From: Amoebophrya sp. A120
Taxonomy: Eukaryota > Protista > Dinoflagellata
Length of the DNA: 64,000 nucleotides
Assembly (NCBI GenBank): GCA_905178155.1
Contig: CAJINV010000022.1
Coordinates: 703,073 to 767,072, forward strand
Direction: 5' to 3'
Shown here piece by piece: positions 1 through 64,000 of this stretch. The position numbers and the translations under genes were made by a program. Below the pieces are notes generated by a model. It saw only the letters and a program-made list of their open reading frames with translations. It searched no databases and was not told where the DNA came from. Positions within the stretch are counted from its first letter, which is position 1; the number at the start of each line of letters is the position of its first letter.

Positions 1-2930
1 AAGAGATCGAGACATGACGCGGGAAGAGATCGAGAATTCTCGCCGGAAGAGATCGAGAAATCTCGCCGGAAGAGATCGAGACATGACGCGGGAAGAGATC
101 GAGAATTCTCGCCGGAAGAGATCGAGAAATCTCGCCGGAAGAGATCGAGACATGACGCGGGAAGAGATCGAGAATTCTCGCCGGAAGAGATCGAGAAATC
201 TCGCCGGAAGAGATCGAGACATGACGCGGGAAGAGATCGAGAATTCTCGCCGGAAGAGATCGAGAAATCTCGCCGGAAGAGATCGAGACATGACGCGGGA
301 AGAGATCGAGAATTCTCGCCGGAAGAGATCGAGAAATCTCGCCGGAAGAGATCGAGACATGACGCGGGAAGAGATCGAGAATTCTCGCCGGAAGAGATCG
401 AGAAATCTCGCCGGAAGAGATCGAGACATGACGCGGGAAGAGATCGAGAATTCTCGCCGGAAGAGATCGAGAAATCTCGCCGGAAGAGATCGAGACATGA
501 CGCGGGAAGAGATCGAGAATTCTCGCCGGAAGAGATCGAGAAATCTCGCCGGAAGAGATCGAGACATGACGCGGGAAGAGATCGAGAATTCTCGCCGGAA
601 GAGATCGAGAAATCTCGCCGGAAGAGATCGAGACATGACGCGGGAAGAGATCGAGAATTCTCGCCGGAAGAGATCGAGAAATCTCGCCGGAAGAGATCGA
701 GACATGACGCGGGAAGAGATCGAGAATTCTCGCCGGAAGAGATCGAGAAATCTCGCCGGAAGAGATCGAGACATGACGCGGGAAGAGATCGAGAATTCTC
801 GCCGGAAGAGATCGAGAAATCTCGCCGGAAGAGATCGAGACATGACGCGGGAAGAGATCGAGAATTCTCGCCGGAAGAGATCGAGAAATCTCGCCGGAAG
901 AGATCGAGACATGACGCGGGAAGAGATCGAGAATTCTCGCCGGAAGAGATCGAGAAATCTCGCCGGAAGAGATCGAGACATGACGCGGGAAGAGATCGAG
1001 AATTCTCGCCGGAAGAGATCGAGAAATCTCGCCGGAAGAGATCGAGACATGACGCGGGAAGAGATCGAGAATTCTCGCCGGAAGAGATCGAGAAATCTCG
1101 CCGGAAGAGATCGAGACATGACGCGGGAAGAGATCGAGAATTCTCGCCGGAAGAGATCGAGAAATCTCGCCGGAAGAGATCGAGACATGACGCGGGAAGA
1201 GATCGAGAATTCTCGCCGGAAGAGATCGAGAAATCTCGCCGGAAGAGATCGAGACATGACGCGGGAAGAGATCGAGAATTCTCGCCGGAAGAGATCGAGA
1301 AATCTCGCCGGAAGAGATCGAGACATGACGCGGGAAGAGATCGAGAATTCTCGCCGGAAGAGATCGAGAAATCTCGCCGGAAGAGATCGAGACATGACGC
1401 GGGAAGAGATCGAGAATTCTCGCCGGAAGAGATCGAGAAATCTCGCCGGAAGAGATCGAGACATGACGCGGGAAGAGATCGAGAATTCTCGCCGGAAGAG
1501 ATCGAGAAATCTCGCCGGAAGAGATCGAGACATGACGCGGGAAGAGATCGAGAATTCTCGCCGGAAGAGATCGAGAAATCTCGCCGGAAGAGATCGAGAC
1601 ATGACGCGGGAAGAGATCGAGAATTCTCGCCGGAAGAGATCGAGAAATCTCGCCGGAAGAGATCGAGACATGACGCGGGAAGAGATCGAGAATTCTCGCC
1701 GGAAGAGATCGAGAAATCTCGCCGGAAGAGATCGAGACATGACGCGGGAAGAGATCGAGAATTCTCGCCGGAAGAGATCGAGAAATCTCGCCGGAAGAGA
1801 TCGAGACATGACGCGGGAAGAGATCGAGAATTCTCGCCGGAAGAGATCGAGAAATCTCGCCGGAAGAGATCGAGACATGACGCGGGAAGAGATCGAGAAT
1901 TCTCGCCGGAAGAGATCGAGAAATCTCGCCGGAAGAGATCGAGACATGACGCGGGAAGAGATCGAGAATTCTCGCCGGAAGAGATCGAGAAATCTCGCCG
2001 GAAGAGATCGAGACATGACGCGGGAAGAGATCGAGAATTCTCGCCGGAAGAGATCGAGAAATCTCGCCGGAAGAGATCGAGACATGACGCGGGAAGAGAT
2101 CGAGAATTCTCGCCGGAAGAGATCGAGAAATCTCGCCGGAAGAGATCGAGACATGACGCGGGAAGAGATCGAGAATTCTCGCCGGAAGAGATCGAGAAAT
2201 CTCGCCGGAAGAGATCGAGACATGACGCGGGAAGAGATCGAGAATTCTCGCCGGAAGAGATCGAGAAATCTCGCCGGAAGAGATCGAGACATGACGCGGG
2301 AAGAGATCGAGAATTCTCGCCGGAAGAGATCGAGAAATCTCGCCGGAAGAGATCGAGACATGACGCGGGAAGAGATCGAGAATTCTCGCCGGAAGAGATC
2401 GAGAAATCTCGCCGGAAGAGATCGAGACATGACGCGGGAAGAGATCGAGAATTCTCGCCGGAAGAGATCGAGAAATCTCGCCGGAAGAGATCGAGACATG
2501 ACGCGGGAAGAGATCGAGAATTCTCGCCGGAAGAGATCGAGAAATCTCGCCGGAAGAGATCGAGACATGACGCGGGAAGAGATCGAGAATTCTCGCCGGA
2601 AGAGATCGAGAAATCTCGCCGGAAGAGATCGAGACATGACGCGGGAAGAGATCGAGAATTCTCGCCGGAAGAGATCGAGAAATCTCGCCGGAAGAGATCG
2701 AGACATGACGCGGGAAGAGATCGAGAATTCTCGCCGGAAGAGATCGAGAAATCTCGCCGGAAGAGATCGAGACATGACGCGGGAAGAGATCGAGAATTCT
2801 CGCCGGAAGAGATCGAGAAATCTCGCCGGAAGAGATCGAGACATGACGCGGGAAGAGATCGAGAATTCTCGCCGGAAGAGATCGAGAAATCTCGCCGGAA
2901 GAGATCGAGACATGACGCGGGAAGAGATGG
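1..2930. repeat. Tandem satellite, 69-bp unit of three 23-bp monomers, ~42 copies; degenerate tail to ~3180
   Basis: Unit gagatcgagacatgacgcgggaa-gagatcgagaattctcgccggaa-gagatcgagaaatctcgccggaa repeated without visible variation. Confidence 0.98.
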
Positions 2931-4086
2931 AGGCAGAGCGCCGGAAGAGATCGAGAAAGGGCGCGGGAAGAGCTCGAGGACTCTCGCCGGAAGATATGGA
3001 GCAAGCAAGGTCGCCGGGAGAGATCGAGAAACCTCGCCAAGGGAGCCCGAGAACTCTCGCGGGAAGAGATCGGAAGACCTCGCCTGAAGAGGCCGAGACA
3101 TGACGCGGGAGGAGGTCGAGAACCTCCGCCGGAAAATATGGAGCAAGGCCGCCGGAGGATGTCGATAAACCGCGCCGGAGACGCGGGGGGGGGGGGGGCG
3201 GACCTCGTCCGCTAGCACCGAGCCGGGCCAATTTTTGGTGCCTAGGTAGGGCACGTAGGCCGACTGCATCCTTCGCGCCGGTGTCCGGTCTGTGTAATCT
3301 GTGGCGCTCCTCGCTCCCGTGTGTCTCTGAGCTATCCCCCCGGCGGTGGCGCGGGTTCAGATCCTCGCCCTTTCCTTTTCCAAGAACAGACACAGCGCGG
3401 ATTCTTTTTTTTCTTCTGAAGGTTGTGCTCCCGTGGCGTAAGCCTTGGCCCATAGCAGTGTCAATTGAACAACGAGCAATGCGGAAGCGCAAGAGCTGAG
3501 GAGCCAAGGGAGGCACTGGAAAGCAGTCCGGGGAAGTTCCTCAGGCTGCGGCGCCCCCATCCCGGACCAGCCGGATTTGAGCCAGGACGCATTTAGTGCG
3601 TGACGTGCGTCCAAAAACAAACAGTGGAGCGCTGTGCCCGTGCGTCGACTTTTGAAAAGTGAAAACCCGCGCCCTCATGCGGTTACTCTTGCGGCCGAAG
3701 TTTGTTCTTGCCGAGTGACCAGAAACCAAAGAGCCGCCTGCTTGTGTCTATCTCGTCTCTTTTCATTCCTCGCCGGGAGAAGCGTGGCCGTTGGTTCGTA
3801 TTTCCCAAACCAAGGACCCCTACCCGCGGAGCGCGTTGGGGCGGGAGTTACAACCACAAAAACCCCTGCCGGGCTTGGCCGGGCCGATTGTTGAGGCGCG
3901 GAAGAGGGCGCCCCCCGCGGGCCATGCAACAAGCGAAGCCCTCGCCCAGGCGGGCCCGTTTTCGACGTTCGGGGCAGGCCGCTAGCGGTTATGCAAATGC
4001 CCCGGCCAGCCTGGCAACCATTCAAAAAACCATGGCCGGCGCGGTCCTTGTATCAGTCGAAAGCCCCCCGGCCCTGGCATATTTGA

Positions 4087-7000
4087 AAAGCATACTCCAA
4101 GGGCAGCAAGCAGCAGGGCATTACGGAGCAGGAAGCGAGGAGAAGGTACGGCCACGAAGTGAAAACCCATCAATTTCTGAACGAGCTGATCGCAAAGTGT
4201 GAGTGCGAAACTCTCGTTCCGACCTTGTGTTGCAACGTCTACACGAGCGGGCAGGTGCTAGTCCACGTGCGCCCGAAACCGGAGTTGCCGCAAGTGTTAC
4301 TCGTTCCCTTCCCGATCCCTCGGAATGCGGGCAGTTCTGCGCAGCTTGTAATGCAGGAGGTGAAAAGGATATCGCAAGAAAAAACAGTTTCACTGTAGAC
4401 TTGTAATGCAGAAAATGTATCTGAGAAGTGTTGGTCTTGTTACACATGCAAGACAGTGGATTTTTCGGCGTCTTTTCCCTTGGGAATCTCGCATGGCAAA
4501 TTTCCTCTGTGATGTAGAGCAAACTTGTGATGCAAAACTTGCAAAATCCTTACAGTGGAACACTTTTTTCGTGCGATAAAGGATCGAAGACAAGATTTTC
4601 GCAGAAACTACCGACGCTGACGACGAACAAGGTTTCCGCCTCCTTTATCAAATGCAAAAATGTCTGGGTCTGGAAAAATGCAAGATTTGTGATGCAGGTT
4701 TTCCACGTTTCATGAGGTCTGGAATGCGAGACCCAGCATGACAGATTCTTTGAGGTCTCTAGCATGCCTTTCCTGCATGAGAAAGAAACTCCCTCCCAAC
4801 TTGGTCAAAAGCGGACAGCTTTTGGTACTCACGCAACACAGATTTTTGCATCATTCAGATTTAGCATGACAAGTTCTAATCTTCCAGACCCAGACATTTT
4901 TACATTTGATATCCTTGCCGACCTAACTGGTAAGAACACAGCGGCAAATAAAACCGGGGAAAAGATCCGGCAACCCTGTCTGGTCCGTACCAGAAATACC
5001 TCGAGCCCCGGGGCAGAAGCGCAAGGCCCCGGTGGTGCTTTTTCCGCATTACAGTTTCACACGGTCGGAATGCTCTTTCCCCGTGACGCGAGTTCAGCCT
5101 CACTTTGGGACCGTCTGCGACCAGAGCTGTTCTTGAGCGGCGGATATCCTGAGAAAAAACTGTTTCACTGTGAACCTGTGATGCAGAAAATGAAACACAA
5201 AACTATTTGTCTTGCTACACATGCAAGGCATTGGGTTTTTCGGCCTGTTTTTCCTTGGGAAGTGCGCATGACAAATTTTCAGTGTCTTGTGCAACAAACT
5301 TGTGATGCAGATCATGCAAAATCATCACAGTGAAACAGTTTTTTCGTGGGATAGTGGAAATTTAGCAAGTACTGCTGGTGGTGGAACATCACTGGCAAGT
5401 GGTGGCGAGGACGCAACGGCGCAGCAGAAGTTTATCAACTGTAAAAGTGTCTGGGTCTGGAAGAGTTGGAACTTGTGATGCAAACTCTGGAACACGCAAA
5501 ACCTTGTGTTGCATGAGCGCCAAAACCTGTCCACTTCTTGGTCCGCAGGTAGGAAGTTTCTCACGCGGGACAAGCATCATGAGGCGTGCTCAAAACCTGT
5601 GATGCTTTTGCCTGCATCAGACGCCATTTGCGTGATCCGAAATATGCATGACAAATCTCGTAATCTTCCAGACCCAGACATTTTTACAGTTGATAAAGTT
5701 CTTGCAGAACCCATACGAGGTGCGGGTCAATGAGGAGGCGAGGCGACTCTCTGGCATCGTCCGGACACGGTTACTCGCGGAAGCCGCAGAGTACCTTGAC
5801 AGAATGTGCGGCGGCGAGTTCGCGGTGCAAGAGGATGGTAGTGCTGGTGCTGGAAAAATACCATTACAGATCACCTGCTCTGCGACGCTGACCAGGTTTC
5901 TGCACGCCAGGGGCGTGAATTGCCGCTATATCGGGCAGCTTTGTGGCGTCTGCAAAGAGCAGCACAGCTATGAACTGCAAAAGTATTGTAGTTGTACTCG
6001 TATAAATGCATGACGATGACAAATCTTCTCAGCATGAGAAATGAAATTTGTAATGCGGATTTACCTTTAAAAAAAGATTTGTAATGCATGGTTGCAATTA
6101 CTACGAGTAGGATACTGTTGCGCAGGATAACAGCAGGACGTTGTTGACGGTAGAAGCCGTGGCCAGGACGTGCAAGAAGATTCTGCGCGACAGGATAAAA
6201 CTCGCGCCGGTGCAGATCAATGGAACAAATCTCCGCGACGACAACTTTGTTGCCCCCTACTACGACGTGATCCTCCAGCTTTATCCTGTGCAAAAACATC
6301 CCCACACCAGAGTCAAGATGGGAGAGCTGCTAGACAAATCAACCAGCTTTGGTCGTTTCGCATGACAAATTTGGCCCCGTAGTGTAATCCTGTTTAGCTA
6401 GCTCCAGCAGCATAACAGATCTAGCATATCACGCTGATTTGAGCATCACAAACTCCAAAACACAATGGGGAAATGCTTCATGGAGCTCCGCATGAGAAAC
6501 ATTCTTGGCATGCAGATTTGCATGACAACTCTGGGGTGGGGATGTTTTTACTCAGAATAAGCTTTTCCAAGACACCATCGGCGAGTCTATCAAATGTAAA
6601 AATGTCTGGGTCTGGAAGGGTTGGAACTTGTGATGCGAACTCTGGAACACACAAAAATTTGTGTTGCATGAGCGCCAAAAGCTGTCCATTTCTTGGCACG
6701 CAAGTAGGAAGTTTCTCATGCGGGACAGGCATCATGAGGCGTGCTCAAAACCTGTGATGCTTTTGCCTGCATCAGACGCCACTTGTGTGATCCGAAATAT
6801 GCATGACAAATCTCAGAATTTTCCAGACCCAGACATTTTTACATTTGATAGAGTCGCAGAGAACGCAGCGTTTCTGGGTGGAGATGCTCGTGCGCGAAGT
6901 TTTGGAAAAATTTCCCGGAATCCCGAAGCAACTTTTGAAGCCGGACGGGCTTCCCCAAGACCTCCTGTTGCACGCCCTGCAGTACCATTTTGGCGTCGGC

Positions 7001-10000
7001 GCGATTTTGCGGATTGTTCCAGAGCGGAAACTATCAACTGCAAAAATGTCTGGGTCTGGAAGGCCACAACTTGTAATGCTGTCTGTGGATTCTAAAAAAA
7101 TTTGTATTGCATGACCAGCAAGAGGGGTCGGGTTTGTCCCACGCGGAGAGGGCATTTCTCATGCGGTAGAGGTATCACAAAGCTGCCCTCTAAAGATCTG
7201 TGATGCTACGGCATGTGTTACAGACATAAAGGCTCATGGAAAATATGCATGACAAATCTAGAAATCTTCTAGACCCAGACATTTTTGCATTTGATAAAAA
7301 CATTATCAAGACGATTTTATTTCACCGGAAGACTTGGACATCGTGGAGGACGTAGTGCCGTTCGAAGCAATATATCAAAGTGAAAAATCCCCCCACCCCA
7401 TACTCAAACTAGAAATTTGTGATGCAGATTTGTGGTCACAAATCAGCTTTGTCATGCTAGAAGGGAAAAGATGCGGACTGTAGTGCTGGTTGGCGCGAGA
7501 AAGCCTTGCATCTTCAACATGACAGGGGGCAGCTGGAAGGGAGAAACAGCATGACAAATTGCCTGCCGCTATAGAGGCCACCGCTGCGTCTCTTGGCCTT
7601 CTAGCATTACAAGTCGATTTGTGTACTGAAATACAGCATCACAAATTTCGTTTTCGATATGGGGAGGGGGAATTTTTCCTTTTGATACAATAACCGCGGC
7701 CAGCTCCAGTCTCCGCTACCGCCGCGTCGCGACCGCGGGTTCCGTATATTGAGAGCAAAAATCCCCCCTCCCCATATCGAAGAGTCATGTTTTCGAAAAT
7801 TTGTGTTGCTGATTTGAGACCACAAATCACGCCTGCCTTGCAAGAAGGCAACTCCACAAGCTCCGCAGCATCGTGCAGGCGGTTTGTGATGCTGATGGGC
7901 CTACAATGCAGACGTTTCCCATGCTAGACGCCTAGGCCAAAACCTCTCTACTTAGGCTTAGTATGGGCCTGCACTCCTCTCCAGCACGACAAGGCTGATT
8001 TGTGTACGCAAATCCTGCATCAGAAACTTCGTTTTGATATGGGGAGGGGGAATTTTTCCTTTTGATACCGTAACGGCGAACTTGGCCGCTACAGAGGTGC
8101 TGAAAAACTACAGAAATCTGCTCGCGGAGCAGATAAAGGAGGCAGCGGCATCGCTCGGAGGGGGGAGCGGTACAGCCGAGCAGCCGCCGGAGAGTTCCAC
8201 TGCGAAGAGTGCCGCCGCGCTCTTCTCCGCGCTGCTCGATGTGAGGAGGCTGGATTATCCTGTGCGAAAGGATCGGACTCGTAGATGATAATTGCAGTCA
8301 TGCAAGACAAATTGCTTTTCCGAGGTGAAGCACCATGATGAATTTTATTTCTCATGCTGAGAAAATTTGTCATGCAGTTTTCGCTTGGCAGTGCGATACT
8401 ACTTTTGCAAAAATTCATATCGTTTTTCTACCTGCGGTGGAGGAAATTGATTTGGACACGACGCTATCCTGTGCAAAAATACGTATGCCGTGCTAGTATT
8501 GCGCGTTGTACTACTTAAATGAATATTGCAGATACGCATGACAAATCTGCTTCCCAAGGTGATGCAGCATGACAAACTTGACTTTAACTTTTCAAGCTGA
8601 GCAGCATAAAGTAAACTTGTAATGCAATACGAACTAACACAACACTTTTGCCATGCATGAACGACAGCGAGCACATCTTCCGCCTTCAGTGCCCTACACG
8701 CTGCCACGTCCACAAGCATCTTCGAGCGGAGTTTTTTCGTTTTGAACCTGGAACTGTCACTGGCGGAAGCGAAACGCGATGTTGTTGCCGCCCGGATTTG
8801 GCGGTTGAAGCTGGGGCAGCTGGCGTTTTTGGCGCAAAACTACGAGTTTGGGTATCAAATCGCCGTGAAAGGACTGTTGGCGAAGATGCGGGAACGACAC
8901 GAGGAGCAAGTTGCCGGAAGAGTCCTCGCGATTGCCTGCGCGGTCGGCTTATCAATTGCAGATATATGTTTGGGTCTGGCTCTGGTGGAAAGATGCGTAC
9001 AATTTGTCACGGTGGTCCTTGCATGCAAGAGGCATCCCTTGTACGGCAGAACGGCATGACAACTGCTCCTCGGTTCCTTGCATAGTTCTACGTGTGTTTA
9101 AAGCATGACAAAGTATGGCTTCCAGCACGACAAAAAAACTGCCTCTAATCGCATTCATGCATTACAGAGCTCGCTGTCCCTCAGATTTTGCATGACAAAT
9201 CCAGACCCAGACCACATACTTGCTATGCATACGGGCTGCAGAGAGTTCAGACCGCGCGGGAACACTACGAGCAGGGAAAGATAGCCGCGGCGGCGGCGAG
9301 AGCAGGAATAGCGGCTGGGCAAGCGAAAAGGATGACAAGTATCAGAAAGAGCCGCACTACTCCTGTCCCCGACCTCATCACCAACGCCTGCTTCGAAATT
9401 CAGGCGAGCCGGGCGTTCCTCCTGGTATTTTCGCAGACCAGCGGTGGTGGCACCGAAGACCCTCCTGCTGGTGACGGATCATCGTCATTGCAGTCGGGAA
9501 GTACTATCATGTCGACGGGCTCACTCGCGGCACAAGCACACGTGGATTTTTTGACCGACAAGGTTCTAAGCACCGCGCCAGCTTTCTTTTCACCAAAAGC
9601 GAGAAGACCATTGTCACCAAAAATGATTTCGGGTTCATCTACCAGTCGCTCCACGTCCGCAGCGAGTTCTTCCAGGAGGGAAAATTCAAACGCGTTACCA
9701 GTTGCGGTCGTCCGAGCGAGAATTGCGTTTGGGTGGCTACTGCGAAAGCTCGTGACATCCTCGTCGCCAAGCGCTGCTGATACGGAAAAAAACGAGTCCT
9801 ATCAGCGCCAACCGCTAAGGATGGTAGTACCCGAAAAAGAATGGTTCAAAGTGAAAAATTTTCTGCAGGAAGCTTTGGACCTCTGCGGCCCATCAGCATT
9901 CTCCGCTACTTTCACATCCTCCCATACGGCGGTATCACAAAACCAGCAAGGCGGTGCGGCCAGTTCTGCGGGCTCCTTTGGCCGCTCCGGAGATGACCTC

Positions 10001-12712
10001 ATCCGGGCACGGTTGCTTTTCCAACTGGCGACGCTGGCGTTGCTGCAGTGCGAACGAGCAAAGCTGGAGCTGCCGAACACCGCAATACCGTTGGCAGAAA
10101 CGTGTCTGGCGACGAGAGTCGCGAAATCTAGTTCCCACGCGGCGACCGCACGGTCCGACCCGGTGGTGGTGCAGGCGAGCCTGCTTATGAAATGCAAATA
10201 TGTCTGGGTCTGGAAGAGTCTTGCTGTTTTTGCATGACGCAGAAGGTCTGGCATGGAAGCTCTAGCGTCACAGGTTTCGAGAACCTTCCGCAATGCCGAA
10301 TCGGCATGACAGTCCTCTATTTTGCTGACAAAAAGTAGGAGCTTTTACTACGTATGCATGAGAGACTTTTCTGTGTTCTGAAATACGCATTACAAGTTGC
10401 ATTCTTCCAGACCCAGACACTTTTGCGTTTGATACTGCTGCTTGCGTTCGCGTTTGAGTATGACATACGCATTGCAAAAGTATCGTACTAAAGTACATAA
10501 TTGCATGAGCAATTTTATCTCCCAAATGAAAAATAAGATTTGTAAATGCGGATGTAAAAACTGCCCGTATAGAAAATGGAAATTTCTCCTGCATGCCGGT
10601 ACGATACTTTTGCAAAGAATACAGCAATATCAACTGTAAAAATGCCTGGGTCTGGAAGATTCTGAAACTTGTGATGCACGTCTTGCATGAGCCATGATGT
10701 CTATGATGCACGCGCTAGCATCACATATTTTTTGAGGGCATCTTGATGCCTATTCCGCATGACAAATGCCCTATCCTTGTAGCAAAAATTATACTCCTTT
10801 TATCTACTCATGCAATACAAATTTTTTTGGAGTCCAAATGCAGCATCACCAGTTGCATTCTTCCAGACCCAGACATTTTTGCAATCCATAAGCAAACAGT
10901 GGAAGCAGGCGGTGCAGATGTACGACGAAATTCTACTCGCAGCCAGTACCGCTTATGATCTGCAAAAGTATCGTACTCGTATAAATGCATTACAAATTTC
11001 CTCAGCATGAGAAATAAAATTTGTAATGCAGATTTGCCTCGGGAACGAGATTTGTAATGCAAGACCTGCATTTATACGAGTGCGATGCTTTTCCACAGGA
11101 TACCGCTAGGAAAGACGCGATCTCTACTGACGAAACGGTCGAATCCTCGAGGCGAACAAGTAGCAGAACAGCGCGACAAATTCTCGCGGCGACAAATTCT
11201 CAACAAGGCCAGTATTCCACGCTGTCCCCCGATTTCCCCGTGTCTACGACCGACTCCGCGGCATTGCTGGCGCTGGTTGGCTGTTACGACAGCGGAGACA
11301 GTTTAAACGCATTGCAGAAAATTCCAGAAACGGAGCTGTTCTCTTTCTCACCTACTGTGACTTCGTGGCAAGAACGAAGGCGAAACTCTTCACGGCGACC
11401 GGCGTTGGGGTTGCGACTGGCGGGTGTGCGACGCCGGGCACTGTTCTTGTACTTGAGGTTCCTCTTCTCGGACACGGAAAAAAAGCAGCTGATACGACAG
11501 TGAACAACTACTCCCCCTTGTTCCCCTCGTTTGTCATGCAACCCCCCAAGAAATCCGAGCGCTTCCCTGTCCCTGTGGGACTGTTTGCATGACAGATTCC
11601 GGAAGCCCAAGCAGTTGCAGTACCACTTAGACTAGGCGCATGAATTTGTCATGCACAGGCACCGTATGTGTTGGTGTTTGTATTGCTGCTTATGCAAAAA
11701 TACAAATGAGGGGGAGGGGCAGAAGTTGCGCACCCTCATAGCTGATGAAGACGGTCGCGAAACTCTACCGCCGGTACAAAATGAAAAATCTGGCGAAGAC
11801 CACTACCCACTGCAAAAGCTGTAGCGATTCGTGCCAATCGCAATTACGCATGACAAGTTCACTTTGTTAGCTGAATTTAGGAAGGTAAATTTCCTTTCTA
11901 TTTCTCACAAAATCACTGCGTACCGGCCTCAAATTTATTTGTGATGCGATCTATTCAAGAATTACCATTAGCACGGTGCTTTTGCAATGCATATCTATTG
12001 GGCTTTCCCACACTGCCACCTCCCATTTCGACGTCACCGTGCCCACGTTGGTGCATTTTCTTGAATCCTTCCCGAAAATTCCCGATTTGACGACCACGGT
12101 GGCTGGATCTTCGAGAGACCAGGATGGAGATCCTGCTGATGCGGATGACGTTCTACCTGCCGACCATGCGTCTTCCACCCTGGAAATCGGGATTCTAAGA
12201 CACCCGGTATTCGAGACCGCGTTCACCGCCGGGCACGGGACGCGATTTCTCATGCAAGAAGTCCTACGCTGGCACGAAAACCAATTTGGGGAAGAGCGGC
12301 TGCGACGGGTGGTATGCGTTGCAAATTATATGTCGGGGTCTGGAAGGATCAGAATAGTGCACATGTGTCATGCGCCCTGTGCGTCACACGAAAATTTGTA
12401 TTGCACGACTAGCTAAAGCTGTCCATTTTACTTCTTGGCCAAGCCAAAATAACGACTCTCATGCAGCATAGGCAGTGCAAGGGCCTTGCAGATCATCAAC
12501 CTGTGATGCTAGGTCCTGCATTTCAGCCTTTTCCTTCCATGGAGCATCGAAATAAACCTGCATGACATACTCCTTCATTCTTGCAGAACACCTGACATAA
12601 TTGCATCTGATAAATGGAAGCGGATGACGATTTCCTTTTGATTCATGTGTTGCAGTGGACGTGTCGCAAAGCCTCGGGCCTGGTGCCGGAGAGCGTGGTG
12701 GAGATCCAGTAG
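4087..12712 (+). CDS. CLU (clustered mitochondria / eIF3-p135-like) domain protein split by at least 18 introner introns; 5' end unresolved (may start ~3900)
   Basis: Removing each element plus 5 nt joins one frame: EARRRYGHEVK...LFPRD...LWDRLRPEL...LTRFLHARGVNCRYIGQL...LLTVEAVARTCKKILR, matching CLU/CLU-central motifs from memory. Stop TAG at 12710-12712. Junctions at 11500-11995 not resolved. Confidence 0.75.
4370..4578. mobile_element. Introner family B
   Basis: TIR tatcgcaagaaaaaacagtttcactgta; TSD AAGGA/AAGGA; frame restored. Confidence 0.92.
4646..4911. mobile_element. Introner family A
   Basis: TIR tatcaaatgcaaaaatgtctgggtctggaa; TSD TCCTT/TCCTT; frame restored. Confidence 0.95.
5145..5353. 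mobile_element. Introner family B
   Basis: B-type TIR; TSD GCGGA/GTGGA; frame restored. Confidence 0.9.
5433..5695. mobile_element. Introner family A, opposite orientation to the 4646 copy
   Basis: A-type TIR; TSD AAGTT/AAGTT; frame restored. Confidence 0.95.
5969..6129. mobile_element. Introner family C
   Basis: Ends tatgaactgcaaaagtat / atactgttgcgcaggata; TSD ACAGC/ACAGC; frame restored. Confidence 0.9.
6282..6559. mobile_element. Introner family D
   Basis: TIR tatcctgtgcaaaaacatccccacaccagag; TSD AGCTT/AGCTT; frame restored. Confidence 0.92.
6588..6850. mobile_element. Introner family A
   Basis: TSD GAGTC/GAGTC; very similar to the 5433 copy; frame restored. Confidence 0.95.
7032..7296. 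mobile_element. Introner family A
   Basis: TSD GAAAC/AAAAC; frame restored. Confidence 0.92.
7373..7687. mobile_element. Introner family E
   Basis: TIR tatcaaagtgaaaaatccccccaccccata; TSD CAATA/CAATA; frame restored. Confidence 0.94.
7747..8067. mobile_element. Introner family E
   Basis: TSD CCGTA/CCGTA; frame restored. Confidence 0.93.
8256..8419. mobile_element. Introner family C, opposite orientation to the 5969 copy
   Basis: C-type ends; TSD TGGAT/TCGTT; frame restored. Confidence 0.8.
8465..8659. mobile_element. Degenerate introner, C-like
   Basis: Left end tatcctgtgcaaaa; right end ttttgccatgcatg; TSD GACGC/AACGA; frame restored. Confidence 0.65.
8950..9231. mobile_element. Degenerate introner family A
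   Basis: A-type ends; TSD CGGCT/CGGGC; frame restored. Confidence 0.8.
10186..10434. mobile_element. Introner family A
   Basis: TSD CTGCT/CTGCT; frame restored. Confidence 0.93.
10466..10621. mobile_element. Introner family C (TAC start)
   Basis: tacgcattgcaaaagtatcgtac / gtacgatacttttgcaaagaata; TSD diverged (TGACA/CAGCA); frame restored. Confidence 0.75.
10628..10890. mobile_element. Introner family A
   Basis: TSD AGCAA/AGCAA; only 6 nt from the previous element. Confidence 0.92.
10954..11102. mobile_element. Introner family C
   Basis: TSD CCGCT/CCGCT; frame restored. Confidence 0.92.
11804..11993. mobile_element. Highly degenerate introner, C-like
   Basis: tacccactgcaaaagc / gcttttgcaatgcata; internal motif present; no TSD; frame not restored by the simple rule. 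Confidence 0.5.
12313..12612. mobile_element. Degenerate introner family A
   Basis: TSD GGTGG/AATGG; frame restored to the terminal exon. Confidence 0.8.
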
Positions 12713-13275
12713 GAAAAGTACGTACACGTGTTGCAAATGCGATTGGTATTGCATACCACGAGACCTGCAGATGCGACGCAGCTGGACAAACATTTCCAAA
12801 TAAAGGAAGGACGCAAGAAGAAGAACCACTGCGAAAAAATAATCACTGCAGAAGCAATGACAAAACGAAGCGCTAAACAATAAGAACCTAAATATAGATT
12901 CAACAAGATCGGCATTTGATTAATATTTGTAGCCGTTTGTCTTTGTCCAAGCACAGATGTAAAACGAAGAAATAACTTGTCTGAAGAGCAATTCAACGAA
13001 CGTGTAAACACTCCAAGTAGCGAAGATATTGGCACCGAAATGATAAACTGAAGAAAATTACGAGATGAACCGAAAACAAAATGAAGTGCGTGTGCGTCAT
13101 TATTACCTAGTAACCGTAGCGAAATCCTTAATATGACAAGAGCAGCAAGTATAATTTTCTATAGTTCGGTAGATTCACATGATCCCCGAAGTGAGGGTGG
13201 GTGGAAGTTCCATACGTGGTGGTAGAAGAGTCGTCGTGTTCATCCGAATTGCAACTTGTGTGTGACGAAGACTGG

Positions 13276-13535
13276 TATCAGCTGCAAGTATGTCTGGGTC
13301 AACATCTGGAAGAGTTGTGCAGAAGTTTGTCATGCAGCTCGTTCGCAACCCATGAGACTGAGGTCTGAAATGAAGGACCTAGCATGACAGATTTTCTCCA
13401 TGGTTAACAAAAGAAGTGGGCCCCCTGCTCTTTTGGGAATCATACAAACGAGATTTTTATGCGCCGCCCTTCAGAATGCTACAAAAGTTTGCACTTTTCT
13501 TCCAGACGTCGGAGGCAACATATTTGCAATCCATA
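13276..13535. mobile_element. Degenerate family A element
   Basis: A-type ends with small insertions; no clear TSD; host gene not identified. Confidence 0.65.
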
Positions 13536-13979
13536 CGGGCATTCTGCTTCCTTCCGGCCGTTTTTTCCCCGCTTTGTTTGTTTGTTGTGGACGAAGACAA
13601 GCTGCTAAATAAAATGGTAAATGTGGATTGGTAAAGTTCCAACTCGTTCCAACTCTCTTCTTTTTTATCATCTACAGCATGATGTTATGTCTATGACCAC
13701 AAAGAAAATTGTTCCAGCGAAAATGATTTAGTGACAAGGTAAGATGACCTCCTTCTTGGTTCTTCGCTGTGAAACCACGACAAACACGATGCCTGTCCCA
13801 AGGCCCGCAGCGTCACTGGTCAAGATGGTGAAACAAGCGTCGTGAGCACCAGCACCGGTTCCGAAAACGATTAACGGCAACGGCCGAAACCGTTAGAAAT
13901 TCACGCTGGTACGACGGGAACCTGCGGCAGTTCTCCAAGGACTAAAATCCTCCCGACGCCATCCAAATCAAAAACGGCC

Positions 13980-14131
13980 TATCCTGTGCAAAAGTTTCGT
14001 ACTCGTATTGCAGTCATGCATTTACAAATCCTTTTCTCAAGGTAAATCCGCATTACAAATTTTATTATTATTTCTCATGCTGAGGAAATTTGTAATGCAT
14101 TTATACGAATACGATACTTTTGCAGTTGATA
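13980..14131. mobile_element. Family C element, possibly in a 5' UTR
   Basis: TSD CGGCC/CGACC. Confidence 0.88.
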
Positions 14132-14152
14132 CGACCCCAACGGCGACCAAAC

Positions 14153-16611
14153 ATGTTGCGGTTTCTCAAGGGCCTTTCCGGAGAGCCGGAGTACGTGCCT
14201 CTGCCAGCGGACTTCCAGCCCGTTACCTACACGAAAGACGAACAAAATCCTGGATCAGGTGAAATTTCTTTTTCAAAGTAGCACAATTTGTCTTGCATAA
14301 AATTTGTGATTCTTGTTTTGCATCATGACTCTGTCCTTGCATATCCTATTTTCAAGTGCTCCATGTGTGTTGCGTACCTGGGAAAAAAGATCAGCTGGCG
14401 CTCTGAATTGTACGAAAAAGCGCACTTTTGCAAGTTGTGCTCCGACATGCGTTGAGAAACCTCTCTTTTGGCTACCACAAATTCCAGGCGGACAAACGAG
14501 CGTATCGATGACGGTCAACACGTTCAAAGCGCTTCTCCTGCTGCACTTCCCGAAACGAGTCGCACCTGCTATGGACTGCAAAAGTATCGTACTCGTATAA
14601 ATGCAAATCTTGCATATGCATTGCAAATCTTTTATACTAAGGCAAATCCGCATGACAAATTCCATTTCTTATGCTAAGGAAATTTGTACTGCGCTTAATA
14701 CTAGTACGATACTTTTGCATTGCATACCTGCTTCTCTGCTACAAGTCTTACGGATCACCGAGGCCACGACCCCACCACAAGCCTCGCCAAGTTCTGGCAG
14801 CGGAGACCGTATCAGACGGAAAAATCCCCCCTCCCCACATCGAAAGGGAAGTCTGTGATGCTGTATTTGCGTACACAAATCAGCTTTGTCTTGCAGTAGA
14901 GCACTGCAGGCAGAAACAAAGCCCGCAAAGGGGTGGCTTGAGGTAGTCACTTAGCATGGCAGATGTCTGCCCCGTTGGCGCAGCAGCATTACAAATCGCC
15001 TGCGAAATGCGGCGGAAGCTCTGGCTTCGCTCTCTTGCAAGACAGACTCGATTTGTGGCCACAAATCAGCATCGCAAATTTTGAAAAGCGCGCCTCTTCG
15101 ATATGGGGAGGGGGGATTTTTGCTCACAATAGACCGGTCGAGCTTGCTAGAGGAGGGAGATTCGCTGCTACACAGTTCGCAAGGTGGCAGCCCGCAGAAT
15201 ATCGATGACAAAATTTGATGGTCGAGGCAGGTTTGTCATGCGTCGTGTTTACCTTATTTATTCCAAGCATTACACGATTCTTTTACTGGAGTTGTTGTAG
15301 CTGCAACACGACAAATTTGCTTTTGTCTTGTCGGATTCATTAGGGTAACTACATTGTAAACACGCATGACAAGCTTGGCCACGAACCCACAAATTTTCGC
15401 AACGATCGGACAAGCACGGAGTTTCGGCAGCAGTCCGCGGACCCCAGTATCAAAATGAAAAATTTCCCCTCCCCATACTGAAAAGACATACTTCTAAAGA
15501 TTTGTGATGCTGATTTGCGAACGCAAATCGTCTCTGTATTGCGAGAAGGCAAAGCCAGAGACTCCGCCAGGTTTTGCGGGAAATTTGTAATGCTGTATGG
15601 CGTGCAGAGGATAAGTCTCCCTTGCAACCAGGCGCCAACAACAAAAAGGCCCAGCCCGGGCATGGCATCTGCATGCAGTCCTCTACGGCAAGAAAATGCT
15701 GACTTGTGTACACAAGTCCTGCATCACAGACTTCCAATTTGATATGGGGAGGGGGGATTTTTCATTTTGATACCCAGCAGCTGTTGTTTCGGAAGAACTT
15801 CTAGAAGAGTATCGGACGGAAACTATTTTCAATCTCAGTATGGTACTATCAGGGGCTGATTTTTCCTTCAAAATGCAAAGAAAGAAAGTGAAACACAGTT
15901 CCACTATTTTGAATTCGAAACATCGAAAATTCAAATTATTATTATATGACTGCTCACGCATGACAAATAAGTACTGAGTCGAGGTTTCCGTGCGATAAAC
16001 CTGGCGAAGAAATGATCGACTTTGTGCTCCTTCCAACACCGACTACCGCTTCTGCAGCTCATGCTCCAAGCTGCTCGAAACCGTCTGCCGCCTCTGCAGA
16101 AGCGAGAACTACGGCAACCTCACCAGAAGCGGAGTGTAGCACCGCTATCGCCGATATATCCAGCGCAAACGTATTGTAGCCACGTCACTTGCAAAAGCAT
16201 TATCGCACGACCACGCTTTTTCGTTTTTTACGTCCAGGATCATAACAAGTTTTTCGGTTTTACCATTGTTATGGTCCTGCGAAGACTCATACTGGTACCG
16301 TAGCCGTATTTACAAGTAGTACTATAAATACTTTTGCAATTGCATAGCACCAGGAGACCAGCAAGACCACGACAGCCAGTTTTTCATCCGAGAGTGCAAC
16401 AGAACACAAGCAGGTACCACAGCCCGCGTCGAGCAAGTCATCTGTTAACACCCTGAAAAGTGAGGCCGCGACAACGGTGCAATCTGCTGAAAACTCCGCT
16501 GACTTAGTTCTAGTCCCAGCGTCGGCGGCTGCGGTCCCACCCGGCTTTCCAACGGGAGTCTCACCTGGCGCGGCAAAAACAAAGGACGACGATAGGCCAA
16601 CCGATAACTAA
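14153..16611 (+). CDS. Hypothetical multi-exon protein
   Basis: Exons such as MLRFLKGLSGEPEY... and ...FKALLLLHFPKRVAPASLLQVLR...GDRSSLLEEG join in frame across elements; ends TAA 16609-16611; several junctions unresolved. Confidence 0.4.
14570..14726. mobile_element. Introner family C
   Basis: TSD CCTGC/CCTGC. Confidence 0.9.
14810..15131. mobile_element. Introner family E
   Basis: TSD GACCG/GACCG. Confidence 0.92.
15448..15772. mobile_element. Introner family E
   Basis: TSD CCCAG/CCCAG. Confidence 0.93.
16157..16346. mobile_element. Highly degenerate C-like element
   Basis: tatccagcgcaaacgtatt / aatacttttgcaattgcata; no TSD. Confidence 0.45.
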
Positions 16612-16782
16612 GAAAATGAACGAGTAGGTGGCAAGAGCTGCCTCAGCATCGATTTGTTCTTGTCACTGACTGTATGGCATAGATATCTTTGCATACAACT
16701 CGATCCTTTTCCTTTTCGTAAAGCCTGATATACTGTCTGACTCTGGTAAAACTGCTCGCAGTGGTCTGTAAAGTACAAATCG

Positions 16783-17960
16783 ATGACATTGCAATTGCAT
16801 ACGACGAAGGTGGCGACGGTTCGGGTGGTGGAGCAGAGCGTCGGACCCGGGTTCTTTCCAGATGCGTCTCCTGCTACAGGTTACAACCTGAAACCAGGTG
16901 ACTTCCTACCCCTGATGTCCGAAAAGTTTGATCTCGACGATGAAGATGCCTATGAGGATTTTCTTTTGCTGTTCCAAGACCACCTTGCCCGCTTGCCGGA
17001 ATGGCTCTACGTCGAACAGTTTCGCGAACACCTGCTCTACCGCACCGACAGCAGCATAAGAAGGGTTGCTTATGGTTTTCTGTGTGTCAACAGTAATACA
17101 GGAAAATTTGACGCTGAGGCGCTCATTCCATACACAGTCGCGCGGATAACAGCATGGGAAGAGAGCTTCGACCTCGTGCCGGAGTTATATCGGGAAAGGA
17201 GGCCACTCTGGGCGAAAATCTACGAAGCAACCGAAGCGGTTCTGCGCGTGCTCAGCCATTGCCCGGAGGCCAGACGACGCGACGAAGCTGCCCGATCGTG
17301 CCCGAGTGGCCGGTGTGAACACTTTCACAACACAGATGGCAGTATTGACCCGGAGCGACTGCAGATAATGCAGGGAAAGTGGCAGTTGATGATGCAACTG
17401 CTTCTCCTGTCTCCGTCTGTTACTGGTTTTTGGCGCAGAGGGTTTTATAGGTGGGGCATAGGAGCACACCAACGACGATTCCTGTCTTTACCAGACATAG
17501 TCATGAGACAGCTGGGCGGTCCGGATGGATATCAAATATAGAAGAGTACACCAATACGTTTTTTGCCATGAGAGGTCTCGATGCAAAGCTGCGCTGCATT
17601 GCTCAACACAGAAGAGAGGGTCGTTTTATTGATCACTGAAAACACACCAGCACGTAACCACAATTCACAGTGCCGACATGGTTGTATTGGTTTGCTTCAA
17701 TGCGTGATGATGAAGTACTGGGGAACATATTGCCGAATTTTGAAGATCGTCACACGTGGCATCGCACCTACTACCTGTTTGAAACGGACTTGGCCGAAAT
17801 GTTGCGTATTGCTGACGACCACCAGTCCGAAGACGAGCGGGAAAGAGCTATCCTGGACGAATGCGAGAGGATTCTCGCTGCCGGAGGGCACTGTATCAGA
17901 TTTCTGAAAAAAAACCTTTGTGCATCCCGTGGCGGACAGTCACATGAACCAAGCCACTAG
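16783..17960 (+). CDS. Hypothetical protein, probably two exons
   Basis: 252-aa ORF 16783-17541 followed by protein-like ORF 17670-17960; no family recognised. Confidence 0.5.
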
Positions 17961-18070
17961 ACGCGATCCGCTTCGTCAGGCGCGCAGTGCTCCTGCTTGT
18001 CCACCTTGTGTATTTTTTCCCATTAAAGGCGGCAAACTGGGGATTAAGTTCCTTGCATTTGTTGGCAAGG

Positions 18071-18325
18071 TATCAACTGCAAAAATGTCTGGGTCTGGAA
18101 ACTTGTGATGCAAGTGAGGGAAAAAAATGCGCATACTGTAATGCACTGGCAAGCATGACAAGTTTTTCCGTGGTTCAAAGTTGCGTACTCCGCATGAGAA
18201 ACTGCGTTTTTGCATGACAGGCAAGAGAAGCCCTGCGCGGCCACGCAATACAGAGCTCAGAGTCATGCCGGACTAGCATGACAAATCCCGGAATCTTCCA
18301 GACCCAGACATTTTTGCGTTTGATA
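18071..18325. mobile_element. Family A element, intergenic or UTR
   Basis: TSD CAAGG/CAATG. Confidence 0.92.
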
Positions 18326-18437
18326 CAATGGAAGTTGGCCGCTGACTTCTTGCACCCCTAATGCCACGAATTTTCAGCGCGGTGTGTGTTCTCATGGAAA
18401 CAGCCTGAAGGGATTACGCGCAAAAGCTTTTGACTAG

Positions 18438-20267
18438 ATGATACTTCATCCAAACTACCAACCTGCTTCTCCGGTTCAGACAAGCGATCAAGAGCAGAGC
18501 AGCGCTGACGCACCAGATACCGACGTGGGAAAAGGCCGATGGGTGTTACGGTCTACGCGCTGTTGGACCGAGAGGACCTTCGCAGCAGACGGGCAAGGAG
18601 CAGCATCTTCCCGCGGACTGATGATTTGGACCCCAAAAGACCGTCACTTTTACTTTCCTTCGCAGGCAGGCAACAGTTGTGAATTCCTAGACCCTCAGTA
18701 CATTCTGCAGCGGTGGTTTATTTTTGAGGCAGAAGACAGAACTGCTTGCGCATTTCCCTGGGCGGTGTTTTTTCGAGTAGCACGAGCGTTCAGACTGCAA
18801 CTACACCACTGGGAGTTCCCCCTCTTTCCACGGACACTAGCACCGGTAGCCACCCCGTTCCGAATGGCCATGTTCCCACCACCTCAGTGGGCCCCATGGG
18901 GGAGAATTACCAACGCGGACGTGCCTCTCGGGTGTGCGGTTCCAGCTGGATTGGTTCCTCGCATCTTGGGATTCCTGCCCTGGCGGTTCTTCTCGAAGAG
19001 AAGCGAATACGAGCACCCATTCTCATTCAGCGACAAACGTGATGACAATGTGCGCAATTGGTCCTACCGCGATAATATTTTGCCGCTGCCTGAGTACCAG
19101 CGCGGAGTGTTTTTCGAACCGGTACCGGAAAGATCTGGAGAAGAAAATAATTGTCCGCCGAAAATAATCAACGTCAACCGAATCCTAGTTGCCTTGTTTG
19201 ACTTGATTACTACCCCCGCACCCGGATGTGACGCCGCATGCAGGACTGAAGAAGCCGGCATTGCTTTTCCATGTAAAGCAGCGGACCAACAGTCCCATGC
19301 CCAACGTCCGCCATTAGCATCTACTGCAGCACGGTGGATAAACAAGCACTCGCTCAACACCGTGAGCGTGAATTCGCTTGTAGATCTTGACCACGTCTTC
19401 TTCCCACGAACAGCGGGACAAACGTACACGGAAGAAGTGCGCCGCCTCCGGCGCGAAGCTCCTGTACATCACAGGTCGGCACTTGCTGATGACGATGACT
19501 ACCTCCGCAGAATCGGCGAAACATATGCCTTCGAAAAGCTATTTGAGCAGTACACCACCGTCAAAGCTTCTGCTGGGAAAGGCGACACGCAGGTGCTATT
19601 CGAAGTGTGTGACTTCTTCGCGCCGTCGTGGCCCGACGAGCTTCACAAGCTCATTGCGCTGTACAACTCCTGCAAGGAGCGGAACCAACCGCGCGAGAAT
19701 GACGATCCCCCCGACGGTGACGAAAACGTATCGCGAATGGGAACTGACTACATTCATTACCCTGAGCCCTCGTCCTGTAGTGCCGAGCCTGTCACAGCGC
19801 CAACACTAAGAACTCGAGGAAAACCGCTTCCAGTCATTGACAAATCAGCCCAGACCAACACCCGCGACGCCCGGCGCATGCTCTTCATCTGGCGGCACCA
19901 CCTGCAGCTGCTGAAGCCGAACGCGTGGACGATGTTGGATGTCGAGTTTTCCACCTTGCTCGCGCACGGCCGCTACGACTATCCTCTGCAAAATAAGTAT
20001 CGTACTCCTACCCGTATTGCAGTCATGCATTACAAATCTTTTACTTTTTCTTGAGGTAGTTCAGCATTACAAATTTTATTTCGCATGCTGAGGAAATTTG
20101 TAATGCATTTATTTTTATACGAGTACTACGATACTTTTGCAATGCATAACAGCGACTGCAGGGCAATTCTGGAAAAACAACGGGAAATCATGGCGAAGTA
20201 CCGAGGTGCTGCCGGGTCTGGCGTTGCGGGTCGGGCAAAGGTCAGTGCGTCTCCGCCGACGGCCTGA
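18438..20267 (+). CDS. Hypothetical protein (~550 aa) with one introner
   Basis: Long ORF; removing 19980-20148 plus 5 nt joins the terminal exon DCRAILEKQREIMAK...PPTA*. Confidence 0.65.
19980..20148. mobile_element. Introner family C
   Basis: TSD ACGAC/ACAGC; frame restored. Confidence 0.85.
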
Positions 20268-20933
20268 CCCTGGGACTTGGCGGGGGACACAAGATCGCGC
20301 CGTAGAAGCGGTTAACGCTGGGATGAGGCGGAAGGTTTGCAGCAGAGCCGTCTTTTATGATTCGATAGCACGGTGTGGAAAACACAATGTTGAAGAGGTC
20401 GTTGATCATAGCTACGTGACGGGCCCCTGAGTTACATCGCATTCGCAAGGAGGTTTCGGCAAAATTATTTTCTCTCCAAGTAGCAAGAAAAGGAATAGGA
20501 GAACGGAACAACGAAAAAATACAGCGCTGGTGAGTAAACCTCCGCGAGGGGAGCACAGCCTCGTCAAATCACGAATTGAAGTGACTGCAGGATGCAAACG
20601 TCGCGTTCTTTTTCTTCCAGCTGCAAATTTTTGGTCAGCAATTCTGGTTGACTAGTTTTCGTCTCGGTTTCGTTGCGTTATGAGGCAGCCCGGCCCTGAC
20701 CGTGCCACACCAGTAGAGGCAACGACGATTTCATTCATTCGATAAATTGTGCAGTAAGTACCTTTCATTCAGTCGAAACATTTAGTGGCGAAATCGGAAT
20801 TGAGTGAAAATGTGTATGTGATGTTGTTCTTTTACATCGTGGCCCGTTTGGTGTAATATTTCGATCTTTCCCTCCGCCACTGATAACTTGTATATATTAT
20901 CTTTGGCCTACTAGTGTAAACTTGTGTGAAAAG

Positions 20934-23900
20934 ATGGCGCAACCGGAATTGTGTCTTGTCGTCAACGACGATGTGTTTGGGTTTTCGAAAGTGGGGACAT
21001 TTTCTCTCGGCAGCGACAGCAGCTGCTCCATGGTGGTGGAAGACCGTGCACCTAAGAAGCTAGTGGTCGTCGAAATAAAGGAGACTACAAGTAAACGCAA
21101 AAATAGCGCTCCTGCGGTCACGGTGACGCCCAGTTTGCCCGGTCACGGCGTCTGGTACAATGGAAAACGGCAAGAGACGCCCTTCGTCATCGAACTGAGC
21201 GAGACCTTCTTCTGCGGAGGGTTACCAGCGGGAGCGAAGCCGAAGAGCGACGACCCCGCTGGGCGGTACTACAAAATCACACTCGACCTCCAGGCTAACG
21301 CGGAAGCGAAAACCGCCGTCGTCACCGGTGACGATGACGACGCCCGGCAACTAATACGCACGGCAAAAATGTCTGGGTCTGGAAGGTTGGAACTTGTAAT
21401 GCTAGCTTTACATTCCTGGAAAATGAAAATCTGTATTGCATAACCAACAAAAGTCGCAGCCTCTTCTGTCATGCAAAGACGCAGTTTGTCATGCGGATTT
21501 CCTATGAAAAAGCGTTTTGGGAAGTTGTCATGCTGGGCTGCATTCGGAGTGTTTTCATCATGGACATTTCAGCATCACAAGTTTCCTGACCCAGACATAT
21601 TTGCATTTGATAACTAAGGGTGAGTGACGAGCTATCCAAAACACTGCCGTTGTTGCCCGAGTTGCAGACCGCGACTGACGATATGGCATTCTCAAACGTT
21701 ACATTTACAACTGTATACATGATTTGTCATGCAAAATTACCATCAACATCCACACGATGCTGCTGCTGCGCATGACAAATTTTTGAAGGGCTGAACAGTA
21801 CTGAAATATGTGCCGAACAATTTGTAATGCTAGAGGCGCAATCTAAATCTATGTCCTTTGACTTTTCGTTTTGCCATTCTTGCATTACAAATTAATGTAT
21901 ACAGTTAAGAGCGTGACGTTTGAGAACCCCATAGACGAAGAGCGAAAGGTGTACAGAGACGCGTGTCTGGAGGCCGCCCGGAGAGAGTACGAGCTGAGCT
22001 GCGCCGCAGGCCCCCAGCTCGGAATGGCGCTCATGGCGATATCAAATGTAAAAGTGTCTGGGTCTGGAAGGATGTAACCTGTGATGCGCATTTCAGAACA
22101 CACAAAAATCTCTCATGCATAGGTAGCAAAAGCTGCTCACTTTCTGTCACCAAAATGGGGGATTTGTCATGCGGGTTCGGCATTGCGTAAGCTTCTCGAA
22201 ACCTGTGATGCTAGCGCTCTCATGCCAGACCTTCTGTGTCATGCAGAAACAGCATGACTCTTCCAGACATAGACATTTTTGCATTTGATAGACGAAGGAG
22301 GCCGACCAAAGTAAGAACCTTGCTTTCGCAACCGCGACGCACTTCGTCAGGCCGAAGCTCCATGTCACGAAAACGGGCAAGATGATGCCCATCTTCGAGG
22401 ACAAGAAGCACAATCCCGGCGCCCGCGCCGCTGAGGATGTGGACGACGAAGATGAGGATGAACAAGATGGAGAACCGCGCGCGAAGAAACGAGACAGGAA
22501 GAAAACCCCCCAGGACAGCACACTCGCCACCAGCTCGAGTGCACCGATGGAAACCTCACCTGCGCCACCGTCTTCTAGCCCAGAGATCGATGTCCATATG
22601 AATGTGCGATTTTGGGAGGAATTACACGACCCCGTTTTCCAGGTCAAAGCGCCACAAGCCTTTTTTGACAAGCTGGAAGAGTTACTCCCCCAAGTAGTCG
22701 AGATCACGAAAGTCATGGACTACGATGATTCCGACCAGGAGGATCTGCCGATTTCATCTGGTACTTTTTATCTATCTAGGAAGGTACTTATAGGAAGGAT
22801 GTTGATCCCCCCTGCCAATATTACTTGGAACCAAAATTTGTGATGCTAATTCGTGGCCGCAACTCAGCTGTGTTTTGCAGACCGGGGAAAAAACTTCGGG
22901 TGCCATGTAGTGGTGTATTCTTCTAGGGCCGATCTGTCGTCATGCGTTTCCGCTGATGACAAAGGTGTTTGTCATGCTAAGTTGCTAGCCGGCTGCATCC
23001 CCAAATAGCTCTCGAGGATGCAGTAAAGACCTACCTTCTGGCTAGGACGGGAGTGGGGATCTTCTGTTTATTCATTTTTATTCATTGTGTTGATGACATA
23101 TGTTGCATGATGCTACTTGCAAATAGAAATACCCTGTATGTGATTCTTGTTCTTCTATGTTCCGCTGAGAAGGAAAAGTTAGCCCATAGAAAGCCATCAT
23201 TTAGAATCGCTCCTAAAAAATTTGAAACAGATCATCTGATGAAAAACCCTTCCACGATCTTTGGTGCCTCGAAGCTATCTATGCATTGCAAATATGTCTG
23301 GGTCGAGAAATACACTGTGGACTTTGTCATGCTGTTCTGCATGACCCAAAAGGAGCTCCGGTATGCAAGCAATCGCATCACTGATTTCGAGGAGCTCCCT
23401 CAATGCTCCTTAAGAATGCCTCTCCCGCATATAGATGAAATGCGAGACTTCTTTGATGACAAGAAATTGGCGACTTTTGCATTCCATGCATGACAGATTT
23501 TTGTCTGATCGAAAAGAAGCATCACACGTTTCAATCTCCCAGTCCCAGACATGCTTGTAATGCATCACCTCCACCACCACCAGGCAGAATCTTGGGAAGG
23601 ACAAGAACGTCTTCAAATACGACGCCGGGAAGTTTGCCAAAGATCCGAGTGCGAGTGCGTCGTCACGGTCACCCCCGAAGGACTATCAAATGCAAATATG
23701 TATGGGTCTGGAAGAACGAAACTTGTGATGCTGCATTTGGAATCCAAAAAAATCTGTATTGCATGAGAGGCAAATAACGGAAGGCAATTTTTGCCACGCA
23801 GAGAGGGAATTTGTCATGCGGAATAGGCATCAGGATGCTGCCCACAAATCTGTGATGCTAGGCCATGCATTACAAGCGTCATAGATCATGCAAAATATGC

Positions 23901-23959
23901 ATGACAAACCTGGCAGTCTTCCAGACCCAGACATATTTGCAATGCATAAGGGCTTAAAA
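20934..23959 (+). CDS. Hypothetical protein with possible N-terminal FHA-like domain; may continue into the 24.5-27 kb exons
   Basis: FSLGSDSSCSMVV...HGVWYNGKR pattern is reminiscent of FHA folds; frame restored across 21355, 21682 and 22040; later junctions incomplete. Confidence 0.5.
21355..21612. mobile_element. Introner family A (TAC start)
   Basis: TSD ACTAA/ACTAA; frame restored. Confidence 0.9.
21682..21933. mobile_element. Introner family F
   Basis: TIR tatggcattctcaaacgttac; TSD GACGA/GACGA; frame restored. Confidence 0.92.
22040..22290. mobile_element. Introner family A
   Basis: TSD GGCGA/GACGA; frame restored. Confidence 0.92.
23280..23566. mobile_element. Degenerate family A element
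   Basis: A-type ends; right terminus decayed. Confidence 0.65.
23684..23948. mobile_element. Introner family A
   Basis: TSD AGGAC/AGGGC. Confidence 0.92.
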
Positions 23960-24475
23960 GGTAAAAAAGTTCGGTCAACATCGGTAGCTGTTTGCAAAAA
24001 AGAGATAACAAGTACCCAGTACTGTAGAAGTGAAGATGCGAGGTATAAGATTATGTTTATGTCGCAAAAGCTGCCAACAAGCATGAAGTGGTTAGAATGA
24101 TGCAATAAAATCCAGGTCTGGCGGATCAAGAGGCGAACGAGTTGGACGCCGATGGCAAACTCGGGTCTCGCATGAAAGGAAACGTGATGCACAGCGATAT
24201 TTTTTCCGGCGTATCATCCAGAATTTTCTTTCCCCTGATCCCAAATCGGACTGGAAGAGGCATGGTTCTTGTACATGCAGCATTCTCATCTTGTCGACGC
24301 TTTGGAACCGTGATAAGCCATGATGACTAGCACAGCATGGGGTCTTCAGCTGTACCGAAAGAAGCTGTCCGTGTTACCATGTACATAGGAATTATGCTAG
24401 TCAGGCAACAAACGAACCGTTGAAGCCCTGACGAAAAGTTGTAGGCGCTAAGCAAGACACACGCGCTTGCAGATG

Positions 24476-26952
24476 CGAAGGGGGAGGGAAAAATCCTTCA
24501 CCATCGATATGCCGAAGATTTCTCGCCGAGCCAGGATGACAAGAAGATAGGTGTGAACAAGCCGTCGATTCTCTTCGGAAGGGGACCCAGCAAGACCATC
24601 AACATCACCGGCAGTATTTTTGGTGACGATCATGAGGTATTGAAAATATATACCTTGCTTGAGGATATGGGAGCGAAATTGAAGTCATTTCACACTTTTC
24701 GAACGAATCTTTTGTGTAGTTCAATTCTAGTTCGATAGTGGAGCAGCGACTTTGATTCGAATTCCTGAAGCGCTTACCGAACAACATACTTTTGGTTTTA
24801 TGTAGCTCGTAGCACATACATCTTTTCATTCCAGCTCAACAACGCCAACATGGAGAGCAACGGTAACAAGCAGGACATCACTCCCAAAGGCAGTAAGAAG
24901 GAAGTTGCGCAGGACGAGAATGATGTCTCCAAGAGCGTCGATGTGAAGGGACATGCCAAGGGAGCTGTGGCCGGCAACGTCGGGTCCGGCTATGGGATTC
25001 TCAAACGCTACACTCTCAACTATTGCTGCATGAATTTGAATTTGTGATGCAAGATCAGCAGTGGTGAAACAGGGCGGAAACTTGCAACTCTCGCACCACA
25101 AAACTGGCACAGGTTTTGCCACTGCTTCGTCCTTCTTCGATTTGTCTTGCAAGGTAACTTGGTCGTATGGCGGCTTATGGTGATTTTGCATGACAAATCA
25201 TGATGTGGTGCAGTCGGGTGCGCATGACAAATCATGACGTCACAGTTTAGAATGTAACGCTTGAGAGTCCCATAGCGGCAAGAGCAATCTTATCGGATGT
25301 AAAAGCGCTGCACTGGCCATTGAAACGCACGCGGAGCGCAAAGTAGGGCATGGCTATGTAGCACAAAATGAAAACCAGGGCCAACTGCAGTCACTGCCAT
25401 GAGCATGAGGCCTGCTGGTATGCATTGAGCGGCAGAAAATCTAGGAGTGATGAAGACACAAAACGTGGCCATCTTTTCTGCAAAGCGGCATCCCGTGCGC
25501 CGTACTTTTACACCGGATAAGCACGGCGGAACAAGTGACTCTCCCCGCCGGTTCCATCCAGGGGCAGAAAGAGTGGGAGTCGGACTCGGGACTCGCGCCC
25601 AAGAACGATGAGCAGGAGCAGGCGCATACGAAGGGAAAATCTGCGGGGGCTGCGGAGGGCAGTGTACGTGCATCAATTTTGAGGATGTAAATGATCCTAT
25701 GCACTGTTGTGCAGAGTCCATTCGTTCATTACCTGCACCACTTCGCAAAACTTTCGTGACGTTTGATTTGATGCTGTACGACGAATTTGTGGTTTCTAAC
25801 TCGAATGCAGATAATAATTTGGTATTCCAGGTCAACAACGCCTCCATGAATAACAGCGGTCGCAGTAACAAGGAAGGTGTACGCACCGCAAATATGTCTG
25901 GGTCTGGGAGACGTGGAACCTGTGATGCTTGTTGTGCTGCATTTTTGTATTTCTCTTTGTAGTGCATGGCCAGCAAAATAAGTACAGCCTCCTTTGTCAT
26001 GCAGAAATGCAGCATGTCAAGCCCACTCGGAATGAAAAAGCTTGGTGTCATGCTTGGTTGCACCCAGATCTCGTTCATCCGTCCAAAACCCAGCATCACA
26101 AGTTTTCCAGACCTAAACATCTTTGCATTGCATAAAGTGTGCCGAACAACAAAAATGATCTTTTCAAGGGCAAGGGCGACAAGGAAGCCCCTGTGCAGGA
26201 TCAAAAGGGCGTGATCGAGGGCGACGAAACGAAGGGACATGCCGTGGTCCCTGTGGCCGGCAACGACGGAAGCGGCGGCGGCAAGAACGGTCTTATCGCA
26301 TGTAAAAGTGTTGCATACGCAATCCGGATATGCATTGCAAATCTGTCTTGGTCTGGAAGATTGCAAGATTTGTAATGCGCATTGCACGTGACCCATGATG
26401 TCTGTGATGCAAGGGCAGGATCACAGAAGATCTTCTGAGCTGTGCTTAATGATGCATATCCCGCAAGAGAAATGCCCTCTCCACCACGACACGTAGCAAC
26501 TACAATTGGGCTGCTTTTGCATTTGCTGCTCAAGCGATACAGATTTTTTGAGAAGAATCAAATATCAGCATCACAAATTGCACTCTTCGAGACCAAGCCG
26601 CATTTGCATTCCATACCAGATTAACTCGGACTGGGTGTGGGAGGTAAGTTATGGAACAAAAATGTATATAATCTCTAGCCAGCAGTCACTACTATCTCTC
26701 CAGCGTCTGGTGACATGCATTCATTGGAAACAACCAACTTGATGAAATCAAGTCATCTTGCATTTGCGTGTTGCGCGACCTGCGCTTCGGTTCGGGGTCA
26801 GAATCCTTCCCCCGTGTCCAATGCTTTTACAGCGGATCAGCATGCCGGACGAAGGGGTTCCTCCAGTCGATGAGAACATCCAGCGCAATCCTTGGACACC
26901 GAAGAAGGAAAAGGCGCCGAAGGACTATGATCATGCCGCGGCCCATACGCAA
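24476..26952 (+). CDS. Partial gene for a low-complexity protein with an internally duplicated exon module
   Basis: In-phase GT-AG introns 24637-24834 and 25664-25830 plus introners; paralogous exons (KGHAKGAVAGNVGSGK vs KGHAVVPVAGNDGSGGGK). Confidence 0.55.
24991..25274. mobile_element. Introner family F
   Basis: TSD CCGGC/GCGGC; frame restored. Confidence 0.9.
25291..25519. mobile_element. Old introner family J
   Basis: tatcggatgtaaaag / cttttacaccggata; no TSD left; frame restored by element plus 5 nt. Confidence 0.65.
25880..26134. mobile_element. Introner family A (TAC start)
   Basis: TSD AGGTG/AAGTG; frame restored. Confidence 0.88.
26294..26838. mobile_element. Old introner family J carrying a nested family A copy
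   Basis: tatcgcatgtaaaag / cttttacagcggatc; same exon position as the 25291 copy. Confidence 0.65.
26329..26615. mobile_element. Family A element nested in J
   Basis: TSD CCGGA/CCAGA. Confidence 0.85.
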
Positions 26953-27114
26953 GGCAATCGTGTCACTGCCAGGGAAGGGACAGTTGCTCTTTTCATCTTC
27001 TTTTTGTTTGTCCTACATTGGATCGGCCGTGAGGAAAATGAGGCAAAGACTGTAGGCAGCCTCAACTCCCACAGCAGCGCTTTAGGCGGATGATTGCAAC
27101 GCATGATCGATCCA

Positions 27115-27374
27115 TATCAAGTTCAAATATGTCTGGGTCTGGATTAGTGTGAGGTTTGTCATGCTTGGCAAACAAGATTCTCAAGTCTGTCATGCGCGTG
27201 ACTCGACTGGCCCATTTTTCTGTCAGGCAGGAACGCAGTTTGTCATGCAGAATTGGCAACATCTAGGAGTTCCGAAATTGTCATGCTGAAGCTGAGCTAC
27301 CTCTTGTGGACTCCTCATGTTGATGCGCCTCTCACCGTGCAAATTTCCAGACCGAGACATATTTGCAATGCATA
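27115..27374. mobile_element. Family A element
   Basis: TSD ATCCA/ATCCG. Confidence 0.88.
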
Positions 27375-27450
27375 ATCCGAAAGCAAAAGCAACTTTCCGA
27401 GGGTTGTCCGGCTTCCGCGACAGTAACACGACTATTTGCCTGCTCCATAG

Positions 27451-27693
27451 TATCGCAAGAAAAAACTGTTTCACTGTATCTGTAAACTTGTGATGCATAG
27501 ACATAGAATGCTTTCGCGACGCGTTTGTCTTGCTACATCACATGCATGCAACACAGACGCATTTGTTTGGGTTTATCAACGTGTTTTCCCTACTTAGCAC
27601 GTACGCATGGCAAGTTTTTTTTGTTGGGTGTCACGAATTTGTAATGCAAAATTTGCAAAATCCTCACAGTGAAACACTTTTTTTCTCACGATA
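27451..27693. mobile_element. Family B element
   Basis: TSD CATAG/CACAG. Confidence 0.88.
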
Positions 27694-28277
27694 CACAGCT
27701 TTGAAATACGGTAAGTGTTTGCTTTTGTGGACTTTGGTAAAAGCGCACCGCTCTCTGGCTCTCTGTCTTGTTGTGCAGCACTTTTCAAAAGTAGCATGCT
27801 AGTATGACTAGGGGTAGTAGCTACAGCACCACGCCAAGGAGAACATACGGCTTTAATAGCGGTAGTCCCACGCCCAGTGAGGACGTTACGCTACGCAGTT
27901 ATGCCGGCTCAGCATGAGAAGATTCACCCACATCGTGCATGAATGTCTCCTGACCCTTCGTCAGTCACCGCATAACAAAAAAATTGTCTACCAGCCAAGA
28001 CCGATTACCTGTACATATCCTGATGAGCATGACACTTCTCTCTCACCTCACCAATTTGACATGACAACGACCCCAGCAGCCTGTGCCGAATTGTTTTTCG
28101 CGAGGACCGGTCGCTATCGCGAAGGGACAGACCAGGGTTTGCAGTTCGGGCCGAACTGCAAACCCTGGTCTGTCGGTGGACATGGTGTTGAAAAAAATGG
28201 TGTATAGGATGTACCAGTGCACAGTACTAATTGTGGGTTCTACGAGTAGTATTCGAACATTGCCTGGCACCATAGAG

Positions 28278-28545
28278 TATCAAGGGCAAATATGTCTGGG
28301 TCTGGAAAAGTGCAAGATTTCTCGTCAAGTTCGACTAGCGAGGCGCTCAAGTCTGTCATGCACGTTAACGAAAAGTCCCACTTTTCTGTGATGCAGAAAC
28401 GCAGTTTGTCATGCAGAACAGACAAGTACAAGACCTAAAACCTCAGAAACTTGTCATGCTGAGCCATCGCTTGTGGCGCTGTCATGCTACGCCACCCAGC
28501 ATTACAAATTGAAACTTCCGGACCCACACACATTTGCAATCCATA
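28278..28545. mobile_element. Family A element
   Basis: TSD TAGAG/TCGAG. Confidence 0.85.
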
Positions 28546-31500
28546 TCGAGGTGGGAAGATGCTGTCTTTGAAGATGATACCAGGCTACCGACTACGCCAC
28601 CCGGTGGACTTTATCAAGTCGCAAAAGGCCTGCATCTTTTACCTGCATTACAGAATGTGTATTTTTTTGCAGAGGCAAAAGTGGCAGCGAATGATTTGAG
28701 ATTTCCACCATCATGTTGTTTGCATGATCAGAAAAACTGGACGACCTCAAAGACGCGATCGCATTTTTTGCACGACGGTACCGGGCGACCATTCCCCGGT
28801 AATCATTTTCTGTTGTGCGCGTCCATGTCCTGCCGTTTCTACGTATCCAACTTTGCGTTCCTTAGCAGGAGAAAGCTGGTCCGTTTCGGCTTAATAAGCG
28901 AAGGCCCAGGTTTACGCCAAGTACCACTGACCACCTGGTTCTCGAGCTAGTTGCCCAGGCGGGAGCGAAATCGCTAGCATGCACTATCAGTATTCGTTTC
29001 TGTGATATCTTTGGACCAGATGTTCCGGACACTGCCAGGTCGCGCGACCACGTATTGCATGATAATGCTTGATTTTCTTAGCGCCTGGCGCCCATTGCTG
29101 TGCAGGGTGGTCAGTACAAAGAGCAGACCCAAATTATCGCACCACGAAACACATCTGTACTAATATGACCGACTGTAGAAAACGAGGACACTTTCGGTCA
29201 TCAACATGCATTTTTTAGGAAAGCTAGACCGAGAATCTGGTTCCTTCTTTGGATACGGCCCGGAACGAACTCGAGATCCACGATGACCAAGGCACCACCC
29301 CACGCCGGTCGAAGAAAAACGACGCCCGGAAGGTAATCGTCATCGCACAGAACGCCAGCGGGAAACCGCACGAGCTATGCTCTGAAGAAATCACAACTAC
29401 ACACGTGCCAGAATGTTATGCATTCCTCATTTTTTTTCATGTGATGAACCAGGGACAGTTTTTAGCTTTTCGTGCACATTTACTGCCCATCACCGGTTTA
29501 ATCGAGGGCTGCTTAGCGGGTGTGTTGGTTGTGATTGTTCTGAACTTCTATACGCCAAGGAATGTGACGAACACAACAACACAAACGTGAAGATATGGAA
29601 GGAGGACCCGGACTTCAAAGACTGGTGCAAACAGGCAAAGTATCCAAGGGAGAAAGTACGTGCATGCGCGCATAACAATCAGCATTGCAACAACAGCAGC
29701 GGCCATGCGACGACTCCCAGTAAACAGACTTTGCTGCGCTGCTGTTGCTGCAGAGTGGACCACGTTTATTTGAGCAGTATTTTTCCCTTGGATAGCGTGG
29801 CGTTCTACCGTCCCGCTGATGCTGCCGCGAAGAATCCGGAGAAAAGCTAAAGTATGATAGAATCGTAACGAGTGTCGATCAAAGTGAAATTGCAAAGATT
29901 ACTAGTAGAATTTCAGTTTTTTGACCGCAGACTCAGAAAGATATATCCTGTTAAATGACGTGCCCATCCAAGTTCTGTCATGCAAATCTTGACGCCTGAA
30001 GACAAAATGTTCCTCATGCGCAGCCCTAGCATGAGAGGAATTTTCTAAATGTTCTCTGCACTAGGCATCCGCAGACGACTATAGAGTAACCTAAAATTTG
30101 TCATGCGTAGCAGCGAAAAGCTGTTGCATGTGTAGCCCAACTTCCATGCTGGCGATAGGATGGGATCGTTAACGTTTTTCTTCAGCATACTAATGACCTC
30201 ACAGCTTGTGCCACACATAGATGGTGACATTTGATGAAAAGCAACAGGCCCGATTTTTCTTGTGCTAGATTTTGCTTAAGTATTGTTTCCTGTTCCTGAT
30301 AACACGTATGATTTTTTCTTTCTTAACGACTTTTTTTTTCACTCACTGGGCACATTAGTGTAAATCTGACGTAGTAGGCTTCTTGATCTTACTGCGCAGG
30401 ATTTCAAACTGCAAAACCCCTTTTTCTGTAGATTGATGGGAAATTCTTTTTTCTCCAGGACAATTTGTGTTTTCTTTTTTATAAAAGGGTTAGGTCCTGC
30501 TGTTATCGGCGCAAATTTTTTCAGACACTGTCGGGCATGCACATCACGCGAACGGGAAGAATGGTTTTGCCTGTGCACAGGAAAAGCTGTTCCCCCTTTT
30601 CCTAGTCGGAGTCGAAAGAAGCTGCTTTATTGACACTTCAAGACAGTGCAAGCCGACGCGACTCTAAGCTGCGGAGGTTGGTTGTAGGACGTATCAGAAG
30701 TATTGGAAGATAAAGCATTTCTCGAAAATGCGTTCGGCAATGATTTCTCTGGTAGGGTCCGAACCAATCTAGTTGTGCTGGATAAAAAACTGCCTCCGGA
30801 AGTGTCCACGAAGTTCACGTCAGTAGCTGATAAATGATGGCATCGTCGCTGGTCACCGGGCCTTTTGTTCTGTCTCTATAATATAGCAAAGAACTAGAAC
30901 GCGCAGCCCAAATTACATGTACGAGGCCAGCATGCGGCGCATTACAAGATGCAGTAGGTCTTTGTCTTTATTTAAAAGCTTGTAGCAGAAACAGCGCCAC
31001 TTCAAACCTTGACACAGCAGGAAGTGGCAGCAACAAGAACACAAGATCAAGATGCTAGCGCCATTTACATTTTAGTGTTGGTTTTACGTAAATTGTATTT
31101 ATTTTTTAAAACTGGTGACAGCCTACGATTTACAGAAAACCCTAACAACCAATGAGTCCCGGCGCCACGATCTTAGCGGCCGCATCCGAGCATGCGAAGA
31201 TGCACCGAATTTGTTGTCTTCTACTTTTCTAATGTAAAGGGTTTCTTGTATGTTATTCCTACGTAGAATTGAGAGACAGCTTCGCGGAAGTAGAATTAAC
31301 GGCGCCATCGATGACAAACCGAGATTTTGCAAAAGGCTTTGCTGTTCGGCTTGAATGTAAGTGAGCACAGAGCTAAAGATCTTGTCCGCTGGAAGGACAA
31401 CGAAGCAAAATGTGCCCTATTCTTTGATAGAATACGCGTTCAGCTTTGAGATGGTTCGCACAGTCGCAAATATACTGCTCGCAAGATGAAGTAAGACGTA

Positions 31501-32179
31501 GTTGATGGTAGACTTAATTTGGGTTTTTTGAAATGAGGCTGAAGAAAAGCGGTCCTCGTCGTCACGATCGTCCTCCGATTTACCGTGGCTCTGTGCTGCA
31601 AATTTACTTGTTCTCCATGTCGTCACCCACCTCCCGTGACGCAGGTAAGACGCCACGACTCGTGGCCACCCAAACAAACCAGGGACCGCACTTATAGATG
31701 CGTCGCAAACGCCTCTGAACTCATTTCGGTAACGTTTCCGCAAAGTCCCGTTTTCCTTGATTAGTTTTCAGAATACATCAGTACCTGGCTCGCGTTTCGG
31801 TACTAGCGGCCTGATGTAACAGTACTGCGAAGGGGAGGGAAAACTCGTCGTTTCGGTCACAAGACGACTTTTATTGCTGTCAATACGAGTCGAATTAATC
31901 TCCCCCGTGTGCCCACCTCTCTGTCTGTCTCCATCAGTCGAAAAGACCTCCCCCGTGTCGGTCCACCACGGTATTAGCCCTTTCGGTCGAAGTCAGTCGG
32001 TACGGGTTTTTTCTCCATAGCGCGCACACAATCTAGAGGATCGTCTGAAGAGGAGAAAGCGGGCTTTTTGGCGTTCCAGGTTTTTGCACATTGTGTGCCT
32101 TCCGGGCTATGTGCACATTGTGTGCCTTCCCGGCCTTTGGGCTATCAGGGTGCAGCACGTTTTTCATCAGCCCATCGCG

Positions 32180-33745
32180 ATGAAGTTCTGGTGGCCGTGC
32201 ATCACATTTTGCATCAGTTTCCCAGAAAGTGATGCAAAAAGTGATGTACTCCCGACAAAATTCTGGTGGCCGTGCATCACTTCTTGCATCACTTTCCCAG
32301 AAAGTGGTGCAAAAAGTGATGTACTCCCGACAAAATTCTGGTGGCCGTGCATCACTTTTTGCATCACTTTCCCAGAAAGTGATGCAGAAAGTGATGCATC
32401 CGCGACGGAATTCTGGTGGCCGTGCATCACTTTTTGCACAGGCCGGAAAAGTGATGCAAAAAGTGATGCATCCACGACGGAATTCTGTTGGCCGTGCATC
32501 ACTTCTTGCATCACTTTCCCAGAAAGTGATGCAAAAAGTGATGTACTCACGACAAAATTCTGGTGGCCGTGCATCACTTTTTGCATCACTTTCCCAGAAA
32601 GTGATGCAGAAAGTGATGCATCCGCGACGGAATTCTGGTGGCCGTGCATCACTTTTTGCACAGGCCGGAAAAGTGATGCAAAAAGTGATGCATCCGCGAC
32701 GGAATTCTGTTGGCCGTGCATCACTTCTTGCATCACTTTCCCAGAAAGTGATGCAAAAAGTGATGTACTCACGACAAAATTCTGGTGGCCGTGCATCACT
32801 TTTTGCATCACTTTCCCAGAAAGTGATGCAAAAAGTGATGCATCCGCGACGGAATTCTGGTGGCCGTGCATCACTTTTTGCACAGGCCGGAAAAGTGATG
32901 CAAAAAGTGATGCATCCGCGACGGAATTCTGTTGGCCGTGCATCACTTCTTGCATCACTTTCCCAGAAAGTGATGCAAAAAGTGATGTACTCACGACAAA
33001 ATTCTGGTGGCCGTGCATCACTTTTTGCATCACTTTCCCAGAAAGTGATGCAGAAAGTGATGCATCCGCGACGGAATTCTGGTGGCCGTGCATCACTTTT
33101 TGCACAGGCCGGAAAAGTGATGCAAAAAGTGATGCATCCGCGACGGAATTCTGTTGGCCGTGCATCACTTCTTGCATCACTTTCCCAGAAAGTGATGCAA
33201 AAAGTGATGTACTCACGACAAAATTCTGGTGGCCGTGCATCACTTTTTGCATCACTTTCCCAGAAAGTGATGCAAAAAGTGATGCATCCGCGACGGAATT
33301 CTGGTGGCCGTGCATCACTTTTTGCACAGGCCGGAAAAGTGATGCAAAAAGTGATGCATCCGCGACGGAATTCTGTTGGCCGTGCATCACTTCTTGCATC
33401 ACTTTCCCAGAAAGTGATGCAAAAAGTGATGTACTCACGACAAAATTCTGGTGGCCGTGCATCACTTTTTGCATCACTTTCCCAGAAAGTGATGCAGAAA
33501 GTGATGCATCCGCGACGGAATTCTGGTGGCCGTGCATCACTTTTTGCACCGGCCGGAAAAGTGATGCAAAAAGTGATGCATCCGCGACGGAATTCTGGTG
33601 TCCGTGCATCACTTTTTGCACCGGCCGGAAAAGTGATGCAAAAAGTGATGCATCCACGACGGAATTCTGTTGGCCGTGCATCACTTCTTGCATCACTTTC
33701 CCAGAAGGTGACGCAGAAAGTGACGCATCCACGACGGAATTCTAG
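32180..33745. repeat. Palindromic satellite, 72-75 bp monomers in a 222-bp three-monomer higher-order repeat
   Basis: gacaaaattctggtggcc recurs every 222 bp (32551, 32773...); monomers contain tgcatcactttttgcatcactttc-cca-gaaagtgatgcaaaaagtgatgca. Confidence 0.97.
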
Positions 33746-33749
33746 TGGC

Positions 33750-34230
33750 CTCCTTGCAAAACTGTAAAACTTTGGGGGGTGGGACTTTGTGATGCAAATT
33801 CTTGCTGATTCTGGTTCGCCAGAATTTGCGCCACAGGCTTACCACTTCTTCTTGGCTAAAAACTTGCAGCGCTTCCACGTAGAAATGGGTGCGCTGTAAG
33901 ATTTTGAAAGATGGGACGTTAGCATCACAGCTCTGCCACTTCTCCTTGGCCTCAAACTTGGCAACGCTCCCACGTAGAAATGGGCGTGCTGTAAAATTTT
34001 GGACGGTGGCGCTTTATGATGCAAATTCTGAGAGAGATAGACCGTGGCTCGCCAGAATTGCATCACAGATTTGCCACCTCTTCTTGGCCCCAAAATTGGC
34101 GACGCTCCCACGTAGAACTGGGCACGCTGTAAAATTTTGTTGGGAGGGGCTCCCTGATCCAAATGCCGGCTGATTCTGGTTCGCCAGAATTTGCACCACA
34201 GGTTTGCCACTTCGGTCTTCTTGGCCCCAA
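33750..34230. repeat. Degenerate repeats, about 3 copies
   Basis: ccacgtagaa(a/c)tggg at ~33876, 33970, 34108; tcgccagaatt three times. Confidence 0.75.
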
Positions 34231-34239
34231 AAAGGTCCG

Positions 34240-35165
34240 TTCTTCTGGATGGTGCCTACAAGGCTCGAAACCGTTGCCCGGATTTTTTTGGGAATCAGTA
34301 TGACAGGCATGGACGAAACCCGGGAGGGGCTTGGGTTTTTCTATTGGGGGCAGCCCCGGCGCGTGGGTTTCCGTGCTTCTGCTTCTGGGTGGTGCCTACA
34401 AGGCTGGCAACGGTTGCGCGGATTCTTTGGGGCATCAGCATGACAAGCATGGACGAAATCCGGGAGGGGCTTGGATATTTCTACCCGGGGCAGCCCCGCC
34501 CGATGGGCCTCCGTCCTTCTGGGTGGTGCCTACAAGGCTGGAAACGGTCTCCCGGATGTTTTTGGGAATCAGCACGATAGGCACGGACGAAATCCGGGAG
34601 GGGCTCGGGCTTTTCTACTCGGGGCAGCCCCGCCCGTTGGGCCCCCGTGCTTCTGGGCGGTGCCTACAAGGCTGGAAACGGTTGCCCGGATTTTTTTGGG
34701 AATCAGCATGACAAGCATGGACGAAATCGGGGAGGGGCTTGGATTTTTCTACTCGGGGCAGCCCCGCCCGGTGGGCTTCCGTGCTTATGGGTGGCGCCTG
34801 CAAGCCTGTAAACGGTTGCGCGGATTTTTTTGGGCGCCAGCGTGGCCAGCAGGGATGAAATTCGGGGGGGGCTTGGGCTTTTTTATTCGGGGCAGCCCCG
34901 CCCGGTGGGCTTCCGTGCTTCTGGGTGGAGCCCATAAGGCCGGAAACGGTTGCCAGGATTTTTTTGGGAATCAGCATGGCAAGCATGGATAAGATTCGGG
35001 GGGGCGCGGGTTGTTCTACTCGGGGCAGCCCCGCCCGGTTGGCTTCCGTGCTTCTGGGTGCGTGGTGCCTACAAGGCTGGAAGCGGTTGCCCGGATTTTT
35101 TTGGGAATCAGCACGACAGGCATGGGAGAAGTCCGGGAGGGGCGTGGATTTTTCTGCTCGGGGGG
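34240..35165. repeat. ~134-bp tandem repeat, 7 diverged copies
   Basis: ggtgcctacaaggc-like anchors at 34251, 34391, 34525, 34659, 34793, 34927, 35064. Confidence 0.92.
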
Positions 35166-35204
35166 TGCCGCGCATGCAAAAGCGGCGCCGGTTTTGTTGC
35201 CAAA

Positions 35205-35475
35205 TCTGGCGCCAGCGGTGCGAGTTTTGGTGCCAGTTCTGGTGCCAGTTTTGGTGCCCAATCTGGCGCCAGTTTTGGGGCCAGTTCTGGTACCAGCGGG
35301 GCCACTTCTGGTGCAAAATCTGGTAGCAGTTCTGGTGCCAGCGGTGCCAGTTTTGGTATCAGATCTGGTATTAGTTCTGGTGCCAGTTCTGGTGCCAGTT
35401 CTGGTACCAGCGGCACCAAATCTGGTGCCAGTTCTGGTGCCAGCGGTGCCAAATCTGGTACCAGCTCTGGTACCT
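35205..35475. repeat. 9/12-bp minisatellite (GGTGCCAGTTCT)
   Basis: Direct tandem repetition with variants. Confidence 0.9.
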
Positions 35476-35777
35476 TTGACGGGGGCGGAGAATCAGAATT
35501 GCAACACGAACACGACGATGATCAGTGCGAGGAATTAGAATTCAAATACGACGATCAGCACAACGACGAAGATAAGCACGTGAAATAAACGAAATTTAAA
35601 TCGTTTTGCCCCGTTTTGTTGGGTAATACTACTACTACTAAATGCTGTAGATGCAAGCAGATTATAGTATACACTTGCGCGCTTTCGCCGTGTTGGAAAA
35701 TCTACGGAGCAACGCATTGAACTTCCCCGAACTCTCTCATACGGTTCCTGAAATTGCAAAATATTCTGTTGCTGTCG
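35476..35777 (+). repeat. Direct repeat copy 1
   Basis: Aligns with 39095-39329; has an extra ~70-bp segment. Confidence 0.85.
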
Positions 35778-35795
35778 ACGTCCTCCTGAAAAATC

Positions 35796-38700
35796 ATGGA
35801 GGGCGTCGAATCGGGTCTGGAAACAGAGGTTGCAAAACCTTCACTCAGTAGCTCTGCCTCTTCTTCATCGTCCGCGGCAAGCCTCACCTCGCTCGCCAAA
35901 CACAAGCAGAATATCAATTACCGGCCGGCACTTCAAGCTGCTTCCGCATCTTCTTCCGCATCAATCAGAAAAACCAGCAGTGCCAGGTGGAATCCTGGAG
36001 TTGACATGCTTCCGCCAATACCGGAGGAAGAAGAAGAGGACCAAGAATGCTTTGCAGGCCGGATGGACCAAAACTTCCTCCGGGAGAAAGCCCACGGAGG
36101 GGAAGCGCAGGACGTGGAGATGGGGGGCTGCGAAGTGGAAGTGGATGAGGATGGCCAGGACGTTGAGCAGAACATCTCGGCCCGCACCGACGGCGCGGAA
36201 AACAAGGGGCCATCGAAGGCCGGTGGTAGTGATGGCAACACAGCAAAAACGGACCCCGAAGCCATCCCGAAGCGCAAGCGGATATTTCAAGGGTGGAAGA
36301 GACTAGGGATGAGTTGCGGCGTTCGCAGCTCCAGGTATTTCCCGTCCGACAAGGACCACCGGCACGAGCTTTTGTTGCAGGCGGTCGATTATGCATATGC
36401 AAATATGCCCTCTGGGTCTGGAAGAGGAAGGATACAAGTTTGTCATGCGTGTCTCACGTGGACGTGGCATCCATGTGAAATCTGTAATGCGTGAGCAGGA
36501 GTAATAAAGTCTCCTTTCTGTCATGCAAAAACGAAGCTTCCCGCACAGAAACCTGTCAGGCGTGGCTGCGCATTGCTCCCGCCCACTATTTACAAACTAG
36601 CATAAAAAAGTTTCCAGGCCCAGACGAATCTGTAATGTATATCGAGGACACCAAAAAGAACTACCGTGCGCCTGAGGAAGGCGAACAGATTACGGTCTTG
36701 GAAATTTCCGACGATGGCCCTGGCTGGGGTCTTTTCCCGGTTCGCTTTGTACAGCTGTGCGACGTGATGGTCCGCTTGGTGGCGCATTTCGTTTTCGGCT
36801 GCAAGTTCGCGGCCAATGATAGTCGACGAAGTCCTGTCGAGATGCTCTGGGCCGCTCTGTGGGCGCCGATTAACGGCGTGGCGCTTGGGGAGGTTAAGTT
36901 TTCCGACCTTCCGCCTCACGCCAACGAAACCCTTTGCCAGAAGAAAACCTCGATCGCCATGCACCAGCTAGTCGAGTATCAAATGCAAATGTGTCTGGAT
37001 CTGGAAAAGTGCCAGGTTTGTCATGCATATTTTCGGGGACCCATGATGTCTGTGTGCCGTCGCAGATTCTGCGAGGGCTTTCTGATGCTCGTGCCGCATG
37101 AGAAATTCTCTTTCAGCGTAGCAGAAAATGGACTTCTTTTGCTGTTCATGCAGTGCAGTTTTTTATGTAGAGTGCAAAACTAGTGTCACAAATTGCAATC
37201 TTCCACCAGACCCAGACATTTATTTGCATTGGATATCGTTATCGAGGTCATGAATACAATGTGCGGGGGGCAGGTCAAGTGGAGGGCGACGGGCTACGGG
37301 GCAAACGGGAAAACAGTCGAGGGGAGCATTTCCATGGACCCAATTCCACACCCCACGCTTTCCATTCCTGGAGCTTTATCTGGTGCAAATATGTCTGCGT
37401 CCGGAAGGATCCGAACTTGTCATGCTAAATCTGGAATGCGCAAAAATGCAAATCTGTCTTGCGCGACCCGCAAAATTTCCTCACGTCTTGCAAAGCACGG
37501 ACAAGTAGGTTTGTCATGCGGAGTATTAGCCTTGAAGAGCATGCTCTTGCGAAATGTGTGATGCCTCTGGCCTCACTTACGGCCACGTACCTTGTGTGAT
37601 GCACGAGATGCATGACAAACTACGCTCTCGTCCAGACCCAGACATATTTGCAGTCGATAAACTTCCAACGGAGACGATATTGTTGCGGCGGATTCCCCTT
37701 CCAGCCGATCAGCGAAGCGAAGGCCGACGTCCCTGCGGAGGAGCAGCGCGCCGGGGCGGAGGATTCAGGGGCGCAGGCGCCGGGCCCCGGCGAGGATAAA
37801 GCGACGAAGCAGGACGGGCCCATCACCGAGGCTGAAATCGTTCAGTTCCTGACCAAGGCAAAAACGCGTGACCCAAATTCGCGCGTGTTCCGGCTGGTCA
37901 AGAAGGCCCTCACGCACGGCACGAGCATACCGGGCTGCTTCGTGTTGATGTCGTGCGACAACCCCGAATGTTGTCCCCAGGGGCCGCCGCAGCGAAAGCC
38001 GAAGCTGCAGCACCCGCCCAACCTCGACGGCAAAATTGAGGCGGTGATGTTGCAGGAACCTGATGACCTTCTCCTCAATGATGACGAGGATTGGTTTTGC
38101 GAGCCGGCAAATGCTATCAAGTGCAAATATGTCTGGGCCTGGAAAAACTTGCGATGCTGTATTTGGATTCCAAAGAAATCTGTATTGCGTGAGAAGCAAA
38201 GGGAGCGTGACTTTTGCTACGCGGACGGGGCATTTTTTATGCGGAATAGGCATCAAGAAATCGATCCTCAAAAACTCTGTGGCGCTCCACACAGACGTCA
38301 TGGCTCATGCAGAACGTGCATGACAAGTCTCAGAATCTCCAAGGCCATGACATATTTGCATTTGATAAACGACGAGGACATCGACCTGGGCGACGAGATC
38401 GGCACCGAAGGCGTCGATATGCCGAAGCGCGCCGATACCGTGGAAAGCTTTGTGCGGTGGTATCAAGTGTAAAAATGTCTGGGTCTGGAAACTTGTAATG
38501 CTAAAAGTGAATGATGGACCTACTGCAATACGCAGCTATGCATAACAAATTTTTTGGCTGCCATGCCTTACGTATTCCGCATGGCAAACTGCGTTTTTGC
38601 ATGACAGGTAAGAGGGCCTTTCCGTGCCTATGCAACACAGATTCTCGACTCATGCCAGACAAGCATGACAAACTTGCATTCTTTCAGACCCAGACACTTT

Positions 38701-39052
38701 TGCATTTGATAGGTGGGGGAACATCACTACAACGAACCGCACCCAGCTCGGAGTTTGTGTCGCCCTAGGCAAGTACTACGCCAGGGTGGCAAGGGCACAA
38801 GCGGCCGAGCGGCACCAGCTGGAAAAGGAGGAACAGCGGGAGCAGAAGACTAGGGCAAAAACCAAGGCCGCCGAGGCCAAGAAGCGGGCGAGAGAGCTAC
38901 CGCAGGGCGCCTTTCGCGACGACTGGATAAACGGGTATGCCCCGCGCCAGTTTTGGTACCAGTGCTGGCACGCCGCCACGTGTGTTGCCGGCCGTTGTAA
39001 AAAAAGAGTCATGAAACTAAATGTGGTAGACTACATGCTGGAACCAGTGTAA
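35796..39052 (+). CDS. Hypothetical protein with five introners and one apparent frameshift near 37695
   Basis: Exons join in frame across the elements at 36390, 36977, 37377, 38115 and 38461; ends ...VVDYMLEPV*. Confidence 0.6.
36390..36641. mobile_element. Introner family A (aged)
   Basis: TSD TCGAT/TCGAG; frame restored. Confidence 0.82.
36977..37235. mobile_element. Introner family A
   Basis: TSD TCGAG/TCGTT; frame restored. Confidence 0.85.
37377..37659. mobile_element. Introner family A
   Basis: TSD AGCTT/AACTT. Confidence 0.85.
38115..38367. mobile_element. Introner family A
   Basis: TSD AATGC/AACGA; frame restored; element is also stop-free in frame. Confidence 0.85.
38461..38711. 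mobile_element. Introner family A
   Basis: TSD GGTGG/GGTGG; frame restored. Confidence 0.93.
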
Positions 39053-39094
39053 GACTTTAGAGAAATGAACGCTACATCCTGGAGCTGCTTTCTC

Positions 39095-39329
39095 TTGACG
39101 GGTCAAGGAATTAGAATTAGAACACGACGAACACGACGATGATCAGCGCGAGGAATTAGAATTCAAACACAACGATCGGCACGACGATGAAGATAAGCAG
39201 ATGAAATAAAGGCAATTGACTTACGCTTGCGCCTTTTTGCCGTGTCGGAAAATCTACGAGACAACGCATTGAACTTCGCCGGGCTTTCTCATACGGCTCC
39301 TGAAGTTGCAAAAAATTCCGTTGCTGTCG
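39095..39329 (+). repeat. Direct repeat copy 2
   Basis: Aligns with 35476-35777. Confidence 0.85.
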
Positions 39330-41455
39330 TAGTACACTGCCACAACAAGTGGATAGAAAAAGCTTGCCGGGATAAATGTGCTCGGCCAAGGCCACAACTG
39401 CGACAGTCTTCTACTAGTGTTCACCTGAGCAATGAATCACGCCTCATCAAGTGGTTCCTTTTATTTGGACGCTTCGTCTTCTTAGCCCTTTTTCTTTGTC
39501 CACTGTGCGTGGTCGCAAATCTTATCGTCTCCGGATCACCTCAAGACACTAAACCGGGTGGCGTTGTCCTTGTGTGGATCCCTCGTCGTTTTGGTTTTCT
39601 TTTCGTGTCCGTAGCCTGCAAGCACAAAGCGTGATGCGTTCTGGCTAGATTAGTAGTTGAGGCTCGTTATTGAAATTGTCGTGCTGTGAGTCTAGTGCAA
39701 CTGCAAGTGCAACGCCGATCTCGGCTGCAAACATGCAGCGGAATTTTAACCCGCCGCTGCGAGGGCGATCGGTCGGCGCAGCACTACCGCCCAACAATGC
39801 GCCGCGGCCGACTGGAGCAGTGATGATATGGCCTGGTCACGGGTCGCGCCCTCATCTTTTGCATAAAAATCCGCTCTGCATCTTCAAGGAATTCGCATGA
39901 TTTTTGCCATGCAACGGTGCAGAGGCGGGAAAAATAAAAATCGAGGTCCGGCGAAATAGAGCCTTAGCACGCCAAAGGCTACAAGAGGATGAGTTTTCAG
40001 TCTCAGAAATCTATATTCTTGCTCGCTCGAGCTTCGAGAAGCGTCTATGCTCATGCAGACCTAAATGTCATGACGTCACAGGAGAGTTTGGGTGAATAAA
40101 AAACACTGCAGTGCAAAAGCATGAAAAGGTTGAGGGCGCGACCGCTGAGCAGCTCATAAGCACAACAACACCGTGTAGATGCACACCAGATTGAGCAGGG
40201 GGTGCACATGCAGCACACCAGAGACGCGAATATTAGAGCGGGGCATGAACACGTCAGGCATCCGCGACAGCTGGGCGCGAAGTAGTGAATAAAAAAAGCA
40301 CTTGGGCCTATTATCGTAGGGCGCATAAGCAGCTTACGGCGAGCTTTTAGTTTTATCCGCGCGTGCAGCGGCGCTAAACGGGCGCAGAAGGAGGGTAGAG
40401 GCAAAGAAGGCGCCAGCCACGTACTTAGTGGGTCCGGGGAGAGGGTGCAGAGGGTCCGAGGGGGTCCACAGTATAGCTGGGCCCTCTGTGGGACCATCTG
40501 TCGCGACCCTCTCCGGGAAGCTCTATGTGGTTTCTCGGAGGACCCTCCCATGACTTCTCCTGCCCCCCCCCGGCCCTCTTTCGGATCCTCTCCGGGCCCT
40601 GTCCCGGACCGTCTCCCAGACCCCCTCCTGGAGCCCCTCCCGGAGCGGCGCCTGTCTGCTGGCGGGCGGTCTTGCTTCAACGGGGGTCGGCAGTTCTGAA
40701 AAAAATTCAACTTCGGGTCAATTTGGCTGCCCAAAGTGGCCGCGCCGTTCTGCGCCCCGCGGAGGGGGTGGGTGCGGCGCAGTGCCTTACAGTGGGCGGC
40801 CGCTTGAGGGTGCCGCGCTCAACTTCCAACAACGCCCGCGCACGCGCGGGCAACAGGGGCGGGGACGTTTCTTTAAAAGGAACACGGCCAAACCTGCGTC
40901 CACATTCTGGTGGGCCCCCCCCAAGAAGCGACACCATGGCCCTTGCTCTTCTTGGGTGCGCATTCTTGTTCGTGCATCTGCAAAAAGCAGCCTCCTTCCT
41001 TTGGCGTGATGGCGGGGCCGCACTACAGGGCACCCTTCCCTTCGCGGCACCAGGCCGGCGGCCAAGCTAATTGTCCGGGGCCCCCTTTCATGGAGAAGAA
41101 GGCCGGTGCGGCGGCTGTGCATCTGCGCGCGCCATCCGGGCGAAGGGCGCAGCAAAGAAGAATTTCTTCTTTTGCTGCGCCGGGGATTCGACGTAGCGAG
41201 TCGGTCGGTGGTGCCGCTTTCCCCACCGGAATCCTCCACCAAGCAGCCCACCCCCCGGCGGCCGCCGCCGGGGGGTGGCTGGTGGAGTAAAATACCGTGG
41301 CGCAGAAGTTACTATCGAACACCGAACAGACTGTGGCTTCGGAGCTGACACTACGAAGCCACGCCACTGGTTCGTGGTCGAAGTGCAGTTTTTTTGTTCG
41401 CTATAATCGCCTCCAGCAGATAAATCGCCGAAACGGGTATGACAACGTCCAGACA

Positions 41456-43452
41456 ATGGCCGACTTAAACGCCAGGCCGGTACCCCGCAACATACAGCCC
41501 CAAGAGATCCCGCGTAAGCGTAACGATCGTGTTATGCAATGCAAATATGTCCGGGTCTGGAACGGTGCAACTTGTCATGCTGCAGTTGAATCTGGCAAAA
41601 ATCTGTGTTGCGTGCGCGGCTAATTTTACATCCACCTCGCCCCGCGCAAAGTTCCCATTTCTCATGCGGAATAGGCATTAACCAGCTTCTGCGCACTCTG
41701 TGATGCTTCTGGATGCATTCCAGAGGACCATCTTGGTCTCTGTGTTGCACGAGATGCAAGACAAATTTTGCGCTCTCCAAACGAACCCAGACATACTTGC
41801 ACTGGATGCAGGATCATGATCGACAGCAACTACACCAGGCCTACCACGACGACGACGACCAGATCTATCAAATGCAAATATGACAGGTCTGGAGGAATGA
41901 AAGCTTGTCATGCTAAGGCTCAATCGCGGAAAAATCTGTGTTGCACGAACGCCGGGAGTTGCCCGGTTCTTGTTGTCATGTGGAATAGACATGTCACAGG
42001 CGTCGCTAACTATGTGATGCTTTTCTGTGCATGCCAGGCTGCGGGTGCGTGTGTGGTCCGACGTGAGATGCATGAGAAATCTCGCATCCTTCCAGACCCA
42101 GACATATTTGCAATGCATAACTTCGAAGGCCGAGGCCGGGCAATATCAAAGTGAAAAATCCCCCCCTCCCCATTTTCGCAAGGAAGCTTCTGATGCTGGA
42201 TTTGCGTACACGAATAAGCTCTGCCTTGGTTCCACAATCGGGCGACATCCTCTGAACTTTTCTTCTTGCAGGACGCGACAATCAATTATTTGTGGTCACA
42301 AATCAGCATCACAAATTTCCCTTTCGAGTATGGGCAGGGGGCCCCTTCTCACAGAATAGCCGCGAGAACAGCAACTAGCAGTCGCAGAACAGCAACGTCG
42401 AGCGCGAAAGCAATCGTGTCCCATGCGCATCCGGCTGATGATCGTATCAAATGCAAATATGTCTGGGCCTGCAAGAAAGCAATACTTGTCATGCAGAATT
42501 TCCATGCCTCCCGCGGTCTGGAATGCAGCACCTAGCATGGCAGGTTCTGCGAGGTCTCTAAACCCTATCATGCCTATCCTGCACTTTCTCTCATTATGAG
42601 ATGGTCTCAACGATTATGCTTTTAAAAATTCAAAAAAATCTTTATTAAGAAAGCAAATAGCAACAATTAGCCGCCGAAGCCGCCGCTGTTTTCGCGCCGT
42701 TTGTGACGTCGTTTGCCGCCGTCTTCACAAGCCGTCGTATGAGGTTGTTAAATAAGTAGTTCTAAATGAGATCCCAATTTGAACTAGCTAGTTTAGGTAA
42801 TAGACATTCTCATTGCCATGAGCAGCTTGAACCCACTCAGCTAAGGTGTTTGGCCGGCCAGATCGACACGGCTTCCAAGGTTGACGGGCCCGAACTTCGT
42901 CTGGGGCCCCGTCCGGGGCTCCGAGCAACATTCCGGTGGAGCATCCAAGGTAGTCGGCAGCTTCGGATCGCAGGAGAGGAGAGAGCTGGCGGCACCTCAA
43001 TGCAAATCTTCAAATAGCTACTTTCTAAGATGCATATTAGCTAGTTCAAATTGGGATCTCAACATTTAGAACTACTTATTTATCACATTCATAATCTGCC
43101 AAGTGGCGACGCGCGGAAGCTGTGGACAACGGAGCACCAAAACGGAGTCGATTCAGGATGGATATGTGCCTATTTGCTGTCTTAAAAAAGATTTTTTTGA
43201 ATTATTGAAATCATAATCGTTGAGACCATCTCATACTCATGTTGGTTGAAAAAAGCACAAGAACCTTCGGTGATTGCGCAAGACACATTTTTTGTGATCC
43301 ACAAGACGCATGATCACAGGTTCCATCCTTCCGGACCCAGACATATTTGCAATGTATACGTCGACGAACTGCAGCCAAGTGCAGAAGAGCGGAGGATCGA
43401 AGCAGAACTGCAGAAACTGTACGACGAGCGTCGCCAGGCAGTATCTTACTGA
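41456..43452 (+). CDS. Small hypothetical protein with four introners, one containing a nested element
   Basis: MADLNARPVP...DHDRQQLHQAYHDDDDQ...EQQLAVAEQQRR...DELQPSAEERRIEAELQKLYDERRQAVSY* joined by the element plus 5 nt rule. Confidence 0.6.
41533..41808. mobile_element. Degenerate introner family A
   Basis: TSD decayed (CGTGT/CAGGA); frame restored. Confidence 0.75.
41866..42119. mobile_element. Introner family A
   Basis: TSD AGATC/ACTTC; frame restored. Confidence 0.85.
42144..42358. mobile_element. Short introner family E
   Basis: E-type left TIR, decayed right TIR; frame restored. Confidence 0.75.
42445..43358. mobile_element. Introner family A interrupted by a family G element
   Basis: A-type ends; TSD GATCG/CGTCG; frame restored. 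Confidence 0.85.
42595..43235. mobile_element. Family G foldback-like element, 641 bp, nested in A
   Basis: Perfect 24-bp TIR tatgagatggtctcaacgattatg extending imperfectly to ~65 bp; second internal IR; TSD CTCAT/CTCAT. Confidence 0.93.
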
Positions 43453-43504
43453 AAACGGTCCCTACCGCTTCGTCGCTGCGATAAGAGTGTCGGAGCCCAA
43501 AACG

Positions 43505-43807
43505 TATGGATTGCAAATATGTAGTAGTCCGGGTCTTGAAGTGGAGAATTTGTAATGCTGGTCTTCCATTGCCGCAAAAACAGCACCGTTGGGTTTACCC
43601 CTTTGCATCGGCAGAGCATGATGCGCACCCCCCCTAAAACAGCTAGCCTAGTTTACGTAGGTAAATTGCCAATTATAGTCCGGCTCCCGGAGGTCAGGGC
43701 CATCTACGTACCTTTCATGATGCTTGGCTGTATCTATCCGGAAGTGGCTGTACACGTCGGCATCGCAACTTTCCAGACCCAGGCAGCTGCATTACTTCAA
43801 TGCGATA
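43505..43807. mobile_element. Degenerate family A element, 3' UTR or intergenic
   Basis: TSD AAACG/AAACG. Confidence 0.75.
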
Positions 43808-45763
43808 AAACGCCTCATCGTGAGGCGCGAGGAGTGAATCACTTCTTGGCAACTTTTGACTGCGAAGACCGAGATTGCAGAAAAACACGTACTCGGCGTT
43901 ATCCTCGTGCGAAAAGAAAGAAATTTGTCTCAATTTTGCATCTACCGAAACACATACGTTTGGAAATTGGTTGTTTTCTGCCACTTCGTTGTGAGGCCAC
44001 GACATTCGCTGCTAGGCACTGACTACAACACCAGGTCGTATGGACAATTTTCAGTGTGATCCAAATATTCGTACAAAAAAGCACACCCATCTAAGAAAAA
44101 AATAAATTTGTCACGCGTCAACAACGAGAAAAGCAATTCCCTTTCACACAGCACAACGCAGTTCGCAATTCGTTTTCGGCACCCGAGGCCCACCAAGAGG
44201 GATTGTCATGCATTTTCGGTTACGTTTTTTCCGGCAGTACATCCCCCCGCAACACAAATTTGTTTTCATTCTGGTTTGGGTACATTTTTCCGTAGAATAC
44301 CGACACAGAAGCGCTGGCACAAAGGAAGAAAGATGCGGTGGCGCATACCGAAAAAGCGTCGGCGCATACCGAAAAAGCGTTGGATTCTTTGAAGCAGTAT
44401 CCTAAGGAAAAACGTCCCCAACTACACACAAAACGTGGCCACGTAGGATATAAATGCATTACATACTTCTCTCCCGCCTTCATCGTCGTTTCGTGTTCCT
44501 TTGATTTTGAAAAGTTTGAAGCTTTTCTGCGCCAGTTTACAAAAATTTTCATTTGCATTTGGTTATTCCCAGTACACAATCAAAGCACTCCAAAAAAACC
44601 AAAAAGATGCTATGCTGGGTATTTTGCTATACAAGTCTCCAAATTTCGCGGCCACCTCCGTCACCACCACAAAAAAACGACCATAGAAATGCCACGCAGG
44701 CCCCCAGACTTCGCGCGCCACGCAGGACAGACTTGGCTTCGCAGGGTAGTCGTGCTCAGCAGGTGCAGCACTACAAAAATTGCCCACCTGGCCTGCTGAT
44801 CCTGGTTCCAGCATGACAAGTTCCAAACCACCAATACCAAGTATAGTCGCCGTGGCGGGGCTAGTGAGGTCGGTGGCGCTTTTCCCACCGCCCTGGCTGC
44901 GGCCCGATAGTGAGCCTGCTTTTTTTGGGCTCGCTCGTCGAACCGCTGTAAGCAACGTTACGCCGCACGGAATTGCGGCCACGTGAAAAGCGTCACATTT
45001 TGGCACATTTGCAAAATGCCTCTCGGCAAGCCAGCCCCGGGGCTTTTCTGCCGATCCGGGCGCCGCGGGGGGCGGCTAAAAAGCGAAGAAAAGCCGGCCA
45101 CATTGCATTTCTTTTTTTTTGCGCCTGCGCCTTTCGCAAAGCTTCCGCCGCTTAGAAACCGCCGAAAAGACGGCCACCTTCGCGGCCGCCCAAAATGCTC
45201 TGAGTTCGAGGGCGTGCCAGGCGGCTTCGTTGTTTTGGCTTTGGGCGCGTTTTTTTTGGGCGCCCTTTTGGGCACCCGAAATCGCCAGAACACCACGGGG
45301 CGGGTGGCTAAGAAGGGCCCCCCTCCTGCTGGCTCCCCTGCGTCGTTTTATCAAGCGGCGACCGATATAGTCCGCCGGCAATTCGTTGCCAGAAAAGCGA
45401 AACAGGCTGGCGCGCTTTGGTTCTTTTCACGCAAAAAAACTCGCTACAGACTTGAAAACCGCCGGCCGTTTTTGGCGGTTATTGTCAAGAAAACTGCCAG
45501 GCGAAGGCGTTCTGCGGCCTTGCTACATATAGGCTAGCCCTCCTGATGTTGCGCACGGGAAGCGTTGTTCCTGTGCCAGTGATGACAAGCGTAGCACAGG
45601 GACGTTTTTCCACAGGATCCACAGCAAGACAACATCCTGGCATCGACTAGGGAAATAGATGTCGAAATAGACAAGAAGACTATTATGCAAATGTGACTGT
45701 CAAGACAGTAGCATCGCTTACACACCACATCATGCAGAGTCATTTTTAGAGGACAGCTGTGTT

Positions 45764-48330
45764 GTGATCTTTGCAGAAGCAGAAACACCAGTGTTTCAAC
45801 AGGCGTACTCGGTGCTACAAGTTGGATTTCTCTGCTTGTCATGCATAAGGAAGGAACACGACAGGGAAGTGCAGGTGCGCGAAGCAAAACGTGATAAAAT
45901 TCTGCAGGACAAGGAGAAGGAAATCAACATGATGATACACGACCTGCAACTATCCATTGCAAATGCGTCTGGGTCTGGTACGTGCAAACTTGTCCTGCTG
46001 AGTCCGACTTTGCATAAATAGCAAATGTATACCCGGTTACTGCGACGCAAAGAGCGAAGTTCCCATCGGGAGTAGGCATTAAGAAGATCTTGCCGCGCAA
46101 TCTGTAATGCTTCTGGGTGCATTCCAGACGATTGTTCGTTTTTGTGCTCCGCGACGGGATGCATGACAAACCTGGCATCCTTTCAAGCCCAGATCGATAC
46201 TTGCAATGCATAAAAACAACAGCGCGACACGTTAATGTACGACTCGTCCATCGCACCGACTATGGCGACGCAAACTATTTCAGCTCAAATCTAATATTTC
46301 AAATTTCGTTTCACAAACTCAAGTAGGTATTTCCAAACAATTGCTATTTCAGGCAGTTTCCAAACAATAGCTTATTTCATATAGACGTAGTTAACACTGG
46401 GGTAGCGAACTTTGGAACAGTTTTGAATTGAAATAGTTTGCGTCGCCATACTATCAAATGTAAAAGTGTCTGGGTCTGGAAGATTAAAAACTTGTCATGC
46501 TAAATCTGAATGATGCAAAAATCTGTGTTGCGTGAGTGCCCAAAGCTGTCCGCCTTTGACCAAGTTGAGAGGGAGTTTCTCATGCAGGAAAGGCATGATA
46601 GAGACCTCAAAGAATCTGTCATGCTGGGTCTCGCATTCCACACCTCATGCGTCATGGAAAACCTGCATCACAAATCTTGCATTCTTCCAGACAAAGACAT
46701 TTTTACAGTTGATACCTACCGACAGCCAGAGGCGTACTCGGCTACGTGTACATATCGCGAGGAAAAAAACCCCCTCCCCACATGAAAGGGAGGCTTCTGA
46801 TGCTGGATTTGCGTACACAAATCAGACTTGTCGTGCAGAAGGTGCTGGGCGGCAGAAGTCAGATCGTGTCGAAAGCGCATGACAGACTCACTGTGGCATG
46901 CGCCACATGGATCCCAGTAACCTATACGCAAGACAAACGAGATTTTGGACCACAAATCAGCATCACAAATTTCCACTTTGACATTGGGAGGGGGGATTTA
47001 TTTTCTTCTCGATATTACAACGAGGAAGTTTTCATGCCGGAATCCTCGCCATGGACGCCACATCTCCTTCAGTTTTTCGCACCCTGTTGAAGAACGTGCC
47101 CATCCCTAGACTGTCATGCGGGTTTGCAAAAATGACAGGAACATTTGTGATGCGCATTCCAATGACAGACATGATTTTTCGTCGAGTTTTGGAATTTGTA
47201 ATGCTGTAGACAGGTACTAAAAAGCTGAAGGATTCGGATATGCGGTTGTCCTTCTTCTCGCTAGCAGCACGCAGCATCTTCACAATGCAGAGAAACACTT
47301 GCTAGGCGTGACTCCCAAAAGTTCTTGGTTTGTTCTTGCAACATCTTCGTCCTAAATCTGGGCAGGTGGGGACGTTTTTACATAGGATATTTCGGTTCAC
47401 AACAAAAGGTCGTGCGTCCTGCGTTTCAAAACCTGGACATATCCAAGAAAAAAACTGTGTTAGTGGAGGTGTCTTCGGGTGACAGCATGAGAAATTTATT
47501 GTTCTGCATGACAGAAAAATCTGTCACGCACAGCTAGGAAGTGAAAACACGTATGAAAAGAGGGCATTGTGGATGGCCAGCATGACAAGCGTAACTGTAG
47601 TATGGTGTGCTTTGCATTACAGACTTCAGCTTACACATCTTTTTTCTCGCATAGGACACACAAACGATCCACTATTACGAAGACGAACCGGTAATCGTGA
47701 AGGCGCCTACCTCGTATCCTGAATAAAAACGTCTCTGCCCCATATTCAAGTCGGAAAACCAGCTAGACAAGTCAAGCAGCTTTGGTTGTTTCGCATGACA
47801 AGTTTGTTCGCGTAGTGTACTCCTGTTTAGCTTGCTCAGCAGCAATTTCACAGACCTAGCATGTCATGCTGATTGAAGTATCACAAACTCCAAAACACGA
47901 CAAAAAATGCTTCGCATGGGGCTCCGCATGAGGAACTTTTCTGGCATGCGGATTTGCATGACAACTCTGGGGTGGGGACGTTTTTACTCAGAATAGCGAA
48001 CTGACGGAGCGTATCAGAGAGGAAAAGAAAGAACGAGGATACTTTGTCACCCCTGCTGTGTTATCAAATGCAAAAATGTCTGGGTCTGGAAGATTCCGAG
48101 ACGTGTCATGCAGATTTTCCATGATCCATGTTGTCTGGAATGCAGGGCCTAGCATGACAGATTCTGTGAGATCCCTATCATGCCTATCCTGCATGAGAAA
48201 CTTCCTCTCGACTAGTTCAAAAGTGCGCAACTTTTGGCAATCATGCAACACAGTTTTTTGCTTGATTCAGATTTAGCATGACAAGTAGCATTCTTCCAGA
48301 CCCAGACATTTTTGCATTTGATATGTGTAG
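45764..48330 (+). CDS. Hypothetical multi-exon protein; start and 47090-47654 unresolved
   Basis: In-frame joins ...IHDLQ/QQRDTLMYDSSIAP/TARGVLGYVY/NEEVF... and ...VIVKAPT/LTERIREEKKERGYFVTPAV*. Confidence 0.5.
45951..46212. mobile_element. Introner family A
   Basis: TSD GCAAC/AAAAC; frame restored. Confidence 0.82.
46261..46450. mobile_element. Introner family H
   Basis: Perfect 22-bp TIR tatggcgacgcaaactatttca; TSD CCGAC whose right copy is split by the next element. Confidence 0.9.
46452..46714. mobile_element. Introner family A inserted in the TSD of H
   Basis: TSD CATAC/CCTAC; near reverse complement of the 4646 copy. Confidence 0.93.
46753..47014. mobile_element. Introner family E
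   Basis: TSD GTACA/TTACA; frame restored. Confidence 0.88.
47715..47995. mobile_element. Introner family D
   Basis: Similar throughout to 6282-6559; TSD unrecognisable (CCTCG/GCGAA); frame restored. Confidence 0.85.
48062..48323. mobile_element. Introner family A
   Basis: TSD TGTGT/TGTGT. Confidence 0.95.
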
Positions 48331-48523
48331 GAAGTTGGCAATTTTTCGTGCATACAACTCGTGTGCACAACGAAAAGGGGGCGCCAGAGTGCGCCATGGG
48401 TTCCAGAGTGCGAACGCTGTTGCCCGCATTTCGTGTCATGCAAAAGTTTCAGGAGTCGCGCATCAGTAGCTGGCACGAAACAAACAATATCATGTAAGTG
48501 GCAAACAAACAATTTAGATTTAG

Positions 48524-51500
48524 ATGCGGTATTTTGAAGATTATCCGGCCTCTCTTTTCCGGATGATAAACGAAAAGGAATACATCCAGAATTCGGGCAT
48601 CAACATCACCAAGGAACTGCTGCATGACGTAAACTATCTACGCATTGTAAATATGTCTGGGCCTGGAAGAGTTGCAATTTGTGATGCAGCAAACTCTGGA
48701 ACCTACAAACATGTGTGTTGCATGAGCAGCAAATAAAGCTGCTTTCATTTCTTGCAACGCATAAAAAAAAAGTAACGAGCTTCTATAGTATGTGGAACAG
48801 GCGTCTAGAGGCGTGCACAAAAAATGTAGGGCTTTTGCGAGCGTTAGGTACCATTGGAGTGCTCCTCCAAAAGAACCGTAGCGAACAACTGCATTCTTCC
48901 AGACCCAGACATGTTTGCAGTGTATAGTATCCTACCCTATGAAAAATTCTACCCACCCCAGAGCTGTGACAGATGATCTTGCCCATGCGCAGAAAAAGTG
49001 TCATGCGGTTCTCCACGGAGGGCACCATTTTGTACTGGTGCTCCACGTCATCACTTTGCCATAGTTTGATCAGAGTAGCGAAACTTTATTTGTCATGCGG
49101 CTGCAAGAAGATTGCAAACTTGTGAAGATACCGAAGTGGGTTAGTTTTTCTGCAGGATACGTTCGATAACAGATAAGGGCGAAATCAGCAGAAGTTCTAC
49201 GACCGTTCCTCCAAGCACCATTCCAATGGACGTCGACGAAATGCCGACGTCGGTGCTCGGCACTCCAACGTACGCGAGCGGGGGTGGCAGTTCTCCTGAC
49301 AACATAGGTACTTCTTCGATTTTGCTGCTTTTCGTGTCGTGGTTTCCGTCTATTTAAAGGTTGTCTTAGTAGAATACCTTCGTGTAAAACAGTGCAATTT
49401 ATGAAAGTGAAAAAAGCACCCTCCCCCTTTCGAAAGAGCATCACGAGGAAATTTGTGTTGCGTATTTGTGTAGGCAAAAGCCTCTGTATTGCATACTTGA
49501 GAAGCAAGCAGAGCGAAACGGCGCACTGAGCAGGCCATCTGTGATGCGTTTTAGTCTACAGCAGCAGCGTGTATCATGCAGAAAACCTACACTTTTAGAG
49601 GCCTAAACAGACGTAATGCGCCTCTGCTTTGTTCTTACGAAAAAAGAGCCGATGTGTGACCACAAATCTGCATCACAGATTTCCGCTTTGATATGGGGAG
49701 GGGGGATTTTTCTCTTTGATACAACTGTCAAAATCAGGTGAAACACGACAGCAAGGCGGGTACGCGTTGGAAATAAGTATGTCTACAGGGTCTGGAAACT
49801 TGTGATGCGAGTTAGTGAATATGAAGCTCTCTGTAATGCACCGCCTAGTACAAAGACAGGCTTTTTCATCGCGCTGTGTATGTGTTGCGTGATCTGCATG
49901 AGAAACTGCGTTTTTGCATGACAGTCAAGAGGAACTTTTTGTAGCCACGTAACACAGAGGCCAGAGTCATGCCAGACATCCATGACAAAGCTAAAGATCT
50001 TCCCGACCCAGACATATTTGCATTTGATAACCCTGGCCACATACCAACCGCGGAGGAATTGAAGATTGTCCGCATGCTATGCCGTGCAAAAGTATCGCAC
50101 TCATGCTTGTCTTCGCTTTGTAGCATGCTGGAAGAAACTTTTTCTATACCGGGATAAGCATTACAGATTTCATTTTTCTTTCTGCAGAAACTCAAAAAAA
50201 AAAAATGTAATGCTTTTATAAGGTAGAGCGTGTCTTGCGCTTTTGCACTGCACATGTGCGCCGTCTGATCGACACTATCACGTGCAACTACCTCTGGTTC
50301 TGGAACAGTACTCGTGTTTGCCATGCCAATTTTTTCCTTTGCCCCACGGATTCTGATTCATTGTCGAATGCATTATGGCCGAGGATTACAAACTTGCAAA
50401 AAACCACGGGCTCCGAATGCCATTGCAAATTTGCGAAAACATAGGCGAAGTGGAACTGTGCGCCAAAAAAATGTGCAGCTGCCTTCAATACACATGAAGA
50501 ATCTTCCACCTACAGGGAGCATCGCAAATGCACTTTTCCAGACCCAGACATATTCCCGATGAATACTTAATAGATTTTGGACTTTCAAGATCAATGGGCT
50601 TGGCAAATCCAAGGGGTTCTTCGTCGTGCTCAAGGGCATCCCGGGGCTACACCGTATCGATTACGAAACCAAGGACCGCGAACGGTTGTCCCTCTACGGG
50701 TGCTATCCACTGCAAATATGTCTGGGTCTGGAAGAATGCAAGGCTGTCATGCTTGTTTTGCCTGAGCTTCTACATCTCCTTAACCCTCTGACGCATAAGG
50801 AGAAAAAGAGCCTTAGCTGTCATGCAAAAACGCAACTTGCAATGCAGAAAACGCAACGCGTAGGAACTCAGGAAGGTGTCATGCTTGGCTCCGTAGTGTA
50901 GCGCGCCTACAACCATTGCCAATTGAGACATGTTTGCGTTGCAGAGATGCACGTTTAGAAAGCAATGGAGCAAACAGTTGCACCAGCAGCGGCAGGAACA
51001 GAGGAAACGGAATGCAAAGATCAACAAGAACAACAGCAGCGGAACAATAACTACAAATAGCCCACCAGCTGACGGGTGGGTAGATGGGTGGGATGAAGGC
51101 CAATCCGTAGGATACTGTATGTACAGCAGGTGCAAGCGAAATAGTCCGGTAAGCGAGATGGAACAGCGGGACTTGACGAACCACATCTGCGACAAGAAGT
51201 GGGTTCCGGTCAAGGATTGCGAGTACGAGTATATGGACTCGCTCTACTTATTACAGTGAAAAATGCCCCCCACCCCCGAAGTTGTAATAATTTGTGATGC
51301 GAAGTTTCCAAATGAACGGCCTTTGTCATGCATGAAAGGAGTGTGATTCTTTGTGATGCAGAGTCTAGGCGTATATAGCATTGATTGCATGACGCTCTTG
51401 CTGGGATCTTTTGCAATACAAATTTTCGCTATTCACGATTGGAATAAATCTGTGATGCTGATAGATGCAAGAGGGGGAGTGTATCACTCTGATAGGTTTG

Positions 51501-53090
51501 CAATACAAATGCCCCCAAGTTCGGGGGTGGGGGCATTTTTCATTGTAGTACCCCTATCTCGTGCAGCAGCCGGACCCGAAGTATGACTTCGTCACTAAGC
51601 GCTGAGAAATCGTACTCCCCCCCCATAGTGTATACAAGCCAAGCATCTCGCAAGGCCACGCATGAGGAATCAATCTAGCTGAAAGTCCCATGGCACCACT
51701 TCGATTTCAGCATTACAAATTTGATAGAGTTTCGACAAGCCATATACAAAATGCGTGTGATGAAAAGCCGACTGAGAAACCTCATGCACATGGCAGATTT
51801 GCATGACAAACCTGGAGTGGGTACGTTTTTACAAATGATAAGCGTATCCGTCAACTGTCCTCTCGAAGAAAATATCAAATGTAAAAATGTCTGGGTCTGG
51901 AAGAATACAAGATTTGCGATGCAGGTTTTCCATGATCCTTGAGGTCTGGAATGCGAAACCCAGCATGACAGATTCATGGAGGTCTCTATCATGCCTTTCC
52001 TGCATGAGAAACTCCCTCTCAACTTGGTCAAAAGCAGACAGCTTTTGGCACCCACGCAACACAGATTTTTGCATCATTCAGACCAGCCATGCCCCGGCTC
52101 ACGCCGGGTGGAGCGGCTGTTGTGGTGGGGCAGGACGATTTGCGGATCGGGCCACAGTGCCAAAGCTTTGCGCCCGGCGTGATAGGTCGAAGGAAGTACT
52201 GGCGCCGGTTTGCGCCATTTCAACCCGCTAGGCCTCCTGCGCGCTTCCCGCGCATTGTTCAGGCGCTATGCGCAGGCAGCAGTTGCAGCGAAGCTTGGGG
52301 GCGAAGCGAAGCCGCCTCGGCGTAGGTGCCTGTCGAGGCAGAACGGGGGCCGCGATGCCCTTTTGTGATCACACGCGAGAGGGTGGCCAGAGAGGGTGGC
52401 GCGACAGGGTGGCGCGAGAGGGTGCGTGAGAGGTTGGCGCGAGAGGGCGCGAGCCTACGTGACGAAAAAGGCCCAAAAAATCGACCCTGTGCCGGGCGGA
52501 TTCGGGTTTTCTTAACCGCCTCGCAGACCCTCTTTTTCACCTCTGCCGAGGGGCGCGCCTAATAGTCCGGCTATACTCGCCGGTAGAGGTCTACAGAGGT
52601 GGCCGAGAGGTGGCCCAGAGGGTGCGCGAGAGGTTCGCCCTTATTCGCGCAACCTCTCGGCACCTCTGTCCCCCTCTCGCTTACCCTCTCCCGACCCTCT
52701 CGGCCACCTCCGTCCCCCTTAGGCGCGGTTGTAGGGCGACCGGTTCGGCTGGCTATACTCGCGCCACCTCTCGGCCACCCTCCCGAATGACCTCCCGCGC
52801 CACCTCTCCACCTCTGCGGACCTCTTTTTGATCTCTTTTCACCTCTTTTTGACCTCTCGGCCACCTCTCTTCTATCCTCTGTAGACCTCTTTTTTCGCAT
52901 GAATATAATAGATAGTATTTTGACATGACAAGTTCTAATCTTCCAGACCCAGACATTTTTACATTCGATAGAAAAACGATACGGACAAATTTCGCGAGCG
53001 GAATACGACGCGGCGAAAAAACACGACGGAAACGGTGCGGCGAGTCTCGACGAGTGGTTCGTGTGCGATCATCTGTGCCCTTTATCGTAG
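48524..53090 (+). CDS. Hypothetical protein with ten introners and one GT-AG intron (49308-49359)
   Basis: Continuous frame from MRYFEDYPAS to ...DEWFVCDHLCPLS* after removing every element plus 5 nt. Confidence 0.7.
48639..48926. mobile_element. Introner family A (TAC start)
   Basis: TSD CTATC/GTATC. Confidence 0.85.
48933..49159. mobile_element. Degenerate introner family D
   Basis: taccctatgaaaaattctacccaccccagag / tttttctgcaggata; frame restored. Confidence 0.65.
49400..49721. mobile_element. Introner family E
   Basis: TSD CAATT/CAACT; frame restored. Confidence 0.9.
49761..50029. mobile_element. Introner family A, decayed left end
   Basis: TSD lost (GCGGG/ACCCT); frame restored. Confidence 0.75.
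50078..50255. mobile_element. Degenerate introner family C
   Basis: TSD CATGC/TGTGC; frame restored. Confidence 0.7.
50276..50565. mobile_element. Degenerate introner family A
   Basis: TSD lost (GACAC/CTTAA); frame restored. Confidence 0.7.
50704..50945. mobile_element. Introner family A, decayed right end
   Basis: TSD GGTGC/GATGC; frame restored. Confidence 0.78.
51249..51550. mobile_element. Introner, E-like variant
   Basis: TIR tattacagtgaaaaatgccccccaccccgaa / ttcgggggtgggggcatttttcattgtagta; TSD CTACT/CCCCT; frame restored. Confidence 0.82.
51596..51840. mobile_element. Degenerate introner family D
   Basis: D-type right end, decayed left end; TSD lost; frame restored. Confidence 0.6.
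51873..52970. mobile_element. Introner family A split by an ~835-bp GC-rich insertion
   Basis: The two halves match the 4646 copy; TSD GAAAA/GAAAA; frame restored. Confidence 0.92.
52083..52917. other. GC-rich, hairpin-rich insertion of unknown type
   Basis: Interrupts a family A copy; internal IR gaggtggccgagagg/cctctcggccacctc; ggctatactcgc twice; no TIR or TSD seen. Confidence 0.7.
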
Positions 53091-53209
53091 AAAAAAGAAC
53101 ACCACTCCAGTACCCAGTGACAGGACCATGATTTGCCATGCTATAGTTAGGGATCACAAGAAAAAAGAGAACATGTCGTCTGCCCAGCAGCAGACATTCT
53201 ACGCTTTCC

Positions 53210-55401
53210 ATGGCAACAAAATGTCTTGGCATTGCCGAGTTTTTTGACGACACACTTGTAGCGAAACGAAAGGCAGTTGCAGGCCTTTTCTTCTGTGATT
53301 GGGTCTACTTTTTTCTGCGATACCGTGGAAGCGACTCGAAGGCGCACGTGTGGCGGAAGTACACCGGCTCGTCTCCACCAGTTGACGGACCTTATCCTGC
53401 TGAAAAGTACAATCACACCCAAAGAAAAAAGTTTCTGTTGCCAGTATTTTCAGTTCGCTCAAAAGCAACGCTGTATTTCGGTTGACAGATACTTAGGAGA
53501 AAACAAACTCCGAAAAAGTTTGTCTTGCACGATATGCAATGCACAGGTTTAGTAGTGGTGAACATAACTGCAACCAAAGCTAATCCTTGTATTTGTGTAT
53601 GAGCGGTGTGCAGCTTTTCGCTGTGATGAACCAGCTTGGCTTTACAACTACATCTGGGACAACGACGGCTACCTTGTCCAGCCACAGAACATGCCTGGAG
53701 CAGCACCGCAGACCCTTATCAGAAGGAAAAATCCCGCCTCCCCATATCGAAAAGAAAATTTGTGATGCTGCTTTGTGACCACGAATCAGCTTTGTCTTGC
53801 GTACAAGGCGATCGGCGGCCATGTGGCGCATTATGCAGCGAGTCTGTCATGCGGTTTCGCCTATGTCAGACTTGTTTCGCATGCTCAGCTGCTAGCCGGA
53901 TGTGTACCCGGGGGGGCTTAGAATATGCTGACAAGCTCTTGCCGCAATACAGAGCTCATTGGTGTACACAAATCCAGCATCAACGCAAATTGTCTTCCAA
54001 ATATGGGGTGGGGGCTTTTTTCACTTGGATAACGCTGCAGCAAATTTTTCGGCATCCGGAAAACCCCGAGACCGAGAGCCTGTTCTTCCTGGGAATAAAT
54101 AACAAGAGGTTCGAGAAAGTTGCCCCAATGTCGACGGAACAGAAATACTATATCGACGCGATGGCGCGGGATTATCCGGCGGCTGATTTCTACTGGATTA
54201 TGCATTGCAATATGTCTGGGTCTGGGAACTTGCAATGCTGGGATGTGAATACGATTGGTGAGCTCTTTGTAATGCACACGCACAGCCAAGTATGACGAGA
54301 AATATAATTGGGCTTTCCGCACGACAAACTGCGTTTTTGCATGACAGGCGCCAGGATCTCTTCTTGGACACGCATCACTAACTCTGCAGTCAGGGCAGAC
54401 AAGCATGACAAACGTTGCCGGTTTCCAGACCCAGACACATGTGCCCTGGATATGTCTGGTAGTGGGTCATGGAGGGTTTGGGGACTCGTTTCTGGTGGCT
54501 TTCGCCCGGAATTATCAAACTGAAAAGTACAGCACCGCCAGTTTTCATCTTTGCCGCAGTTTGTATACACCACTAGAGCAGAAGTCCGCTTCGATGCGGC
54601 ATCCATCGTCACAAATTTTTGCGCCAGTTTTTTTCCCCATCTGCAGTTGCAGAGCTCATTTTGCGTTTCGCGACAGCAAAAACGCATTTTCTGCATGCCC
54701 ACCGCGGAATGCGGCCCAGGTGTTTACTTTTCTGCTTGATATCGATGCGCCGACGACGGAGTGCGCGACCGCGATCGCACCGATAAAAGGCGGGTCTGTT
54801 GAGTATAAGAACTTTGATGTTTTGTTCTTATTCTACCCATGTCAAGCACTGAAAAAGCAAAATTACGTGTTCGCACTTCATTGCAGGTTTTGTTGCCGCG
54901 ATCTATTTTTTTTATTTCTCTGATCATGAATACATCACTACAGGTACCAGCGAGAATTTGAAGACCTGGCCCGCAAAGGATACCGTACGTGCAAAATGTC
55001 TTCGCTTATGCAAGACAAATGTGTCTGGGTCTAGAAGACTGCAACGTGTCATGCTGATGCTATGTTGCATGCACGGCCGCAAGCGCTATTCACTCTCTGC
55101 CGCGCAAAGGGCGAGTTTTTCACGTGGAATAGGTATCAAAGAGCTGTTGCACAAATCGAGAATGTGATGCAGCTTCCGGTTGCATTTCGTCTAGATCATT
55201 TTACATTTGTGTGTTGCACCAGGTGCATGACAAATCTAAGCAACCTCCCAAATCCAGACACATTTGCAGGGCATATCGGAAGATCTGGATATGGTGAAAA
55301 ACCTTATCGATAACAAGGTTTGGTTTCCGATCCCGGACGCCAAGTATCAACGTGGAAGGTTCTCCCAGTCTTACAATTTCGAAGTGCGTGCCTTGCCATG
55401 A
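53210..55401 (+). CDS. Hypothetical protein with five introners and one GT-AG intron (54794-54943)
   Basis: Continuous frame from MATKCLGIAEFF to ...YNFEVRALP*. Confidence 0.68.
53393..53628. mobile_element. Old introner family I
   Basis: tatcctgctgaaaagtaca / gcagcttttcgctgtgatg; TSD GACCT/AACCA; frame restored. Confidence 0.65.
53717..54031. mobile_element. Introner family E
   Basis: TSD ACCCT/ACGCT; frame restored. Confidence 0.9.
54199..54452. mobile_element. Introner family A
   Basis: TSD TGGAT/TGTCT; frame restored. Confidence 0.82.
54513..54741. mobile_element. Old introner family I
   Basis: tatcaaactgaaaagta / tacttttctgcttgata; frame restored. Confidence 0.72.
55007..55275. mobile_element. 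Introner family A
   Basis: TSD TCGCT/TCGGA; frame restored. Confidence 0.8.
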
Positions 55402-56492
55402 ACGAACGCGGCGTGGAATAAAAAAATAAAGTGTTTTCACACGACAACCACAAAAGCTATTTCGAAGTAAGACCCAGGGATACTTTCCACGATGATACAA
55501 AATTGCAAGCCGCTGGGAGAAAGACCCGAAGCGTTTTTTTCACGGTGTCGGGAGGTGATAGCGAAAAATAGTATCATGTGAAAAAAAAGCTGCTTCAACA
55601 TCATGCGCAATCGTAGAATTTTGCACGGCGTTTTGTCCTTAGCGACAAGGACAACCCACAACAGCATCGCTTTGATGCAACAAAGAGCCGGCTTTTTCAT
55701 TAGTGGAAGAAGGATTGAAATTCTACTTTCTTGCAGCCATTCCACGAAACAAACAAGCTCCATGTTTGTTCAAGCATCTGCATTTGAGAAACGGAAAGAC
55801 GTATCTGCCAACGGTAAACCAGTTTGTTGCACCAATGCACCCCGCATTTTCATCGTGAAGCAGATGGTTTTTTTCACTTTGATAAACCCCAAATGATCTT
55901 TCGGATGATTATGGGACTATCCCACAGAAAAGTACACTCAGGCATTATTTGGAAAAATTTGTCGGCAGCCTTTAGCTTGACCTGACAAATCATCCCCTTC
56001 CCATCAAAAAAGAGATGACGTGACGTTTCGATCACCGAAAACAGAGAAAGCGCATGACAAGTTTGTAGATATGCGAATTCGAATATCGAAAGCCTGTACT
56101 TTTCGGTGTGATACGTGTTGCCCACCCCCAACGGCCTCACAGCAACCGTCTGCGAAAAACTTATCAAATAGAAGTGCCCATCTACTTCTGAATACAACAA
56201 GGCATTTTCTGTTTTGTGGCTTTACCATAGTCACAAAACTTCAGCAATTTTGCGTCATGTGAAAGCATACGCTCTTTGTACTGCGGATAAGCACTTACGA
56301 AAGATATCTGACAAATCTGTCGCGCCTTTCGGCCAAAAAGCGCTGCTCCCTTGTGACACTAAGCACAACTTGAACTTCTGCAGCGAGAGATTTTGACCAA
56401 TTGCATGAAATAGATGTGCCTTTCTCTTTGATACTGGAGTTTTTTTGTCCGAGGGGGGGCGACAGGTGGAGGTACGAGAAGGATCTCCAAAC

Positions 56493-56762
56493 TATGCATT
56501 GCAAATATGTCTGGATCTGGAAAGGATGGGATTTGTCATACTAATTTTTTCATGCTAGTACAAGAAATACAAAAGCCTGTATTGCATGAGCATCAAATAG
56601 CGCAAACCCGAAGGGGGTATTTGTCATGCAGGATAGAATGAGCAAGCCTTGGCGAGCGGCGTGAAGACGCTAGAGCACGCATTACGGGCAACGCGGTTCA
56701 TGTACAATTACGCATGACAAACTTCCCCAATATTCCAGATCCAGACCTATTTGCTATGGATA
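56493..56762. mobile_element. Family A element
   Basis: TSD CAAAC/CCAAC. Confidence 0.85.
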
Positions 56763-57026
56763 CCAACTACAGTGAAGCACCCACAGTAGAGGCGGATCGA
56801 TCGTAACCTTCACATCAGTACCAACAGGAAAATAATACACACAGTAATTGTAGCAACAAATCTTCAACATCAACATCTTCCCTTTCAACCATCGAATCTA
56901 CTTCATTTCAAGCGTCTTCTGTGCCAACATGACGAGTTGCGGAATAAGTGAACGAAAAGTAAACTTTGTAATGCCCATCATCATCCGTTCGCGGTTCCGG
57001 GTTCCGGAGAAGCAGTAAGCCGCAAC

Positions 57027-57292
57027 TATCAAATGCAAAAATATCTGGGTCTGGAAGGATGCGAACTTGTGATGCGTGTCGCGGATCAACATACAAAAAT
57101 CTGTGTTGCAGGACTTGCAGAAGGTTCCCATTTCTAGCCATGCCGAGGGGGCATTTCTCATGCAAAATAGGCATCACCAAGGGGCTGCAGAACCTGTGAT
57201 GCTAGGCCCTGCATTCCAGACTTGGCGGAGCTTGGAAAAACTGCATGACAAATCTCAGAATCTTCCAGACCTAGACATTTTTACATTTGATA
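57027..57292. mobile_element. Family A element
   Basis: TSD GCAAC/GCAAC. Confidence 0.94.
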
Positions 57293-57624
57293 GCAACAGC
57301 TCGTGTACAACACGGTCTGAACAAGTTCGTCGGGCACAAGCGTCAAACACAATAGGAGTGCACCGAGCGGCGTGATACCGCTGTCCAAACCAGATGTGGT
57401 GAAGACGTGGTAAGATGATTATATATTCTTTTTTGTTTCAAGCGAAACAGTTCTCATGCACGCAATGGCATGGATACTTTTACTTCACCGAAATCGCATG
57501 GCATGAATAATTTACGAAGGATTTGTTCTAACAGAACGAAAAATAAAAATCATCAGGTTCTTAGGTGGCGCGTCGTCGTCGATTCGTCGCTAGTCATCTG
57601 GAGGTCAAGCAGCTCCGCCGTCCA

Positions 57625-57897
57625 TATGCATTGCAAAAATGTCTGGGCCGGAAAGAGGTCGAGTTTGCCATGCTAAGTCGGAGCGGTGACGCAAATGTGC
57701 AGGACGATGTTATTTCTCATGAAGGAGGATGGCATTTCTCATGCAAGATGGGTGTTACGAAGCCCTCGCAGAAGCTGTGAAATAAACGTTACACCTCCCA
57801 TTCCAGACCTCGTGGGCCAGAGCTGTGCGGAACCTGCATGACAAACATTGCATCCTTACGACTTCAGATGACTGCTCAGACATATCTGCAATGCATA
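57625..57897. mobile_element. Family A element
   Basis: TSD GTCCA/GTCCA. Confidence 0.85.
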
Positions 57898-60192
57898 GTC
57901 CACACTCTGGTGCTACTCAAACCTGTCTTCGCTTCTCGTAGGTGACGACTCTTTCAAATCCAGGTGCTTCATGCTGTGTACGAGCAGGCCGTGAAAGCCG
58001 AACTTGTGCTCTGTAGCTCGCTTAAATGTGAGTCTGCAGCCGGCAGAGCAGGAAGCTTCGTGCTCGCTAATGGTCGAAGATGATGAAGAAGTCAAAATGC
58101 TTTACTACTGAATCCTTTTCCAAGTTTCTTTTCATATTTGGCGGTTTTGTGGTTGCGCAAAACAAAGTCGTTGAGCTGATCAATGGTATAAGAAATCACG
58201 AGTACTAAAGACGGGACAAGAATCAAGAAACAAAAAGTAAATAATCCAGTGTCTTGGCTACATGTTCAGTAGTTTTAAAATTCTTCTTTACGGTTGTACT
58301 GTCTTGTTAGATTTTTTTACACGTTTTTTTATTGAAACAATGGCGATGGCCACCGCAACACTAGTAAAGTGACTTCGAGTCAAGGACGATCCGGTGCGAA
58401 ATGACGATATTTACAAATCAGAAAACTTTTCAACCTTTCCGAATCCGTGCAACTGGACTCACGGATGTAGATTAGGCGAAAACTTCATTTATGAATTTGA
58501 TTCACGAGGCGAACATTATTTTTTGATACAGCTGGTTTTCATGGAGCCCGCCCTTCAACACCAGTGGTTGTCGTTTGTCTTTTCACCAACAAAAAATAAT
58601 CAACCAGTGCAAGATAATATATAGTACAGCACAAAGTCTTTACTGTGACGACAGATACGGGGATTTGTGATGCAAAACCTTCACCAACATCACTCAGGTT
58701 TCGAAAAATAAAGGTACAAAAATTTTACACTTTTACGTTGCTTACACCGAGCATGAACAAACAAAAATAGAGTGCACGTGAAGAATTTGAATTCAGCTTC
58801 ATTCAACCGTCAGTAAGCACACTACCGTCGTCCTCCTACTGAGGTCGACGGTGTATTTTTTTATACACACCTGTAGTGCGACGACAAAATCCAAAAATAA
58901 TAAACACTTTTTTCGCTTTTACTTGTTTCGACTAGTAGTTCGAAAGTCGTGTCTACACCACACGACGTGCCCCCCTCTCGTGCAAGGATCAAAGCATCCA
59001 GTCGCGTTTGTTGGGCACCGTTGATTCACCTTTCAATTGCGAAGCTCGAATTTGACCTTTCTTTCTCGCGCATCTACAGGAAAATACGGGGAGTCGAGTG
59101 CCGCTTTGCATATCAGTATCATGTGCTTCCTACGAATAATTGTTGTGGCGAACACCACGACCTTCACTAGGTGGCTGATTAAAAAAAATAGATGCTGCAA
59201 GGGCGGCACAGAAGCCATCTTGTCTATGGGTTGTACCTGTGAAAGCCAGTGCAACAACCATGTCAGTTGCATCCTCGGTCTTCATCGATAAGTACTCCTA
59301 GCCACGGCTTTGCAAAAGTTTCTCTATCGTAGAACCATCCCCTCAACGAAGATTTGTTGTCTCCCACAACTATAGTCTCAGCGCCGCCTGCAGGACGCGT
59401 TCTCGCCATCGCGAATGCAAGCACAGACACTAAAAATCCGCAGCTTCTACGCGCTCGTTTTGTAGGCCTAGTTTTGGTATAGATATCGGATATTGTTTGC
59501 AAATCGTATCAAGGCAATTCGTTTGTGAAACGTAAAAGGGAAAGTAAGTAGCTCATGTAGTAGATCCGATATGGAGTCGCACCAGTTATTGTTATTCTCT
59601 TGAGAAAAATAAAACAGCCATGGCATAATCTACTCCTATGATGCGCACGAGGCTGTATTGTTGTACACCCTTCGTGCGTCGGCAGAATTAGAAGAAAAAA
59701 TGCGTAGGGAAATGTTGATATATTGGCACGGAGTTCATGCTCAAAGAAAACGTCTTTTGGGGCTAAAACGCATCTCCGCGGCACATGAAAAACATCATCA
59801 TCTTCTCGTATCCAAAATGATCTAGCGAAGTATGTGTGTTGCCTCGTTGGAGCGTTGGTTGTTTTCAGTTTCCAGCGCCAACAGGAGGTGTAGGACTTTA
59901 AAAGAAGTCCCGATGTTCTTTTTTTTCTTCACTCTGTGTGTTTTTGTGGCTCTTAATGGGTTATCAAAGATCCTTGTTTCCTCGTTCCGTCGTTCTTAAT
60001 TTCCTGGCTTGTGTAAGTCTACATGCTATCCTTTAACGCAGCACCACGTACGAATTTGGTGAACAACATTACTGACGATCACCCCCAGCAGTTGTACCGT
60101 GGATATTTATTTTTTGTGGTAAGTCCTAATCTGCAGCGAGTGAACGACCCACTTCCTTTGTTGTTTCCTTTTTTCACGCTCCAGGAGTGAAT

Positions 60193-61953
60193 ATGTCGTA
60201 CAATAAGCAGAACGCCCCAAGAGGGCCGTCTATGGGCCCTGCTACTCAGACACGTCCGCGTGAACAGCGTGGGCGGGAAGAGGGCGGACCGCGCTCCTTA
60301 ACCAGGGAACGACTATCAAATGGAAAAATCCCCCCTCCCCATATCGAAAACGAGATTTGTGATGCTGTATTTGAGTACACAAATCGAGTTGTAATGCTAG
60401 AAGGCCAAGAGACGCAGCTGTAGCCTCGTTTGCAGGCAATTTGTCATGCTGTTTCCCACTTCCAGCTGCCCCCTGTCATGCTGAAGATGCAAGGCTTTCC
60501 GACGCCAACCAGCACTACAGTCCGCATCTTTCCCCTTCTAGCATGACAAAGCTGATTTGTGACCACAAATCTGCATCACAAATTTCTAGTTTGAGTATGG
60601 AGTGGGGGGATTTTTCATTTTGATAACGACAACAGCAGATGGTGGCCAAGAGCAGATCCAACAGCGGCCCAGGGATCCGAGATAGAAGCCACGGCGGTGG
60701 AAGTGGTGCTGCTACTGCAGTCGATGCGCGAGTTGTGCTCCCGTCACTGCACTACTTGTACGCGAATGTCGACGTCCAGGAATACGAACTCGCCACGCTG
60801 CTCGCATGGGACCAAGCACTATCAAGTGTAAAAATGTCTGGGTCTGGAAGATTCTGAGACTGGTCATGCACATTCTGCATGAGCCATGAGGTCTAGAATG
60901 CGAGACCTAGCATGACAGATTCTGTGAGATGATCCGTGTCATGCCTATCCTGCATTAGAAACTTCCTCTCAACTTGGTCAAAAGTGGACAGCTTTTGGCA
61001 TTCATGCAACACAGATTTTTGCACGATCCAGAATTAGCATTACAAGTTGCAATCTTCCAGACCCAGACATTTTTGCAATTCATAAGCAGGCCGATATCAC
61101 AACATGCTACTTACGACGATGGATGTTTTTGCCTGCGCTCTGTCTGTCATGCCTTTGTGTTTGCCACGAGCGGGGCCGGTACAAACGAACCGCTGCATGA
61201 CTGCCTCGGAGTGTTTGTATCAGAGTTTTTTGAAGATTTCCCGCCCCTTTCCGTGCTGATAAATTTCGTTTTTCCATGCGCAAATCCGCACCGGGATTGT
61301 TCGTTGGAAGCATGCCAGGCAGCGCAGTCGGACGTTTTTCTTCGCGAAACCCTGTCGGTGCATATCTCATGTCAAATCAGTGTCACAAACCCATTAGATA
61401 CACGCAAGCGGCGCATTTATGTATCTTTCCTGCGAATCATGCGAAGCAACTGCGGTCGGACCACTGCGTGCTTTGCTTTCATACGCTGCGAATGTGATTT
61501 TGATTTTTCCGCGGTGCGTGCTCATGCATTACAAGTCGCCCTTTTAGACAGTGATTTGCCATGCGATACTTACGAAAGCAATTGCTGCAGCTGAGGAAAT
61601 ATCAAATGCAAATATGTCTGGGTCCTCTGGAAGGATGCAACCTTATCGTAGTCATGCTAAGTCTCAATCACAAAAACATCGTGTATTGCATGTGCGCCAA
61701 AAGTTGCCCAGCTCCTGCCAGGAGGTCTCGCTAAATCTCTGATGCTTTTGTGTGCATTCCAGACTGTGTCATGTGCATTCCTGCATACTTCTAGAACCAG
61801 ACATATTTGCAATGCATAGGGACATCTTGGATGACGTTCCGTACAAAGAAGAATACCCTCTAGCGGACCTGGACGCCAAGATACAGATCGTCAGGCACCT
61901 CGAGACACTATGGCTACACGAGACGGAACGGATCACTGATGCATTCAGACAAG
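60193..61953 (+). CDS. Hypothetical multi-exon protein, 3' end unresolved
   Basis: MSYNKQNAPRG...TRER/QQQMVAKS...AWDQA/GRYHNMLL joined across elements; later exon DILDDVPYKEEY... ends at a GT donor. Confidence 0.5.
60314..60625. mobile_element. Introner family E
   Basis: TSD ACGAC/ACGAC; near reverse complement of 7373-7687. Confidence 0.95.
60820..61084. mobile_element. Introner family A
   Basis: TSD AGCAC/AGCAG; frame restored. Confidence 0.92.
61600..61818. mobile_element. Short family A element
   Basis: A-type TIRs; TSD GGAAA/GGGAC. Confidence 0.8.
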
Positions 61954-62547
61954 GTAAAAGTCAATCCTCCACTGATGGTTTTGTTTGGATCTAACATTGA
62001 ATGAGGGGCTAGCTTTTTTCTGTTTGTCATTTTTAGCTGCCCCATGATCTCTTTCTACTTGCGTTGTATCCTCCCAGTCGACAATTTATAAACGCATGAA
62101 GTGTAACGAAGTAGTGGTAGATCATCGCAAAGACAATATAACGCACAGGTACACCCTGCTGCACCGAGACCGAGCACACAGGAGCTGCAGTTGCAGAAGA
62201 AAAAGGATATTACTTCGACGACAACCTCACCCTCGACACTCCGCTTTCCGCCGAGCGAAAACTGCAGGAGCAGGTTGAATTAATCCATGGCAAACCTCCT
62301 GTACTGCCCCAAGACCTGTTAGTAGAGAACACATGTTTATTCTTCTGGAGATTGTCATGCGATCGTCAGAGCGAAACTGGTTGACAAGTGTGCAAGATGT
62401 AGCCCATCGCGACTTTGTGATTAGGTTAAAGCACCACCAGCCGCGATGCTCTTCTTTCCCAAAGCTGTATCACCATGTCTTGGGCTGGCAGGTTGCTTTG
62501 CGTTGCATAAAAATTCGCGCTTCCACAGCCCGGCGATTTCTTCCCTG

Positions 62548-62816
62548 TATTCATTGCACATATCTCTGGGTCTGGAAGAGCTCCAACTTGTCATGCTAGG
62601 TTTGGATCATGCAGAAATCTGTGTTGCATGCTTACCAAAAGTTGATGTCCACTCTTTCCCAACTTGCGAGGGGGCCGTTTCTCATGCAGGATGAGTATAA
62701 TAGAGAGCTCACAGGATCTGTCATGCTACCTGCTGTATTCCAGACCGCATGGGCCATGGAAAATCTGGACGACAAGTGCTACTCCCTTCCAGGCCCAGAC
62801 ATGTTTGCATCTGATA
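62548..62816. mobile_element. Family A element
   Basis: A-type TIRs and body; TSD unclear. Confidence 0.8.
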
Positions 62817-63471
62817 GGACTGGCCGATGCTGGGTAAGGAAACTGTGTACTTATCTTGTTGAATGACGATCCGCACCAGAACGATATTCTATTTTTTTCT
62901 CCAATGATAAGAAACAAATATTTTCTTTCTCAGCGACGATACCACACCGATTTTCGTGTGGTTTAACTGGACGAAACAAATGAGATTTCCTCACCCCAAC
63001 ACAGGTGACCCAGTGTCGTATCTTGTCCTCTACATTAACAAGCTCGTTCTGGACACCGAGATAGCAATCGGGAACTGGATCTACACGCAGTTTTACAACC
63101 CCCTCGCAGCTACGAACCCAATAAGACGGCCTTCTCGCGGAGCAGAAGACGAGATGTGCACTATTGTCAGCAAAACTCTACTCCAACTCCATGCAACTTG
63201 AAAGGGTAGTTATTTGTGGTGCGCGTTTTGGGTACAGAAGTCAACTTGTGTCGCATGAATCGAGCACCAGATGGACTTTCAGTCACATTCTTGCTTTGCG
63301 TATCTGACTTTTGGAGCTGTGCGGGTAGCTACAACAGGGGCGTCTGTCATGCCGAATAGGTTTGAATTCTATTCCAGGTCCAGACAAGCGGAGCACTTGC
63401 ATCAAATAAACCCATCTGCCGTCGGGCTGCAATGCAAATTGGATTGTGTACACAAATCTGCGGTGCCACAC

Positions 63472-63682
63472 TATGGGATTCTCGAACGTTACATTCTCAA
63501 CTCTTACATGATTTGTCATGCAAAATTACCACTGCGCATGACAAATTCTGAGAGGGCTAAACAGCACTATAATCCGCACCAAACCTTAATGCAAGACGCG
63601 CAAGGTTCTCCCTCCCACCTGTGCTAGTCTTGCATTGCAAATTCATGTAACAGTTGAGAATGTAACGTTTGAGAACGCCATA
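63472..63682. mobile_element. Family F element
   Basis: TIR tatgggattctcgaacgttacattctcaact; TSD CACAC/CACAC. Confidence 0.93.
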
Positions 63683-63769
63683 CACACCCTTGCCATTTTG
63701 CAGTGGGCGATTTTTCATTTGCATAGCGCCGTTGGACATCGGATCTCGAATTAAAAAGGAAAAGGAGAG

Positions 63770-64000
63770 TATCAACCTCAAATATGTCGGGGTCTGAAAG
63801 GTGCGACTTGTGATGCCGTCTCTGGGTTGTACAAAAATCTGTATTGCATTAGTAGCAACAAGAACGAAGTTTTTGCTGTGGGGAGAGGACAGTTCTCGTC
63901 ATCCGGAATACTCAAGCATCAGCAAATCTGTGATGCTATGCCATGAATTACGGGCATCATGGGCCAAGGCCATGCGAAATATGCATGACAAACCTGGCAA
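63770..64000. mobile_element. Family A element truncated by the window end
   Basis: A-type left end and body. Confidence 0.8.

What the first reader, a model, noticed from the sequence alone, without database searches (positions are those of the whole stretch)
4370..11102. TAT...ATA MITE-like elements act as non-GT-AG introns: 17 consecutive insertions in one intact CLU gene
Seen: 17 successive elements from five families (A-E) interrupt one gene. Most have TIRs and a 5-bp TSD, and none has consistent GT-AG ends in any TSD register (e.g. TCCTT|TATC...GATA|TCCTT). Deleting element plus 5 nt restores a stop-free frame at every junction and rebuilds CLU motifs. The same holds in other genes across the window. 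Known: IR/DR-bounded non-canonical introns are described in Amoebophrya, and to my knowledge their removal mechanism is unresolved. Inference: a precise excision system other than standard splice-site recognition, acting on RNA hairpins or, less likely, by IES-like DNA excision.
Basis: partly seen in the sequence, partly recalled or inferred. Interest (0 to 1): 0.92.

Follow-up and report, generated by a model that had tools for sequence, protein, structure and literature searches.

The report
Transposon introns cut at fixed offsets
These are the already described transposon-derived, non-GT-AG introns of the parasitic dinoflagellate Amoebophrya A120, but transcript-like contigs show that they are cut out at one fixed position relative to their inverted repeats, likely by a relaxed spliceosome, which makes an open splicing question testable.

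Summary
The 17 elements are real. The exons match an Amoebophrya sp. A120 protein already in NCBI, so these are the published A120 introner elements (Farhat 2021: TAT-N7-AAA inverted repeats, 5-bp direct repeats). Contigs of probable RNA runs lack each element plus 5 nt; DNA-like contigs keep them. The new point concerns the cut site, which Farhat calls variable or unknown. Mismatched target duplications show it is fixed: 1 nt before TAT and 4 nt after ATA. This fits 32 of 32 contig junctions, is the only fit in 9, and alone reproduces three deposited proteins. Only two repeat positions are conserved in transcription direction: T at intron +2 (333 vs 322 of 334) and A at -7 (331 vs 310 of 334). 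G+1 and AG are not enriched. Best reading (inferred, about 0.55): a U1-less spliceosome using +2U, a branch A at -7 and a fixed ruler. Main rival: hairpin endonuclease plus ligase (about 0.3). No lariat data exist here. The scan noted a similar element in Prorocentrum cordatum (e1-7693921, unchecked).

The parts
4099..12712 (+). Visible coding part of a CLU-like gene (residues ~157-1411 of NCBI A120 protein P0001), 21 exons; N-terminal exons lie upstream of the window
   Evidence: Spliced model identical to P0001 over 1255 aa; matches X3 contig at 13 of 13 coordinates
5882..5947 (+). Start of PF12807 (eIF3_p135 / CLU-central) match, continuing across element 5
   Evidence: 26.4 bits vs cutoff 22; P0001 residues 429-480, 37 bits
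4079..4098 (+). 3' end of an upstream element-type intron (ATA ends 4094, cut after 4098); its 5' end lies before the window
   Evidence: P0001 resumes at 4099; X3 piece starts 4098 with 118 nt from elsewhere, no X3 cover at 3500-3816
4370..4578 (+). E1, TSD AAGGA/AAGGA; removed 4369-4582
   Evidence: P0001 match
4646..4911 (+). E2, TSD TCCTT/TCCTT; removed 4645-4915
   Evidence: P0001 match
5145..5353 (+). E3, TSD GCGGA/GTGGA; removed 5144-5357
   Evidence: register 2-5 from X3 contig
5433..5695 (+). E4, TSD AAGTT/AAGTT; removed 5432-5699
5969..6129 (+). E5, TSD ACAGC/ACAGC; removed 5968-6133
6282..6559 (+). E6, TSD AGCTT/AGCTT; removed 6281-6563
   Evidence: summed contig length E5-E12; P0001
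6588..6850 (+). E7, TSD GAGTC/GAGTC, 30/30 TIR; removed 6587-6854; predicted branch A 6848
   Evidence: branch position is inference
7032..7296 (+). E8, TSD GAAAC/AAAAC; removed 7031-7300
7373..7687 (+). E9, TSD CAATA/CAATA; removed 7372-7691
7747..8067 (+). E10, TSD CCGTA/CCGTA; removed 7746-8071
8256..8419 (+). E11, decayed TIR, TSD TGGAT/TCGTT; removed 8255-8423
   Evidence: P0001 requires register >=4
8465..8659 (+). E12, ends ATG, TSD GACGC/AACGA; removed 8464-8663
   Evidence: register 1-4; kept in X1 contig 8347-10212
8950..9231 (+). E13, TSD CGGCT/CGGGC; removed exactly 8949-9235 (TT..GG ends)
   Evidence: X3 joint 8948>9236, register 4 only
10186..10434 (+). E14, TSD CTGCT/CTGCT; removed 10185-10438
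10466..10621 (+). E15, starts TAC, TSD TGACA/CAGCA; removed 10465-10625
   Evidence: P0001 requires register >=3
10626..10626 (+). 1-nt exon between E15 and E16 at register 4
   Evidence: summed contig length of 83 nt for E14-E17
10628..10890 (+). E16, TSD AGCAA/AGCAA; removed 10627-10894
10954..11102 (+). E17, TSD CCGCT/CCGCT; removed 10953-11106
11493..11740 (+).
11804..11993 (+). E19 (missed), starts TAC, TSD ACCAC/TCTAT
   Evidence: register 3-4
12313..12612 (+). E20 (missed), TSD GGTGG/AATGG
   Evidence: X3 joint 12309>12615, register 2-5
20934..28608 (+). Second gene (P0003) used as out-of-sample test: 11 elements and 4 GT-AG introns
   Evidence: register 4 alone gives 0 differences over 699 aa
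39733..57897 (+). Third gene (P0002) with 39 elements counted, including nested 46452-46714 in the 3' flank of 46261-46450
60075..63730 (+). Fourth gene with 8 elements and 2 GT-AG introns joined in all four probable RNA runs

Best explanation
These are non-coding inverted-repeat insertions with 5-bp target duplications that are removed at a fixed position (1 nt before TAT, 4 nt after ATA), most likely from RNA and likely by a relaxed, U1-less spliceosome that would use T at +2 as donor and the first A of ATA as branch point. Shown: removal of element+5 nt; the 4+1 register; free identity of intron positions +1, -2 and -1; direction-specific conservation of +2 T and -7 A. Because the cut keeps 4 nt of the first duplicate and 1 nt of the second, any insertion, at any target and in either orientation, restores the original mRNA. 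Inferred: pairing of the repeats (A-run with T-run, 11-14 nt in) brings the two ends together in place of U1, which was not found in A120; the terminal pairs open; A at -7 attacks the 5' cut; the 3' cut is set by distance, not by AG. Also inferred: mobility by an unidentified DDE transposase.
For: Register 4 fits 32 of 32 contig junctions and is the only fit in 9; next best is register 3 with 21 (20 two-sided joints, 12 one-sided piece ends with +5 assumed). It alone reproduces P0001, P0002 (aa 238-905, apart from one 6-aa exon difference) and P0003 with no substitution. Over 334 elements only +2 T (333 vs 322, p=0.003) and -7 A (331 vs 310, p=3.5e-5) differ clearly between arms in transcript direction; +5 is marginal (p=0.02) and 13 other positions are symmetric. 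The effect repeats separately in 256 elements from other loci on both predicted strands (120 plus, 136 minus). The -7 A stays although its 5' partner is C, A or G in 24 of 334. All 9 GT-AG introns examined start GTA, like the elements' N-TA, and 6 of 9 have A at -7 (background 0.33, p=0.04). The one window element without +2 T has a GC donor (47079). A120 has U2, U4, U5, U6 and nearly all spliceosomal proteins but no detected U1 (PMC7789003). Amoebophrya ex K. veneficum has U1 and GT-AG introns (PMC12005148). Fixed branch-to-3' distances occur in Yarrowia and Trichomonas (PMC2483917).
Against: No lariat, snRNA pairing or inhibitor data. G at +1 (82 of 256) and AG ends (24 of 256) are at background, and +1 and -1 are independent (p=0.67), whereas spliceosomes normally need these bases (own knowledge). 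The bases around A-7 match no branch consensus. A-7 is not absolute: 51249-51550 has G there and is spliced. By annotation only, 43442-44299 needs element+6. The canonical A-7 signal is weak (6 of 9). The RNA status of X3-X7 is the tool's guess, the four runs are one sample, and the NCBI proteins probably rest on related RNA, so they are not independent. Strands in the 256-element set are predicted by a codon model (agrees with Pfam strand in 7 of 8 loci, 1 mixed). Gozashti 2025 lists gc/ga donors in some A120 families (44 of 331 in fam12), which may be placement ambiguity or real exceptions.
Confidence: 0.55

Rival explanations
1. A protein endonuclease plus RNA ligase (tRNA-splicing or IRE1/RtcB-like, or whatever removes euglenid nonconventional introns) recognises the stem end, reads U+2 and A-7 as identity elements, and makes a staggered 1-nt/4-nt cut without a lariat.
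For: No G+1 or AG preference. Ends are joined in the predicted fold of 10 of 17 elements. The A-run/T-run stays paired in 18-21 of the 22 oldest elements while arm positions 4-10 decay. 1-nt exons are tolerated. Euglenid introns also have fixed offsets from the stem (+4..+6 with -8..-6; PMC4770533).
Against: 7 of 17 have open ends yet are removed. The pair at +4/-7 tolerates mismatch but not loss of the A. Donors share T+2 A+3 with the genome's GT-AG introns. No such enzyme was sought or found here.
Confidence: 0.3
2. A minor (U12-type) or other specialised snRNP reads N-TATC, which resembles the U12 donor, and measures the 3' site from a branch point.
For: TATC at +2..+5 is modal and +5 C is slightly enriched on the 5' arm (236 vs 207 of 334, p=0.02). 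Relaxed ends and a constrained branch distance are U12 traits (PMC2483917 passage; donor consensus recalled).
Against: TATCCT occurs on 47 5' arms and 39 3' arms of 334, so there is no directional selection. +4 tolerates C. U11, U12, U4atac and U6atac were not found in A120.
Confidence: 0.08
3. Developmental DNA excision (IES-like) creates element-free genes that are then transcribed.
For: Footprint-free loss of element plus one TSD equivalent. Raw stranded RNA reads of this strain were not available.
Against: X1 contig 8347-10212 holds E12 and E13 at depth 46, equal to intergenic 46.5. Element-free contigs also lack GT-AG introns and have no depth at 3500-3816 or 52287-52903. The cut is asymmetric and conserved bases follow gene direction, while elements lie in both orientations. 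Only 15 of 1461 joints were shown, so rare excised DNA is not excluded.
Confidence: 0.04

Closest known systems
Amoebophrya A120 introner elements / non-canonical introns (Farhat et al. 2021, PMC7789003)
   Same: Same organism by protein identity. Inverted repeats start TAT, then 7 variable nt, then at least 3 A; 5-bp direct repeats; about 240 nt; no consistent dinucleotide ends. All nine most frequent A120 non-canonical types in Table S4 have T in second position, as the rule predicts.
   Different: The paper's Fig. [quoted passage not shown] S23 gives 1-5 nt. Here the offset is fixed at 1 and 4 nt, with directional T+2 and A-7. I could not see the figures themselves.
A120 introner families in Gozashti et al. 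2025 (PMC12130899)
   Same: TIR DNA elements creating tens of introns in single A120 genes.
   Different: In 22 of 58 A120 rows read, automated TSD calls range from 2 to 5 nt with mixed co-option modes; no single register or branch position is given in those rows.
Euglenid nonconventional introns (PMC4770533; review PMC11282704)
   Same: MITE-like origin, stem joining the ends, fixed offset of cuts from the stem, mechanism unknown.
   Different: There pairing at +4..+6/-8..-6 is conserved, with pyrimidine|purine junctions and circular products. Here the stem starts at +2/-5, junction bases are free, and base identity outlasts pairing at -7.
Fritillaria borealis non-canonical introns (bioRxiv 10.1101/2025.08.15.670264; review PMC11282704)
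   Same: Transposon-derived non-GT-AG introns handled by an altered major spliceosome.
   Different: Fritillaria ends are still specific (AG-AC, AG-AT) and U1 is present; here three of four terminal bases are free.
Constrained branch-to-3' introns of Yarrowia, Trichomonas, Giardia (PMC2483917)
   Same: 3' site at a fixed short distance from an A; branch A at about -6 and -8 there, candidate at -7 here.
   Different: They keep a strong branch motif and AG; neither is present here.

Membership tests
Amoebophrya A120 introner elements | Host is Amoebophrya A120 | tested here: met
   Three window exons hit NCBI 'Amoebophrya sp. A120' proteins at 98-100%
Amoebophrya A120 introner elements | Non-GT-AG intron supported by transcripts | tested here: met
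   0 of 17 GT-AG; element-free contigs, RNA status a guess supported by joined GT-AG introns
Amoebophrya A120 introner elements | Inverted repeat TAT-N7-AAA and 3-5 nt direct repeat | tested here: met
   paper passages
Amoebophrya A120 introner elements | Splice site variable relative to the hairpin (as published) | tested here: not met
   Fixed 4+1 register, 32 of 32; this corrects the description rather than excluding membership
MITE / non-autonomous TIR DNA transposon | TIRs, constant TSD, many copies, no coding capacity | tested here: met
   5-nt TSD in 211 of 280; copies 76-95% alike in other loci; no Pfam hit in 5 ORFs of two long elements
MITE / non-autonomous TIR DNA transposon | Autonomous partner transposase | tested here: inconclusive
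   No transposase family among 112 proteins scanned (100 of 235 long ORFs from other loci plus 12 others); no genome held
MITE / non-autonomous TIR DNA transposon | Empty orthologous site in a relative | not tested
   No fetched locus was orthologous to the window's genes
U2-type spliceosomal intron | GT/GC-AG termini | tested here: not met
   0 of 67 GT-AG at register 4; 7 of 256 in other loci, chance level
U2-type spliceosomal intron | U at +2 and purine at +3 | tested here: met
   333 and 331 of 334
U2-type spliceosomal intron | Lariat at a branch adenosine, U2/U6 dependence | not testable with these tools
   Only a directional conserved A at -7; no raw reads of this strain
U12-type intron | Strict RTATCCT donor | tested here: not met
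   TATCCT 47 vs 39 of 334; consensus recalled
Ciliate-type IES | Element-free DNA in a somatic genome | tested here: inconclusive
   X1 keeps elements at single-copy depth; other stages not sampled; joint table truncated
Clueless / CLUH orthologue | CLU (PF13236), CLU-central (PF12807) and TPR domains | tested here: inconclusive
   Only partial PF12807; Atlas top hit 'Clustered mitochondria, putative', 0.93, 216 of 256 features. Divergent CLU-like protein

The most novel reading that the evidence does not exclude
A120 has a spliceosome that has dropped G+1 and the 3' AG altogether. A transposon terminus TAT supplies +2U at one end and, read as ATA, the branch A at the other; the 3' cut is measured 7 nt from that A, and repeat pairing replaces U1. 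One palindromic 3-nt signal plus a 5-bp duplication thus makes any insertion a perfect intron, which would explain the genome-wide invasion.
Probability: 0.5. Interest if true: 0.9.

Novelty: already known. Interest (0 to 1): 0.62.

Why it matters
The elements and their non-canonical removal are published, and this gene's spliced protein is already in NCBI. How more than 60% of A120 introns are removed without GT-AG is stated as unresolved, and the published view is that their borders are variable. A fixed 4+1 rule with two directional bases would give exact borders for thousands of introns and a named nucleotide to test as branch point. I did not find the rule in 7 literature searches or in the passages read, but subscription papers and figures were not visible. 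If lariats form there, it would be the most relaxed spliceosomal splice-site code known to me; if not, a non-spliceosomal mRNA splicing system has a precise substrate definition.

Tried and rejected
No RNA holder was listed as such. No genome was held, so no snRNA, transposase or genome-wide intron survey was possible. A stwintron reading of 51249-51550 with an element at 51555 was dropped: contig lengths and P0002 show a 40-nt exon and the next element at 51596. The internal GCAT(G/C/T)AC motif was considered as branch site and rejected: it is symmetric (39 vs 43 of 67 elements, 40-55 nt from either end). A blind scan of unvalidated window regions showed no clear asymmetry (3 vs 4 non-consensus at low threshold, including false arms). 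Position +3 shows no asymmetry (331 vs 328). Rfam found nothing in the window. All window genes examined are on the plus strand, so a minus-strand junction could not be read from contigs. Orientation calls for the two forward-type elements with informative junctions are weak. Left out of counts: 49400-49721 (inside a GT-AG intron per P0002), annotated intron 26950-27994 (not element-type, dubious), two unresolved elements after 28608, 24 of 280 elements without a strand call, and loci shorter than 1.5 kb. No structure or complex prediction was run.

Full report
Observation. The 17 elements are present at the stated coordinates, with three more downstream and the 3' end of another at 4094. Eleven of 17 have a perfect 5-nt duplication. 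Eleven strict TIR-plus-duplication pairs occur in 4300-11200, against none in 200 shuffles. Removing each element plus 5 nt gives a 1259-aa frame, while other offsets give at most 911 aa, and no register gives GT-AG for any of the 17.

Identity. An exon search returned one protein, NCBI 'Amoebophrya sp. A120', 1411 aa. The spliced model equals it over 1255 aa. It carries only part of PF12807; the Atlas places it near Clustered-mitochondria proteins (0.93). It is a divergent CLU-like gene whose first ~156 aa lie before the window. Farhat et al. 2021 (PMC7789003; passages, sections 10 and 16, supplement passages and part 3 read; figures not visible) describe exactly these elements in A120: repeats starting TAT, 7 variable nt, at least 3 A, and 3-5 nt direct repeats. 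They report U1 as not detected. Gozashti et al. 2025 (PMC12130899; passages and 22 of 58 A120 supplement rows; files 13 and 14 not searched) note tens of such introns per gene. The finding as written is therefore known.

RNA or DNA. A 3839-nt contig of run X3 matches the spliced model at 13 of 13 checked coordinates. It covers E3-E20, partly as summed lengths; E1 and E2 rest on the deposited protein. Contigs of X1 keep E12 and E13 at depth 46, the same as intergenic DNA. X3, X4, X6 and X7 (one sample; RNA is the tool's guess) also join GT-AG introns; X3 has no depth at 3500-3816 and none of the four has depth at 52287-52903, so they behave as mRNA. Table 5 showed 15 of 38 joints.

The cut is fixed. 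Where the two copies of the duplication differ, the junction shows which copy was kept. Keeping 4 nt of the upstream copy and 1 nt of the downstream copy fits 32 of 32 junctions and is the only fit in 9; registers 3, 5 and 2 fit 21, 17 and 16 (12 of the 32 are one-sided). The same register alone reproduces P0001 (others 1-4 differences), P0002 aa 238-905 (others 3-28, one 6-aa exon difference aside) and P0003, examined after the rule was set (0 over 699 aa, others 1-12). It holds where the duplication has decayed to 0-1 matches. One annotated junction, 43442-44299, needs element+6 (read by hand). The proteins probably derive from related RNA and are not independent evidence. Farhat's Fig. 3 legend calls the splice sites variable and the border unknown, yet all nine most frequent A120 non-canonical types in their Table S4 have T second.

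What is read. The intron is N-TAT...ATA-NNNN. Since both arms begin as the same sequence, any difference between them in transcript direction points to selection on the RNA. In 78 window elements and 256 strand-called elements of 280 from other loci (whether same strain is unknown), two of 16 positions differ clearly: T at +2 (333 vs 322 of 334, p=0.003) and A at -7 (331 vs 310, p=3.5e-5); +5 is marginal. The second set shows both effects alone, on 120 plus and 136 minus genes. Its strand calls agree between neighbours in 183 of 186 cases and with Pfam in 7 of 8 loci. At -7, changes that break the pair from the 5' side are common (24) while A-to-G, which keeps a wobble, is rare (3): identity matters more than pairing. 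G+1 and AG are at background and unlinked. In the 22 oldest elements the A-run/T-run stays paired while positions 4-10 decay. All nine GT-AG introns examined begin GTA and end CAG, and six have A at -7.

Mechanism. [quoted passage not shown] The cut geometry and conserved bases are shown; every step naming the spliceosome is inferred. Precedents are the fixed branch distances in Yarrowia and Trichomonas (PMC2483917, passages) and the altered U2 spliceosome of Fritillaria (bioRxiv 10.1101/2025.08.15.670264, abstract and passages). The strain with GT-AG introns has U1 (PMC12005148, passages). The main rival, at 0.3, is a stem-end nuclease with ligase, as may act on euglenid introns (PMC4770533 and PMC11282704, passages). 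Complete freedom at +1, -2 and -1 is hard for a spliceosome (own knowledge), and no branch consensus surrounds A-7. A U12-like reading fails the donor test. DNA excision is unlikely but not closed. One nested pair implies order: 46452-46714 must go first to regenerate the 3' flank of 46261-46450 (annotation-level support only).

Literature check. Searches found no statement of a fixed register or branch position for Amoebophrya. Passages of PMC9860276, PMC11453091, PMC12787238 and bioRxiv 10.1101/2020.10.14.339549 and 10.1101/2022.06.08.495308 added none. Subscription papers, bioRxiv supplements and figures were not visible; Farhat Figs 3 and S23 may show part of this pattern. An unchecked scan note reports a similar element in Prorocentrum cordatum.

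Verdict. Real, already known in kind, not an artefact. Interest is 0.62 because the fixed register corrects a published statement and names one nucleotide whose lariat status decides the mechanism.

Noticed in passing
window 1-3121: 69-bp satellite (45 copies) that appears to lie inside the CLU-like gene's upstream intron, which ends like an element at 4094; that intron would exceed 4 kb.
   Followed up: partly
window 32186-33750 and 34236-35163: Tandem arrays (75-bp and 134-bp units) built from the same GCATCAC / GCATGAC motif found near both ends of the elements; possibly transposase binding arrays of a larger element.
   Followed up: no
window 46261-46714: Element 46452-46714 sits in the 3' flank of 46261-46450; only its prior removal restores the outer duplication, implying ordered splicing.
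   Followed up: partly
window 48062-48323, 63472-63682, 42595-43235, 43505-43807, 26329-26615: Elements nested inside other elements, each with its own 5-nt duplication (perfect or one mismatch).
   Followed up: no
window 10626 and 48931: 1-nt exons between adjacent elements under the 4+1 rule; 8- to 15-nt exons occur at 61354-61361, 48000-48010 and near 50260.
   Followed up: partly
window 52070-52918: About 850-nt insert without inverted repeats inside element 51873-52970; 90% alike over 549 nt to L017.
   Followed up: no
window 47079-47393: The only validated element without T at +2 begins G-CAC, a GC donor.
   Followed up: partly
window 49308-49737: P0002 treats this as one GT-AG intron containing element 49400-49721; a two-intron reading adding 6 aa is also in frame.
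   Followed up: no
window 57027-57897: Two elements and one GT-AG intron are spliced from a long 3' UTR, so removal does not depend on a reading frame.
   Followed up: partly
L067, L013, L009, L053, L033: The same element families lie within or beside conserved genes (RNA polymerase largest subunit, SNF2 helicase, DNA ligase, TRIP4-like, KN17-like) in accession series JACKZZ01.
   Followed up: no

Follow-up and report, generated by a model that had tools for sequence, protein, structure and literature searches.

A fixed cutting register, independent of flanking repeats, in the non-canonical introns of Amoebophrya sp. A120

Genes in the stretch of Amoebophrya sp. A120 DNA analysed here (the window, 64,000 nucleotides) are interrupted by elements whose flanking repeats in part no longer match, which raises the question of where such elements are cut from the transcript. 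RNA-supported introns without GT-AG ends occur in many families of this organism, in which more than 60% of introns are non-canonical; no clear splicing signature was found and the mechanism was left open (Farhat et al., 2021, PMC7789003). Their inverted repeats were described as TAT, seven nucleotides and an A-run, with direct repeats of 3-5 nt at the borders (Farhat et al., 2021, PMC7789003). In the accessible portion of that paper, splice sites are described as varying in position with respect to the hairpin, and the border as unknown, with 1-5 nt in its Fig. S23. The introns studied here belong to the same organism and class but, as far as that portion goes, differ from its account in having a register fixed at 1+4, independent of the direct repeat. 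The A120 introns themselves are already known; a fixed register was not found in the published literature.

The elements inside the host genes are the introners of Amoebophrya sp. A120, with TAT…ATA ends and 5-nt target duplications, and three of the exons match deposited proteins of this organism at 100%. Terminal inverted repeats (TIRs), target-site duplications (TSDs) of constant length and short size assign them to non-autonomous, MITE-like TIR DNA transposons; an Rfam scan gave no matches. They form repeated families, and related interiors occur in both orientations. The 5' arm reads TAT in 60 of 70 elements, with A at arm positions 11-13 in 61-64 of 70; in these counts members of one family are non-independent, and element ends were set by the protein and a scoring matrix that favours TAT ends (45684-45847 by hand). 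Conservation of TAT and ATA may be partly inherited from transposition. The 5-nt flanks match at all five positions in 18 of 62 elements, at four in 10 and at two or fewer in 18; the direct repeats are present at birth and have decayed in old copies.

The first-pass annotation had proposed that an element plus 5 nt is removed even where the flanks have diverged. The mismatched flanks it quoted are correct (47715-47995, CCTCG/GCGAA; 49761-50029, GCGGG/ACCCT; 50276-50565, GACAC/CTTAA; 51596-51840, GTCAC/AGCGT; 25291-25519, AATCT/AGCAC), and the removed length is exact, not fixed modulo 3 alone, in RNA-like contigs at 47715, 49761, 50276 and 51596. At 41533 and 25291 the same length is shown at the protein level by the deposited proteins P0001 and P0002. 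The extent of the former element was corrected to 41533-41808 (flanks CGTGT/CAGGA, 2 of 5 matching), and a separate element follows at 41866-42119. Diverged flanks do act as markers of the cut, as had been suggested, and they reveal a register of 4+1: four mRNA bases come from the left flank and one from the right, so that the intron is N + element + NNNN.

This register was read mainly along the host gene of P0001 (39733..56789, forward strand, as are all features below), the CDS of a deposited 905-aa protein with 37 junctions. The intron at 47714..47999 consists of G, the element 47715-47995 and GCGA; its joint falls after 47713 and resumes in an 11-nt exon (48000..48010), giving 4+1 exactly. 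An in-frame GT-AG alternative here (47714-47996) is not the assembled form. The register is likewise exact in RNA-like contigs at 48011..48572 (element 48012-48568, with 48062-48323 nested inside), 49760..50033 (element 49761-50029) and 51595..51844 (element 51596-51840, which starts TAA). It is bounded at 3-4 in 50275..50569 (element 50276-50565), at 3-5 in 51248..51554 (element 51249-51550) and at 2-5 in both 50077..50258 (element 50078-50254, ending ACA) and 50703..50949 (element 50704-50945, ending AGA). For the last of these, an equal-length GT-AG alternative (50700-50946) was ruled out by the RNA-like contigs. The intron at 51872..52974 (element 51873-52970) is seen in the same contigs and has a perfect GAAAA duplication, so its register is uninformative. 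Protein evidence gives register 3-4 at 53082..53326 (element 53083-53322, CCCTT/CCGTG; register 5 leads to a stop), exactly 4 at 25290..25523 in the P0002 gene (element 25291-25519) and 2-4 at 41532..41812 (element 41533-41808), where a GT-AG intron (41531-41811) would yield an identical mRNA. New GT-AG sites, named earlier as a refuting condition, account equally well for the mRNA at 41533 and are not the assembled form at 47715.

Four odd removal lengths, which could have pointed to variable deletions, resolve into nested pairs of element plus 5 nt. RNA-like contigs skip 525 nt at 48638..49163, equal to 2 x (element+5) for elements 48639-48926 and 48933-49159, with a probable 1-nt exon at 48931. 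Protein-level lengths give 864 nt at 43441..44304 (43442-44061 and 44066-44299, gap 4) and 463 nt at 46260..46722, each again 2 x (element+5). In the latter pair, 46452-46714 lies within the 3' end of 46261-46450, which implies that the inner element would be removed first.

The contigs also skip a canonical GT-AG intron (49308..49737) that encloses the element 49400-49721, which identifies them as spliced RNA and fixes the strand; they record removal from RNA of introns with non-GT-AG ends. Among the nine simple RNA junctions, four are exactly 4+1 and the other five are compatible, a result with a chance of about 10^-4.2 if registers 0-5 were random. Joints are identical in 4/4 RNA-like runs, which share one sample label and one study, owe their RNA status to a software guess and, as contigs, hide rare junctions. 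Exon distances over 49200-56800 agree with the contig in 4/4 intervals. Six exon pieces were usable from an alignment dominated by repeat contigs of run X5, and two raw-read RNA runs, X9 and X10, gave 208 and 2 partial reads, which fall on element sequence.

Deposited proteins extend the result beyond these contigs. Every simple junction in three such proteins, 60 in all, allows register 4; register 3 is compatible with 46 of them and register 5 with 47. The deposited gene models may rest on RNA data related to the runs. Of 72 junctions examined, the 60 leave out six GT-AG introns, four compound pairs, 40283, and 26950, where no TIR was found and the gene model is doubtful; one P0002 junction near 28617-29247 also lies outside the counts, as do the N-terminal 156 aa of P0003. 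Register 4 rebuilds the 905-aa P0001 with 0 mismatches, against 11 and 11 for the alternative registers, and P0004 rules out register 5 at 38115. In the gene at 35796, whichever register is used, the +5 rule at 36390, 36977 and 37377 leads to a stop once 415 codons have been read; these three sites are uncounted, since the deposited P0004 starts downstream of them. The register is constant across families and oriented with the direction of transcription (four left, one right), and a mirror register was not seen in opposite-orientation relatives. The offsets 1+4 are independent of flank identity, which supports junctions set from the element ends and not found by repeat homology, and the elements are kept in DNA-like contigs.

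The machinery that is probably responsible is a divergent U2-type spliceosome that reads end motifs in place of GT and AG. Whatever the flanking bases, the 5' cut falls one base ahead of the TA of the element and the 3' cut four bases beyond its ATA. The sum of these offsets is the 5 nt of the duplication, so that a fresh insertion leaves no scar when it is removed; after flank divergence the mRNA keeps bases 1-4 of the left flank and base 5 of the right. Intron position +2 is T in 61/62 and +3 is A in 62/62, and all seven GT-AG introns found locally begin GTA; the register thus places U and A where local donors have them, which is counted as a spliceosome-like sign, and the 5' site may be read as N-U-A with +1 free. 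In Table S4 of Farhat et al. (2021, PMC7789003) the nine commonest A120 end pairs all start N-T and the nine A25 pairs all start TT; since the A25 repeat begins TTA, both strains place U and A at +2 and +3. An A at -7, present in 61/62, could serve as the branch or as the point from which the 3' cut is measured, and the TIR stem, where formed, may only bring the ends together. Nested elements would be removed inner first. Also counted among the spliceosome-like signs is intron -4, where G makes UAG: relative to the exon copy, G was lost there 16 times and gained twice (p 0.0013, uncorrected, the best of 20 tests). A120 encodes nearly all spliceosomal proteins, together with U2, U4, U5 and U6 (PMC7789003).

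Several observations count against a spliceosome. U1 snRNA was undetected in A120, although U1 proteins are present (PMC7789003). The canonical GT-AG pairs at 47715 and 50704 are not the assembled form in a gene that does have GT-AG introns. Introns start with GT in 10/62 and end with AG in 2/62, which departs from the U2-type terminal dinucleotides, and drift towards canonical ends is absent (G at +1 in 11/62, AG end in 2/62). In most elements the -7 A is predicted to lie in a base pair; it lacks a wider branch consensus and is found in only 5/7 canonical introns.

A rather unlikely alternative is that two proteins, an endonuclease and a ligase of a tRNA-splicing-like or euglenid-like kind, recognise the paired ends on the RNA, with cuts 1 nt beyond the 5' arm and 4 nt beyond the 3' arm. 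The staggered, hairpin-guided cutting favoured by the first-pass annotation is this same model. End-to-end pairing is predicted in 55/59 elements and in 17/18 of those with old flanks, the terminal bases are free, and folding at 19 C changes little. The neglect of GT-AG options at 47715 and 50704, the handling of 1-nt exons and nested pairs, and the undetected U1 snRNA (PMC7789003) would also suit such an enzyme, and euglenid introns, which in the accessible text of PMC11282704 form circles by an unknown mechanism, offer a precedent. However, in-register pairing of the terminal triplets is predicted in 42/59 elements and is absent at 49761, 50276 and 51596, where the RNA shows the same register (no end-to-end stem at all is predicted for 51596), so that, with three RNA-verified sites lacking predicted terminal pairing, the hairpin-guided proposal is only partly supported. 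Changes that keep G-U pairs are not in excess (59 against 68 A-C), pair-breaking TAC is common at the 5' end while pair-keeping GTA is rare at the 3' end, and the offsets agree with those of the local GTA donor. At the third end base, 10 changes are counted on the 5' side and one on the 3' side; for the first base the counts are one and 7 (Fisher p 0.001, post hoc). Variation thus falls on different positions at the two ends, which fits strand-specific motif reading better than a symmetric cutter. In introns cut by tRNA-type endonucleases, an exon-intron helix lies between two bulges, where the cuts fall. Here the final four bases of the intron directly copy the exon end and are not its complement, and no consistent bulge-helix-bulge appeared in eight folds. 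It is doubtful that most nuclear introns are cut at -1/+4 by a second, non-spliceosomal endonuclease-ligase, with a transposon class domesticated as scarless introns.

An intermediate arrangement, in which an end-binding protein or the stem replaces U1/U2AF, an ordinary catalytic spliceosome branches elsewhere and the -7 A is merely inherited, is improbable. The presence of U1 proteins where U1 snRNA was not found, the usual stems and the A-run/U-run conserved at both ends (+12..+15 and -18..-15) speak for it; no candidate end-binding protein was identified in this analysis, and the arrangement leaves unexplained the stronger fixation of the -7 A compared with its 5' partner.

Hairpins flanked by direct repeats are a classic setting for template switching, and perfect repeats at 18 of the 62 elements suit it; that the joints are reverse-transcription or microhomology artefacts, or ciliate IES-like DNA excision, is nevertheless very improbable and largely refuted, as the earlier annotation had argued for the artefacts, by joints without shared letters at 47715, 48012, 49761 and 51596, by one contig that skips every element junction plus a GT-AG intron and yields the 905-aa frame, by opposite-orientation relatives without a mirror register and, for DNA excision, by DNA-like contigs of X5, a run of unrecorded type, that cross elements unbroken (48897-49684, 50005-50731, 52943-53752, 54317-56434).

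Comparable introns are known elsewhere. The nonconventional introns of euglenids, as described in the accessible sections of PMC11282704, share a TIR stem, TSD-like repeats, non-canonical ends and asymmetric stem placement; their stems carry CAG/CTG at +4..6 and -8..-6, and their junctions are pyrimidine|purine, whereas A120 has TA at +2/+3 and ATA at -7..-5, and its cuts show no base preference. The same sections describe MITE-derived introns with TIR and TSD in Fritillaria borealis, reportedly removed by an adapted spliceosome; their ends are mostly AG-AC/AG-AT, while the first and last bases in A120 are free (PMC11282704). Introners of Micromonas, Aureococcus and Polarella are also DNA transposons that become scarless when splice offsets sum to the TSD length, but in the accounts available they use GT/GC-AG from the element or TSD, which A120 elements do not. 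Fungal stwintrons share nested introns that need ordered removal; in the available part of PMC12403724 they are of the canonical U2 type and sit nested in a donor, unlike the element inside another's 3' end in A120.

The rule N + TAT…ATA + NNNN reduces diverse intron ends to one signal, permits exact re-annotation of the non-canonical introns of A120 and explains how a transposon that duplicates 5 nt can spread harmlessly through coding DNA. Direct tests of the mechanism also become possible: one base is a candidate for the branch and two are candidates for the donor, with a choice between lariat and circle. If the removal is spliceosomal, the spliceosome involved would have no need of either terminal base of the intron, which would bear on the requirements of the catalytic core.

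Elements of mostly 150-350 nt, starting with TAT and ending with ATA, crowd the window, many of them between 5-nt direct repeats. According to the consulted sections of Farhat et al. (2021, PMC7789003), A120 introner elements carry an inverted repeat of TAT, seven looser bases and an A-run, and direct repeats of 3-5 nt. The ends in the window match this description, so the element class is already known and the question is the splice rule. Each of three exon queries returned a single protein at 100% identity, in every case one assigned by name to Amoebophrya sp. A120: P0001 (905 aa), P0002 (728 aa) and P0003 (1411 aa, Pfam PF12807). The P0001 gene (39733-56789, forward strand) is the locus of the finding, and all 19 mapped junctions of the P0003 gene (4099-12709) are element-bounded. 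In contrast to neighbouring genes, the long uninterrupted frames at 16750-17541 (263 codons) and 18438-20054 (538 codons) are element-free. Three long elements of 1.1-1.2 kb have GC-rich, low-complexity interiors (40283-41405, 44398-45619 and 51873-52970). Tandem repeats occupy 1-3121 (45 copies, with 97% matches, of a 69-nt unit built from three 23-nt subunits) and 32186-35474 (seven copies of a 222-nt unit with partly self-complementary 75-nt subunits, seven of a 134-nt unit, and a 12-nt-unit array).

Anchoring the proteins on both sides of each gap makes the removed length exact, beyond modulo 3. Across the three proteins, 72 junctions comprise 65 that are element-bounded, six GT-AG introns without terminal inverted repeat (TIR) ends and one left unassigned. 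Element plus 5 nt is removed at 60 of the 65, including the six sites with diverged flanks (25291, 41533, 47715, 49761, 50276 and 51596) for which the first-pass annotation had proposed it. The flanks it quoted are correct; the element that starts at 41533 ends at 41808. Four odd lengths (+4, +4, +6 and +9) each represent two elements with 5 nt apiece; from the +6 length, another element was predicted to begin 4 nt past the end of the first, and it was then located (43442-44061 and 44066-44299). Junction 40283 gives +5 or +7 with the choice of element end: across 40282-41409, the 5' end starts TAG and its best TIR partner terminates at 41403, but the deposited model cuts 4 nt past an ATA whose last base is 41405. 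Should RNA bear this model out, the 3' cut would track the ATA motif, not the stem base. P0004, another deposited protein, adds two +5 junctions.

Element pairs 6 nt apart lie at 10465-10894 and 48638-49163, with a putative 1-nt exon between them, and second elements begin 4 nt (43442) and 1 nt (46261) from the end of a first; elements may insert preferentially beside the end of one already present. In the gene at 35796-37950, the frame meets a stop after 415 codons once +5 is removed at 36390, 36977 and 37377. Another frame stays open past 37660, and a candidate hidden GT-AG intron with its end near 37705 would bring the reading back into frame. One nested element intron is taken out at 26294-26838 in the deposited model; by eye, removal of the inner element together with a GT-AG intron that starts at 26645 seems a possible in-frame alternative.

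The register, i.e., the number of bases kept from the left flank, was read at the diverged-flank junctions from four RNA-like runs (a tool's guess) with one sample label, each containing a spliced contig of the P0001 gene. These contigs also skip the GT-AG intron 49308-49737 and thus behave as mRNA. Between 47330 and 52000, four joints are exact and identical in all four runs (47713 to 48000, 48010 to 48573, 49759 to 50034 and 51594 to 51845), and in each the left flank gives four bases and the right flank one. The joint at 50276 allows registers 3-4, four further joints have wider ranges that include 4, and a 525-nt skip is compatible with two elements and a 1-nt exon. With registers drawn at random, the chance that all nine simple joints fit is about 10^-4.2. 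Register 4 is allowed at 60/60 protein-level junctions, against 24, 28, 40, 46 and 47 for registers 0, 1, 2, 3 and 5, and one P0004 junction rules out register 5. Rebuilding the whole P0001 gene, with two compound introns fixed and 40283 ended at 41405, gave no mismatches with register 4 and 11 each, with stops, with registers 3 and 5. Predicted exon lengths agree with contig coordinates in 4/4 intervals from 49200 to 56800; a fifth is off by 147 nt, the length of GT-AG intron 57410-57556. The transcript lacks this intron and elements 57027-57292 and 57625-57897 within its 3' untranslated part (57026-57901), where there is no frame to restore. The deposited gene models may themselves depend on these RNA runs or on related RNA data.

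A cut one base before the element places its T and A at intron +2 and +3, as in the local GT-AG introns, of which 7/7 start GTA. The sole exception to T at +2 is 47079-47393, where a perfect TTTCG duplication flanks a 5' end of CAC, yet +5 is removed. In Table S4 of Farhat et al. (PMC7789003), the nine commonest A120 end pairs all start N-T and the nine A25 pairs all start TT, the A25 repeat beginning TTA; the table is genome-wide support for this placement of T and A, a point not drawn in the parts of that text consulted. On the 3' side, positions -18 to -15 form a U-run that is followed by A at -7 in 61/62 introns, and G at -4, where it would complete a UAG, shows 16 losses against two gains. 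These features together favour a divergent U2-type spliceosome, which probably would accept any first and last intron base and set the 3' cut by distance from the -7 A. Several observations count against this reading: no branch was observed, the ends of element introns do not drift towards GT or AG, GT-AG pairs on offer go unused, and U1 snRNA was not detected in A120 according to the sections consulted (PMC7789003). Moreover, the -7 A would lie inside the predicted stem, and only 5/7 canonical introns carry it.

Removal by an endonuclease and ligase, implied by the earlier proposal of staggered, hairpin-guided cutting, is less likely; euglenid introns offer a precedent (PMC11282704, in part). 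In single-sequence folds without proteins, end-to-end pairing at 37 C is predicted for 55/59 elements shorter than 600 nt (for 53 at 19 C), with the terminal triplet paired in register in 42/59. However, such triplet pairing is not predicted at 49761, 50276 and 51596, where RNA fixes the cut, and 51596 lacks any predicted end-to-end stem; hairpin guidance is thus only partly supported. Mismatches that keep G-U pairs are not favoured (59 vs 68). Conservation at the ends (n=70) is T 69, A 70, T 60 on the 5' side and A 69, T 68, A 63 on the 3' side (post hoc Fisher p 0.001 for the contrast in variation, with families not independent). Since flank positions are each mismatched at 17-25 of 62, the end motifs are kept while flanks decay. 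The terminal motif seems to act as the ruler, and the stem to assist it.

An in-frame GT/GC-AG pair of some kind lies near 24/60 junctions and gives identical mRNA only at 41533. The contigs, which would mask minor splice forms, carry the non-canonical joint despite GT-AG options at 47715 (GT to TAG, shorter by 3 nt) and 50704 (of equal length); canonical sites do not account for the joints. Opposite-orientation relatives lack the mirror register 1 (22040/23280, 23280/23684, and, in weaker alignments, 49761 and 54199 against 50704 and 21355), so the 1/4 asymmetry tracks transcription. Removal from DNA is rejected if run X5, whose kind is not on record, is DNA, as its contigs cross several of the same elements ungapped. 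Microhomology or template switching fails, as first argued, at four joints without letters common across the cut.

The original observation is confirmed and sharpened, and its interpretation is partly supported. In PMC7789003, the legends of Figures 3, S19 and S23 give the splice sites as variable, as unknown or as lying 1-5 nt from the repeats; the figures may show more. No statement of a fixed register was found in the consulted parts of the literature, including PMC7789003, PMC11282704, PMC12130899, PMC12005148 and PMC11453091, a search mostly of open papers. The introns are already known and the rule was not found stated in print; it makes the open mechanism of their removal testable.
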